This document shows, in pieces, positions 1 through 64,000 of a stretch of 64,000 nt of DNA (within the stretch, counting starts at the first letter, position 1; each line of letters begins with the position of its first letter). The notes beneath the pieces are model-generated. The model had not been told where the DNA came from. It worked only from the letters and a program-made list of their open reading frames with translations, and did not search any database. Source of the stretch: Eledone cirrhosa (taxonomy: Eukaryota); assembly GCA_964016885.1 (NCBI GenBank), contig OZ024753.1, forward strand, positions 25,482,001 through 25,546,000. Direction: 5' to 3'. Both the position numbers and the translations under genes were made by a program.

Positions 1-346
1 TACTCATAGTAACAAAATAATTGTGTTGAAACTTAATATGATGCTTATATGAACGATCAAATCTATAATGATAATTTCTTAAATATACTAATAGTAAAAT
101 AATTTAGTTATCTATTGTTACATTTTCATAGAACTATAATATTAACAATCGTATTGCATTATCAAATTTTTATCACTACAAACTTTCATATTGGAATTAC
201 CTTAAGCCACTTATTATTACTTCGCTTTCGTACTTTTACAGCTGTAGATATTGCGCTGTATCTTATATCTAATATCAATATCTCGTGGTAATTTGCATGA
301 AGTGTAAAATAGGTTTATTAATAACTTTAATATGAAATGTATTATA

Positions 347-434
347 CAGGGCTGCGGAGTCGGTCAAAAATTGACTGGCTCCAACTCAGGATCCGATACT
401 CCATTATTTCCTAAATTTCAGCTCCGCAGCTCTG
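347..434. mobile_element. hAT-type MITE
   Basis: Terminal inverted repeats CAGGGCTGCGGAG...CTCCGCAGCTCTG; near-perfect 8-bp target-site duplication gtattata/ttattata. Confidence 0.7.
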
Positions 435-725
435 TTATTATATTAATTAATTTATTTTATAGTTGTAAATCATATTTTTATATGTTACACTCTAAGAATT
501 AACTAAGTGAAATAGCGTAAAAATAAAGGCTTCGTTGGTTTAAGCTATTTTTATAAAGGATGCCACAGAATGTACGATATATAATGATTACAATATTTTT
601 TAGCAACAACTCTAGTCCCACACTTTTGAAGGTTTATTATAACATTCTGTGGCACTTTTGAGCTTGCGCATTTTTCATGTCTAGTATATAATGTATTGCT
701 TATTTCAAGATTCACTTCTGTTTAA

Positions 726-946
726 CCCTTTAGCATTTACATTACTCTATATATATACTATTATATTTTCACGGTAAAGGCTTTACCTTACATACTGATC
801 TCTCATAATATCGAATCTGAGATTTGGATATTATTTATTTTGAGAACAATACCTTAACATATGTATAAGTGGCCAGTTATGGCCAGTTTGAACAGAAAGA
901 GTTGAGAGAATTCTGGCCGGGTATGGCCGGTTTAAATGCTAAAGGG
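726..946. mobile_element. piggyBac-like MITE, copy 1
   Basis: TIRs CCCTTTAGCATT...AATGCTAAAGGG flanked by TTAA/TTTA; second copy at 8584-9152. Confidence 0.7.
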
Positions 947-1074
947 TTTAAGTTTCAAATGTCAACGTCAGTTAGTGTTGATATAACATTTTGCCATAAT
1001 ACGATTTTATTCACAGTTGTGTAAATGCCATTACAAATGTAGTTATATTTCATTGTTTTAAAAACATAAGAAGA

Positions 1075-1285
1075 AAAAAAGCACACAAGCAGGTAATACA
1101 CACATCTAGGAGTACATAAAATACACAAGCAGGTAATACACACATCTAAGACAACATACAACACACAAGCAGGTAATATACACATCTAGGACAACATACA
1201 ACACACAAGCAGGTAATAGACACATCTAGGACCAAATACAATACACAAGCAAGTAATACACACATCTAGGACCACATACAGCAAA
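1075..1285. repeat. ~40-bp tandem repeat (acacaagcaggtaatacacacatctaggacaacatacaac), ~5 units
   Basis: Direct inspection. Confidence 0.85.
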
Positions 1286-1399
1286 ATTCAGGCGAAATGG
1301 GTGGACAAACGAACCGTTGCCAGAACAAAACATAAAGATATCGTGAGGAGCACTGGAAAACCTCTCTCTTGCATGCTCCAATGGATGTGTAATAGTAAT

Positions 1400-1966
1400 G
1401 AGAACGGCAAAGCATAAATGAACTGAGAGAGAAACTAGGGATAAGAGGAATCAAACGTAGTGTGCAGGAGAGATTACATTGGTATGGTCATGTAATGAGT
1501 ATGAAGGATGACAGCTGCATAAAAAGGTGCAGAGTGCTCAAAGTTGATGGAAGCCTTGGAGTGGAGAGACCCAGCCGACCTTGCCTAACACAGGACCAAG
1601 ATCTGAGGCAATACACAGTAATACAGAAGACCTGACTTCCCATGAGCGCAAGCTGAAGCATATATACAGTATGCCCCAACCCATCCTCCCATACACCCCC
1701 ATGAGGACAGGCCAAAGTAAATGCATCCAGTCAAGTCCCCAGCCCACACTATAAAGTGGTTGTGTGAGTGGCACAACAAAAAGCACCCAGCACACACTGT
1801 AAATGTGGTTGGCATTAGGAAAGGCATCCAGCCGTAGAAACCAAGCCAGAATGAGTTCTGTATGAGAAAGACATGGTCACCAGACCTAGCATTGCCTACA
1901 ACAGGACAACTCATCTAACCCATGCTAGCATGGAAAATAGACATAAAATGGTGGTGATGATGATGA
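1400..1966 (+). mobile_element. RTE LINE family A, decayed 3' fragment
   Basis: Encodes LREKLGIRGIKRSVQERLHWYGHVMSMKDD; 3' UTR ends ccatgctagcatggaaaatagac...(GAT)n, as at 21660-22368. Confidence 0.8.
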
Positions 1967-2020
1967 TATTTGTATATACACACAAATATATATATATACC
2001 ACAAATATATATATATATAT

Positions 2021-2470
2021 ATGATGCCTGTGTGAGGTGCGCGATGCTGCATGGTAGTGAGACATGGGCAGCAACTGCAGAGGATATGCAATGGCTGGAG
2101 AGAAATGAAGCAAGCATGCTCCGTTTGATGTGCAATGTCAATGTGCGTCAACAATGATGTGTTGAGAGAGAAACTGTGTCTGAGAGGGATAAATTGTGGT
2201 GTGCAGGAGAAGTGACTGCAATGGTATGGACATGTGATGCGCATGGAGGATGACCGATGGGTGAAGAAGTGCCAGGAAATGCCAGTTGAAAAAAGGAAGA
2301 CCACGAAAAACATGGGTGGAGGTGGTGAGAGCAGACCTCAGATCGGTGAAGCTCATGGTGGAGATGACAAAGGACCGTGACAAGTGGAGAGATGCTGAAT
2401 AGGACCCGTCCCATCCTTGCAAGCAGGGAAAAGCAGACGTAAAATGATGATGATAACGATGATGATGATG
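2021..2470 (+). mobile_element. RTE LINE family B, 3' fragment
   Basis: YDACVRCAMLHGSETWAATAEDMQWLERNEASML; tail cccgtcccatccttgcaagcagggaaaagcagacgtaaaa(TGA)n matches 36657-37120. Confidence 0.85.
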
Positions 2471-3350
2471 ATCATCATCATCATCATCATCATCGTTTAA
2501 CGTCTATCTTCCATGCTAGCATAGGTTAGAAGGGTTTATCCCATTTGAAGTAAGTTGGGTCTAGTAACCGTGTCTCCCTCATATAGGACTACTTCTGGCT
2601 GGTTTTCTATGATTGAATGCCCTTAATGCCAACCACATTTACAGTATGTGCTGGGTGCTTTTTGTTGTGACACATACACTTTACAGTGTGGGCTGGATAT
2701 TTTGTGATACCAACATATACATTAATAAGAGTTATACTAATTATGGAGTCCTTTTTGAGATGTTTTATGGGCAAGGTATAGGGTGAGTGGGGGAAGTAGC
2801 AGATGGAACAAAATAGAGAAAGCTCTCTTAGAGCCCCACAATGCTAACCTCTGCTTTAGCAAAGTAAATGACCTTAATACATTTCAGTAAATACACTCAG
2901 TTCAGTGTTTATCTATCCATTTACATATACTGTAATTTGATCAACAATAGGACTGACTTTGTTTATCAACAATGATTAAACCAGAATTTTAGGAATATTT
3001 TAAGAGAGTTAAGAAATAATGAATAAAATGTTAAAAAGATTTATTTGTTTTGTCTTTACTGCGTTGTATATAATTTGAAATATATACGTATGATGAACTG
3101 TCATTAAGTAACAGTAAACAAATTATTCATAAGGAAATAACCACATATGTGTAGACAGGCCTGACATTATTTTACCTTTATATATATACATTGGGGGGGG
3201 GGGGGGGGTTAAATAAAGAGGCTAAAAGTTTCAATAATTTAACTGCTGCAGTAACAGACATTTCAACATTTCAATTTAGTATCATGTAATTATGTAACAT
3301 TTCCTCACTATCCTTTTGATCTATACCATTCCTTTTTAAATCAGCTAGTT

Positions 3351-3630
3351 AGAACTGGACTTTCAACTGCAGCAGCCCTCAGGTCAGAACTGGACTTTCA
3401 CCTGCAGCAGCCCTCAGGTCAGAACTGGACTTTCACCTGCAGAGGCCCTCAGGTCAGAACTGGACTTTCACCTGCAGCAGCCCTCAGGTCAGAACTGGAC
3501 TTTCAACTGCAGAGGCCCTCAGGTCAGAACTGGACTTTCAACTGCAGAGGCCCTCAGGTCAGAACTGGACTTTCACCTGCAGCAGCCCTCAGGTCAGAAC
3601 TGGACTTTCAGCTGCAGAGGCCATCAGGTC
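3351..3630. repeat. 35-bp minisatellite, 8 units (agaactggactttcacctgcagcagccctcaggtc)
   Basis: Exact 35-bp period, few substitutions. Confidence 0.95.
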
Positions 3631-3939
3631 ATAACTGAACCCTCAGCTATATGAAATTTGAGGCATGAAAGGCAAAGTTAATTTTTTTTTATATAATGTT
3701 AATGATAAAGAATAATATATATATAACGTGTAGGCGCCACGGCTAAAAAGCACCCAGCACTCACTGTAAATGAGGTTGGTGTTAGGAAGGGTATCCAGCT
3801 GTAGAAATCAAGCCAGAATCAGTTCCCGTATGAGCAAGACAAGGTCAGCTGACTGGCAGTGGCCCACAACAGGACAACCCATCTAACCCATGCTAGCGTG
3901 GAAGAACGGACGTAAAACAGTGATGATGATGATATATAT

Positions 3940-4474
3940 TTGTTTTGCAAGGTTTTTTTATATGAAATCGTGTGTCGAAACAAATATTGTCATACTTAGG
4001 GAGGGTCATATTGTTGTAATAATATTGCCAGAAATAATAACAGAACACACTCACTGTTTGGTTGGTTTTCACTTCTGTATTTTTTATATCTCCATAGTTA
4101 ATTTATTTGGCAATATTATTACAACAATATGACCCTCCACAAGTATAACAATATTTTTTCGACACAATTTCATATCAAAAACCTTGCAAAACAAATTCGT
4201 CGCTGTCATGGCATCAGCTTAATCCAAGCTGAAAGGTGTTATTGAAAAACAGTTTTCTGTTATATAAAAACTACAATAACAATAGAACAAATTCGCTTCT
4301 TAAAACATTGTTTCCTTCAAAATATACACGGTAAACATATTATAAACATTGATTGCCAAATAAATTAACTATGGAGATATAAAAGATACAGAAGCGAAAA
4401 CCAACCAAACAGTGAGTGTGTTCTGTTATTATTTATGGCAATATTATTACAACAATATGACCCTCCCCAAGTAT

Positions 4475-4526
<52 letters not shown>

Positions 4527-4850
4527 TATAGAAAATGCCAAGTAGTTTCAGATGTTAAAGTCATTTATTGATAATGCTGTGATACATATTTCAATGACGA
4601 CAGTGGCCACATGATTCCGTGTACCCAGTACCCATATTATATAAGAAGCTGTCTGATGATGTCATGACACTGGGTACACGGAATCATGTGGCCACTGTCG
4701 TCATTGAAATATATATCACAGCAGTATCAATAAAGGACTTTAACATCTGAAACTACTTCGCATTTTCTTATTCGAAATATACTCCGTTTTTCCCATGTGG
4801 AAAAAATACGTTGAGTGCTTGAATTGAATTGCATCAAATATTTACCATAA
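3940..4850. mobile_element. Cluster of Penelope-like pseudo-LTR remnants forming long inverted repeats
   Basis: 3940-4030 is inverted with 4108-4196; 4030-4160 is inverted at 4350-4480; 4532-4629 is inverted with 4669-4767; contains a hammerhead motif. Confidence 0.55.
4648..4722 (+). ncRNA. Type I hammerhead ribozyme motif (degenerate stem II)
   Basis: Stem I gctgt/acagc; CTGATGA core; GAAA-t-atat-a-TC with palindromic stem III loop. Confidence 0.6.
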
Positions 4851-5289
4851 GTATATATATATATATATATATTTGTTCCCCCACTAAGCCGTCTTACCAC
4901 TGTTTAACGTATTGTGTACACTCAGAATTACAGACTTGTATTTACAACATGCGATTTCTGCAAATTCATGGAGTGAGGTGATAGCAGCTGGGCTATACAT
5001 AATATAAACATATATATATATATATCATCATCATCATCATTTAACATCCATATTCCATACTAGCATGGTTATATATATATATATAATAATTAGGGAACAA
5101 AGAATCAGTATTGCATTATATCCATATTTAATTACCGAATTTCGAGGACGCACCCTAATTTTGGCAACCAAAAATTTGAAATCCCATAACCTCCAGCCTC
5201 CAGGACGCATGGTAGATTTTTTAGACTTATTTTAGGAAAAAAGTAGCGTCTTCGACACCGGGAAATACAGTACATGTTACATATGTTTC

Positions 5290-5738
5290 ACATTGTGAGA
5301 TGCACGATACGGCATGGTAGTGAGACATGGGCAGCAACTGTAGAGGATACATGATGGCTGGAGAGAAATAAAGCAAGCATGCTCCAATGGATGTGCAATG
5401 TCAATGTGCATTAATGACCAAAGATAGACGAGTTGAGAGAGACACTGTGTTTAAGAGGGATAAGCTGTAGTGCGTGGGAGAGAAGATTGCGTTGGTATGG
5501 AGATGTGCTGCGCATGGAGGATGGCCACTGGGTAAAGAAGTGCCAAGAAATCCCAGTGGAAGGAAGATGTAGTAGAGGAAGACCACAAAAATCATGGGCG
5601 GAGATGGTAAGAGCTGACCTCAGATTGCTGAAGCTCACAGAGATGACGAAGGACCATGACAAGGGAGAGTTGCTGTGCTGAAAAGGACCTCTCCTACCCT
5701 TGCAAGCAGGGAAAGCAGACGTAAAATGATGATGATGA
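5290..5738 (+). mobile_element. RTE family B, 3' fragment
   Basis: LCLRGISCSAWERRLRWYGDVLRMEDGHWVKKCQEIPVEGRCSRGRPQKSW; same 3' tail and (TGA)n. Confidence 0.85.
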
Positions 5739-5837
5739 TATATATGTATGTGAAAGGCAAACAGAAATAACAAAGCAAATGACACAGTACTATGAAGAAA
5801 TATATTATTAGTTTTATGCTTGAGATAGCAGGAAAAG

Positions 5838-5876
5838 AGTCTTAATGTTTCGAACACTTGTCCTTCATCAGAAGAT
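5838..5876 (-). ncRNA. Minimal hammerhead motif (Penelope-type), probably mutated
   Basis: Minus strand reads tctt-CTGATGA-a-ggac-aagt-gttc-GAAA-cat-TA-aga. Confidence 0.5.
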
Positions 5877-6189
5877 AGAATGAGAAATTAAAAAGAAATA
5901 GAAAGATTGAGGAGACAGGCAGAGCGAAAACGGAAAAATTTTTTTAGAGAAAAACTATTGATGCTAGTGTATGATATATTGAAAAGGTGATATATAAACC
6001 ATTTAAGTTGTGTGTGGTTTACCAATGGGTAGATTTGGTCATTCCGGGTAGTAAACCATGAGAAAATAGCCTAACAAAACTAAGTATTGAGTTTTACTTT
6101 AACCAACTCAAATATGTCACAGTAAACTGTGACATATTTGAGAGGTTAAGATTTACAAAAAGCAGGAAAAGCACCAGACTGATGATCCT

Positions 6190-6550
6190 CCTGGCTTGAG
6201 ACTTTAGACATTTGTTAGTGGAACTCTACTGACATGCAGAGCTTTGCACCAGTTTTCTTGAGAGGATGAATGTCTCAGTCTTTGTAGTAGTAATTTTCAT
6301 TGTTGCTGTGCAGCACTCATTAAGAAACTTATCCAGTGCAGGTGAGAAATCACCTTCTAATGAGTTATGTGGTATCATTGCTATCTGTAAATATCAGCTG
6401 ACTGATCCTAAATCCACCAGTTTTGATACCACTTCCAACCTGGCTGATTGTGTCAATCCTGCTCATGAAGGTTATGAAGAGGAGGTGACAATACGAACTG
6501 AACTCTTGGTGGAGTCCAACACCCACATGGAATGGTTTTCACTTAGTACC
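6190..6550 (-). pseudogene. Old RTE-type reverse transcriptase fragment
   Basis: Minus-strand translations VGLHQ...LLFITFMSRID...RISQLIFTDS and LDKFLNECCTATMKITTTKTETFILSRK resemble RT domains 4-7. Confidence 0.55.
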
Positions 6551-7787
6551 ATCATAACTATCATTGATTTTACATCAGTTTTTCCACACATGTATGGATT
6601 CTATGGGTCCTATTCAGCACAACATCTCTCCATATATTGTGATTTTTCATCATCTCCTCTGTGAGTTTCAGTGATTTGAGATCAGCTCTTACCACCTTCA
6701 CATAGGTCTTCCACTATTGCAACTTCCTTCCACTGGGATTTCTTGGCAAAATATAATTATAACATTGATATGATACACAATGAAATAGTTTAATCTATGA
6801 ATGGAGAGCTGAATACACTATTTATTTGACATTTGACCTGCCTTGGAAGATAATATCTCTAAATAGTAGTGTCTTGGTCTGTAACAACATATTTAATACA
6901 TGCCAAAAAATAAAAGTGTGTGGCCTAGTGATAAGTGTGTTGCAATTACTTTCAAAATGTCATGGGTTTGATATTCTGGCTGGGTTGTATGCTGTGTTCT
7001 TGAGCAAAACACTTCATTTCACATTGCTCCAGTATACTCAGCTGAAATTGAGTACCAGCAGTAGCTGGAGGTTTAACCCTGCGATGGACTGGCATCCTGT
7101 CCAAGGGGGAGTAATGTACTTTCAGTTGCTTAATGCCATGGAAACCGGGATAAGTATTGGCCCAATGAGACTCAGAGCTCCAGACAGACTTTAGAAAATG
7201 GAAAAGATGCAAAATGATAATAATGAGGATGGTGATGATGATATTTCATTGAGTAAGACATGGTCACCTGATCTGACTTGTCTCACAATGGGACAACTTC
7301 TCTAACCCATGCTAGCATGCAAAATGGACATTAAACGATGATGATGCTGACTTCAATTCTACAGGAAATGATATTCTTTCAAAATTCCTATTCTAACAAG
7401 GAAATAAGAGATTGTGTGAGTAAGATTTCAAAAGTCAATCTTACACTGTTATTTCCTTATATAAAAAATTTAACTCATAAAATTTGTAAAAAAAAGAAAA
7501 TTAGCAAGACTAAATAGACATAGAAATAAGAAATAATAGTGAGATCAGAGATAGACCAATGAAGGAACTGCCAAGACACTTAAGATAGTTTTATATTATA
7601 AGGTTATTTTCAGACATGTATACATTGTATTTGTTGAGTTAATAAAATGAAACCTTTCAGAATGTTTTCAATGGAGGCAGATTAATACCATTTACTATAA
7701 TAATGTTTATACAATGTCTGTTTTGCTTTCACAAGAGAGAGTTATGTCAATAGAATTTAGTGTTAACTACTTCAGGTTTCCTGCTAA

Positions 7788-8126
7788 CACACACATGCAC
7801 TTACATACATATACACTTACACACACACATACACTTACATACAAATACACACTTACACACACATACACACACTTACATACATATACACACACATACACAC
7901 ACATACACTTACATACACTTACACACACACACATGCTAGCAGGGAAAATGACCATTACATGATGTTAATGATAGATAGATACATACACACACACACACAA
8001 ACACATACACATATATATATATACATACATACACATACACATGTCCACCCATACACATTCACACATCAGTGTGTATTAGTTTATATGTATGTACTACCAG
8101 GAAAGCACACAACCACACACAAACAT

Positions 8127-8157
<31 letters not shown>

Positions 8158-8162
8158 AACAT

Positions 8163-8193
<31 letters not shown>

Positions 8194-8465
8194 AACACAC
8201 ACACACACACACACAAACACACATACTAACACACACACACAAAAAACACACAAACACACACAAACACACACACACAAACACACACAAACACACACAAATA
8301 CAAACACACACAAACACAAACACACACAAACCCACACACAAACACACACACACACAAACACACACACAAACAAACACAAATACACAAACCCCCACACACA
8401 CACACAAACATGCACAAACACACAAGCACACACACACACACACACAAAAACACAAACACAAACAT
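7788..8465. repeat. Compound (CA)-rich microsatellite
   Basis: Direct inspection; explains the HT/CV-repeat ORFs. Confidence 0.95.
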
Positions 8466-8583
8466 TTGTTGCTTAATTATTGGAGGACTTGTTTCTGTAT
8501 TATATACTGAAACTTAAGTAACATGACCCAGAGAACTTTAGTACTTCAGAAAACTATTATCAATTTACTTGTGAGTGGTTTAA

Positions 8584-9152
8584 CCCTTTAGCATTCACAT
8601 TACTCTATATCATCATCGTCATCATTTCATTTTACGTCCACTTTTCCCTGCTTGCAAGGGTGGGACGGGAACTGATTCTGGCTTGATTTCTACAGCTGGA
8701 TGCCCTTCCTAACACCAACCTCATTTACAGTGACTGCTGGGTGCTTTTTTCCGTGGCGCCTACACGTCTACTTAACAGAGAGTGCTGGGTGCTTTTTTGC
8801 CGTGGCACCTACACGACCACTTTGCAGTGGAATGATAGGGACCCCAGTCCCTATCATCTCTTTTCTACAGCTGAGTAAACTGGAGCAATGTGAAATAAAG
8901 TGTCTTGAGAATTGAACTCACAACATTTTGATTGCAAGGCCACTCTAACCACTAAGACATGTGCCTCCATATATACTATTGTATTTTTGTAGTAAACACT
9001 TTATCTCACATAATATCAATCTATGACATTTTGATGTTATTTATTTTGAGAACAATACCTTAATATCAGTATAAGTGGCCAGTTTCAACTGGTTTGAACA
9101 GAAAGAGGTGAGACATTTCTCGCCGGATACGGCCGGTTTGAATGCTAAAGGG
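8584..9152. mobile_element. piggyBac-like MITE, copy 2, interrupted by a SINE
   Basis: TTAA-CCCTTTAGCATT...AATGCTAAAGGG-TTAA; colinear with 726-946 once 8610-8968 is removed. Confidence 0.75.
8610..8968 (-). mobile_element. tRNA-headed SINE with RTE-B 3' tail
   Basis: Minus strand head ggaggcacatgtcttagtggttagagtg...gttgtgagttcaattc (A/B boxes); tail identical to RTE-B; other copies at 13383-13703(+), 32525-32825(-), 57936-58085(-). Confidence 0.85.
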
Positions 9153-9923
9153 TTAAAGATGTTTAGGATGTTAAAATAAATATATAGCATAAACATAAAC
9201 AAATAGCTTCTGTTTACTTTCCAATAGCATTTCTCAGACAAATCCATTCTTATTTCTTCTGAAGGTGGTTGGTGGTAGGGAGAGCATCCAACTTTAGAAA
9301 ACTTAAACGTTTATAAAATAAAGTATCATTCAAATACTAGGAAATGAGTACCAGCAATAGCTGGAGGTTTAAGTGAAGGTGTGTGGCCTAGTGGTAATCA
9401 AAATCATATCTTCGGTTCAATTCTTGGACTGGGTTGTGTATTGGGTTCTTGAGCAAAACACTTCATTGCATGTTGCTCGAGTATACTTAGCTGAAAATGA
9501 GTACCAGCAGTAGCTGGGAGTTTAACCCTGTGATGGACTAGCATCATGTCCAGGAGAGAGTCATATACTCTCAGTCACTTAATGCCATGGAAACCAGGAT
9601 AAGCACTGCCCTGATGAGACTCCAGGCTCAAAAAATTGTTGGCCTTGTGTACAAATTTGAAACAATTATTATTATTTAGCAAAGGGCAGTAGATAGGTAT
9701 TATTGGTAGAGCATTGGACACCATTCTTTGCAGCATATAGTTACGTCTTTTTACACTATGAGTTCAAATCCCGCCAAGATTAGCTGCACCACGGGGTCGA
9801 TAAAATAAAGTACCAGTAATGCATTGGGGTTGATTTAATCAAATATCCCCTCTCCCAAAATTGTTGGCCTTGTGCCTAAATCAGAAACATTATTTTGCTA
9901 ACATGAAGATGCTTGGCTTTGAT

Positions 9924-10242
9924 CAGGGGTGTGCAACATATTCCATTGGCAGGCCACTTTTGAACATTGGAACAACTATTAGGGCCATTAATATTTATTA
10001 AGCACTATTCCAAAGATTCACCACAACTTCTTTCCATAACATGGAACTGGGAAATTATAACACACATAACCTTATCAGTGAAGCCCTTTAGTATAGGTCA
10101 ACCAACAGAAAATTGTATTACTGTTACAAAAAAAGTTCTAAATAAGCCTACAAGGTAAAAATTGAAAACAGTCATTGCAGGCCACTCTGACTGGTCTGGC
10201 AGCTCGGATTGTGACCTGCGGGCCACCTGTTGCATGTCCCTG
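9924..10242. mobile_element. hAT-type MITE inserted into the tRNA head of a SINE
   Basis: TIRs CAGGGGTGTGCAACA...TGTTGCATGTCCCTG; 8-bp TSD gctttgat/gcttagat; flanks rejoin into a SINE A-box. Confidence 0.7.
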
Positions 10243-11446
10243 GCTTAGATAGCTTAAGATGTTGGCCTCACAATCATAAAGTTGCAAGTTCAATTCCTAG
10301 ACTAGGCAATGCATCATGTCTTTGGTAACAGCATTTTATTTCACATTAATCCAGTCCACTCAGCTGGAAAAACTTAGGTGTACCTGTAGTTCAAAGACCA
10401 ACTCTTTCACATGCTGTGTCATGCTGAATTTTCCTGAGAATCAGCTTAAGGGTAGATATGTCTGTGGAATGCTCAGCCACTTGCATGTTAATTTCACAAG
10501 CAAGTTGTTCCATTATTCAAAGAACTGAAACACTCCTTGTCATAAACCACAGATGTCAAACACACACATGAAGATAGAATGGCAGAAACAATGAGACACC
10601 AGACTAATTCTTAACATCTTGTACCACATGAAACTGCATTAACAAGAGATTCTTGGGGAAGTATAAAACAGCATAATGACTGCATCATATTAAAAACTGA
10701 AGTCTTTACTGCAGATGTTTCACAATGATTTGTTCACTAGTAAAGTTATCCTAAACTATTGGATAGATAAACCTGTCTTTAGATATTTTCTACTAAATCA
10801 TAACAGTATATAAACCCACGGTAGCACATAAAATAACAATGTGATTGTAGTACAGAATGATAAGAGCTATTTCAGACATTCTTGAAAAACACAATAAAGT
10901 ACTACGACTGCCCTACATAAAAAATGAAAGTCTTTATGCTAATTCTGCAAAATGTTATTACAGGTTATTAAGAGTTAAGAACTAAAGGTAATTCTCTTCC
11001 ATCTATTATATATTTTTTAATTGAAGTAGCTGGCTGGGGCTGATGAAAAAAAAATAAACAGTTATGAACTGGGGATGGATTTGATAGATTTTACCTTCTT
11101 AAGCAAAAATATGCTACAAGAGAATGAAACTTCAATTCAGTTTGTTACTAGGAAATAATTCCCTCCTGGCTTTTAACAATAATTATAGATCTGTAAAAAA
11201 GATAGTATATTGTGTGTATAGAGTTCAGAATAGTTACACCATCTCCTTCTGTGTGTCATAAGAGTAGTTGACCTCAGAAAGAGCACCTGGCTATAAAACA
11301 TTGCCTAAAAAGAACCGTATGATGAGTCTAAAGATTGTCAAAGCACTTGTTTTGTTTTTTGTTGTTTGTCAGTTAATAAATAAAAATATTGAAAGTAAGA
11401 AATATCAGCCATTACAACCAAACATTGATTTTTGCTGTTTACTTAC

Positions 11447-11503
11447 TTTTAATCAATTTATTTTCCCTCTCGATACATTTCAGGTATTGTTCATTATCAA
11501 ATT
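11447..11503 (-). CDS. Internal 57-bp exon of the putative minus-strand host gene: (E)FDNEQYLKCIERENKLIK
   Basis: Acceptor tgtatctttcag and donor gtaagt; only the phase-1 frame is open, which matches the phase of exon 24758-24809. Confidence 0.6.
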
Positions 11504-11629
11504 CTGAAAGATACAGGACATTTTAATATTAATTTACTCTCTTTTCATGAAATAATATCTGAAACAATCAGCATCAACAGTAATCCTTAAATAACAATAT
11601 ATGATAGAAATAGAATATTTCTTTAATAA

Positions 11630-11818
11630 TTGTTTCTACTTTTGGCACAAAGCCAGCAATTACCCAGTGCATTACTGGTACTTTATTTTATCGACCCCGT
11701 AAGGATGAAAGGCAAAGTTAACCTCAGTGGGATTTGAACTCAGAATGGCAAGGGACATAACTCTATGCATCAAAGCATGGCGTCCGATCCTCTACTGATA
11801 CTGCCAATCCACCGCTTA
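11630..11818 (-). mobile_element. tRNA-SINE with Meta/MESC-like core (gcctttcatccttacggggtcgataaaataaagtaccag)
   Basis: Many similar copies, e.g. 9680-9890, 32978-33078, 34820-34998, 35071-35260, 38805-38960, 51258-51435, 51612-51722. Confidence 0.75.
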
Positions 11819-12419
11819 ATATTTCTTTAATAATGTCATAAATTCAACAATCTGATAGTGGTTATTTCTGCATGCAATGAGAAACAAATAAAAGGCTCTG
11901 GTGCCAAGAAATGTGTCTGGCTATAAAACATTGCCTTAAAAATTCTACTACAATCCACACCAAACCAACCAACAAGAAATTTATAATAAATTGAAGTGAA
12001 AACCAATATGTGCATATGTTTTTATTGGCAACATGGCCCTCCCAAAGTATAACAATATCTGTTTCAACACACATTTCAGGTAAGAAATCTCACAAAAGAA
12101 ATTCAAAAGCAAAGTATATATATATACACCCAGCCCACACTGTAAAGTGGCCCATGTAGGTCTCTCAAGTAATCAGGATATCTATCGTCATTGAAATATG
12201 TATAACGGCTCAATTAATAAAGGACCCTAACATCTTCAACTTGGCATTTTCGTCTTTATTAATATACTCCATCATCCTTGTTTTTAGGAAGTAATATGAC
12301 GTTGAGTGCTAGAACTAAATTATATATATAACTCAGGTTTATAATAAGGTCTCTAACATTTCAAGGTTTCTAACATTTCTCTATTGCAAAGCCACTGCTT
12401 CGACTACTACTCCTTAAGT

Positions 12420-14637
12420 TTAGACCTGGTTGTTTTCAGTATGATAAATGGACTACAGAGTTGGAGAGTCTGAGCACTCAATGACAATGTCAAAGATAAA
12501 GATAAATTCACCTCCTGCTGCCAGACGAGAATGCATGCACTCCTCTTTACTTCAGACATGGAAGACCAACATAATTCCGTCACCCACACCTCTCCCTGCA
12601 CCCCCAACCCACCGTTTCAACCAACCCAGTAAATCCCAAACTTCAGAGTTGGAACCATGAACGTAGGCACATTGAAAGGTCACTCAAATGAGGTTATAGA
12701 GATGCTTGAATGTAAGGAAGTTGATGTTTGTTGTGTTCAAGAGACTAGGTGGAGGGGTGGGTCTGCTAGATTCATTGTGGGTAAAAAACGATGCTATAAA
12801 CTTTTCTGGATGGGAAATGACAATGGGCTGGGTGGAGTAGGAATTATGTAAGCAGAAAAATGGATAGATAAGGTAATTACCGTAAATAGAGTGAACGACA
12901 AAATAATTAAGATAAGACTAGTTCTAAATAGAACAACTGTGTCAATAATATCTGCTTATGCACCTCAATCTGGCCTACCTGGCGTTATAAAAGACAGGTT
13001 CTATGAGTCGCTAATGCTCACTACCTCCCAAATAACCGACAGTAACTACATAATTATTGATGGCAACCTTAATGGTCATGTTGGACAACATTGTGATGGC
13101 TATGAATCCATGGAGGCTATAGGTTTGGTACTAGAAATGAGGAATGCTTCAGGATCCTGGAATTCTGTGATGCTAATAACCTAACTATCTGTAACACAAA
13201 ATTCAAAAAACGAGACAATCACTTGATCACCTATAGATCAGGGGAACATACCAGTTAGATAGATTTTATCCTTACTAGAATACATGACAGAGTATCTGTT
13301 GTAAACACTAAGTCCCTCCCTCGTGAAGAATGCACCACCCAAAATAGCCTAATAGTTAGTGACATCTAGTCAGGAATAGACATACTTGGCTTTGCAATCG
13401 AAAGGTTGTGAGTTCAATTCTCAGACCGGGTGATGTGTTGCTTCCTTGAGCAAGACACTTTATTTCACGTTGCTCCAGTTTACTCAGCTGTAGAAATGAG
13501 ATGATAGGGACTGGGGTCCCTATCATTCCACTGTAAAGTGGTCGTGGAGGTGCCACGGCAAAAAAGCACCCAGAACTCACTGTAAATGAGGTTGGTGTTA
13601 GGAAGGGCATCCAGCTGTAGAAATCAAGCCAGAATCAGTTCCCATCCCACCCTTGCAAGCAGGGAAAAAATGGACGTAAAATGAAATGAAAAATGAAAAA
13701 ATGACGACAGAGGACTACCTTGAGGAGAAGAATATGGAAGTTGAAGGACCCCACAGCCAGTAACAAATTTAAGAGCATATTGCTTGATGCTTTTAACAGT
13801 AAGGAAGAGCAATTAGAGACATACAATATAGAGGAACAGTGGGAATTCCTGAAAGTTAACCTGCTGAAGGTGACAGATGAAATCTGTGGCTGGAGCAGAC
13901 CTTTAGGCAGGAGGAGACTTGGTGGTGGAACAGTAAGGTGGAGGACCAAATCAAGGCCAAAAAGCAAGCTTGGAAAGAATGGCGGGATGGGGGAACACTA
14001 CTAGGTGGCTACGAGAGAAGCTAGGCGAAAAGTGTACTTTGCAAGAAGGGAAGCAGAGAATAAAAAGCTCAAGCATGTTCTACAATGCGAGGACCAAAAT
14101 CATGACGTGTTCAGGATTGCAAGACAATGTGTCAAGGAAAACTGTGTTATTGTCGGGGAGAAGTGTGTCCATAATGATGATGGTGTACTTGCCCTCACTG
14201 ATAAGAAGGTAGCTTGGAAGTGTCACTACGAGAGACTACTAAATGAGGAGAATAAATGAGAAAAAGATAGTCTGCCCCAAATCGATCCAATAGAGGGACC
14301 AGCGGTGCAAGTTAAAGGTAGTATAATAAGTAAGGCAATCAAAGATATGAAGACAGGCAAGGCAGCTAGGCCTTCGGAGATAGTTGCTGAGATGTTGAAA
14401 ACATCTGGAATGGTGAGACACACTATGGTGACCCGGATAGTAAACCAAGTAATACAGAACGGGGTCATACCAAAGGACTGGCATAGCAACAGCATCCTTA
14501 ACTGCTACAAGGGCAAAGGAGACGCTCTAGATAGAGAAAACTGTAGAGGCATTAAGTTAGTTGACCAGGTCATGATGGCCACAGAAAGAGTTATTGCAAA
14601 ACTAATTAGAGACTGAATTAATCTAGCTGAAATTCAG
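12420..14637 (+). mobile_element. RTE family A LINE, 5' part (APE endonuclease and start of RT), pseudogenised and split by a SINE
   Basis: MNVGTLKG...VDVCCVQETRWRG, IISAYAPQ, GNLNGHVG, YKGKGDALDRENCRGIKLVDQVM; stops and frameshifts. Confidence 0.9.
13383..13703 (+). mobile_element. SINE with RTE-B tail inserted in the RTE-A ORF
   Basis: Reverse complement of the element at 8610-8968. Confidence 0.85.
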
Positions 14638-14657
14638 GTAAAAGTACCATGGCAACG

Positions 14658-14717
14658 AATAATAATGATAATAATGAAATTATTGTGTATAGTGCTCAGG
14701 TGCCCTATAACTCGTCA
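14658..14717 (-). mobile_element. Distal 3' tail of the CR1-like LINE, separated from its body by the CRE-like insert
   Basis: Minus strand gagttatagggcacctgagcactatacacaataatttcattatt...(ATT)n terminal microsatellite; assignment to the CR1 is inferred. Confidence 0.55.
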
Positions 14718-17700
14718 ATGTGGAAGGTGGTGATTGGGATAGAAGGTCATTGGCTGATGGATTTAAAGGGGGATCCTGAAATAAAGCAAGGAACTCTGAG
14801 ACATAGCACATCTCTGATAAAAGAATGGTGACTTCAAACACTGCGCGACTCTTTGGGCAATTGTTTTCTACATGGAAGAGCCAAACACCCACTGCCATCG
14901 CCTCCATCTCTCTCGAACTCCCCATCTGCTGGTATGGTGAGCAAATGAAATCCCACGTTTTGGCCTCCCCACAGCCCTGGCAGACAGAATGGAGAAGGCG
15001 TTTCACCGAAGGATGGAAGGAGAGATGCGCTGAAAGAGACATTCCAACTCGCGAGGCTCACACCTGCGACTGACTTGCTCAGCACCTATGGTATTTCCGG
15101 AAATAGCCGGAAATACCCGGAAATAGCCAAAAATACCCAGAAATGGATCTTCAGGTCTTTACAGAGGTCCAACTCCCACGTCGATCTCAAGCTGTGGCAT
15201 GCCGCCCACCCTCTCGACCCCATCAGTAGGGAGGTAGCCCTAGGGCAAAACACACAAGAAGTCTCCACTGCCAAGGGCACGACCGCAAACCTGTCAGAGA
15301 GTGACCGGTACTTGGAGAGTTTTCCCTCCTCAGCCCAACGTGAAGCAGAATTTGGGTTAGTCGCAGACTGCACCAGGTTGCGGCTGGAGAAAGTGTTGGT
15401 ACAAGTGGCATCCCAGACGAGGAGTTTGCCACCACGGAACAGGAAGATGGTCATACCGTCTGACCTTTTGCCAGCCCCACCAGCTCGAGCTGGGAGAGGA
15501 AGCCTGCAGCATCCAAAGCCATACTTTATGATCTCATTGAGGGCAGCATGGTGTGGAAGGCAGCCGGCACAATGGCAACAGGAAAGCGGGTGGAGGCCGA
15601 AACAGTCCACGATGGATCCACTGAAACATTTATGTGGCTCACAGATTCGGAGGCCGAGCCTCAAGGAAACACCAATGCACAGGCTATCGTTGTCCAGCTC
15701 TGTACCAGTGGAGAAGGAAGACAAAGCAAGGAGCCAGACACCACTGCGGGGTTTGGAGGCCACGCGAAAACAGGCAAGGCGGTGCTGGTTGAGCTGGCAC
15801 ATGAGCCTGTCTGAGGCCAGCCAGGCTGCACTGGATGGCATTTCAAATGCTTTGGGGGGACTTGACATCAGCAGGGGGAGAAGGAGGAGGGAAGTATACT
15901 GGGCTAAGTCTCAGCCGGTCCCACATCTCACAGGCGGCCTCACGTTCCCCAATCACAGAGGGTTCCATTGTGTTTTGGAGAATCCTGCTGATGAGGACGC
16001 AGCATGAGGTTACCGACAAAAGAAACGGTGGCAAAGCCAGCGAGATCGGGGACCGGAGGCCAAGACCACCATATCTGACAGGTAAAGTGGCCTGTTCCAA
16101 TCTAATGTCAACAAACCTGACGTTGCATATCTCCTCGGCTGCCGCTCGGATACAAGTATCAAGGTCAGCGAGGAGAGATGCGCGGCTGCAACATGGAGCA
16201 CTGCGAAGGGTATAGAGGAGTTTCAGCATGGTGAAGCAGTTCCTCAACAGGAAGAGTGCTGTGTGGCCGTCAATCAAGCCCAGTCAGCTCATGAGTGTCT
16301 TGAGTTGCTGGAGCCTGGACCTGATGGTGAAGCAGATGGCTGGCGGGTGGATCGGTGACCCAAGGATGAGGACATCCTCTTTGGGGAGTCACCTGTACCT
16401 AGTGGAAAATGGACCGCATGTCCAAGACGGAGGCTGCAAAGCTCTCAGCATTGTGGTTGACATTCACCACCTCCGACTTGGCTGAGTTGACCTGGAGGTC
16501 GATTCCCACCAAGGCAGGAACCACCGATTGTAGGTCATGGCCCGCCCAACGCAGCATCATCCAGGTACCAAACGTTGAGAGGGGCCTTGATACTCCGGGC
16601 AATGTGGTCTATACCAAGAGCAAACAGAAGGGGGCCCAAAGGGTCACCCTGTTGTACCCCAGTGGCCGAAAGTATGACCGTAACAGCAGCAAGGAGCATA
16701 CTCGGGGCTCCATATGACATGTAGGTCAGCAGGTAGGCAGAGGGGCCTCGGCTGAGGCAGGCATTGAGCAGATGATCCCTGCATATGCAGTTAAAAGCAT
16801 TCCTCATGTCAAGCTTGACAATCAGGTGCCTGGAGTCCCTGGATGCCAGTTCTGGTGGGCAGTTGTTGAAGAACTGCCTGGTTGCATGTGCAGCCCCCTC
16901 ACAGCCTACACACGCCTACACCCAGTTGCACCAGACTGAGCTCCTCACCCAATTTAGGTGTGATGGACCTGAAGACCACCTTAGCAGCCAGCGTCCAGAA
17001 GACATTGCCCACAGCGATGGGGCGTATGCCACCCTCTTTCTTCCTGAGAGTGGTCAGGCTAGCCGAAAAAAAGAGGCCTCGGGCGTGAGAGTCCAGGGCG
17101 CCATGGATGAGCATATTGGTGAGTGCAACAATTACACTTAGAACGCGGTGCCCGGTCTCAGCGAATAGGGGGGATAACAACTCCTTGAGGTAGCTAGGAA
17201 GGACTTGATGGCAGACATGATGTCTGTGTCGGAAGCCACAAGGAGCAAGTCAGGATTGGGTGGGGCTATGGGTCTGAGGTCAGTAAGTGGCTCAGGGTGC
17301 TTGAGTCGCAGGGCAACCAGGACCTCCTCAGTGGGTTGGAGGACAGTGTTCTCTGAGGCAACCACTGTGACTGCAGCCAAGACATCACCCATGATAAGTT
17401 TAGCGCTGGACTCAGGGGTGGAGGATTGAAGACACCTGAGAGCAGGGGGTGTGGCAACCTTCAGCACGCTTGGGATGGGCACTTGCCCAAAGGTCGAAAC
17501 ATTGGCTTTGACAAAGACTTCTATCGACAGAGCGCCTCGGTCAGCGCCAGAGTTGGGGAGGCCAAGGGCAAGTGGGGCAAAATAAAAGAGGCACTCCCAG
17601 TCGCTGGATCGTTTAAGAGTCCAGGGCACTCTCAATCGAGGAAGGAAAGGCATCGGCCACTGGCACCCAGGCCGCTCTCGGGATCTTGAGTGGAATCTTC

Positions 17701-18026
17701 CAGAGCCGCCTGAGCCGAGCAATGTTGACCAGCGAGGCTTGGTCATCAGACAAGCTCGCTCTCTCATCTGGTGGTGTGCCCGAGGCTGGGCAGAGCAGGG
17801 GAACAGACAGTTTCTCCATCTCCACACTGCGAGGGCACTGGAGGCTCAACGTGTCAAGCCAACACAGGTGAGGTGGTGGAAGCAGCTGCCCCCCTCAAAC
17901 AGTTCCGGCTCCTCTTCCGCCTGTTCGTGGTGCTGCAAGTGCTGCAGGTGTCGACTGGTGGGGATGGAGGATGGGGAGTGGAGCCGGGGACTGGGGAACT
18001 AAACGGCTTCAAGGGCGAGTGGCTGG
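14718..18026 (-). mobile_element. CRE-like non-LTR retrotransposon (RT plus restriction-like endonuclease), decayed
   Basis: KKEGGIRPIAVG, DMRNAFN, VQQGDPLGPLLFALGI, VWYLDD, QATLPVRYGGLG, GLHPLSC, KRSDGMTIFLFRGGKLLVWDATC, PLAVETS; multiple frameshifts. Confidence 0.85.
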
Positions 18027-20722
18027 TTGTCATGGGTGCATGTATAGTACGTAGAATAATGTACAAATGTCAGCAAGTGAACAGTGTATGATTCATGATA
18101 TACATGTGTGTGTGTGTATGGAGGGGGGATATTAGTGTTGGCGAATCTCAGGAAGCATGGAGGTTTTAAAGGATGCAGTGTCTCGACAGCTAACAACTGA
18201 TGCAGGTAGTTTGTTCCATGGAGGTTTTAAAGGATGCAGTGTCTCGACAGCTAACAACTGATGCAGGTAGTTTGTTCCATGGAGGTTTTAAAGGATGCAG
18301 TGTCTCGACAGCTAACAACTGATGCAGGTAGTTTGTTCCATGCTTCAGCAACTCTGAGCGTGAAAAAATATTTCCGAAAGTCATGGGAGTTGTGCTGTTT
18401 TCTGACTTTGTGAGCATACCGTGTGTTAGACACATGGAAATCAAAAAGGTACTTAGGGTTGTTGTTGGCAAGATGGTTAATAATTTTGTGGGTGTTTACC
18501 AAGTCAGTTGCCAGACATCGGAGCTTCAATGTATCCATGCCCAGGGAAGCAAGGCATTCAGAGTATGGTAGATGCCTGATGGAGGGTATTCGCTTGGTTG
18601 CACATCTCTGAACAGTTTCCAGGAGGTCAATGTTCTGAGCAAGGTTTTCCAGGAGGTCAATGTTCTTAGCAAGGTAGGGGTTCCAGACTAGTGTTGTAAA
18701 TTCTAAGTGTGGTCGCACCATAGCTATATACAGCTTTAAATAGATAGGTGGAAAGCAGCTGACAAAGGTCTTGCTGAGTAAAGCTAAGACACCCTCGGCC
18801 TTCTTGACAATTTTAGAGATGTGCTTTGTCCAACGCAAATCACTGCTGACAGGAATGCCCAGGTCATGTTCACAAGAAGACTTCTTGATATTAGTGTGGT
18901 GGAGGGAGTATGTGGACGCTGGGTTTTTCCTCCCAAAATGCATGGTGGTACACTTGTCCACAGCCAACTTGAGTTGCCAGTCTGTGATCCATTGCTGCAT
19001 TGTGTCCATGTCTGATTGCAGGAAAGATCTATAGTGTTCAGTATCTGTCCTTTTTATCTCAAGGTACAGCTTGATGTCATCTGCAAACGGGGTGGGTACT
19101 TCAAAAAAGAAAAAAGAGTGAAAGCTGGTGCAGAAACACCAGCTTTCACTCTTTTTTTCTTTTTTGTCACCTGCTCGAGATGGTTGAATGATTTATTGCG
19201 CTTTTTTCTATTGATATCTGATTTATGCAGTTTGTATTCACGTTCAGCATTATGACGTTCTTTCCTGGCAAGTCGGACTGCTGCAGACTCCTAAATTGCA
19301 CTTTTGGGATGTTTTTTCTGCTTACATGGCAGAGTTCAGGATGTTCTGAAGTATAGTGTTCACATCTCCAGAGTTGTAAAATTCAAGCCAGTTTGGGCGT
19401 TGCAGCTCGGTGTAGTAATAGTTCCAGTCAGCTTTATTCCAGTCAAAGTGAGCAGTTTGGAGATGGTTGTGGTTTTTGTTACTGCCCATAAGAGACAGAT
19501 CATAGCATGATCAGAGTCACCTAAAGGTTCCTCAGTAATAACACTAATAACCATTTCAGGAGTAGTGGTAAAGAGTAGATCCAAAGTGTTGTCACCTCTT
19601 GTTGGCGAGGTGACTACTTGGGACTAGTTCAAGTCCAGCACTAGCTCAAGGAAATCATTTGCACTTTGCGAAAGGCTGCCCAATCAATCTCAGGGTGATT
19701 GAAGTCCCCTGCAATAAAAACATAAGTGGCAGTTTTCCTGGCAGCAGCTCTTAGGATATCACAAAGCTGTGTGTCCTGATGGTAATTTGGGGGGGGGGGG
19801 GGTAAACAACTCCAAGTAGAAGTGTTGACATGGTCATACATATATCATAAAAAAATACTTCTTGTTGTGATTGGTTCAAATCAACAAAAGGAATTGCTGA
19901 AAAGTTTGAAGGAATGTAGACCATCACACCACCACCACAACGATTAATGCAGTCTTTGCGAAACAAGTTGTAGCCAGCCATGCTGAAAACCCCATCACTG
20001 AGTAAGGAATGTGCCCATGTTTCCGTGACTGTAATGAAATCAGGGTCAATACGTTTGATGTAAGAATAAAAAAAATGTATCTTATTGAATAGACTACGAG
20101 CATTTAAGGACAACAATTTGTACCTTGATTTCAGTCTATGATGATGTGCAGGGGATGGCAGGTTGTTCTGATTTAGTTTCCCAGAGTTTTTTCAGTTTTT
20201 TTATTGCTAGTTATTGTGGGTACAATGTTTGCAGACTAGCTGGTATCTCTTTTCCATGTTTCACCAGCCTTAATAAACTTCCATATCTGCCCATCATCAC
20301 GTAGGCTGAAGCTTTCATGTTGCGCTGAGTTACAATTTAAGGAAGCTGCAGCACATAGCTTTGGATGTACATCAGGTGGTAGACCAGGTTGTGTTCGGAA
20401 GGCAATCCGATTTTCATACCTAGCTTTATCAGAGACTAAAAGATATGAACATGCCTCAGTAGGGTTTGAAAAAGACAGCCTAATTAGTCTGGGTTTCGGA
20501 CACCCTTCGAGAGAGCACAGCCTAAGTCTTTGGATGAGCTGGCAGCAAATGTCTGATACACCAATGGCAATTACTTTGTGGTTTACAGATTCAGTGGCTT
20601 TCTCAATGCATCTAGATTCGGCAAGAGCTGCGGGGAGATTTTTTAGCAAAGCACTCCGGTTAAATCCCTCATTGTGAGGTTCTACACAAACACTTGATGT
20701 GGTTCCTGCTATTTCTCGGCTT
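18027..20722 (-). mobile_element. CR1-group LINE: ORF1 remnant, APE endonuclease, RT C-terminus; most of the RT core is deleted
   Basis: LNARSLFNKI..ITVTETW..GGGVMVY, IAGDFNHPEIDW, LGDSDH; FADDIKLY; WQLKLAVDKC..DLGI..VRPHLEF..VWNPY..VQRCATKRI; ~59-bp triplication at 18156-18340. Confidence 0.88.
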
Positions 20723-22368
20723 AACTTCAGGAGAAGTACCTAGCTAAAAGTAAATCCCTCCACTTAGATTTTGTTGACTTGGAGAAAGCCTTTGACAGAG
20801 TCCCCCGGTCCATTATCTGGTGGGCCCTTAGAAAACTAGGAGTAGATAAATGGCTTGTGAGAGCTATACAAGCCATGTATAAAGGGAGAGTCAGCAAGGT
20901 TAGAATTAACAATGAATATAGTGAAGAATTTAGGGTAAAAGTAGGTGTTCATCAAGGCTCCATCCTTAACCCCCTCCTGTTTATTATTGCCCTACAGGCT
21001 ATAACAGAAGAGTTTAAGACTGGCTGCCCATGGGAACTTCTATATGCAGATGATCTAACTCTCATAGCTGAATCGATGGCTGAACTAGAGAAGAAATTCC
21101 AAACATGGAAAAATGGTCTAGAATCAAAAGGCCTTAAAGTTAACTTGTTTAAGAGTAAAGTTCTAGTATGTAGAAAGGAAAATAGGGCACAGGTGACCTC
21201 TGGGAAATGGCCATGCTCAGTGTGTAGGAAAGGAGTAGGTAGAAATTCCATTCAATACCCCAAGTGCAAACTATGGGTACATAAAAGTAGTGGGATCACA
21301 GGCAAGCTATCTAAGAATGTAGATTTTATGTGGCCGATGCTCAGGTGCAATAAGTAGCAAGTGTCCACAGGATATTAGCTCCTTCTACTGCCCAGATGGT
21401 TCTATAGAAATAGTGGACACTTTCCATTACTTGGGTGACAAAATCAGCAGTGGTGAGGGTGCTCTCAAAGTACAGTAGCCAGAGTTAGAACGGGATGGAA
21501 AAAGTTCAGAGAGCTAATACCGCTGTTGGCCACAAAAGGTTTCTATCTAAAAATGAAAGGCAGATTGTATGATGTTACATGGCAGTGAGACATGGGCATT
21601 GTGTGCAGAGAACCTGTGCAGATTGGAAAGGAAGAAAGCCTGCATGCTCCGTTGGATGTGTAATAGTAATACACAAACAGCAAAACATAAACGAACTAAG
21701 TGAGAAATTAGGAATAAGAGGGATCAGATGCTGTTTACTTGAGAAAAGTTTACATTGGTATAGTCACGTGATGCGCATGAAAGACAACAGCTGTATAAAA
21801 ATGTGCAGGGCGATCAAAATTGATGGAAGTTATGGAGTAGGTAGACCCAGAAAAACCTGGGACGACATGATAAAATCCGACCTAGCACACTTACGCCTCT
21901 CTAAAACAATGTCACTGGATCGAGACCTTTGGCACTATGCAGTAATACAGAAGACCCGACCTTGCCTATGTACAAAGCAAAACCTACAGTCAGTAGGTAC
22001 CTCTTAACCAAATATACACCCCAACCTACTACCCTACTCCATCCTCCCACTCCCACCAACACCACTCTTTCTCTGTAAAGTTATGTTGGTACCACAGAAC
22101 ATCCAGTCCAAACTAAAGAGGTCGTGCAAGTGTCACGACAAAAGCACCCAGTGCACGCTATAAAGTGGTCGTGTAGGTAACACGGTAAAAAGGCTCCCAG
22201 TCAACACTGTAAATGTGGTTGGTGTTAGGAAGGGCATCCAGCTGGAGAAACCCTGCCAGATACAGTCCTATACGAGCGAGACACGGTCACCCGATCAATC
22301 TTGCCTCAAGTGGGACAATTCTCATCTAACCCATGCTAGCATGGAAGATAGACGTTAAACGATGATGA
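20723..22368 (+). mobile_element. RTE family A LINE, 3' part (RT core to 3' tail)
   Basis: LQEKYLAK..FVDLEKAFDRV, GVHQGSILNPLLF, LYADDL, CSVC motif, GRPRKTW; ends ccatgctagcatggaagatagacgttaaac(GAT)n. Confidence 0.92.
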
Positions 22369-24477
22369 TAGTGATATATATATATATAATCACTCCACCA
22401 TTTAAAGCTCCTGTAGCTAGCAAGCAACCATAAAATTATGTCTATATCTAGATGAACTTTGACTTTTTAAAACTTATAGTCAGTGTAATTGGTTCAGAAA
22501 TCTCTCCTGTGTGTGTGTTGAGCGTGCTAGTGAGGTAGACAATCTAGAAATGTTATTGGCAGTGTTGCTTTTGTTGTTGATGGTACTGTTGCTATTGTGT
22601 TGCTGTTTAAATGGTGTTGTATGAGATACTAAATATTTACTGTTGGTGTTAAGTGAAAGGGTCAAAATGAAGCAATATTTTGTGTTATGTTTAGCTTGAG
22701 ATGACAAGTGAGTACTACCCTCATGCACACATGTGTGTGTGGTACCACATGTCGGAGGGGGGAATTCAGTGCAAAAGTTTCATCTCTTTTTTCTGAGACC
22801 AATATTATAGTTTGTGAATAGCAATTTCACAGTTCAAATGTTACTATCAAGCACAATGTCACATGTGGTTTTATATATAGATCACCATTTTTAACTCCCA
22901 AAAATGTACACACACACACACAAACACCTTTCCGATATCTGTCACATTGCTACAATAAGAAGCTCACTCTCCAATCCAACGGTGCTGGGTTCTAACCCTA
23001 CATTTGTCCCAGTAAATAGTTATTTCTCCAAAGTTACCTATACATTTAATCTTGTAGGTCATTTATACACACATGCTGAAAATTTACATAATTATATCCT
23101 AGAAATAAATTATTAAAATAACATCATTATCTTTAATCACTTCTCAGTAATCAACAAAAACTAGAGGATTTCTCTTAAGAAAATCATGAATTTATTAAAA
23201 TGCCAATTTTTCCAGTATGTATAATTTTTCATATATCCATGAAGGCACAGTTGGACCAAACTTTATAACCACTGAGATATGCCTGCATGCAATATGATTT
23301 AAGTATAATGGTATAGGAAGATCCACTGAGTTATCACATATGTTACTTTTAAAGAGCGAGAAGGGAAATAGAATGACATGTTTTGTTGTAATACTGGGAA
23401 GCCAAAAATATAGGACGGTTTATTGTATGATTAATGTATAAGATTGATGTTCTGAGATATAGTTAGTCAGCCATAATCATTTAATGGTAAGATAACAATT
23501 TAGCTGAAATCTAAGTGAACTATGCCTTTCATTCTTTTGAGGTCAATAAAGTACCAGTCTACTACTGGCGGTGATTCTTCTCTCTATGTCTCTTTCTCAC
23601 TTCCTCTTTCTCCCTCTCATTTTCTATCCTTCTCTGGAAGGAATTTTTAAGCCTGGCAGAGACCAAAACTTGAAGAGGGCTGGGCTCCTCTTGGCTTAAA
23701 AATGCCCAAGAAATGCCATATTCCACTATGGCACCCTACAGCTCCATCAGGAATTATGAGACCATGCCACCATATAATACAATATTGGATTAAAATACTT
23801 TACAGTATATCATTTTCTTCCTTGATGAATAGTCTTTCAATCTCACTGAAGCCAACTTTGCCTTTCACCTGTTTTAGAATGACTCAAATAGAACCAGTAA
23901 TATACTGGGGGACGATTACATCAACTATACCCCCTGCCCCTTAAATCTGTATCAATATTATGCCGATTATAAGAAAAATACATTCATTTGAAATTGTATA
24001 TTTGAGCCTATTTTGCTCAACTTTCAGTATTTTATGGATCAAAATATGGGAGAATTTCATCTGATGTGAAAAGATCCAGAAAAGCCACAGAATTAGATTT
24101 GCTTCAGTCTTGTGTTATCATATATATATTAAATATAACAAAAGTGACAGCTTATAAATTTCTAATAATTTTGAAAATAATCAAGAAGTTGGAGAGATTT
24201 TAACTAACTTATTCAGATGGTATTAGGAGTATAACAAAAGTTCTTACATAAAATTATGATATAAACACTCTTTTTATCAGAGAACTAGGGGGAGTTAGAT
24301 ATCAAAAGGGTTAAAACATTAAAAGGTACAATGATTAACAAGAAATAAGATGAATATGAGACAAAGTGTTTTATTGGGAAGGTGATAAAAAAGGAGAAAA
24401 TGGAATATATTGTAATGTCTGGAAATAAATAAAGTGAGGAAGACAAAAATTAAAACTGAAAATAACAATTAGCTACT

Positions 24478-24722
24478 GAATCAGGGATCAAAGTACCATA
24501 TCAGGGGAAAAAAGTACCAGATAAAGGATCAAAACAGTTGACCAGGGATCAAAACACAAAATCAGGGATCAAAGTACCAGATCAAGGAACAAAGTACCAT
24601 ATCAAGGATCAAAGTACCAGATCAGGGATCAAAGATCAAAGTACCATATCAGTGATCAAAACACCAGATCAGGGATCAAAGTACTAGATCAGGGATCAAA
24701 ACACCAGATCAGGGATCAAAAC
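24478..24722. repeat. ~20-bp tandem repeat (atcagggatcaaagtaccag)
   Basis: Direct inspection. Confidence 0.85.
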
Positions 24723-24757
24723 AATAGTTGAAACATGGTGAAAATATAACAACATAC

Positions 24758-24800
24758 CATAATTTTGTATGAGTTGGTCCAATTCAGGAGAATCCGTCAT
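24758..24800 (-). CDS. First coding exon of the putative minus-strand gene: MTDSPELDQLIQNY+G (whole exon 24758-24809, with 9 nt of 5' UTR)
   Basis: Acceptor tttcttttcag, Kozak-like AGCATG, donor gtatgt, phase 1. Confidence 0.6.
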
Positions 24801-27800
24801 GCTGCCAACCTGAAAAGAAATTGGTTTTTAGTAAATGAATTAAAAAACATACTTTAATATTTCTATTTCGTATTGTAGTATTAGGGTTACTTTATCTCTT
24901 AACGTTTCCTTCTGTGTTTCCTATGACAAGAAGTCCACTGCTATTACATTTTCCAATTCCATGACATGCTGATCCAATTAGTAGAATGACATCCGACAGA
25001 AGCATTTAAATCACTCAACACTACAAGCCTGACATCCCTATATACACTTTTCAAAACTAACAACACCTTTGGCAGAGAATGAAGATTTCTGGCATCAATA
25101 ATAGTATTTTAGAACATTTAGAAAATTTACCTGCAACCCATACTTTATATACTTTTACTTCTAATTGTTTCATTGCTGGCATTTATGTCAGATGGACAAA
25201 AAAGTTAGGGTCGAAACACTTGCATGAATGGGGGGGGGGGGGGGTTCTCCTCTGAAGACCTGGTGTCCAGTTCTCCTGAGAATTTCTTACCACTATTATA
25301 GATTAGTGATTTTTAAAAAATTAAAATTCAAAAATATTAACCAGTTCATTTTATTTAGTAAATATTGCATGGAAATAAACAATAATTCCTTGTATGTCAC
25401 TAAGAAAACAATAATAGATCATTATCACCATTTAACACCCATTATATCGCGCTAGCATGGGTTAGATGAGTTGTTCCGTTGTCAGACAGGTCAGATCAGG
25501 TGACTGTGTCTTGCTCATACAGAACTGTTTCTGGCTTGGTTTCTATGGATGGATGCCCTTCCTAATTCCAACCACATTTACAGTGTGGACTGGGTGCTTT
25601 TTGTCATGTCACCAACACAACTAGTTTACAGGGCGGACTGGGTGTTTTTTGTCATGTCACCAACACAACTAGTTTAAAGGGTGGACTGGGGGTTTTTTGT
25701 CATGTCACCAACACAACTACTTTACAGTGTGGATTGTTTGACAATAACTGTACGACAAGCAAGCATTAAAAAACAAAACTTCAGAATTAAAATAGTTTCC
25801 CATTCTTAGCAGACAAAGAAAAAACAAACAAACGATTATAGATGTATTCATTTAAATTCAATTGTGTAAGGTTATAATGAAGCTAAAATAGCTCCATTGC
25901 TATTTCATGGCTGAGTTATTAGCATTCAGCTTTAAAATATCTATATTTAATCCTAACAGGACAGCTTAAGACATACCAAATATGATTCTCCTGTTTGTCC
26001 ACATTGTTCCTCGACTTTTCTAAGACCCAAAATTTGGTGCACAACACAATACATTATCACCAAGCAAATAAAAAAAAACACTTTAAAACTTCACCAATTA
26101 AACATAAACAGAATTATTTCTCACACTTCAAAATTGTTGTAAAAATCTCCAGTCAAAATAAAAATTGTTTCATAATCATCATTATAATTATTATCATCAT
26201 TTAACGTCCATTTTCCACGCTAGCATGAGTTAGATGGGTTGTCTGTTTGAGGCAAGTCGGGTCAGGTGACCATGTCTTGCTCATACAGAACTGTTTCTGG
26301 CTTGGTTTCTATAGCTGGATGCCCTTCCTAACACCAACCATATTTATAGTATGGACTGGGTGCTTTTTGTCGTGACTCCTACATGACCCATTGTATTTCT
26401 AATATTATCTTGCAGGATACTATCCACAGTTTGTCATGCTGCATTGCAAGACATTTTACATTCATCTCCAACATAATCAAGAAATTAACAATAACAATAA
26501 AATAAATAGCCAGAAAGATTTTAAAAAATGGACTGTACAATCCTCCTATTGCACACTACAACAGGAAATTTTAGTTTTTCTGCCTGAAAATAAGATTTGC
26601 ACCAACCCAAAACACTGAAGGCATTACTGTGGTGATAGTGAGACTGAGATACTGAAACAGTTAAGCTCCCTTACGAGTATCTCTTGATATTTCACGAAGA
26701 TGACTAGTGAACAATTACAAAAGCTTCATTGTCAGTGATCCGGCTTTCTCAAACATCTCAAATGCTCTTCCAATAGAGCCTGGCCAGTTCTAGTGGCACC
26801 AGAACTGATGGGATATTAACTCTGACGAGGACACATTCTATAATTAAATTCAACAGTGTAGCGAGTCATGTTCAGTTGCTGATAAACCATGAAAACATTC
26901 TGATATAGAGGGGCTGATCAAATCAATCCACATTGATCCCAAGTCTGGATGTAAAGGAGATATAAAATTCATCTGGCCTTAGTAAGCTAACATATGTTGG
27001 CAAATTGCCAGAATCAGTTCCAGCTGACTACACACTGAGTTCAAATTCTGCAGAGGATAACTTTGCTTTTCATCCTTTCAAGGTGGATAAAGTATCAGTT
27101 CAGTACTGGACGCAACTATCTCTCTGTCAATCTCTCTCACTCATTCTCAAATCACCAATGTTCTCAACTAGAGAAGGCTGAACTCCACCAGGCTTAAAAT
27201 TCCCAAGAACTGCTGTATGTCATGTTGGCGCCTGCTACAACTACATCAAGAGTTAAGGCTCTGGTCCAATACTGGAGGTGATTATGTCTCTCTCTATCTC
27301 TCTTTATATATCATTTGTGTTCCAACCTGAAAAGGGATGGACTCGGCCACAGAAATGCTGTATTTCAGGATGACATCTCTGCAATTCCAGTAGAAAGAGT
27401 ACATCCAAGCCAGAGAAGTTCACCATGTTGAGGCTAATCATCAGAAAATTTGGCAACTCACACCAAGTAGATGACAGAACAGTGAGTAGATTGATAGCAA
27501 TATCACATTTAAATAGAGGAAATGATAAAGTATTTGATAAACAAATAATAGTCACTTATTCACAGACAATAAATGATGTATATAGAATAACAATAGATTT
27601 ATTGTAATCCTTGTATGAAAGAACAGGAATTCAGTCATTTTGAAAACAATTCATACATACACATACATATCATCATCAACGTTTTACGTCCGTTCTTCCA
27701 CGCTAGACGGGTTGTCCTGTTGTGGGTAGTGTCCAGTCGGGTGACCTTGTCTTGCTCATACAGGAACTGATTTCTACAGCTGGATGCCCTTCCTAACACC

Positions 27801-28153
27801 AACCTCATTTATAGTGAGCGCTGGGTGCTTTTTTTCCGTGGCGCCTACATGTCCACTTTACAGTGTGGGCTGGGTGCTTTTTTGCCATGGCACCTCCACG
27901 ACCACTTTGCAGTTGGAGGGGGTGGGGGCATATTGTCTATATACATCAGCTTCGGCTTGTTCCTGTGGGAGGTCAGGTCTTCTATATTACTGCGTGACGC
28001 CAGAGGTCACGGTCATATATATGCACACACACCCACACACACACATATATATACACACACACATATATATATATATACATACACATACACATATATACAT
28101 ACACACATATATATATATACATACACATACACATATATACATACACACATATA

Positions 28154-29060
28154 TGAGGTACACTCAAGAAGTTTTGAGACTTTTTCTTTTCAAGAACTTT
28201 TAATTGAACTATATAATTGTCAATCTAATTCATCCTTGATGCGGTTATAATAAGCTAACATGCCAAATCTTCTTTTTTCCAGGTTGAAGGTTTGAGTCAC
28301 TAGAGCACTTTAAACACTACCTGTCATACCTATCTTGTCACAGCTGACTGGTTCCACAATGTAGTCAGGATGTGAAGACAACTTGGAGGCTTGATATGAA
28401 AAAAAGTTGTGTCAAGCTGGGCAAAAATGCTGCAGAAACCTATGAAACAGTCAAAACTGCTAACCGACTAACTTGGCTGGACAACTGCTTTCCACTGGCA
28501 CAAGAGGTTCCAGGAGAGCATGAGCAGATGAGGGATGATGAGAAATGTGGCAGAGAAAGGGACATCAGGATGCCAAATTTGGTTGACAAAATTCCCATAT
28601 TTCTGGACAAGGACCATTGTGCATCTCTTCTGATGATTGTTAAACAATTTGAAGTGGCTGAGGGCACTGTGCACAGTCATTCATGAAGATCTAAAGATTG
28701 TTTCCAGGGTGGTAAATGAAGACCAAAGGCAGAGGCGTATTGATGATAGCAGGGAGATGGATCACTTTGAATCCAAGTGTCCTTGAGTCTCTGGTAACCT
28801 GTGACAGGAGCTGGGTCTACCGTTATGATCCAGAGTGCCCAGTGAAAACATTTTGACTCTACAAGACCCAAGAAGGCCAGGTAAAGAAGGTTCACTGAGA
28901 AACTCATAATGATCCCATTCTTTGACAGCAAGGGTATCATCTACATCCACTGGGTCCCTCATGGCCAGACAGTCAACAAAGAGTACTATGTAGGGTACTA
29001 CTTTGAAGCAGTTCAGAAAGAGATTTTGTCGCAAGAGACCAAAACTTTTCAACGCAATGA
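28154..29060 (+). mobile_element. Mariner (SETMAR-like) DNA transposon, decayed and 3'-truncated
   Basis: TA followed by TIR-like tgaggtacactcaagaagttttgagact; CVKLGKNAAETYE, VTCDRSWVYRYDP, FFDSKGIIYIHWVPHGQTVNKEYY. Confidence 0.85.
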
Positions 29061-30329
29061 GTTAGTTTTCAAAGCCCCAACTTTGAGCAGCAATTCGAAA
29101 GTCTTGCAAAAGTTAAACATACATAAGTTGATAGAATTCAGACTAAGGATCAGACCTGTAGAGATTCAATGAATTTCTCCTTAATTTACTTGTTCATATT
29201 ATAGATCATCTTGCCTGTGTTCAAATATGAAACCACAGAAGCATCACTATTGTAGCCCTGATCGTTTTCCAGTGATACCACTTGCTCAACGGCCAACAAC
29301 TTGCACTCAACAACCAACATAACACCCGACCAAAATAGAAGAAATTGATAATTTTTGTCTACGACCTCTTAACTATACGGTCAATTAATCAATTAACACT
29401 TTTTGCTTTCTCATCATTTTTGTTAAAAAAACTTCATCCACTATCTTCAGTTAATTTCAAAATTCTTTCCTCAATTCCAACTTCTCTTCAATGTTTTAAT
29501 ATCTCACTGTCCTATTCTTGCACCTCTATAGAATTTACTATTTTAAATATTTACTCACACACATCTATCTATCTCAACATCTCACACTCATATCCCCATA
29601 TTTGCTACGCCTCATAATTCTTTTTTCTTTTTTTTTCTCAGTCACAATCTCCCCCTCCCTCCCATATTTCAATATCACCTCTCTATTTTTGCTATACTTT
29701 TACAATTTTTGAATTTACTGCAGATTCACCCATGTGGAATCTTACACAATCACAGTTTTTGATTTTACTGCAGATTTACCTATGTGGAATATTACACAAA
29801 CTCACAGCCTTTGAATTCTACTTCTAATGTTTTTCCTTCTCTTTTCATGTTCATAGCTCTCCCTTCCACTATATTTACCTGCTTTTCACAACACCACACT
29901 CATCTCCACGTACTCACAATCTTCCCCCCTGTTTTTTTTCCTCTTACTCCCCCCTTTACCTCTACTTACCCCTAACTTCGCCCTCACGCACAGCCCACCT
30001 ATGACTTCGCATGACCCATTAGCCCGATGTTCTGATCGATCTATCACTGTTGATTGCCCATTAATAAAGTTGCCACCACTTTAACCTAATCTACTCTAGG
30101 TGGCAGAGGCATGAATCGAATGACCAAGAGATCTGCTTGGTGGAACAACTATGTGACAACAGGTCAGTCTTTGACCTCGCATTCTCCACCAACTTCGGCA
30201 CGCACGAGAAGAGCTAACATATCTCCTCTATCTCCCCCTCTTCTTCACCGCTGGTTCCGAAGAGAATCAACCCTACCAACCCCACCACTCCTACAACTGT
30301 TAGACCACCCCTAGCACCACCCAACCTCT

Positions 30330-32490
30330 GTTCTAGTCCCACTGTTAGAACCAATGCTGCTCACCCTGCCTCTTTTACAAGTTCACTCCCTTGTTCGAAT
30401 TCCAACACTGGCCCTCTACCTTCGGTCACTGCCAGCTCACCACCTGATTGAGCTCTCTGTGCCCGCACTAGCCGGTACCTAAAGGCAATTAAACGTCACC
30501 TGTACTGTCAAAGCTACCACAGTAGCTGTGTTGGCATCACCAAGGCTCAAGCTGAAAGACTTCAATAGTGGACCTGTAATCAGTGCCTCTTTAGCTCCGA
30601 CGTAATTCATGGAGTCGTCCCATGCTTTGATGACCAGCTCTCTACCAAGGACTTTGCCGCAGCCTCCTAAGGGAGCTTGGAATAGCTTTGCACGTGCATT
30701 CTCCAATATGTTGAAAAACGTTTCTTTATCCAACAATACGTCTGACTGGCGGAAACTGTTCTTGTTCCCTATCATCTCTCTTCATGTGCACCATGCGAAA
30801 TCTGGCTCCCTCATGTCTTCTCTCAAACAACAGTTCCAGCTGTTTGAGTCCACCCCAACCATTTCTCAGCTCAATTTGAAACCAACAGACAAACAATAAA
30901 CCTTAAGCATGCTGTTAATGCCAAAATTCAGCGAATTTGACATTAAAGGGGCTGTCCATATCCTCTCTCTTCTGTCCTCCCTTGCACCGTGTAACTCTGA
31001 TTCTCTTGAGCAACTGAAAGAGATGATCAGTTACACTGGCTGGAACCACCAAAATACTCAAGACTGATCTACACCACTGACAACATCAGAAAGGTGATTA
31101 CATCCTTCCCCGCTAGTTCAGGCTCGGGATTGACGGCCTTTGACCTCAGCAACTCAAGGATGGTATCTCCTTATCAGCCGGTGATGCCAAACTCGAGCTC
31201 TTGGAGAATCTGACTCAGATCTCTTCAGTGAATGTTCTCCCCTATATGCACCCACCGTTCTTCGGTGCAAAATTATTCGGTCTCACTCAGTTGGTTGCAC
31301 CCTTTGCCGTCTCACTGCAAAGGTGTGTTTGGTATTGGTCTCTGACTCACTGTTGGAGGAATTTTCCCCCATAGTTAGGGGTGGGTACCAAACTAGGATG
31401 TGAGGCTGCTGCCCATGCTACCAGAGCCTTTAACAACTTGCCCTCCATGTCCCCCAGGGTCATCCTCAAATTTGACCTCAAGAACGCATTCAACTCCATC
31501 AGCCACAATGTCGTCCTCAGTTCAGTAAGAGAGAAGGTCCCACAACTCTACCACTTTGCTTGGCAGGTTTATCGGGAGCCCTCCTACCTCTCTTTTGGTG
31601 ACCAAATCATCATCTCTGCCTTAAGAGTTCAACAGGGTGACCCACTCAGATCCACACTGTTTGCACATCACCAAGATGGGGGTGGAGTTGGACCTCAACG
31701 TCTGGTATCTCGATGACGCTTGTTTAGGGGGGACCTCCAGACAAGGTTCTTGCCGCTGCTAACAAAATGATTGAGGAGCTTGGCCGTTGGGGTCTCCAGG
31801 TCAATAGCTCCAAATATGAGCTCTGGATCCTCAACAACCCGGCTTCTCAACATCAACAGAATATTGACCTGTTTACAGAGTTCTACCCTTCCATTGCGGT
31901 CCTTCCCCGTCAGCTTGGTGTTTCTTAGGAACCCCAATTACAGAACTTGCCGAGTCTATCATCCAACCAAAGATGGTTGGCCTTGAACAATTGTTGAAGA
32001 ACTTTGAGGCAATCGAACCCCATCAAGGTTTTTTCATACTCAGAAACTACCTTTTGATTCCTAAGCTTCAATATATGCTCAGGTCAGCCCTTCTCAGATT
32101 TCCATCATGCCTCCAACACTTCGACGACCTTATCTTCGAGAGACTCGAGTGCTTGGTCAACGTCAGACTCTATCCAGAGTCCTGTTATCTGGCTGTGTTG
32201 CCCAAGCGATTTGGGGGTCTTGGTTTTCGTAAATGTTTGTCCTTCTTCTTCCTTGCTTCCTACCCTCCACCGTGGTGAGCAATATCATCTCCTCTTCAAC
32301 TGGGAGTTGGATGAAGCTCTCCTACGATGGAGTGAGTGGAGCTTGTTTGTTCTGGACAAGGTAGAGGACAGTCAAAGTCAAAGAGCCTATGACAACCTAC
32401 ATTCGAGGGCCACCTTTGACTCCTTCATCCAGTCAGATCAGTTTTCAAGGTGCTACTTACTGTCTGCCAGCTTCAGGCAACTGGGTTGAT
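30330..32490 (+). mobile_element. CRE-like LINE, decayed RT region
   Basis: LGVGTKLGCEAAAHATR, KFDLKNAFNSI, VQQGDPL, NVWYLDD, AVLPKRFGGLG. Confidence 0.85.
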
Positions 32491-33127
32491 GCCATATATA
32501 TATATACACATATATATATATATATCATCATCATTTTACGTCCACTTTTCCCTGCTTGCCAGGGTGGGACGGGAACTGATTCTGGCTTTATTTCTACAGC
32601 TGGATTGCCCTTCCTAACACCAACCTCATTTACAGTGAGTGCTGGGTGCTTTTTTGCCGTGGCACCTACACAACCACTTTGCAGTGGAATGATAGGGACC
32701 CCAGTCCTTTCATCTCATTTCTACAGCTGAGTAAACTGGAGCAATGTGAAATAAAGTGTCTTGCTCAAGGAAACAACACATCACTCGGTCTGAGAATTGA
32801 ACTCAACCTTTCGATTGCAAGGCGATAATTTTAGGTTTAATCAATTCATATAAAATATATATCAATAATGTTTCTCAGTACAAAGCTTCATAAACGATAA
32901 AGTTGAGAGCATCAATAAGTTTAAACGATATATAACAGGATATATCAGTTGACAAACAGTATATTGTACTAATAAATAATTGTTTCTACTTTTGGCACAA
33001 GGCCAGCAATTATTCCAGTGCATTACTGGTACTTTATTTTATCGACCCCGTAAGGATGAAAGGCAAAGTTAACCTCGATATTGTAACAAATAATAAAGAC
33101 AAATACATGATGGCTTACAATGTTTCT

Positions 33128-33174
<47 letters not shown>

Positions 33175-33244
33175 AAGTGAGTTTTATTGTAACATAATAA
33201 AGCAATGCAAACAAGTGTTTTTTAAGCTTCATATCATGTATGCC

Positions 33245-33315
33245 TATTTTATCTGATGAGAACGCAGATATCATCCCATGATGATATTTGTTTTTGAAAT
33301 GCGCATAATAAAATA
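33245..33315 (+). ncRNA. Type I hammerhead ribozyme with intact core
   Basis: Stem I tattttat/ataaaata; CTGATGA; stem II gcagatatcatc/gatgatatttgt; GAAA-t-gcgc-a-TA (AUA cleavage triplet). Confidence 0.75.
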
Positions 33316-33346
33316 CTTGGAACTCTTTTAACCATCTTTTGATCTT

Positions 33347-33377
<31 letters not shown>

Positions 33378-33945
33378 GGCGATACGCCAGTATAATCGAT
33401 GTCTACTAACTGAAACCAGTAAAAAGAAATAAAGAATATATACACATACAAACACGTATATTATTTATATATATACATATATATACAACATATATAACAT
33501 ATACAGTATTGTCTATATATTATACAACATATACAGTGTTGTCTATATATTATACAACATACAGTATATAACAGTAAAATATATACACTACATACATAGA
33601 TAGGAAGATCTAAAGTGAAAATAATGATTATCATGAAATAATTTTACCGACATAAAACAAAAGATGGACTATTATCTTTCGATTGATTTGTAAAAAGATA
33701 AATAATATATATTGAACACTCACAATATTTCAATATAAACAACGATAGTTATCTGTCAACTTTTCTAAAATGTCCAATTCACTTATGTAAAATATATTGG
33801 GAGAGTTGTTTATCTTGTTTTTGAAAATATAAATAAAATCTGAAAATTACACTGTAGATTATATTTTTGCATAATTCGTAGTATATTTTGGGGAATTATA
33901 ATAAAAAAATACGTTATTAGAGATGTCGTCTGTTTCAGTGAAAAT

Positions 33946-34000
33946 ATTTACGGAAACAACCGAGATTTCCAATCATTCGGCCATGTTTGGTCATTTCGTT
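33946..34000 (-). promoter_or_regulatory. Candidate TSS and non-coding first exon of the minus-strand gene
   Basis: Minus strand CAAACATGGCCG (YY1-like initiator motif) followed ~35 nt later by donor-like gtaaat; locally CpG-richer; inference only. Confidence 0.3.
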
Positions 34001-35589
34001 TTACGTTTAATAATTAACGCAGGCATGTTAGAATTTAAAATACACACTCACATACAATATATATATATATGGCCTTACAATCACGTAGTGTGAGTTCAAT
34101 CTCACTGCAAGACCTATTAGTCTTTTATGATAGTTTCGGGTAAACCTAAGTCATATGAATAAAATTGGTACATTTAAAAAATACTATTACACCCGTTACC
34201 TTTTAGAGGTGAAATTTGTTTTTCGTGTTTTGAACGAATTTAACCTTCAAATCGTCGAAAATTATGGAGTTTTCGAATTGAAGAACCACAGAAAATGAGT
34301 AATTTACGTCAGTTTTGAAGGTCGTATTCGTTAAAAACATCGAAAGTCACTGGACAAACCATACATTTTACATCCAAAATCTGTCTCGGGTCCTGGAGCT
34401 TATCCCGGTTTCTGACTACGTCAGTCCATCACAGGGTTAAACCTCCAGCTATTGCTGGTACTTATTTTCAAATGAGTATACTAAAGCAACGTGAATTGAA
34501 ATATTTTGCTTAAGTACACAACACAGAATCCAGGCTAGGAATCGAACCCACGACTATGATCGTAAGTCCAAAACACTTACCACTAGGCCACATGCCTCCA
34601 CCAGTGTAATAATATAATTCGGTAAACGGTTAAGTGAAGAGTGTATATATAATTGGAAAATACAGCCTTGCTACATAGTCACACTCAATTTGTCTGAGAA
34701 TAAGGAGGGGGTCCACGAATTTCTCGAATTTAACAAGTAGGTTAAATTAACCGAACATCTTAATATTCACCGTCGAAACCGATATAGATCTGTTTACTAT
34801 ACAAGTTTCATTATTGACAGAATTGGTAGAAGGTCGGATGCCATCATGCTTTGACGCATAGAGTTACGGCCCTTGCCATTCTGAGTTCAAATCCCGCCGA
34901 GGTTAACTTTGCCTTTCATCCTTACGGTGTCGATAAAATAAAGTACCAGTAATGTACTGGGTAATTGCTGGCCTTGTGCCAATAATAGAAACAATTATCA
35001 TATAACAAATGTATAAGATTAACTAGAAATGCATAATCAATTAAGTATTGCTCGGAACCTGATAAATATTATTGTTTCTACTTTTGGCACAAGGCCAGCA
35101 ATTATCTCAGGACATTACTGGTATTTTATTTATCGACGCCGTAAGGATAAAGACAAAGTTAACCTAGTAGGCGGGATTTAAACTCAGAAGTAAAGGGCCA
35201 TGACTCTATGCTGAAAAATATGGTGTCTGACGTTCTACCGATACTGCCAATCCAGCGTCCTACACAAAAATATACAATCAAAGCGAGAAAACAAACATCT
35301 ATTCAAGAGTATGTCGATCGGTGAGACACCATAAAGGTCATCGGTAATTATATTTTCTGAAATTAGTGAAACTCAAGAAAGTGTTTGAAGATAAGTTTGA
35401 AAGAAGAGGCAATGGAGAGGACTTCTAGCTAGATACTGTCAACAAATTCTCCATTAAATACACAAGTCTCCGATATCTGAATGGCTAAATGGCAGTAGAC
35501 GGGGCACCCAGGAACCATGACCTGGAGGCGACCCGGTCCCCTTGATTGAGGGGCTCTGTCTTCTCTAAAGACCTTCGGATGTCTAGCTC

Positions 35590-36110
35590 TCCTCCTCATT
35601 TTGAAGAGAGCTTTGGCCCGGGCGAATATCCCCTCAGTCTTGGAACCATCTGGGTTGTCCAGAAGTGACGGCCTTACCCTGTGCCCCTGGTCAAGAGGCA
35701 GGTGCCTTGTCTGGGACGTCACTGTTAGTGACTCTTGCTTCTTCCCACATCCTGGATGCTGCGGTTAGTACGAGAGCCACAGCTTCTGCAGCCGAGCGGA
35801 GTAAGACCCTCAAATACTCTGATCTGTCGGCCAGCTACATTTTTCAGCCTGTGGCTTTCGAGACGTTTGGGAGTCGGGCCGCTCACTGCGAGGTTCCTCT
35901 CTTCACTGGCGGCTCGCCTAATAGAGGTAACTGGTGAATCTCGCGAGGGCGCTTGGCTGTTTCAGCGCATCAGCCTCGCCATCACCCGAGGCAACGCTGA
36001 CTGTGTTGGCTTGCCTCAAAAATCATTAGAGAGGTTGCCCAGTACTCCTCATTGCTGTGTTTTGCTCTGGTGTTGGCTCCATTGTTCACCCCTACCTTTA
36101 CATTTTCTTT
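35590..36110 (+). mobile_element. CRE-like LINE, 3' fragment (restriction-like endonuclease)
   Basis: ILKRALARANIPSVLEP, PWSRGRCLVWDVTV, FQPVAFETFG, WLFQRISLAITRGNA. Confidence 0.85.
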
Positions 36111-36656
36111 AATATTGTAACATTAAAAGAATATATCTTTCTGAAAGAATCGCGAGCAATTTATAATGTTATCTAAGCATTTGAAATGTTATTTATGTAT
36201 ATATTTAAAACATATTTGTTATGTTATTCTACTGTAAATTTATTTATATGGTCTGTTTATATTTTCATTCTGAAAGAATTGCAAACGATTTGTAATGTTG
36301 TTTATACAACTATGAATAAAATTTATTAAAATATAAAAATCAGAATCATTGGGTTTTTGTGTTTGTATTAAAGTATTCTTTAATTCTCATCGTCTCTCTA
36401 ACGCTTCGACGACCTCATATTCAGTGAGCTCTAAATATTCAGACTCTCTCAAGAGTCTGACATTGACCGATGTCATTTGTATAAATTGTGTTTATATCTC
36501 CAATAAAATATAACTAAGTTTCAGAAGATCCCGTTAAACTTTAATCTATTATTTTTTAAAATATTTGCTCTAAGGTTCTTATATATTTGATATATATTTA
36601 TCCTTATCGAGCCCTCTTTGGATTTTAGTCTTCGCATTTATTATTATTATCATCAT

Positions 36657-38546
36657 CCTCATCATCATCATTTTACAACCACTCTTCCCTGCTTGCAAGG
36701 GTGGGACGGGTCTTTTTCAACACAGCATCTCTCCACTTGTCACGGGCCTTCGTCATCTCCACCGTGAGCTTCAGCGATCTGAGGTCTGTTCTCACCACCT
36801 CCGCCCATGTTTTTCGTGGTCTACCTCTACCACGTCTTCCTTCAACTGGCATTTTCTGGCACTTGTTCACCCATCGGTCATCCTCCATGCGCATCATATG
36901 TCCATACCACCCCAGTCTCCTCTCCCGTACACTACATTCTATCCCTCTCAGACACAGTTTCTCTCGCAACACATTCATGCTGGGTCGTTCGCGCACATTG
37001 ACACTGCACATCCAACGGAGCATGCTTGCCTCATTTCTCTCGAGCCGTCGCATATCCTCTGCAGTTGCTGCCCATGTCTCACTACCATGCAGCATCGCGC
37101 TCCTCACACAGGCATCATATAACTGGCCTTTCGTACGCAGGGAGAAACCCTTCTTCGTCAGCAGAGGAAGCAGCTCCCTAAACTTCTTCCAACCCGTCCT
37201 TATTCTAGATACTATGGCCTCGGAACACCCCCCTCCCATGCTAATCTGATCTCCTAGGTACCGGAAGCTATCCACCACTTCTATAGCACCCGCCTGCATT
37301 TGAAAAATGTGCCTATCAATGCGATTTCTACTGTCTAATTTCCCTGTACATATACTGCATACATATTTCTCCCTACCTATTAGTTTACCTCCTATCCCGC
37401 TACATCTCTTGTGTACCCAGGATCTGCATTGTGTGCATTTTATAGAATTTATGCCAGTTCCTTTTCTGCATATCGAACATGGCCATTTCCCTGACGGAGT
37501 CAGAGTTTTGTCCTCTTTTCTACTGATCAACACTTTTGTCTTAGCTAGGTTCACTCTCAGTCCTCTTGCTTCCAACTGCTGTTTCTATATCCAGAATTTA
37601 TTCTCTAGCTCCTCTACTTATTCTGCTATAAGAACCAGATCGTCAGCATAGAGAAGTTCCCATGGACAGCCAGTCTTAAACTCCTCTGTTATGGCTTGGA
37701 GGTATATAATGAACAAGAGCGGGCTGAGGACCGAACCTTGATGTACTCCTACTTGTATCTGGAATTCCTCACTAAACTCCATTCCTACCCTAACTTTACT
37801 AACAGTACCTCTGTACAAAGTTTACACTGTCCTCACAAGCCATTCCTCAACACCTAGTTTCCTTAGGGTCCACCAGATGACAGATCGGGGTACCCTATCA
37901 AAGGCCTTCTCTAGGTCAACAAAGGCTTATTTTAGTATAGTGGCTTATTTTTCTCTAAGAACCTCTCTTGCAATTGTCTCACCAAGAAGAGGGCATCTGT
38001 TGTACTCTTCCCAGACACAAAACCAAACTGCATCTCATCTAGTTTGACCCTTTTTCTAATTAGTTGTGCTAATATCATTTCTGCCACTTTCATAACCTAA
38101 TCCATCAGTTTTATACCCCTATAATTGCTCCTCTACAGAGCATCCCCTTTACCTTTGTAGCAATTTATGAGAATACTGCTGCACCAGTCTTTGGGTATGA
38201 CACGACCATATATAGCCTGATTGATGATGCGTGCAACCAGTTTAGTGCCTACGTCCCCTGATGCCTTCAGCATCTCAGCAACTATTCCCGATGGTCCGGC
38301 AGCCTTACCATTTTTCATTTCCTTAATCACCTCTTGGACCCTATATTCGTCAATCACAATAGTTGGTCCCTCTGTCGGATCTACTGAGGGTAATTTCTCT
38401 CTCTCCCATTCGTTCTCCACATTCATCAGTCTCTCATAATGACATTTCCAGGCCTCCTTTTTCTGATCATTCGTGACACTAAGTACACCGGCATCATTCC
38501 GGACACATTTATCTCCAACATCCTGATTTGCATTACATTGACACAC
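36657..38546 (-). mobile_element. RTE family B LINE, 5'-truncated, relatively young (few stops)
   Basis: KAAGPSGIVAEML, MQFGF, VDLEKAFDRV, GVHQGSVLSPLLF, LYADDL; 300-aa open C-terminal ORF; (TGA)n tail. Confidence 0.93.
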
Positions 38547-39659
38547 TATATATAATTAAAAGTATATATATGAGTTTTTATCTGGCGGGTAATTTTGTAT
38601 GCTTTTGCCACTGTGGGTAACAACAGATATTATATCGTTAAAAATAATTAAAATACTTATAATTTCATAGTTTATGCAATGAATACTAATATTTTATATA
38701 TAAAAATAGTTATTACCTTAGAATAAGATTTGAAAAGCAAATTTCTCGTTTGTATATTTACACTAAATATATAAAAGATATGTTAGTAATTCTCTGATAA
38801 TTGTTTCAGATTTAGACACTAAGTCAACAACTTTGGAGGAAGAGAAAGTCGATTAAATCGAAACTAGTGAATTACTGGTACTTTCTTTTATCAACGTTGT
38901 AAGGATGAAATGCAAAGCTAATCTCGGCGGGATTTATCCGACGTCCTAACAATTCTACGAAACCAAAATACTTCTTATTTTAAATTACTTTCATTAAAAG
39001 TATTCTTCGCCCACTTATTCCTGGGAGTGGGGCTTTAGCAGTAAAAAGGGTGTTTGACTGTTATAGCAAATAAAGATGTTTGTAGCAGTAGATGTATCGT
39101 TGAAGTAGAAATTGAAGTTATTATTTGGTTGTAGCTTGGTTGATGGTTGTCGCCACGAAAGCAAATGAATCTTTAACATAGTTGTAGGCAATTGAGTTAA
39201 CAAAGTCAAATATTGTACTTATTTGTTGTGGAATGATAGTACCTTGGGAAAAAGGATTTTCCCATATCACGTCCGACGTTATATTTTTAGTGTGTGTACA
39301 GATTTGTTAGTGGCAGGAATATCAGAAGGCTTTTAAACATTTTTACAATGGTTTATTTACAACCATACAAGACTACAATAAATTGTTGCTGGCATGCCGC
39401 AAAAGTTAATGAACAAAAATTAAGTGGTGGAAGACAAAAGTTGGCCCCTCGCCGATAGGGCCAGAGGTTTCTTTTTTACCGTTACATCTCGCTAGTGTTG
39501 ACACTGGGGTGCAAAAGTATGTTGACTTGACGGAGTGAAAGCAGCAACTAGAGTAAAGTCAATAAAAGAAGCACGAATTTCTTCTGGCTTGGCAGAAGTT
39601 GTATATTCATGCGCAACTTACACGATTGGTCAACCAGTGACCAAATAGCGCATGGAAGA

Positions 39660-39990
39660 TTGTTGTTGCGAGATATGCGGCTACATGGGCAGAGTCCTCA
39701 AACACTCCTGCCAGCGGGTCATGTCAGAAGAAACCGTCTCCAATTGATCCAGCTGGACCCCCAAACGAGACCAGCCAACCTCATGGATAAAATCTGTCCA
39801 GCAATTCTTTCCTTAGACATTATAAACGGGGTGTGGGGATAAGCCCAATATATCAGCAACTAAACCATCAACCAAGTTCTCCTCGGGAAGATTTATGGTG
39901 GCTAGCAGAAGTAAAATTAACAGCCGTTAAACCAGTGGTACAGGCTATATTACCAACTCTGGTACGGAGAGAAGACGTCATGGCAGACAC
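39660..39990 (-). pseudogene. Old RTE-type C-terminal fragment
   Basis: WTDFIHEVGWSRLGVQLDQLETVSSDMTRWQECLRTLPM resembles the RTE ORF end. Confidence 0.5.
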
Positions 39991-40006
39991 ACTACGATAT
40001 AAATAG

Positions 40007-43000
40007 AGGTGTGACTATGTAAGGTGTGGTAATTATGGTATGTGTCATAGGTGTGACTATATAAGGTGTGGCAAGGATGGTATGATGTGTCATAGGTGTG
40101 ACTATCTAAGGTGTGGCAAGTATGGTATGTGTCATAGGTGTGACTATATAAGGTGTGGCAAGTATGGTATGATGTGTCATAGACGTGACTATATAAGGTA
40201 TGGCAAGCAAGGTATGATGTGTCAAGGTATGATGTGTCATAGGTGTGGCAAGTATGGTATGTGTCATAGGTGTGACTATATAAGGTGTGGCAAGAATGGT
40301 ATGTGTCATAGGTGTGACTATATAAGGTGCGGCAAGGATGGTATGTGTCATAGGTGTGACTATATAAGGTATGGCAAGTATGGTATGATGTGTCATAGGT
40401 GTGACTATATAAGGTGTGGCAAGTATGGTATGTGTCATAGGTGTGACTATGTAAGGTGTGGCAAGGATGGTATGTGTCATAGGTGTGACTATGTAAGGTG
40501 TGGCAAGGATGGTATGTGTCATAGGTGTGACTATATAAGGTGTGGCAAGGATGGTATGTGTCATAGGTGTGACTATATAAGGTGTGGCAAGGATGGTATG
40601 TGTCATAGGTGTGACTATATAAGGTGTGGCAAGGATGGTATGTGTCATAGGTGTGACTATATAAGGTGTGGCAAGGATGGTATGTGTCATAGCTGTAACT
40701 ATATAAGGTATGGCAAGTATGGTATGATGTGTCATAGGTGTGACTATATAAGGTTTGGCAAGGATGGTATGTGTCATAGGTGTGACTATATAAGGTATGG
40801 CAAGCATGGTATGATGTGTCATAGGTGTGACTATATAAGGTGTGGCAAGTATGGTATGATGTGTCATAGGTGTGACTATAGCAAGTGTGGCAAGGATGGT
40901 ATGTGTCATAGGTGTGACTATATAAGGTATGGCAAGGATGGTATGATGTGTCATAGGTGTGACTATATAAGGTGTGGCAAGGATGGTATGTGTCATAGGT
41001 GTGACTATATAAGGTGTGGCAAGGATGGTATGTGTCATAGGTGTGACTATATAAGGTGTGGCAAGTATGGTATGATGTGTCATAGTTGTGACTATAGCAG
41101 ATGTGGCAAGGATGGTATGTGTCATAGGTGTGACTATATAAGGTATGGCAAGGATGGTATGATGTGTCATAGGTGTGACTATATAAGGTTTGGCAAGGAT
41201 GGTATGTGTCATAGGTGTGACTATATAAGGTGTGGCAAGGATGGTATGTGTCATAGGTGTGACTATATAAGGTGTGGCAAGGATGGTATGTGTCATAGGT
41301 GTGACTATATAAGGTGTGGAAAGGATGTTATGTGTCATAGGTGTGACAATATAAGGTATGGCAAGCATGGTATGATGTGTCATAGGTGTGACTATATAAG
41401 GTATGGCAAGTATGGTATGATGTGTCATAGGTGTGACTATATAAGGTATGGCAAGTATGGTATGATGTGTCATAGGTGTGACAATATAAGGTATGGCAAG
41501 CATGGTATGATGTGTCATAGGTGTGATTATATACGGTGTGGCAAGTATGGTATGTGTCATAGGTGTGACTATATAAGGTGTGGCAAGTATGGTATGATGT
41601 GTCATAGGTGTGACTATATAATGTGTGGCAAGTATGGTATGTGTCATAGGTGTGACTATATAAGGTGTGGCAAGTATGGTATGATGTGTCATAGACGTGA
41701 CTATATAAGGTATGGCAAGTAAGGTATGATGTGTCAAGGTATGATGTATCATAGGTGTGACTATATAAGGTGTGGCAAGGATGGTATGTGTCATAGGTGT
41801 GACTATTTAAGGTATGGCAAGTATGGTATGATGTGTCATAGGTGTGACTATATAAGGTGTGGCAAGTATGGTATGTGTCATAGGTGTGACTATATAAGGT
41901 GTGGCAAGTATGGTATGTGTCATACGTGTGACTATATAAGGTGTGGCAAGTATGGTATGATGTGTCATAGGTGTGACTATATAAGGTGTGGCAAGTATGG
42001 TATGTGTCGTAGGTGTGACTATATAAGGTGTGGCAAAGATGCTATGTGTCATAGGTGTGACTATATAAGGTGTAGCAAGGATGGTATGATATGTCATAGG
42101 TGTAACTATGTAAGGTATGGCAAGGGTGGTATGATGTGTCATAGGTGTGACTATAGAAGGTTTGGCAAGAATGGTATGTGTCATAGGTGTGACTATATAA
42201 GGTGTGGCGAGGATGGTATGTGTCATAGACGTGACTATATAAGGTATGGCAAGCATGGTATGATGTGTCATAGGTGTGACTATATAAGGTACGGCAAGAA
42301 TGGTATGATGTGTCATAGGTGTGACTATATAAGGTGTGGCAAGTATGGTATGTGTCATAGGTGTGACTATGTAAGGTATGGCAAGGATGGTATGTACCAT
42401 AGGTGTGACTATATAAGGTATGGCAAGCATGGTATGTGTCATAGGTGTGACTATATAAGGTGTGGCAAGAATGGTATGTGTCATAGGTGTGACTATATAA
42501 GGTGTGGCAAGGATGGTATGTGTCATAGGTGTGACTATATAAGGTATGGCAAGTATGGTATGATGTGTCATAGGTGTGACTATATAAGGTATGGCAAGCA
42601 TGGTATGTGTCATAGGTGTGACTATATAAGGTGTGGCAAGAATGGTATGTGTCATAGGTGTGACTATATAAGGTGTGGCAAGTATGGTATGATGTGTCAT
42701 AGGTGTGACTATATAAGGTATGAAAAGGATGGTATGTGTCATAGCTATAACTATATAAGGTGTGGCAAGTATGGTATGATGTGTCATAGGTGTGACTATA
42801 GAAGGTTTGGCAAGAATCGTATGTGTCATAGGTGTGACTATATAAGGTGTGGCAAGGATGGTATGTGTCATACGTGTGACTATATAAGGTGTGGCAATGA
42901 TGGTATGTGTCATAGGTGTGACTATATAAGGTATGGCAAGGATGGTATGTGTCATACGTGTGACTATATAAGGTGTGGCAAGGATGGTATGTGTCATAGG

Positions 43001-44593
43001 TGTGACTATAGAAGGTTTGGCAAGAATGGTATGTGTCATAGGTGTGACTATATAAGGTGTGGCAAGGATGGTATGTGTCATACGTGTGACTATATAAGTG
43101 TGGCAAGGATGGTATGTGTCATACGTGTGACTATAGAAGGTGTGGCAAGAATGTTATGTGTCATAGGTGTGACTATATAAGGTATGGCGAGTATGGTATG
43201 TGTCATAGGTGTGACTATATAAGGTATGGCAAGGATGGTATGATGTGTCATAGGTGTGACTATATAAGGTATGGCAAGTATGGTATGATGTGTCATACGT
43301 GTGACTATAGAAGGTGTGGCAAGAATGGTATGTGTCATAAGTGTGACTATATAAGGTGTGGCGAGGATGGTATGTGTCATAGGTGTGACTATATAAGGTA
43401 TGGCAAGTATGGTATGATGTGTCATAGGTGTGACTATATAAGGTGTGGCAAGTATGGTATGTACCATAGGTGTGACTATATAAGGTATGGCAAGCATGGT
43501 ATGATGTGTCATAGGTGTGACTATATAAGGGGTGGCAAGGATGGTATGATGTGTCATAGGTGTGACTATATAAGGTGTGGCAACTATGGTATGTGTCATA
43601 TGTGTGACTATATAAGGTGTGGCAAGGATGGTATGAGGTGTCATAGGTGTGACTATATAAGGTGTGGCAAGGATGGTATGATGTGTCATAGGTGTGACTA
43701 TATAAGGTGTGGCAAAAATGGTATGATGTTTCATAGGTGTGACTATATAAGGCGTGGCAAGGATGGTATGTACCATAGGTGTGACTATATAAGGTATGGC
43801 AAGCATGGTATGTGTCATAGGTGTGACTATATAAGGTGTGGCAAGAATGGTATGTGTCATAGGTGTGACTATGTAAGGTATGGCAAGTATGGTATGATGT
43901 GTCATAGGTGTGACTATATAAGGCGTGGCAAGGATGGTATGTGTCATATGTGTGACTATATAAGGTGTGGCAAGAATGGTATGATGTGTCATAGGTGTGA
44001 CTATATAAGGCGTGGCAAGGATGGTATGATGTGTCATAGGTGTGACTATATAAGGCGTGGCAAGGATGGTATGTGTCATAGGTGTGACTATATAAGGTGT
44101 GGCAAGGATGGTATGTGTTATAGGTATGACTATATAAGGGTGGCAATATGGTATGTGTCATAGGTGTGACTATATAAGGTGTGGCAAGCATGGTATGATG
44201 TGTCATAGGTGTGACTATATAAGGTGTGGCAAGCATGGTATGATGTGTCATAGGCGTGACTATATAAGGTGTGGCAAGTATGGTATGATGTGTCATAGGT
44301 GTTACTATATAATATGTGGCAAGAATGGTATGATATGTCATAGGTGTGACTATATAAGGTGTGGCAAATATGGTATGTTTCATAGGTGTGACTATATAAG
44401 GTGTGGCAAGGATGGTATGTGTTATAGGTATGACTATATAAGGGTGGCAAGTATGGTATGTTTCATAGGTGTGACTATATAAGGTGTGGCAAGGATGGTA
44501 TGTGTTATAGGTGTGACTATATAAGGTGTGGCAAGTATGGTATGTTTCATAGGTGTGACTATATAAGGTGTGGCAAGTATGGTATGTACCATA
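40007..44593. repeat. ~4.6-kb minisatellite, 39/42-bp unit gtgtcataggtgtgactatataaggtgtggcaaggatggtat(gat), ~110 copies
   Basis: Direct inspection. Confidence 0.97.
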
Positions 44594-45699
44594 GACGCCA
44601 CCTAGACAAGGAACACTATCTACTAAAGTAAAATAAGCTATGGTCGGAGAGTGAGAAAAGAAAGTTCTACGATGAGTGAGAAACACTATGGTGGTTGGAT
44701 TAATGAACGCAATTAGTACTTTTGAGATGATTCTATTGTTATCTGAAAGATGAGTTTCAAATATTTGGGCAGGGGTGCAATTTCACTGCTTGCCATAGCA
44801 GAGCTTCCTTTGCAGTTTTAGAAGTGGAGGGGCTTAAGTATATATACTGCATGTACATGTGTATTATTATTAGCTCACACATTTTATCACTAAGACGAGA
44901 CTAAGAAAGAAATTAAAAGCCTTCTCACTCCTGTTGGAGGAATTCCTCCCTGGTTGACCTCCACTGCTTTCTGTTTGGTTATCGTAATGCCAGGTGTGAA
45001 GCTGCTCTCATCATGGCCAATTGTGTATTGTTGAAGTTACTTAACCCATAGTTGGGGGGAATGACCATGAACTCTGAGGAGTTCATACACCCTTTTAATA
45101 ACTCTTGTTTTTTGTGCTGCTGGGTTCAACTTACCCTCCTCATCTGACCAGGGTCTGATGGGAGGGCCAGTTTAATCGCCGACTACTCGACATGAAGCAG
45201 GTTGTATTGGGTTACATGGTACCAGTAGCATACAGAAGCCTGATCTGGCCACAGCTCTAACCATGTGTTTATTTTGTTTGATAGTTGATCCAACCATAGC
45301 TATCACTGCCTTTGTTGAAGCCAGACATGTAGATGAAGGTGAAGTGGTAGAAATTATTTTTCGTTATATTTTCTTTTGAAAGCTCTCAAGAGGTAAGGAG
45401 TGGGATTTGCTATAAAAATCAAAACTGGTAAAAGATCTGAACCTGTGCCCACCCCCACACCCATACACACCTTCCGTACCGCTTTGCTTCTTGGTTGTCA
45501 TCATTTGCAGATAGCTGATCTCGTAGGCTTGAGAGAAATGCCTTCTAAATAATTTTTTAAAAGGCTCTTGGGAAAGATTGGCTACATTTCATAAACCTCT
45601 CAAGAGGCAGTTGTACAACTGTGGATCTTTAAATACCAAACTGATCTGTAATAAATCAAAATTTCACAAAAGTAGTGGGGCCTGACTGACCGCTTCTGC

Positions 45700-45960
45700 T
45701 TTGCCCCAGTCTCTGTCGAGACCTCTGGTATCCTTGGTCCCTGCACTGATGATTTCCTCCATGAATTCGGAAATAGGGTGGCCCACTTGAGGTGGGATGG
45801 CTTTGCAGTGGGTATCTCTGGTCATTCTCTATGGTAACGCTTTTGCCCTTTGTTTGCGGGGCATGGTTGAAGCACTGTTCAGACTGGGGGATAATGACTG
45901 TCCCTCCCCATCTCCCTTTCTTTCTTTTTTTTCTTTTTATTTTATTTTCCCTTTTCTGAC
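45700..45960 (+). mobile_element. CRE-like 3' end remnant
   Basis: PVSVETSGILGPCTDDFLHEFGNR...VSLVILYGNAFAL followed by a T-rich tail. Confidence 0.6.
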
Positions 45961-46710
45961 CCCCCTTAGTAGTGTGTTTGTTTTATTAGATACTGCTCAA
46001 TTATTTTTATATAAGTCAAATGTGTGAGCAGCAGTCCAACCCACTTAACTTAAAAGATTTACAGAGTCTCAACAACAAAATATGGCATCGAAGTGGTGGC
46101 AGAGATGTTAGGACGTTGGATTAAATGCCGTGGCATTTCTTTCAGCTCATTGTGCTTTGAGGTCAAACTACGCCAAGGTCAACTTTGCTTTCCATCCTTT
46201 TGAGGTTCATAAATAAAGTACGCAGTACTAAGGTCTATTCTTCCTCTATTCCTCTTTATTACTATTGCTCTCTTTCTCTTTTTCTGGAAGAAACTGGCTT
46301 TGTTCAGAGCCAGAGAGGGATATACTCTACCAGGTTTAGAATGTCCAAGACCGACCATGTGTCATGTTGGTGCCTCTACGACAACATCAAGTGTTAAGGC
46401 ACCTTTCCACCTTCAACAATATCGTAATAAATATTCTCAAAACCCATCTCCTAAGCTCACGGCAGTTTATTGACAGAATGTTTAGAGAACATGCGTCAGC
46501 TATGACACTCCATCATGTCGGCCGGGACCACAAGGCAGACGACATATCAGAGTTGGGTGGCAGTCATGAAACGAAAGGGTTAATATGCTGACACACACAT
46601 ACAATTAAACAGACCCCAACGTGTTTAGTATTGTTTCTCCGTTTAGAAGATACTCGTATTGTTAGGGTACGAAGGATGTGGAATATTGTGTTGTTGTTAG
46701 TCATTTGTAC

Positions 46711-47804
46711 ACCAGATAGAAAAATGCGTACAGCAAAAAAAAGTAATATTGTTGGAATATAAACCTTTAAAAATACAGGACAAGAAACTAAAATAAAACT
46801 TTAAAAGAATAGGACAAGAAACTAAGATAAAACTTTGAAAGAATAGGACAAGAAACTAAGATAAAACTTTAAAGAATTGGACAAGAAATAAAAAATTTTA
46901 CAATAATATTATTTGCAAAATTTTTATTGGTAAAAAATCGAGTTCCACATTCATAGGCTCTGGGTTCCACATTCAGAGGTCGTCGTCAGACCGGGGGATC
47001 ATTTTATCCTGGTTTGAACACCAATTGGGCCATAACCATACCCCTATTTCATCATTCGGCGACACGCCTCATGTGCCATGCATAATGTGAATGGGCCCAT
47101 GGGCCCATGAGCACAGATCTTGAGCAGCAGCGGACGGTCTTGTCGTCCCGCTCATCCTTGATCTTGACCAACCCGTCCATCTTCTCCTTGCATCTTGTCC
47201 TTGAGTTCAAGTCCGGCAGTCCAGATGAATGCATGCCACAGCTTTCTGGTACAGGAAGGGGGAGCAGGAGGACTGGAGGGATGACGGGACAGAGGGAGGG
47301 AGGACCGGTGGTTGAGGGAGGTGCCGTAGTCGGTGGTCAGAGTCGACATCTTGTCCCGGTCGTCTTCTCCATCTTCGTCTGGTGTTGCGGGACCAGAAGT
47401 GCATTCTTGGAGGAGACCTGCAGCTGCATCGGCCAATTCTTCTTGCAATGGTCATTCTGACGGAGCAGAACTGCTCAGCCAACCAACCCCAACCAGAACC
47501 AACCGCTCAGGGGCAACGCACAATGAGAGCATGACAATTATTATGCACTAATCAAGAAGATACTGGGGCATAGCACAGGAAACGAATAAAAAAATTTTGC
47601 CACTAATATTATTGTAAAATTTTTTATTTCTTGTCCAATTCTTTAAAGTTTTATCTTAGTTTCTTGTCCTATTCTTTTAAAGTTTTATCTTAGTTTCTTG
47701 TCCTATTCTTTTAAAGTTTTATTTTAGTTTCTTGTCCTGTATTTTTAAAGGTTTATATTCCAACAATATTACTTTTTTTTGCTGTACGCATTTTTCTATC
47801 TGGT
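46711..47804. mobile_element. Foldback-like unit: ~220-bp inverted repeats (46711-46930 / 47585-47804) around a GC-richer ~650-bp core
   Basis: Arms are near-identical and contain 3-4 tandem ~34-bp subunits (aggacaagaaactaagataaaactttaaaagaat); no clear TSD. Confidence 0.7.
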
Positions 47805-48077
47805 CTACTATTTTTTAAGGCAATGCAAGCAACAACTATCTAATAATTAAATGATCATAGTGAATTACTGACAAGTGATTGACATTTTAAAGTTCTTTTG
47901 AGTATAATTGCAATCTAGTTGAGGCAACTGGCTTAATGACAAATCTAGTAAATCATGAATGCATTTGAGATGATTAGTGCATAATAGTGAATTGGTGAAA
48001 CTTGTGCATTTCAATGGTGTTACAACAATAGATGTAAGTTATATAGTAGTAATACTTTATCATTTTAACTTTTTAGA

Positions 48078-48437
48078 ATGGACAAAAACCCATGCAAAGA
48101 AATGACTTTGACTGCAGTGATTCTCTCCAATTTACTTACAAAGCAAAACGTGGTCAAATACCTTATCATCTCTGATAAAATGCCCATTGAATCACTGAAA
48201 ATCGGAAGCATGGAATTCCTCATAAAATGCACCTATGAATCGGAAGCCATCACATATATCAATGGATATAGGGAGTTGTTCACACTGGAAGACCATCACT
48301 TCATTTGTGACTTCATCAGTTATCTCCACGATTATCTCAGACACCCAATGCCATTGATGAGAGGTGATCCAATGTGTGAGCATGTAACTAATCTTATAGA
48401 AGTTGTTATCGACCACCTGGCTTTTAGTGACATTTGA
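48078..48437 (+). CDS. Orphan 119-aa ORF of unknown function
   Basis: Open, non-repetitive ORF directly preceded by a 43-nt gtaagt...ttttag intron-like segment (48034-48076); no recognisable motif. Confidence 0.4.
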   Translation: MDKNPCKEMTLTAVILSNLLTKQNVVKYLIISDKMPIESLKIGSMEFLIKCTYESEAITYINGYRELFTLEDHHFICDFISYLHDYLRHPMPLMRGDPMCEHVTNLIEVVIDHLAFSDI

Positions 48438-48604
48438 CTGATTTGACTGATAATGATGTATGTGTACATTCTTGTTACTATTTTAAGGCAATGCAAGCAA
48501 CAACTATTTAATAAAATTTAAATTTAAAAATGACCATTGTGCATTACTAGTATGATGACATTTTATTAAGTCACAAAATTAGTCAGTCAGCCATAGAACA
48601 AGGA

Positions 48605-49400
48605 TCAGGTGGCAAAAACATTGGCAAAAATTTGTGTCAATTTAAGATTTCCAACATTGTTCAAATGAATCATATCTGGTTTGAAGTCAGATTTGTCAAA
48701 TTTTGACCAATTTTCAATGTTGTGAAGATTGGGCAAGTTCAATTTTTGAATAATTTCTTTCATGCAGTAATTAAACTTTTCCAAACGAGAATTTCTCTTG
48801 CCCAAGTCATTTTTATTTTCAATTACACTTTGTGGACGTGGAATGACACCACTGTAGAAAATGGGTGTACAGTGGTGCTTTTCCGCTATTTTCTGTAGCC
48901 TTGCAAAGAGACTCTTCTCCTGTTTTTCCGGTTTTGTGCCTCGAATGGGCACTTTGTCCTTAATTTACAAATAAATGATTAATAAAAAATACTTGGGCAA
49001 AAATTATTGTATTACTTTGCACAGCTTTGTAGTGCTAACGGTGCGACGAGGATTCAGATCATTAGAGCCGACATGAACCACCAATACTTTCACAAAAGGA
49101 CAGCAGATAACAATGTTGGCGATTAACATTACCTGGCCCTGATGGGCCCCAGGTATACAAAATATCTAAGTATTTTTGTTGGTATGATAAGTAAATACAT
49201 TTGAATTAATATTTTTAAACCTTCTGGTCATTCGATTTCGCCACATTTCTAATTATGGATTTGTAAAAACTGGCATGAATGTGAATTTGATCAGTCCAAT
49301 TGCCCGATTTTAGTGAAAAGTTTTGATTCGAAATGGAAATACTCCATTTCCGTGCCATTGAAAAAATGAATAAGCCGATCAAAAAGCCACGAAACATCAT
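48605..49400 (-). CDS. SGNH/GDSL hydrolase (esterase), 3 exons: 49400-49221, 49165-49016, 48958-48605; ~227 aa
   Basis: Two phase-0 GT-AG introns (55 and 57 nt) join SIIRNV (block I Ser), FCIPGA (block II), LVVHVGSND (block III), IFYSGVIPR and KPDMIHLNNVG (block V DxxH) into one open frame. Confidence 0.75.
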
Positions 49401-49439
49401 TTTTAATTAAGCGAAATTAGTGGATGCAAATCTCAGAAA

Positions 49440-49826
49440 ATATTGTACACTATTCGCACCTATCGCACTATTCGCACCTATCGGTACAAAAATATAGCGC
49501 ACTATTCGCACCTATCGGTACAAAATATCGCACAACTGTTAATAATACTAGAAGTGCAAACTATCTGTTGAATACCTGGTATATGAAGAGCAACCGATAC
49601 GATCGGTCGGCGATCGGTCTTGAAGAAGAATGAAGAATGAAGTGAAATTTTGGTCTGGTTGTTGTTATCGGTGTTTCGCAGAGATGCCGTCACGAACAAA
49701 GGTGTCAGTGACACAAAGTTGTCCGCTTGAACAAAGGTGTCGGTCCGACAAAGGTGTCAGTCAGACAGACAGTCAGACAGTGTCACAGTCGGTGCAACAA
49801 AGCGATCGATGCGATTAAAAAAAATT
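49440..49826 (-). mobile_element. Helentron/HINE (DINE-1-like) terminal region
   Basis: Minus strand starts at a T-run, then a short palindromic subterminal segment, a (TGTC)n-like tract, repeated gacacctttgt motifs and atctctgcgaaacaccgat...accaaaatttcac; tandem cactattcgcacctatcg repeats. Family assignment is pattern recognition. Confidence 0.5.
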
Positions 49827-50549
49827 TAACTCACATGTTTACCTATATTTTCGCAAACTATTGATAGATTGGTACAAAAAATAGCTTTGATAATAAACAT
49901 AAATTTTTAACGAAGTATTTAAAAAGCATTTTAGCAGTGAAAAGTGAAGTAATGTTTCACACTGACGCAAGTAGGGCCGTTCAGAAATGACGTAGTCAAT
50001 TAGGAGGAGGGGATTCGGCGATTTGACTACATTTGACTAACGTAATCACAATCACAAGAGTTCCGCCGAAAAAAATTCGTCATTTCTGGATTACCTCCCC
50101 TAGCGTCACGCTTACTACTCACTCACTTGAACACAAGATTTATCAGCAAACTTTGATTATAAACTTTTTCCCACTGGACCAAATTTCTAGATTTTTAATG
50201 CGTAAGGATTTACTGTTCATGCTCATATAAGTTTTATCTCAGTTAAATAAAGGAGAGCCGCGCTGTACTGTCGTAAACAGAGGATTGCCAACGAAAACAC
50301 GACCACAACAATATTGCTAAACTAAATATAAACGGACTACCGTCCGTTTAGGATGGTGTCTTCAGGATGACCAAGTGGTTAAGAAGTTCTCTTCGCAATC
50401 AGGGCTGGATTTACCAATAGGCATAGTAAGTCATCGGCCTAGGGCCCACAGGTACATACTCTCTCACACACACACGCATATATATATCTGTGTGTGTGTG
50501 TGTGTGTATGTGTGTGTGAGTGTATTATGTATGTGAAAAACAAAGTCCT

Positions 50550-51250
50550 CCGCAAGACAGCAGAACCTGACTTATCACGGGAACCTGAGTCAGCTCTGGC
50601 CGATTGGACTGACAAAGGCCTCGCCATCCCCCAGTTTACAGATGCCCAACGTAACTAGGAGGACATCAAGTGCAGGTCTTCCTTCAGCCGGATTGAGTTT
50701 TCCATGAACCAATACTGTCTCGCATGCCTCCATCCCGCCTCGCAACCAAACAGATGTACGTGGCTCATTTTCGTGCTCTTCTCATCAACCGGTACCCTTC
50801 TTGATGAGTGCACTCGTATTGGGATAGTCCAGCGCCTTGGATAGAAGCGACGTGTTGCGACTCGTTTATTTCCTCCTGTATTGTCGTTTTGGACGACACC
50901 GCCACCCGCAACGAGAGGAAGATAACTAAATACCGGGTCTTGGCCGACTTTTTGTACCAGTCGCCATCGAGACCTCTCCTGTCCTCGCCCTCTATACTGC
51001 CAATATCCTCCGTAAAGTCGGAAAGACAACAGCCCACCTGAAGAAGTGAAGTGGGGTGGCTGATGCAGCGTGTGTCGCTGGTTATTCTCTGTGGCAATAC
51101 CTTCGCTATTCTGTCTGCATGGTACAGCCGAATACCGCTCAGACTGGTCAGTAGAGCCTCTTCTTTCTTCCTCTCCATCTCTTTCCTTGCTTAATTCTCT
51201 TGTTTTCTTTGTTTTCTTTCCCTTCCTTTTTTGTTGTTTTGTTCTTGTTT
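50550..51250 (+). mobile_element. CRE-like 3' fragment, highly decayed
   Basis: IEATCCDSF..ERKITKY, WLMQRVSLVILCGNTFAIL, T-rich tail. Confidence 0.6.
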
Positions 51251-51791
51251 GATCTCCGTATCAGTAGAAGGTCAGACGCCATGCTTTGCAGAATAGAGTT
51301 ACGCCCCTTTACGGTCTGGGTTCAAATACCGCCGAGGTTAACTTTGCCTGTCATCCTTACGGGGTCGATAAAATAAAGTACCAGTAACGAACTGAGATAA
51401 TTGCTGGCCTTGTGCCAAAAAGTAGAAACAATTATTTTTTTAATTGTAAATATTGTATGCAAAGAGAATAAAGATGTTTTTTTTAGAGAGGGGGGGCGTT
51501 AGAGAGAAAAGGGCAAATGCGGTAGCGAGTTGCGACAAAAATATCGGGAGAGTAACCTCCCCTATTAAGCAGACTTGACATAATATATATATAAATGAAA
51601 ATAGAGAAATGAATTGTTTCTACGTTAGGCACAAGGCCAGCAAATACTCAGTGTATTACTGGTACTTTATTTTATCGACCCCGTAAGGATGAAAGGCAAA
51701 TTTAACCTCGGCGGGATTTGAAAATAGAGAAATTAATGTGAGCAAGAAGCCAATTAATTCATAATATATAAGTGACTATTACGTCAAGATG

Positions 51792-51852
<61 letters not shown>

Positions 51853-52524
51853 CGCATACATATAAAACAACAAAACAAGGACAAAATAATAAAAAAAGCA
51901 TCATTACATAGTCGGCATTAAGTTGTTTCTATGTGAAATATAACACAAGCGTAACTAATTCTCATTTTCTAATACACGACAACTTAATATTTTTAGTGCT
52001 AAAATATATAAGAAATAAACATGAAGCTATTCTACATTTTATAATATTTTGTCCCGTCTGAAATGATCACCAGGCTATGTGTGGCCTAAATCAGCTTTTA
52101 CTGGACTTTTTGTGAATAATAAATGTGTTTGCCCTACATTAATGTTTAAATAAGCTGACCTCAAACGTCTGTTTATAAATCGGAGATGGGCACTTTTTTA
52201 TTTTATGACAGAGCACGTTAAATTATACCTTGAGAATTATTTCTAGTCACATATCTTCTCTTCTATAATTAAGTGGCTTGGAAAACAGAAGCACAGATCT
52301 AGGTCCTTTCTAGATGTTATATAAACTACGATAAGTCTTAATTATATAACATTTAGTAGTTTTCCTTCGATCGTCCTTGGTTCATAAATGTGGCTGTTTA
52401 TTTTCTAAAAACAAACACCAAGAAAAACAACATAAAGAAAATGTACGAGCTTCGTATGAAGTTTAGTAACATATATTTAATGTTTATTATCACTTAGTAG
52501 TAGTAGTAGTAGTAATAAGAGTAC

Positions 52525-52556
<32 letters not shown>

Positions 52557-52656
52557 GTAATAAGAGTACTGGTGGTAGCAGTAGTAGTAGTTATTATTGT
52601 TGTGGTGATAGTTTTACTTCAGTTGTGTTTCTCAGTTTAGGCCACATGTTGATAAT

Positions 52657-53067
52657 ATGGAACACAAGAGACAGCAATCACAATCAAACAAGATCGAATT
52701 CATTATCGGTGGTTTAGCTACATCAGGTGCAGGAGTTTTTACCAATCCGCTTGAGGTTGTAAAAACCCGCATGCAACTACAAGGTGAATTGAAGGCTAAG
52801 GGTCGCTACACAGTGCACTATCGTCATGTGTTCCATGCTTTTTATACGATTGCCCGAAATGATGGTTTTATTGCATTACAAAATGGCTTAGTACCTGCAC
52901 TATGGTACCAGTTTTTCATGAACGGTGTGCGACTGGGATCTTTTCAAATGTTCGACAACATGGGCTTTACACGAAGCAAGGATGGCCGTATTAGTTTTCC
53001 ACAAAGTGTTGTGGCAGGTGCCCTTGCTGGCTGTATAGGAGCAGCTATTGGTAGTCCCTTCTATATG
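52657..53067 (+). CDS. SLC25A35: Mitochondrial carrier SLC25A35/SLC25A34-like (yeast Oac1 family), first coding exon, 137 codons
   Basis: [18 protein letters not shown] carrier signature, [35 protein letters not shown] then phase-0 donor gtaagt; the next exon was not found in the window. Confidence 0.88.
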
Positions 53068-53869
53068 GTAAGTACACTTTAGAACTTTTCTTTTCATATT
53101 TTTACGCATTACAGGTTTAATTCATACGGTATCAACAAACGATAACAGTCTTTTGAATGCAGTAACAATTTAATGAGGGTAAACTTAGAGAAAATGTGCG
53201 TAATTTAAAGTGAAACCGGTAATAATAATAATATTTGTAAAAATATAAAATGAAATATAAATAAATTTGAAAAAAAATTCAAACTTTTTTATTCCTTTTT
53301 TTTTTAAAACAAAATAATAATAATTTTTATAATGATAAAATAAAATATATTTTTTAGTCTAGCATCCTGGCGTAGTGAAATAAATCGATAAGCTGTTGTT
53401 TTTACTGTTGTGGAGTAGCCAGGCATTTATTTCTCTTCTGTAAACTTTTAAATAAATAATCGTATTTTTAGTTAATTTTCGTAACGAGTTGACGTTTAAA
53501 AGAAAAAAAAAGTTTTATTTTCAATAATCATAAGTTAGGCATTTCTATGTAATAAATGGGTTACCATTTTTAATTACGCCGCTTTTCACTAATTTTATCC
53601 AGCAAGCTGTTGTCCTTAGTCCCTGCACCGACTGCCGATTTCCTCCGCAAATTCAGAAAGGCAGCAGCCCCCGTGAGGTGGAGTGGTTGTTGTAGTGGGT
53701 GTCGCTGGTCTTTCTGTCTGTGGGACATAACCGAATCACTACTCAGACTAAGGGATAGAGTCTGTCCCTCTCTTTCTCCCTTTCGTTCATTGCTTTATTT
53801 TCTTTTTTATTTTTTTTCCTTCTCTGCCTTTTGTTTCATTTAAATATTATTATATTGTCTAACTTCACT

Positions 53870-55005
53870 GTGTTATCTTATGACATATACTTTGGTAAGT
53901 ACAAATATAATATAAAGGAGAGGGAAAACAGAAAAGAAAGAAAAAAACACATCTGAGAGCACATACAACAAAAGGCATGCGGAAGGAGTGGACAACCGAA
54001 CCACTACCAGAGTAAAAAATAACAGTATCGCGAGGAGCACCAGGAAACTCTCTAATGACTTTTGAGCAAGCCAGCACGCACACCTTGGGTGATGGTGAGG
54101 TTGAGGTGCTGGAACAACCAAGCACCCTCGTAAGATTCACCAGTTACCTCTGATAGGCAAGCCTCCAGTGAAGATAGGAATCTTGCAGTCAGTACCCCGA
54201 CTCCCCCAAACGTCTCGAATGCCACAGGCTGGAAAATGTAGTTGGCTGACAGATCACGGTTTTTGTTCCATTCAGCTGCGGAAGCTGTAGCTCTCTCCCT
54301 AACTGCAGTATCCAGGAAGTGGGAAGAAGCAAAAGAGTCACTAACTGTGACGTCCCAGACAAGGCATCTGCCTCTTGACCAGGGGCATTGGGTAAGGCCG
54401 TCAGGTCTTTTCCAATCAATTCTGGACGGCCCAGATGGTTCCAAGATTGAGGGGATGTTTGCCCGGGCCAGAGCTCTCTTGAGAATGAGGTTTAGCTCCG
54501 TGTGACATGCTAAGCGACCATTATTCAGGCAGCAAGAAAAACCGTGGAGTCTAGGAGTTTGCCACACTGACACCTCAAACCCATATAGACATCAGCTCCC
54601 ACTCTGAGGGCAATGGAGACACGAAGTTTGTCCAAGCTGAGTAGGCCACCAATGTTAGCCACAGGTAGGGCATCAACCCAGTCACCTGAGTATTTGGCGC
54701 TGGCAGACAGTAAACGGCACTTTGAAACTGATCTGACTGGACGAAGAGGGAGTCGAAGGTGGCCTTCGAACTTGTGCTGTCCCAAACTCTCTGACTTCGA
54801 CTGTCCTTCACCTTCTCAGGAACAGACAAGCCCAACTCACCCCCTTATGGAATTAGTCCATGTTGGAAGGAGAGGATGTTGCTCACCAGGGTGGAGCAAG
54901 TGTGGGTGGAGGAAGGAAGCAGGGGAGAGAGAGGGACGAACACTTACGAAGACCAAGACCCCAAATCGCTTGGGCAATGCAGCCTGATTGCGAGACTCTG
55001 GAGAG
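53870..55005 (-). mobile_element. CRE-like LINE 3' fragment, in the SLC25A35 intron
   Basis: AALPKRFG, SGDWVDALP, RCQCG, KRPDGLTQCPWSRGRCLVWDVTV, FQPVAFETFGGVG. Confidence 0.88.
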
Positions 55006-55450
55006 AGTTTCACTAGAATTATATTTAAATTCGTACTCTTTCTATACAAGTGTATCTATGTTATTGCTTCAGAATTCTGGCCAGTGCTGGATTTAACTAT
55101 AAAGCTATACCTTAGGGCCCATACACTCCTCAAGGGTGGGGGGTGAGGGGGGTCTCATTAAAAAAATATTTTCCTTTTACCATTAGTTTTTATTCTTTAA
55201 CACTAAATCATCAAAACTTATATATATATATATATATATACCTATTGAGTACGCTGAGATGCAACCAGTCCTAGCAGTGATATCTATACTAGCTCCGTCA
55301 ACTTATTATATTATATATATATATATAACCCATGCTAGCGTGGAAGATAGACGTTAAACGATGATGATGATGATATATATATATATATGTCTCTTTTATT
55401 CTGTCCTATACCATAGGACAGAACAAAGGAGAGACACAAAATAAGAAAGC

Positions 55451-55493
55451 AGTCACTGAGGAGGTCACAGAAAGTGATGAAACAGCTTTGACT
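55451..55493 (+). ncRNA. Hammerhead-like motif (degenerate); related copy at 58774-58816
   Basis: agtca-CTGAGGA-g-gtcac-agaaa-gtgat-GAAA-cagctt-tgact. Confidence 0.5.
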
Positions 55494-56552
55494 ATATAAG
55501 CAACCATCTGGTTATTGAACCAACCAACCGGAAATCTATCTATGTATTACTAAAACTCTGTGATTGCTTGCTTGCTTATCTGTATTGTAATACAGCCAAA
55601 ATGGCGCATAATGGGAAAATACTTTGAAAGGAAGTTGTCCCTGAAATGGGAATACAGATGGAATAGAACAAGTTTCACGTAAATCGAAGCACGGGTTCCC
55701 AAGATATGGGGTCATAAACAGAGAGAGAGATAGTGGTTATGAGAGAGTAGATTGAAAGAGAGACATAGGGAGAGGAGACAGAGAAGGAGAATGGAAGAGA
55801 GAGAGAGAGAGAGAGAGCTGGTGGTGTTGTTGTGTATGTGAGTGTGTGTGCATATATATGTGTGTATGACTATGACCAGTGTATATCGATCACAGGCAGC
55901 CACATATATATATACACATACACATATATATACATATATGTATACACACACACACACATTTATATATATATACATACACACACGTATATATATATACAGG
56001 CCTTCTAGTTTCATTTCACATTATATACATGTCTGTATATTTTAATTATTAAAAAATTATTTCTAAGTGAACGTGACCCAACACCCCACTAGTGATCTAG
56101 TATATAATAAACTCAAGTGAACACCAACTGATGCTTGTGTTTTTATTGACAACATGACTCTACCAAAGTATAACATTATCTGTTTCAACACACGTTTTCA
56201 GATAAGAAATCTTGCAAAACAAATTCAAAATGAAATATATATATATGGGGCACTGCATATATATGTAGTGAAATCCCTTCACATGCTGGCCCTAAATGAC
56301 ATCTAGCTGCCATTTCTCTTTTACCTGTATATATATGCACACAAATATATATATATATATAATTAGTACCCTGACGATTTGGTCGGGTATCGAATGTAAT
56401 TAAAGTCAAGTGATGTAACTTCTAACGATAAGCGACTTTTAGACACACCGGATTAATGAAACAATTGTTAATACTCTAAATAAACTCTATTGTACAGCCG
56501 GCCAGGTTGTTCTTCATTATTTTGCTCTTTCTCTCTCTCTCTATATATATAT

Positions 56553-57330
56553 GTAAGTATGTATGTATACGTACATACATATATGTATACAGACGTACAG
56601 TAGTATGTATATATATACATACATGCACACATATATATATATGCACGTATCAGTTTACCGAACATTTATTATAATGTTCGGTTTGTTTACAAACAAACAA
56701 ACCGAGCATTATAATAGATGTTCAGTAAACCAATACGTGCATATATATGTGTGCATGTGTGTATATATATACATACTACTGTACGTCTGTATACATAGAT
56801 GTATGTACGTATACATACATACATACTTACATTTAAGTAACTGCCGTACTAAGAGTGAGAAATGAAATTTCGTTTCATTCTATTCCATTTATCGTTTTCG
56901 GTGCGCCCAGCCGACTAAACTCACTCGATATGCAAATTAGGCTGCTCAGCCGTTAATATGCATAAGAAAAGTATATACTTTCAGACGTTCAACCATCTGG
57001 CAGGAAGGTATACGATGCTGACGATAGTTAATAAGCTTAAAACTAGTACATCGTTCCTGTGTCAGTGTTGAAGAAAAAGGTGACGGGGTTGCCTAAACAC
57101 TGTACGGCGTAATTCGGGCTGTGTGTTTGTTATACAAACAGGCAGACCGAGCATTATAATAGATTTTCAGTAAACCGATACGTGCATATATATATGTGTG
57201 CATGTATGTATATATATACATACTACTGTACGTCTGTATACATATATGTATGTACGTATACATACATACTTACATTTAAGTAACTGCCGTACTAAGAGTG
57301 AAAAATGAAATTTCGTTTCATTCTATTTTA
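56553..57330 (+). mobile_element. Non-coding Penelope-like mini-element: inverted plus tandem pseudo-LTR copies with a mutated hammerhead
   Basis: 56690-56890 is repeated at 57135-57328 and inverted at 56553-56680; acgatg-CTGACGA...TAAAA-ctag-TA-catcgt at 57012-57054. Confidence 0.55.
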
Positions 57331-57440
57331 TATATATATATCTATATATATATTTTGTTGACAAATATATCAATATGCCTATACATGTAGATATTATTGC
57401 CATTGGTATGACAGTGTGGTTTTAGCTCAATGTAGGATAA

Positions 57441-57488
<48 letters not shown>

Positions 57489-60400
57489 GTAGATATAATT
57501 GTCATGATATGTATACAATTATATATATTAGCTGAGGTACCCAGCTTCACTCAGGAGAATAGTTAAGAGAAGAGGGATAAAAGAGAAAACGACTGTGTTG
57601 GATGTGTTGTCTAGTATGAGGTGAGACCGTAATGTGTCAGTGACACAACAAAAAGCACCTAGTCCACACTGTGAAGTGGTCGTGTAAGAGACACAACAAA
57701 AAGAATCCAGTCTACACTGTAAAATGGTCGTGTAGAAGATACGGTAAAAAGGCTCCCAGTTCACACTGTAAAAGTGGTTGGTGTTAGGAAGGGCATCCAG
57801 CCGTAGAAAAACTTACCAGAGTCACTTCCGTATGAGCGAGACACGGTCTCCTGGCCAATCCCGCATCAAATGGAACAAAACCGTCTAACCCAAGCTAGCG
57901 TGGAAGATGGACGTTAAATGATGATGATATTTAGATCATCATCATCATCATCATCATTTTACGTCCACTTTTCCCTGCTTGCAAGGGTGGGACGGGAACT
58001 GATTCTGGCTTGATTTCTACAGCTGGATGCCCTTCCTAACACCAACCTCATTTACAGTGAGTGCTGGGTGCTTTTTTGCCGTGGTATTGTGACAGTCTTT
58101 TATTTATTTATTTGTTTAACACAAAATAAAGACTGTTCGTTATTTCATCAGAAACAAAAAAGAAATTACATTTTGTTGTTTAACAATTGACAAGGTAAAC
58201 AACAAAATTTAATTTCTTTTTGTTTCTGATGAAATAACGAACAGTCTTTATTTTGTGTATATACACTGCCACAAGTATATAGACATTCTGATTTTTTCTT
58301 TGTGTATATACACTGCTAATGAAATGGAAAGACCCAAATGAGAATACAATTTTTATCACAGTTAACAGCTTCTTTTTCTATTTAAATACATTTATAACAA
58401 TTATATATGTTTTATTAAATTTAGTAGGATCTGTTTTTCTATATTTAAGTACAATTTTCACTGATGCAGGCAGAGTTAGATTTAGACCATGGGAGCCCAC
58501 TTGAGGCTTGGGAGGCCCCTCAAACAAAAAATTAGAACCCCCGCCATCCCCTAAAAAAATGTTTACATATCAAAATTAGCTTGGTGCAAGTAATTGGAAT
58601 TGAAAAGTTATATATTTCTTCAGAAATTCTAACCATCCTAAAACTAAAAAGCCCAGATGAGGGCATGAATAAATTGCTATGGCTGTCAATGGTGGGGCTT
58701 GGGGCAATTGCCCCCTTTGACCCCCTGGATGGTGTAGGACAGAACAAAGGAGAAACACACAAAATAAAAACCTAGTCACTGAGGAGGTCACAGAATGTGT
58801 GACGACAGAGCTTTGATAATATATAAACAACCTTCCGGTTATCAAACCAACCAACCAACAAATTTATAATAAATTGAAGTGAAAACCAACAGGTGCATAT
58901 GTTTTTATTGGTAACATGACCCTCCCAAAGTATAACAATATCTGTTTCAACACAGGTTTTCAGATAAGAAATCTCGCAAAACAAATTCAAAAATGAATAT
59001 ATATATATATATCTAAATATATATATATATGAATATATATATATATAAAGTATTAAAAAAATAATGAATAAAACAATGAAACAGTTCCTTATATTAAACA
59101 AAAAAAGTTCATTATTTAACGATCGTTTCTAGGACATATATGTGTTAGAATTGGCATGCATACTCATCATACAACTCTAATAAATGTTAATAATAAAACT
59201 CCTAATAAACAAGATAAAACACCTAAATCAATAAATCTAACTAAAAATGTGCGTGGTGAGGTCATTAACATTAATCCTCCTAGTAAACATCACGATACAA
59301 CCTATAAAAATAATAAACAACATAGAAACCGTAATAGACGAGTTACTTGGTATAATGCTCCATTTAATTTACAAATTAAGGATAATATTGCTAAAAAATT
59401 TTTTTATATCCTAGAGAAAAACTTCCCGCCAAACCACAAATACCATCAAATCTTAAATAGGTCAACAGTTAAATTCTCATACTCAACAACCAAAAACATA
59501 AAACAAAATATAAGTGCCTATAATGCATATAAATGTAAAAATACCATAAGTATACCACCAATACATCAAACTAACCATAATATCTCCTCAAATACAAAAT
59601 TAACGAAAGGTTGTAACTGTAGAAACAAAGCAAACTGCCCATTAAAAGGAAATTGTCTTGTTAACAACATAGTTTATAAATGTAATGTTAAAACTAAAGA
59701 TTCTATTTGCTCATATATAGGATCTACTTTTAAAATTTTAAGGTAAGGTTTAATACCCACAAACATAGTTTTAAAAATGCCGCACTGGCTAATACAACAT
59801 CTCTAGCAGAAAAAATTAATAGTTATAGAAATAAGAATATAGAATATGATATGACCTGGAGTGTGCTCAAAAGAGCCACCCCTTATCAAAATAATAGAAA
59901 TGAATGTAGATTATGTTCCCAAGAACTATTTGAAATAATGAAATCTAAGGATATCCTATTAAATAAGCGACAGGAATTAATTATATCATGTAATCATAAA
60001 CTGAGAAAAACATTTAAATATTATAAACCTAATTAATAATATATATTTTAGAAATTAATATATAATTTAATTTAAATGTAGTTAACCTATAAATTTAATT
60101 TAATTAAAATTCTACTACAGATGAGATTATAAAATATTGTGTAATCATAAATTGTCAAAAACTTTTAAATATTATTAACATAATTAATATATACTTTGTA
60201 AATTAATTTATAGATTAATTTTAGTTTATTTAACCTTTTAATAAAATTCCTTTACAGATGAAATATAACAAAATATCGTGTAATCAATGACAGAAATATT
60301 TTTTAATATTATAAACCTAATTAATGTACAATTTAGAAATTTATTTATAAATTAATTTTAATTTAGTTAACCTATAATTTTAATTTAATTAGCTTAAAAT

Positions 60401-61059
60401 TAAAATTCTAATACAGATGGATTGCAGAATATCATGTAATCATAAACTGAGATAAATTTTTAAATATATACCTAATTAATATATTCTTTACAATTAAATA
60501 TATATATATATATATATATTAATTTTAATTTTTGTTAACCTATAATTATATTCTACTATAGATAAAATACAAAATCTGCTTTAATTATTATAAACCTAAT
60601 TAACATATACTATAGAAATTAATATATAATTTTTAATTTAGTTAACCTATAATTTATATTCTACTACCGATGAAATACTTGATTTGGTTTTCCCTATTAC
60701 TAAATTCATTTCCTAATATTGATACCATAATGTTAATATTTTTAATTTAGTTATGCTATAATTAATACTCTACTACTGTTTAACTTCAAAATTCCGCATC
60801 AAATATTATAAACCTAAATAGTATACACCTTAGAAATCAATATATTAACTATTTTTAATTTAGTTAACCTATAATTAATAGTCTACTTATATTAAAATGC
60901 ATAATTTTGCCTTCTTTCTTACATTTCTTAATACTGAAACTACTATGTAAACACATATTATGATCTAAATGCAGATTAATATTCTATGTTCCTTGAAACC
61001 TATATTTACTATTTCCCACTAATAATTTTAATCCCCCCCCCCCCTATAATTATTTGTAT

Positions 61060-61392
61060 TTGTAAGCGTGGATGTATGTATGTGTATGTAAGTAGGTATG
61101 TATGTTTGGGTGTTTGTATGTGAGTATAAAAATACATATGTGCGCATGTAAATAAGCGTGTATGATTGTATATATATATATATATGTATGTATGTATATA
61201 TATGTGTATATGTATGTATGTATATATATGTGTATATATATGTCTATATGTATATCTGTGTATGTATATATGTATGTGTGCGTGTGTATGTGTGTATATA
61301 TATTTGTAGAGATGTGTGTATGTATATATATATATATATGTGTGCATAATTGTCTGACTGTGTGTATTTATTTATTTATTTATTTATTTCTT

Positions 61393-61435
<43 letters not shown>

Positions 61436-61486
61436 GTGTATGTATATGTGTGTGTGTGTATATATATTTATGTGTATGTATATATC

Positions 61487-61517
<31 letters not shown>

Positions 61518-61839
61518 GTGTGTATGTATATCTCTTTATTTATGTATGTCTGAGTTGTGTGAGCGTGTGGTTGTATGTGTATATACATACATGGATATGT
61601 GTATGTGTGTGTATATATACGTATGTGTATGTGTGTGTGTGTGTATGTATATGTGTGTGTATGTATATATATATAGGTATGTATGTGTATATGTGTATGT
61701 ACATATGTGTGTGTATATGTATATGTGTGTTGTGAATATATGTATATATATATATATGTGTGTATGTATGTGTGTCTATGTATTTATATATGTATATGTA
61801 TGTGTCTCTATATATATGTGTATGTATATGTATGTATAT

Positions 61840-61871
<32 letters not shown>

Positions 61872-62250
61872 GTATATATATATATGTATATCGATGTGTA
61901 TTTTATATTTTACTTGTTTATATATTTTTTAAAATATATTTCTTTTTATTTCTAAATTTATAGATACATTTTATAAATAGGCAGTTGTCTGACACCCGTA
62001 ATAATTACTGACCCCCTTACCCACTTCTGCATCTAGATGTAAATATATGTGGCAGTGCTTATGTGTGCGCCTTTATGTCCATATAGTTATAATAATAATA
62101 TATACATATGTGTGTGTGTGTGTGGTGTGTGTGTGTATGTTCGTGGGTATGTGTATGTTTATGTGTATATGCGCGTGTGTGTGTGAATGTATGTATATGT
62201 GTGTATATATGAATGTATATATGTTTATATACGTATGTGTATTTTATCTG
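61060..62250. repeat. (TA/TG)-rich compound microsatellite
   Basis: Direct inspection. Confidence 0.95.
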
Positions 62251-62489
62251 TAGATTATAAACATACAGAGACATTAGCCCTGAATTTTTGTATTTACATA
62301 CATTTTTTCAACATGCGTATGCATGTGAACATATATTTTTATGCATATCTGTGAACGAAGTTACTTACATATATACACACACCTAACTGTATTTTCTTGA
62401 TATATTTTTGTGTATTTCATTGGTCAATTTGAACTCTGTTCCCAAACAGACCTGTAATTTTGAATTGTTGTTATTATCAATAAATATAT

Positions 62490-62632
62490 TTCATTATTTC
62501 TGAAGACGGCATATGTATGTGTTGGTATGTATATTGTATTTGATAGTTTGTATAATTTTGTACATAGATCTGTTTAATATGCATGCCAATTCTAACACAT
62601 ATATGTCCTAGAAACGATCATTAAATAATGAA
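62490..62632 (+). ncRNA. Hammerhead ribozyme in the PLE 3' pLTR, with a long stem II
   Basis: 10-bp stem I ttcattattt/aaataatgaa; CTGAAGA; stem II ggcatatgtatgtgttgg/ctaacacatatatgtcc; GAAA-c-gatc-a-TT (the inverted copy keeps c-gatc-g). Confidence 0.7.
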
Positions 62633-62827
62633 CTTTTTTTGTTTAATATAAGGAACTGTTTCATTGTTTTATTCATTATTTTTTTAATACTTTATCTTGA
62701 CTCTGTATTCCGTTTATCTTTCACCGAAGTGATTTTTGAATGCATCTCTTCTTTCCATGATATCCGGATTACATTGAGTTCTTCATACGGATTGGACACT
62801 ACCGTAAACTCTTGGTAGATTTATCTA

Positions 62828-62949
62828 CATATATATATATATATATATATATATGATTATATATATATATATATATATATATGATTATATATATATATAT
62901 ATATATATATGATTATATATATATATATATGATTATATATATATATATA

Positions 62950-62985
<36 letters not shown>

Positions 62986-63346
62986 TATATATATACTTAT
63001 ATACTTATATATATATACTTATATATATATATATATATACTTATATACTTATATATATATATACTTATATACTTATATATATATATATACTTATATATAT
63101 ATATATATATATATACTTATATATATATATATATATATACTTATATACTTATATATATATATACTTATATACTTATATATATATATATATACTTATATAC
63201 TTATATATATATATATATATATACTTATATACTTATATATATATATATATACTTATATACTTATATATATATATATATACTTATATACTTATATATATAT
63301 ATATATACTTATATACTTATATATATATATATATATATATATATAC
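62828..63346. repeat. (TA)n/TATACT microsatellite
   Basis: Direct inspection. Confidence 0.95.
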
Positions 63347-63958
63347 TTGGTCAGGTCACCAGTTGGTGCTACTGGTAACATGTATCCCAGTACAACCTGT
63401 CCCATGGTCGGGTCGTTGGCGACTAAACTGGCAACCCCACCAAGGTTTCTTGGTGAGGAGGGTGACTTTGGACATCCTGCAGGACTAAAAACAAAACCTG
63501 TCAAAGGGCAAAGGAGCTCTTAAGAGTCAATGGCCATCCAAAATCACCGGGAGAGATGACCCCTTAGCCTTTGTCAAGGCAGAATTCTAGGAGAAGGAAA
63601 ACTCTGATATAACACCTGCAACCCTGATGGTATCCAATGATGTTGACTTGTTCTTCTTTTTGGTAAATATCATCTTGGTTAAGAGAGTGGGACTGGCTTT
63701 GTGCAGTGCCTTTGCTCACTATAAAAGCTTCACGGCACAGGCATTGCTTTATATCTGGAGATCTCTCTGCACTTGTCGTCACATGGTACCATGGGCCCAG
63801 CACTATGTGTCAGTAATTGTCACAAGTGTAGTGTTTGTACCAGAGTTTTCAAGTCGCTGGCTGGACTAAAAAGTCACACTCGTTCAGCGCATCGGTAGGG
63901 GTTCTCCTACATGGATATAAAGTAGTGGCCGTACTCGAAAACGAGTTGGCAGCCACCA
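63347..63958 (+). mobile_element. Non-coding interspersed repeat inserted in a TA tract, possibly derived from an RTE 5' UTR; related copy at 45090-45252(-)
   Basis: Both copies share gctactggtaMcatgtaWcccaRtacaacctg...ggcgaYtaaactggc...tgaggagggt. Confidence 0.45.
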
Positions 63959-64000
63959 TATATATACTTATATACTTATATATATATATATATACTTATA

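Follow-up and report, generated by a model that had tools for sequence, protein, structure and literature searches.

A deletion copy of an HLE2-group Helitron-like element in Eledone cirrhosa, with HLE1-type ends and a kilobase terminal fold-back

The window analysed here, a 64,000-nucleotide stretch of the Eledone cirrhosa genome, holds a 3,642-bp non-autonomous element in minus-strand orientation (Table 1). The original prediction described a discrete unit unlike its flanks, and the shared ends of dispersed copies bear this out. Its left limit was correct to 1 nt (46712). The right limit had been set at 49826; the copies share a limit 527 nt further on, at 50353, and because this is the true right end, the repeats at 49696-49790 that were read as a terminus are internal. 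A second terminus had been reported as not found; both exist. The similarity between the cassette and its dispersed copies is not due to chance. A search of the host's own genome (40 scored of 725 candidates) yielded 27 other near-full copies at 95-98% identity on several chromosomes. Exact genome-wide counts reached 315 for the 27-nt 5' end, 845 for the arm end and 405 for the inner junction, with controls at 0 throughout, and together imply at least ~400 dispersed copies. The 29 best copies, a sample biased to young ones, differ from their majority by a median of 1.0%. No second match to the cassette was found within the 64-kb window, and no head-to-tail junctions were found in 206 loci.

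The target of the element is A|T, without target duplication. Both end motifs were present in 46 of 79 pooled sequences; in these the flanking base was A in 46/46 and T on the other side in 45/46, in place of the TT target that had been anticipated. Empty paralogous sites outside microsatellites (L010, L042, L060) show neither gain nor loss of bases, and most other empty-site matches are TA runs and hence uninformative. Read on the minus strand, the element runs from TC through a hairpin and a 13-nt repeat to the inverse repeat, T-runs and CTGG. One G-C pair of the hairpin is swapped to C-G in a sister family. The 5' subterminal repeat of the window copy carries one mismatch and an adjoining 11-nt insertion, and near the 3' end there is only a weak palindrome. 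Rfam gave no match in 5 loci. The host mitochondrial-carrier exon noted nearby was confirmed at 52612-53079 (PF00153 E=7.9e-22), and the window copy is a dead passenger ~2.3 kb before it, measured from the element 5' end. Elsewhere in the window, units of 42/45 nt are repeated in tandem over 4.6 kb (40007-44594), and GC skew there is strong.

Table 1. Positions of the element and its parts within the window.
Feature	Position	Strand	Basis or remark
Whole non-autonomous element, 5'-TC...CTGG-3', between host A and T	46712..50353	-	Shared ends of dispersed copies, flank counts, empty sites
Outer arm, holding the 3' end and about four 34-nt repeats	46712..46925		Repeat analysis
3' subterminal inverted repeat, 30 nt from end	46742..46754	-	Sequence; identical in sister family
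Loop, 664 nt, 53% GC, no assignable gene	46926..47589		Inverted in 2/119 oriented copies
Inner arm, inverted copy of the 3' end	47590..47803		Majority equals outer arm at 214/214 positions (60 copies)
A-run motif beside inner arm, similar in related families	47804..47835	-	Older copy at 48476-48565
119-codon orphan ORF, gene status unproven	48078..48437	+	Open in 21/29 copies; dN/dS 0.91
SGNH last exon (DxxH block)	48605..48958	-	PF14606 E=0.0024 (below curated cut-off), splice model
SGNH middle exon (blocks II and III by eye), flanked by introns of 55 and 57 nt	49016..49165	-	Splice model
Remnant of NADAR/SGNH junction exon, beginning just after GDS	49221..49256	-	Comparison with long copies
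First RepHel ORF codons, fused to SGNH remnant	49257..49400	-	Comparison with long copies
Short internal repeats (18- and 17-nt units), 5' non-coding part	49448..49790		Repeat analysis, copy comparison
5' subterminal inverted repeat, 13 nt	50306..50318	-	Sequence; majority of 29 copies
5' hairpin, GGTA loop, 9-bp stem in window copy (10 bp in most copies)	50329..50350	-	Fold

Three intact genes had been proposed for this interval; the esterase is broken, and both orphan genes are unproven. The window esterase is a chimaera of 34 RepHel codons and the tail of a spliced NADAR-SGNH gene that has lost its GDS. At the deletion junction (49257/49256) ~9 kb is missing, with a 1-nt overlap. Because this deletion joins just after GDS, the 213-aa frame has lost its first strand and, from block I, the G-D, and from its sequence it is likely inactive. 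The SGNH similarity originally reported holds, at a score below the curated cut-off (Table 1), and the intact gene does not. The micro-introns were correctly seen: two of 55 and 57 nt have GT-AG borders and preserve the SGNH reading frame, and a further GT-AG stretch, 43 nt long (48034-48076), sits just ahead of the ATG of the 119-codon ORF. That ORF has no homologue in Pfam, NCBIfam or the Atlas (best score 0.88, a lead only), and its single-sequence fold gave a pLDDT of 46. Open frames of 86-124 codons on both strands of the fold-back loop have no family match. In the loop of the sister family (L093:4471-5085), which has no convincing homology to the window loop, a 205-codon frame shows a PHD-finger-like Cys/His pattern by eye and no Pfam match. 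Values of dN/dS range from 0.91 to 1.18 among 27-29 copies for the SGNH exons and the orphan ORF, and are uninformative on the source elements. Remnant esterase and orphan ORF are likely passengers without function in the window copy.

Long copies were reached through divergent SGNH matches and 5' ends. In the parent, the cargo gene is placed after RepHel. Four GT-AG introns (55, 217, 54 and 57 nt) in one long copy give an unbroken 335-aa NADAR-SGNH frame; in a 12,628-bp copy the cargo is frameshifted in its last exon. NADAR (PF08719) profile positions 4-67, 82-116 and 120-162 fall in order on three consecutive exons, with E-values of 0.0028, 0.039 and 0.019 when the exons are scanned singly, each below the 35.1-bit cut-off; the Atlas score for NADAR is 0.93, with low recognition. 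The third of these exons continues into IVGDS and then into the SGNH blocks, of which I (GDS), II, III (GxND) and V (DxxH) are recognisable by eye in long copies; the SGNH profile match itself lies below the Pfam cut-off. The search for the first NADAR exon gave five copies. Homologue searches of limited sensitivity returned nothing for the SGNH exon and, for the NADAR exon, one repetitive protein that was not alignable. Contigs of two runs compared with one long copy contained no intron-skipping joint, a result that says nothing on expression. An SGNH hydrolase gene in a Helitron has already been published as fish texim (PMC4021074), and NADAR is known as retroelement cargo (PMC12477816); neither NADAR nor GDSL appears in the available portions of the HELIANO text and supplement (PMC11417382). 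LINE ORF1 and Gypsy proteins also carry SGNH and NADAR domains (PMC4021074; PMC12477816), so a retroelement may have been the source of the cargo.

The window unit is a 9-kb internal deletion of a 12.6-kb HLE2-group Helitron-like element. The genome-wide search for longer copies with Rep-helicase put forward in the original prediction did find them, including one complete copy of 12,628 bp (G000:C28 42.936-42.949 Mb). Pfam recognises PF20209 (DUF6570, E=1.9e-14), PF14214 (Helitron_like_N, Rep, E=1.8e-27) and PF05970 (PIF1, E=1.2e-24) in the long copies, with PF00443 (UCH) after the helicase. The long-copy frames gave no match to Exo_endo_phos (APE endonuclease), and the parent ORFs none to reverse transcriptase or capsid families. 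Before Rep motif 2, where F/Y-W-R marks HLE2, the long copies read YFWRLEYQQRGAPH and two HLE1 controls LPH; G and P are separated by A, a departure from both the S and the L given in PMC4067079. In a Rep tree of 51 sequences, from which 45 relatives were dropped to keep it small, a long branch separates the HLE1 controls from these elements. The protein, together with 13-nt subterminal repeats at both ends, within the 11-18 nt of HLE2, places the element in that group.

The fit to named groups is mixed. An APE endonuclease after the helicase, the strict mark of a Helentron, is absent, and a parent without endonuclease speaks against the DINE/HINE membership that had been proposed. The canonical HLE2/DINE-1/HINE T|T target and 3' stem-loop are also lacking, and the hairpin lies 5' relative to RepHel. 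The ends are those of HLE1 (5' TC, 3' CTRR, A|T target, no duplication), without the HLE1-type transposase or a short hairpin ~11 nt from the 3' end. What matches throughout is the description of a proto-Helentron: an HLE2 protein without endonuclease, a Helitron1-like 3' end and target, and a 5' stem-loop. These results support the broader idea of a gene-carrying rolling-circle element allied to Helentrons; a virus-like nature, also raised, finds no such gene in the long copies.

No unbroken RepHel was found in ten long copies of the window family, whose longest open frame is 1,174 aa, and a helper RepHel is for this reason only inferred. Deletion classes of ~1.5, 2.0, 2.35 and 3.6 kb keep the 5' end and, mostly, the 3' 1.2 kb. 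The sister family, at 88% Rep identity, includes one copy with a single stop in RepHel. A third family (59% Rep identity, ~12.8 kb; G000:C5 5.3666-5.3794 Mb, L094-L095, and C1, C2, C13, C14) has several unbroken 2,230-aa RepHel-UCH frames and 99% identity between copies, and is very young and possibly still active. Relatives with the same domains at 31-42% identity occur in other animals and metagenomes; two metagenome loci were too short to show ends. Three further observations concern these sequences. A 2A-like stretch ending GCVELNPGP, in which C takes the place of the usual 2A D, lies ~70 residues into the RepHel frame (L055:1390-1460); it is also present in the sister family and absent from the third, and 2A-like sequences are said to occur in non-LTR retrotransposons. 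A sister-family deletion copy is nested in a long window-family copy (G000:C28 136.46-136.48 Mb, L087-L089). On G000:C19, C20 and C27, many near-identical HLE1 Rep copies lie at ~100 kb spacing in one orientation, which suggests large tandem duplications.

The last 1,092 nt of the element consist of two 214-bp arms around a 664-nt loop. These are the internal direct and inverted repeats of the original prediction: in the window copy the arms, with their 34-nt tandem repeats, are 98% identical over 214 nt, and a computed fold pairs them in one long stem. The fold-back is present in the deletion classes seen. Sister-family arms match those of the window family at 163/179 positions, and 15/16 arm differences are found in both arms of the sister family. 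At 12/13 related RepHel loci, whose Rep identity goes as low as 47%, a terminal inverted pair covers 960-1,410 nt and finishes within or close to CTAG|T; the five sampled families group in a single clade with support 1.0. An alignment search supplied five distant loci (L139-L143; CBDBCZ01 and CBDBZY01 contigs, two MAG records), where single-protein scans of genome and viral contigs had found no distant relatives; viral matches from the alignment search were marginal. We infer that the contigs under bacterial MAG records are likely animal (host) DNA in bins. The distant loci encode RepHel with OTU, in two cases unbroken (2,165-2,179 aa). Four of the five begin A|TC with the GGTA-loop hairpin and a subterminal repeat, three end in a 1.07-1.2-kb fold-back, and in most a similar A-run motif adjoins the inner arm. 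No clear fold-back was seen at 1/13 related and 2/5 distant loci, nor in two HLE1 control stretches, which at only 8-9 kb may not include the ends.

The two arms homogenise; that they are re-made at each jump is unproven. In the non-repeat parts of 110 copies, 22 substitutions are mirrored between arms against a shuffled mean of 11.5, and 2/3,000 shuffles reach 22. With ~200 substitutions per arm set, mirrored changes account for roughly one in ten; most arm variants are unmirrored, and the commonest inner variant is seen in 8/36 copies. Length changes numbered 32 in outer and 12 in inner arms of the pooled set. This asymmetry was rejected as proof of re-synthesis when an independent set of 49 copies did not reproduce it (12 vs 9, p=0.66).

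Taken together, we consider it probable, at roughly 85%, that the window unit is a 3.64-kb deletion copy of a 12.6-kb HLE2-type element that likely spread in trans through the family RepHel, by rolling-circle (peel-and-paste) transposition. Counting against this reading are the absence of an unbroken RepHel from the long copies read, of a head-to-tail junction in 206 loci and of cargo homologues. Helraiser serves as the model for nicking, strand displacement and closure (PMC4778049). By analogy with it, RepHel would nick at A|TC, peel off one strand, close at CTGG|T (CTRR|T) and insert at AT. On this peeled strand the 214-nt arms would anneal to each other and form a panhandle in which the 3' end is double-stranded. 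We lean, with modest conviction, towards the panhandle serving as the signal for stopping or resolution, a part that falls to the small 3' hairpin in Helitron1. Such pairing would explain why the arms evolve together.

It is somewhat unlikely that the fold-back is instead a relic without function, left by a single ancient template switch or self-insertion at the 3' end, with its arms held similar by ordinary gene conversion between neighbouring inverted repeats. Self-insertion has been proposed for Fusarium elements (PMC5148889), the mirroring is only partial, and a fold-back may persist merely because it is placed at the end. One copy (L112:1360-1505) has an outer arm that overshoots the normal end by 84 nt, copies inner-side private variants and adjoins a perfect host palindrome, an arrangement that resembles repair after insertion. 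Against a relic, arm length (~100-230 nt) and span (~1.0-1.4 kb) are alike in families with little or no sequence in common in arms and loops, among them elements of 31% protein identity from other assemblies, and a similar motif lies beside the inner arm across families.

Quite improbable, in our estimate, is a scheme in which each transposition regenerates the outer arm on the template of the inner, through fold-back priming and a rolling-hairpin-like step that creates the 3' end anew. The arms of L139, L141 and L142 do match better within copies (0, 1 and 0 mismatches) than between them (3-5), and outer arms stop at different points. Two window-family copies, first picked up as pattern matches for inversion, prove to be cases in which inner-side sequence extends the outer arm past the normal end by 84 and 5 nt. 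Rebuilding of this kind is opposed by the absence of flip-flop. A parvovirus-like version was rejected on 2 inverted loops in 119 oriented copies (139 examined) and, by junction pattern, on 0 true inversions beside 194 standard junctions. The low share of mirrored substitutions also counts against it, in a tally blurred by later mutation and homopolymer hot spots.

With its 214-bp arms around a 664-nt core, the 1.1-kb fold-back looks like a separate MITE-like terminal-inverted-repeat element that landed at a Helitron end, a notion we judge very improbable. Outer and inner ends occur at ~1:1; the 845 arm ends and 405 inner junctions imply few or no free 1.1-kb units, and a free MITE was rejected on these counts. 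Furthermore, the inner junction has no target duplication, the arm bears the element's own subterminal repeat, and every related family has arms of its own. A virus-like cassette, or one derived from a retroelement, with three functional genes is hardly credible: SGNH and NADAR domains are known in LINE ORF1 and Gypsy proteins (PMC4021074; PMC12477816), but the parent encodes RepHel, its ORFs match neither reverse transcriptase nor capsid families, introns interrupt the cargo, copies show a dN/dS of ~1, and the ends and parent rule out this mode of spread.

The deletion-copy reading sets the element beside several described systems. DUF6570 is a marker of HLE2, and two HLE2 subgroups, c and d, are known to bear UCH (PMC11417382); these share both domains with our elements and differ in being found mostly in lungfish and axolotl. 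The closest match by description is the proto-Helentron of Phytophthora infestans, with an HLE2-type RepHel without endonuclease, 3' CTRR, an A|T target without duplication, a 5' stem-loop, short inverted repeats and extra cargo genes in 13-14 kb (PMC4067079; PMC11417382). HELIANO found it only in Phytophthora and reports no similar element in 404 species (PMC11417382). The present families differ in their animal host, in a 5' TC where the proto-Helentron has TT (PMC4067079), in the UCH-helicase fusion and NADAR-SGNH cargo, and in the ~1-kb 3' fold-back, of which the accessible descriptions of the proto-Helentron make no mention (PMC4067079; PMC11417382). HLE2-reverse elements of Fusarium (FoHeli3-5) likewise have a 5' hairpin adjoining the left inverted repeat, 13-16-nt repeats, no 3' hairpin and non-autonomous deletion copies (PMC5148889; PMC11417382); they differ in their TGCCT/CTCCTGT ends and lack an established target, and the sections consulted describe no long fold-back or cargo (PMC5148889).

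For the cargo, texim of fish is likewise an intron-bearing SGNH hydrolase gene tied to a Helitron; its 15 exons lie upstream of the Helitron ORF, and it is expressed in the testis (PMC4021074), whereas the SGNH gene here comes after RepHel, forms a fusion with NADAR and contains four short introns. NADAR is transposon cargo in Ectocarpus Gypsy and oyster Tx1 ORF1 too; these are retroelements, for which the relevant part of the report gives no SGNH fusion (PMC12477816). In the parts of the Octopus vulgaris repeat paper (PMC13282606) and of a Paramecium preprint (10.1101/2025.11.06.686955) that were available, such ends are not mentioned. A kilobase Helitron fold-back was not found in the literature searched; Repbase and Dfam lay outside that scope and may hold these families.

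The transposition mechanism of HLEs is known from one HLE1 element. The elements described here combine an HLE2 protein with HLE1 ends in an animal, a mix reported so far only in Phytophthora, and add to it a conserved kilobase fold-back. As a wider and rather doubtful proposal, a widespread animal HLE2 branch with proto-Helentron-like ends and UCH or OTU fused to RepHel would terminate replication by means of a 1-kb panhandle in place of a small hairpin, the inner arm serving as template for the outer in a step new to Helitrons, and the NADAR-SGNH enzyme of one family would strip host ADP-ribose or acetyl marks from the intermediates. Annotation software that looks for TT targets or 3' hairpins would overlook such ends or label them MITEs. 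Since several copies of the third family are near-identical and keep the 2,230-aa frame unbroken, what the fold-back does is directly testable.

What the first reader, a model, noticed from the sequence alone, without database searches (positions are those of the whole stretch)
48605..49400. Spliced SGNH/GDSL hydrolase invisible as a whole in the ORF track
Seen: removing introns 49220-49166 and 49015-48959 gives a stop-free ~227-aa protein with SGNH blocks in order (S in SIIRNV, G in CIPGA, N in HVGSND, H in DMIHL). The motif style resembles transposon ORF1 esterases, yet the gene has spliceosomal introns. One oddity: the expected LIGDSII block appears split, with FLIG at codons 6-9 and SIIRNV at 48-53, separated by 38 in-frame codons. 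That could be an insertion or a decayed or non-canonical third intron, which would decide whether the enzyme is active.
Basis: partly seen in the sequence, partly recalled or inferred. Interest (0 to 1): 0.75.

Follow-up and report, generated by a model that had tools for sequence, protein, structure and literature searches.

The report
Clipped esterase gene in rolling-circle transposon
An esterase-like gene, predicted to be spliced, sits inside a multi-copy jumping gene that is likely of the rolling-circle (Helitron) kind; it lacks the front of its active-site motif, likely through a deletion, so it is probably inactive, and the pairing resembles one already described in fish.

Summary
The two introns and the 227-codon spliced frame are in the sequence. 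The product has an SGNH fold, lies closest to transposon esterases, and keeps both transposon-specific residues.

It is not a host gene. It lies inside a 3.6-kb multi-copy element (46712-50353) with Helitron2-type ends: A|TC plus a 5' hairpin, 13-bp subterminal inverted repeats, and CTGG|T. No transposase was found in or beside it.

FLIG probably lies in the leader, and no canonical splice restores G-D-S. A sister subfamily shares the leader and parts from this copy exactly at the catalytic serine codon, continuing with a NADAR-like start (only 10 codons seen). The best reading is an in-frame deletion of a NADAR-SGNH cargo gene that removed NADAR and the first strand, leaving a probably inactive enzyme.

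No RNA run was available, so splicing is inferred. Spliced SGNH genes on Helitrons are known in fish (texim). This scan already noted a NADAR-SGNH Helitron gene elsewhere in this genome (e1-9506873).

The parts
46712..50353 (-). Non-autonomous Helitron2-type element, 3642 bp, multi-copy, with internally deleted relatives
   Evidence: Depth steps, distinct right flanks and deletion joints 47947>50078, 48216>50080, 48787>50077; termini
50329..50353 (-). 5' terminus: A|TC start and a 9-bp-stem hairpin (50329-50350)
   Evidence: A two-sided compensatory variant is in an X4 loose end, and similarity stops at 50354 in X4 and X5
50306..50318 (-). 5' copy of the 13-bp subterminal inverted repeat
   Evidence: 12/13 match to 46742-46754 in the window. 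The mismatch at 50316 carries the pairing letter in all laid depth of X1, X4 and X5. 13 of 2000 control pairs reach this length
46712..46925 (-). 3' terminal arm: 34-bp tandem repeats, subterminal repeat 46742-46754 (30 nt from the end), terminus CTGG followed by T
   Evidence: X4 depth is 48 in bin 46724-46829 against 2.75-3.66 in the two bins to its left
47590..47808 (+). Internal inverted copy of the 3' arm (219 nt, 98%); its terminus reads CTAG|T in diverged relatives
   Evidence: differences in X4 and a loose end in X6
49221..49259 (-). SGNH block I remnant from the catalytic Ser codon (SIIRNV...) to the intron 1 donor
   Evidence: Matches S-I-V-R-H-V after S143 of the ZfL2-1 esterase by eye
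49256..49260 (-). Probable chimeric junction: a sister subfamily matches upstream and runs on unlike the window from here
   Evidence: X1 record 5 and X4 record 14 align over 49256-49395 and 49256-49357, then have 121 and more than 255 loose letters
49270..49342 (-). Candidate third GT-AG intron (73 nt). Spliced, ATG 49347 gives a 185-aa frame and ATG 49358 stops after 10 codons
   Evidence: Uncertain: 36% G+C, and its branch-like site is changed in the sister
49166..49220 (-). Intron 1, 55 nt, GT-AG
   Evidence: Donor reads GTA in X1, X4 and X5
49016..49165 (-). Exon with blocks II (PGA) and III (HVGSND)
48959..49015 (-). Intron 2, 57 nt, GT-AG, two in-frame stops
48605..48958 (-). Last exon with YSG and block V (DMIH); AATAAA at 48567
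48078..48437 (+). Convergent intronless 119-aa ORF inside the element, unidentified
   Evidence: 1 of 1000 shuffles reaches this length; no Pfam family; atlas scores under 0.9

Best explanation
The gene is SGNH-fold cargo inside a multi-copy element that is likely a non-autonomous Helitron2-type rolling-circle transposon, and it likely arose by an in-frame deletion of a longer NADAR-SGNH gene at the catalytic serine codon, so its product is probably inactive. Shown: the element's limits and terminal motifs, its multiple and internally deleted copies, the SGNH fold, the missing G-D of block I, and the point where a sister subfamily diverges. Inferred: a RepHel protein encoded elsewhere copies the element from its TC end to its CTGG end. 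Copying goes through DNA, so introns are kept. The deletion joined the first codons of the parent gene to the esterase serine. It removed NADAR and the first beta-strand, which would leave S, G, N, D and H in place but no proper central strand. The gene then spread passively with the element.
For: Element. Similarity to other copies ends at 50354 with different flanks in X4 and X5, and three large internal deletion joints are seen. Depth falls from 48 to under 4 at the left end. The hairpin has a two-sided compensatory variant; 4 of 2133 window 30-mers fold as well. 13 of 2000 control pairs reach the 13-bp repeat. The 5' hairpin, a 3' repeat 30 nt inside the end and no strong 3' hairpin match the FoHeli3-5 / HLE2-reverse description (PMC5148889 section 6; PMC11417382 section 24). 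Protein. A two-sequence profile hits the ZfL2-1 ORF1 esterase 4C1B at E 9e-10. The window protein keeps residues equal to H191 and S228, called transposon-specific in PMC3905857. The best fold match has Z 12.0, rmsd 3.3, 143 aligned. Deletion. The sister parts at the Ser codon. Its 30 loose letters read N-K-R-I-Y-P-I-S-N-Q in that frame, and F-Y-K-S precedes the junction in the window; this gives the FY, 9 residues, SN spacing of 2 of 11 fetched NADAR proteins, including YbiA. The only homolog found has a weak NADAR tail ahead of its SGNH domain (Pfam E 0.18; local profile E 0.011). Of 8 coding differences between the window and read contigs, 6 change the amino acid, against 80% expected without selection.
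Against: No RepHel was found, so the class rests on termini alone. No empty site was found in the window, and flank diversity at the left end was not seen. Only 10 codons of the sister are visible. They depart from the NADAR motif after S-N (Q, where 10 of 11 fetched proteins have F), and 9 of 11 do not have the FY+9 spacing. About 14 of those 30 letters also match the window's own esterase codons by my count, so the sister could be a diverged esterase. No NADAR remnant is detectable in this copy. The 47 codons upstream of Ser are stop-free, which 365 of 10000 shuffles achieve, and the sister's three gaps there sum to one codon. Eight differences are too few to test selection. The fold model was built on an alignment with SGNH-like sequences, so it is partly circular.
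Confidence: 0.55

Rival explanations
1. The 227-aa reading is the real product: a stand-alone SGNH protein with a hydrophobic N-terminus (possible signal peptide) and a non-canonical block I (F-Y-K-S), active or acting as a lipid- or RNA-binding pseudo-enzyme for the element.
For: The frame is open for 47 codons upstream of Ser (365 of 10000 shuffles). The N-terminal 9-residue hydropathy peaks at 2.7. S, G, N, D, H and both transposon-specific residues are kept. The candidate third intron is much less AT-rich than the other two. An AATAAA follows the stop.
Against: The sister lacks these ATGs, and its 5 listed changes outside the gapped zone are all at codon positions 1-2. The six residues before Ser score -8 against the homolog's block I. 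6 of 8 copy differences change the protein.
Confidence: 0.17
2. An ordinary frameshift pseudogene: the third intron is real, the gene began at ATG 49358, and block I was broken by a small indel just before the serine in the founder copy.
For: Spliced, ATG 49358 gives a strand-like run (K-W-I-F-T) just ahead of the serine before stopping. The ATG has a C-C-ATG-G context in read contigs.
Against: Contigs of X1, X4 and X5 that cover the site have no gap there. The sister has the same spacing and lacks this ATG. The score upstream of Ser (-5) is no better than for the 185-aa reading.
Confidence: 0.1
3. The carrier is not a Helitron: it is a composite of a 1.1-kb foldback/TIR element (46707-47808) and adjacent DNA, moved by a cut-and-paste transposase.
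For: The 219-bp, 98% inverted arms look like TIRs. No RepHel was seen. The 3' hairpin is weak, -1.5 kcal/mol.
Against: The multi-copy unit runs 2.5 kb beyond the arms to a hairpin end with no likeness to the arm tip. No clear target duplication flanks the arms (by eye). The tip varies CTGG/CTAG as the CTRR rule allows.
Confidence: 0.1
4. A domesticated host gene or a LINE ORF1 remnant that gained introns.
For: The nearest solved relative is a LINE ORF1 esterase. LINE fragments occur elsewhere in the window.
Against: It lies inside a multi-copy unit with sharp ends and deletion derivatives. No RT or coiled-coil ORF1 part was found beside it.
Confidence: 0.05

Closest known systems
texim genes of fish (PMC4021074; parts 1-3 of 5 of the text read)
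   Same: Multi-exon SGNH hydrolase gene, related to CR1 ORF1 esterases, without RT, multi-copy and associated with a Helitron.
   Different: texim has up to 15 exons, intact S/G/N/H blocks, testis expression, and a Helitron coding region next to it; the paper found the association only in fish. Here there are 3-4 short exons, no G-D in block I, no RepHel, and the host is probably a cephalopod (not tested). Orthology to texim was not tested: no texim sequence was retrieved.
ZfL2-1 ORF1p esterase, PDB 4C1B (PMC3905857; passages read)
   Same: SGNH fold; residues equal to S143, G165, N195, D279, H282 and the transposon-specific H191 and S228.
   Different: It is encoded by an intronless retrotransposon ORF1 behind a coiled coil and has I-I-G-D before the serine. 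Here the gene is spliced, in a DNA element, and has F-Y-K there.
FoHeli3-5 / HLE2-reverse and proto-Helentron termini (PMC5148889 passages and section 6; PMC11417382 passages and sections 22, 24)
   Same: 5' hairpin upstream of the left inverted repeat, a 13-bp repeat about 30 nt inside the 3' end, and no strong 3' hairpin. Proto-Helentron also ends CTAG and inserts between A and T (PMC4067079 passages).
   Different: Those are described from fungi and an oomycete and carry RepHel. This element is non-autonomous, in an animal, starts TC, and holds an internal inverted copy of its 3' arm.
DINE-1 / HINE non-autonomous Helentrons (PMC4067079; passages read)
   Same: 12-15 bp subterminal inverted repeats, a stem-loop near one end, tandem repeats inside, and deletion derivatives.
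   Different: HINEs have the first repeat 2-4 nt from the end and T-runs at both borders. Here it is 30 nt inside, and the four right flanks seen begin G, A, T and A.

Membership tests
SGNH hydrolase | SGNH fold | tested here: met
   Model with mean pLDDT 69.4. Best Z 12.0, rmsd 3.3, 143 aligned; the listed rows are almost all GDSL/SGNH esterases by title. Foldseek gave no match at E <= 0.001 (best 0.0034). The model lacks exon 1.
SGNH hydrolase | Block II Gly, block III Asn, block V Asp-x-x-His | tested here: met
   PGA, HVGSND and DMIH align with the 4C1B residues
SGNH hydrolase | Block I G-D-S after the first beta-strand | tested here: not met
   Ser is present but preceded by Y-K in both open readings; no canonical splice changes that
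SGNH hydrolase | Pfam curated threshold for Lipase_GDSL_2 or _3 | tested here: not met
   16.4-18.5 bits against cut-offs of 27 and 32.9, on pieces without exon 1
SGNH hydrolase | Ester hydrolysis | not testable with these tools
   Needs an assay
Transposon-type esterase (ZfL2-1 group) | His and Ser equal to H191 and S228 | tested here: met
   H of HVGSND and S of YSG, by numbering the 4C1B alignment
Helitron1 (canonical) | 5' TC, 3' CTRR, inserted between A and T | tested here: met
   A|TC at 50354/50353 and CTGG|T at 46712/46711. No empty site was found to confirm it.
Helitron1 (canonical) | 16-20 nt palindrome about 11 nt from the 3' end | tested here: not met
   Only a 3-bp stem there; the last 52 nt fold at -1.5 kcal/mol
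Helitron2 / HLE2-reverse | 12-16 bp asymmetric inverted repeats, the 3' copy 20-40 nt inside the end | tested here: met
   13 bp, 30 nt inside; 13 of 2000 controls
Helitron2 / HLE2-reverse | [quoted passage not shown] | tested here: met
   9-bp stem 3 nt from the end, with a compensatory variant. The 5'/3' orientation rests on TC/CTRR, not on a RepHel ORF.
Helitron2 / HLE2-reverse | RepHel of the HLE2 clade in an autonomous partner | not testable with these tools
   No whole genome is held; no RepHel in the element or in 44601-46702 and 50358-56359
HINE / DINE-1 | First repeat 2-4 nt from the end, T-runs at both borders | tested here: not met
   Repeats lie 30 and 36 nt inside; right flanks are not T-rich
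texim | Falls in the Texim clade of SGNH domains | not tested
   No texim protein was retrieved
NADAR-SGNH fusion (parent gene) | NADAR domain upstream of the esterase | tested here: inconclusive
   Absent from this copy. The sister's 10 visible codons partly fit the NADAR N-terminal motif.

The most novel reading that the evidence does not exclude
Helitron2-type elements in fish and in a mollusc carry the same transposon-type esterase cargo, ancestrally fused to a NADAR ADP-ribose eraser. The association would then be an ancient working part of these elements and not a fish-specific capture. This family, with reverse-type termini so far described in fungi and oomycetes, would express a stand-alone spliced SGNH protein with a rebuilt first strand that still binds lipid or RNA.
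Probability: 0.15. Interest if true: 0.6.

Novelty: new member of a known kind. Interest (0 to 1): 0.32.

Why it matters
It explains how a transposon-type esterase can have spliceosomal introns: it travels in a DNA element. It would extend the Helitron-SGNH pairing from fish to what is probably a cephalopod, which bears on the texim paper's view that the capture was fish-specific. It also adds an animal example of reverse-type Helitron2 ends. This copy is probably a dead passenger, so it says little about function by itself. The intact sister gene is the thing to recover.

Tried and rejected
No whole genome is held, so assembled paralogs could not be compared.

No RNA holder was listed; this is no evidence on expression. 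Of 13 listed runs, 7 were laid (X1, X4-X9), all as contigs. Depth is not copy number. X6-X9 gave only patchy cover and none covers 49256-49270. The tables were cut: 12 substitution rows and 2 indel rows were not shown.

Word-based protein searches found little: none of 28 candidates, only self among 1456, and 2 weak hits among 7995 (E 0.0013 and 0.55). The single-sequence PDB search gave 2 chance hits. The first fold model had pLDDT 45.3 and was not used.

The terminus pattern was not found in metagenome contigs. No confirmed relative was found among 116 metagenome or 213 viral candidates. Rfam gave 5 matches, all below threshold. The empty-site test within the window gave no spanning hit.

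My first idea, a one-base frameshift particular to this copy, was dropped because X1, X4 and X5 show no gap there. A further intron inside exon 2 (strong GT at 49132) was rejected because the homolog aligns straight through it. A programmed -1 frameshift was considered; I saw no slippery heptamer by eye.

Literature searches: Helitron+SGNH, Helitron+octopus+GDSL (34), Helitron+esterase+intron+cephalopod (61), NADAR+Helitron (67), NADAR+SGNH (93) and texim+Helitron (94) listed no report of a cephalopod Helitron with a spliced SGNH gene. I saw listings only for most hits; the library lacks subscription journals and Repbase. The HELIANO supplement has no occurrence of GDSL, SGNH or NADAR.

Full report
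Observation. Removing 49220-49166 and 49015-48959 gives 227 codons and a stop. Both introns are GT-AG and 18% G+C. Against the only homolog found among 1.84 billion representatives (P0001, E 1.8e-6), this pair ranks first of 126 stop-free two-intron models, though the runner-up is only 2 points behind. No RNA run was listed, so splicing is inferred from DNA.

The protein. Pfam gives GDSL families only below threshold. The language-model atlas scores exon 3 at up to 0.96, and its ten best named hits share a GDSL family or clan. A profile of the window's exons 2-3 with P0001 hits the zebrafish ZfL2-1 ORF1 esterase 4C1B at E 9e-10; the other 4 matches have E above 0.7. Block I of that profile comes from P0001 alone. 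By numbering that alignment, the window protein has residues equal to G165, N195, D279 and H282, and to H191 and S228, which PMC3905857 calls transposon-specific (passages). SIIRNV resembles S-I-V-R-H-V after S143. A model from a four-sequence alignment (pLDDT 69.4) matches SGNH structures at Z up to 12.0. This is partly circular, and Foldseek gave nothing at E <= 0.001.

The gene sits in a mobile element. Seven of 13 listed runs were laid. Contigs match from about 46717 to 50354. At the right end, X4 and X5 contigs share the last letters with the window and then go into different flanks. Three large internal deletions join 47947, 48216 and 48787 to about 50078. At the left end, X4 depth falls from 48 to under 4. 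In X4 the esterase part has depth 4 against 40-56 for the left part, a hint that most copies lack it; depth is not a copy number. Nine runs of five studies hold the stretch, under six organism labels, but cover in X6-X9 is patchy. The host looks like an octopus from its repeats. That is recalled resemblance plus a remark in note e1-9545450, and was not tested.

Class of element. Read on the minus strand, the element starts A|TC, followed by a 9-bp hairpin and a 13-bp repeat. It ends with the inverse of that repeat 30 nt inside a CTGG|T terminus. Four of 2133 window 30-mers fold as well as the hairpin, and 13 of 2000 control pairs give so long a repeat. The repeat's one mismatch is absent from the read contigs, and one contig has a two-sided compensatory change in the hairpin. 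The last 219 nt are repeated inverted inside the element, and there diverged relatives read CTAG|T. The canonical 3' palindrome is missing, and the T-rich borders of HINEs are missing too (PMC4067079 passages). The layout fits FoHeli3-5 and HLE2-reverse (PMC5148889 section 6; PMC11417382 section 24). Self-insertion in the opposite orientation, as proposed in PMC5148889 (passages), could explain the internal inverted arm; that is inference. No RepHel was found in or beside the element and no empty site in the window, so family membership rests on termini.

The block I question. No AG lies between 49270 and the serine codon, so no canonical intron can bring G-D to it. A GT-AG candidate at 49342-49270 exists. 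Spliced, ATG 49347 gives 185 aa beginning M-D-F-Y-K-S, and ATG 49358 stops after 10 codons. Contigs of X1, X4 and X5 have no gap near the serine, so this copy is not a private frameshift or an assembly error. A sister subfamily, about 85% alike over 49256-49395, has no ATG at 49400, 49397 or 49358 (loose ends, read by eye). FLIG is therefore probably leader sequence. Against this, the 47 codons are stop-free (365 of 10000 shuffles), the sister's gaps sum to one codon, and the candidate intron is 36% G+C.

The junction. The sister leaves the window exactly at the serine codon. A fall from 85% identity in the leader to about half inside an exon points to a recombination break. Its 30 visible letters read N-K-R-I-Y-P-I-S-N-Q in that frame, and F-Y-K-S precedes the break in the window. 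That gives the FY, nine residues, SN spacing of YbiA and one phage protein, 2 of 11 NADARs fetched. It departs after S-N, where 10 of 11 have F. P0001 has a weak NADAR tail before its esterase. Note e1-9506873 reports a NADAR-SGNH gene in a Helitron elsewhere in this genome; it gave me this lead and I could not see its DNA. The simplest account is an in-frame deletion from the first codons of such a gene to the esterase serine, which removes NADAR, the first strand and G-D in one step. About 14 of the 30 letters also match the window's esterase codons by my count, so a diverged esterase sister is not excluded.

Function. With the first strand and G-D gone, activity is unlikely; this is inference from the fold. 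Six of 8 coding differences between the window and read contigs change the protein, near the 80% expected without selection, on small numbers. Intact relatives would plausibly act as the ZfL2-1 esterase does on short acyl esters; their role in a Helitron is unknown.

Known and new. Spliced SGNH genes on Helitrons are known as fish texim (PMC4021074, parts 1-3 of 5), which found no such link outside fish. NADAR domains are known in other transposons (PMC12477816 passages). HELIANO's captured-domain section and supplement do not name GDSL, SGNH or NADAR. My searches listed no cephalopod case, but Repbase and subscription journals were not searched, and supplements of the other papers were not read. 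Passages of PMC6431247 and PMC13282606 gave background only. Verdict: a real feature, a new member of a known kind, probably a dead copy, and already seen by this scan at another locus of the same genome.

Noticed in passing
window 48078-48437 (+): Intronless 119-aa ORF convergent with the esterase gene inside the element, with AATAAA at 48510. One of 1000 shuffles reaches its length, there is no Pfam family, atlas scores are under 0.9, and all 4 listed differences change the protein.
   Followed up: partly
window 47813-47846 and 48481-48514: 34-bp direct repeat (97%) flanking that ORF, within a longer 76% duplication.
   Followed up: no
window 46926-47589: 664-bp, 53% G+C loop between the two inverted arms. 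It is multi-copy with the element and has no Pfam match in six frames.
   Followed up: partly
window 49432-49575 (-): Possible 144-nt leader intron (CAG|GTATTC ... TTCTGAG) holding short tandem repeats; untested without RNA.
   Followed up: no
window 52612-53082 (+): Mitochondrial carrier exon (Pfam E 8e-22), oriented away from the element and about 2.3 kb from its 5' end.
   Followed up: no
window 40007-44594: Satellite of 42/45-bp units, 106 copies, strongly G-skewed, giving long stop-free frames.
   Followed up: no
window 36673-37584 (-), 18251-19192 (-), 20725-21357 (+): PHD-finger ORF and two reverse transcriptase fragments, probably LINE remnants.
   Followed up: no
window 54050-54990 (-): Broken frames recalling the C-terminal endonuclease region of CRE-type non-LTR elements (recalled motif; no Pfam hit).
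   Followed up: no
proteins P0002 and P0003: P0002 is an ORF1-like SGNH protein with G-D-N in place of G-D-S. P0003, from a tilapia, joins an XPG-like domain to an SGNH domain.
   Followed up: no
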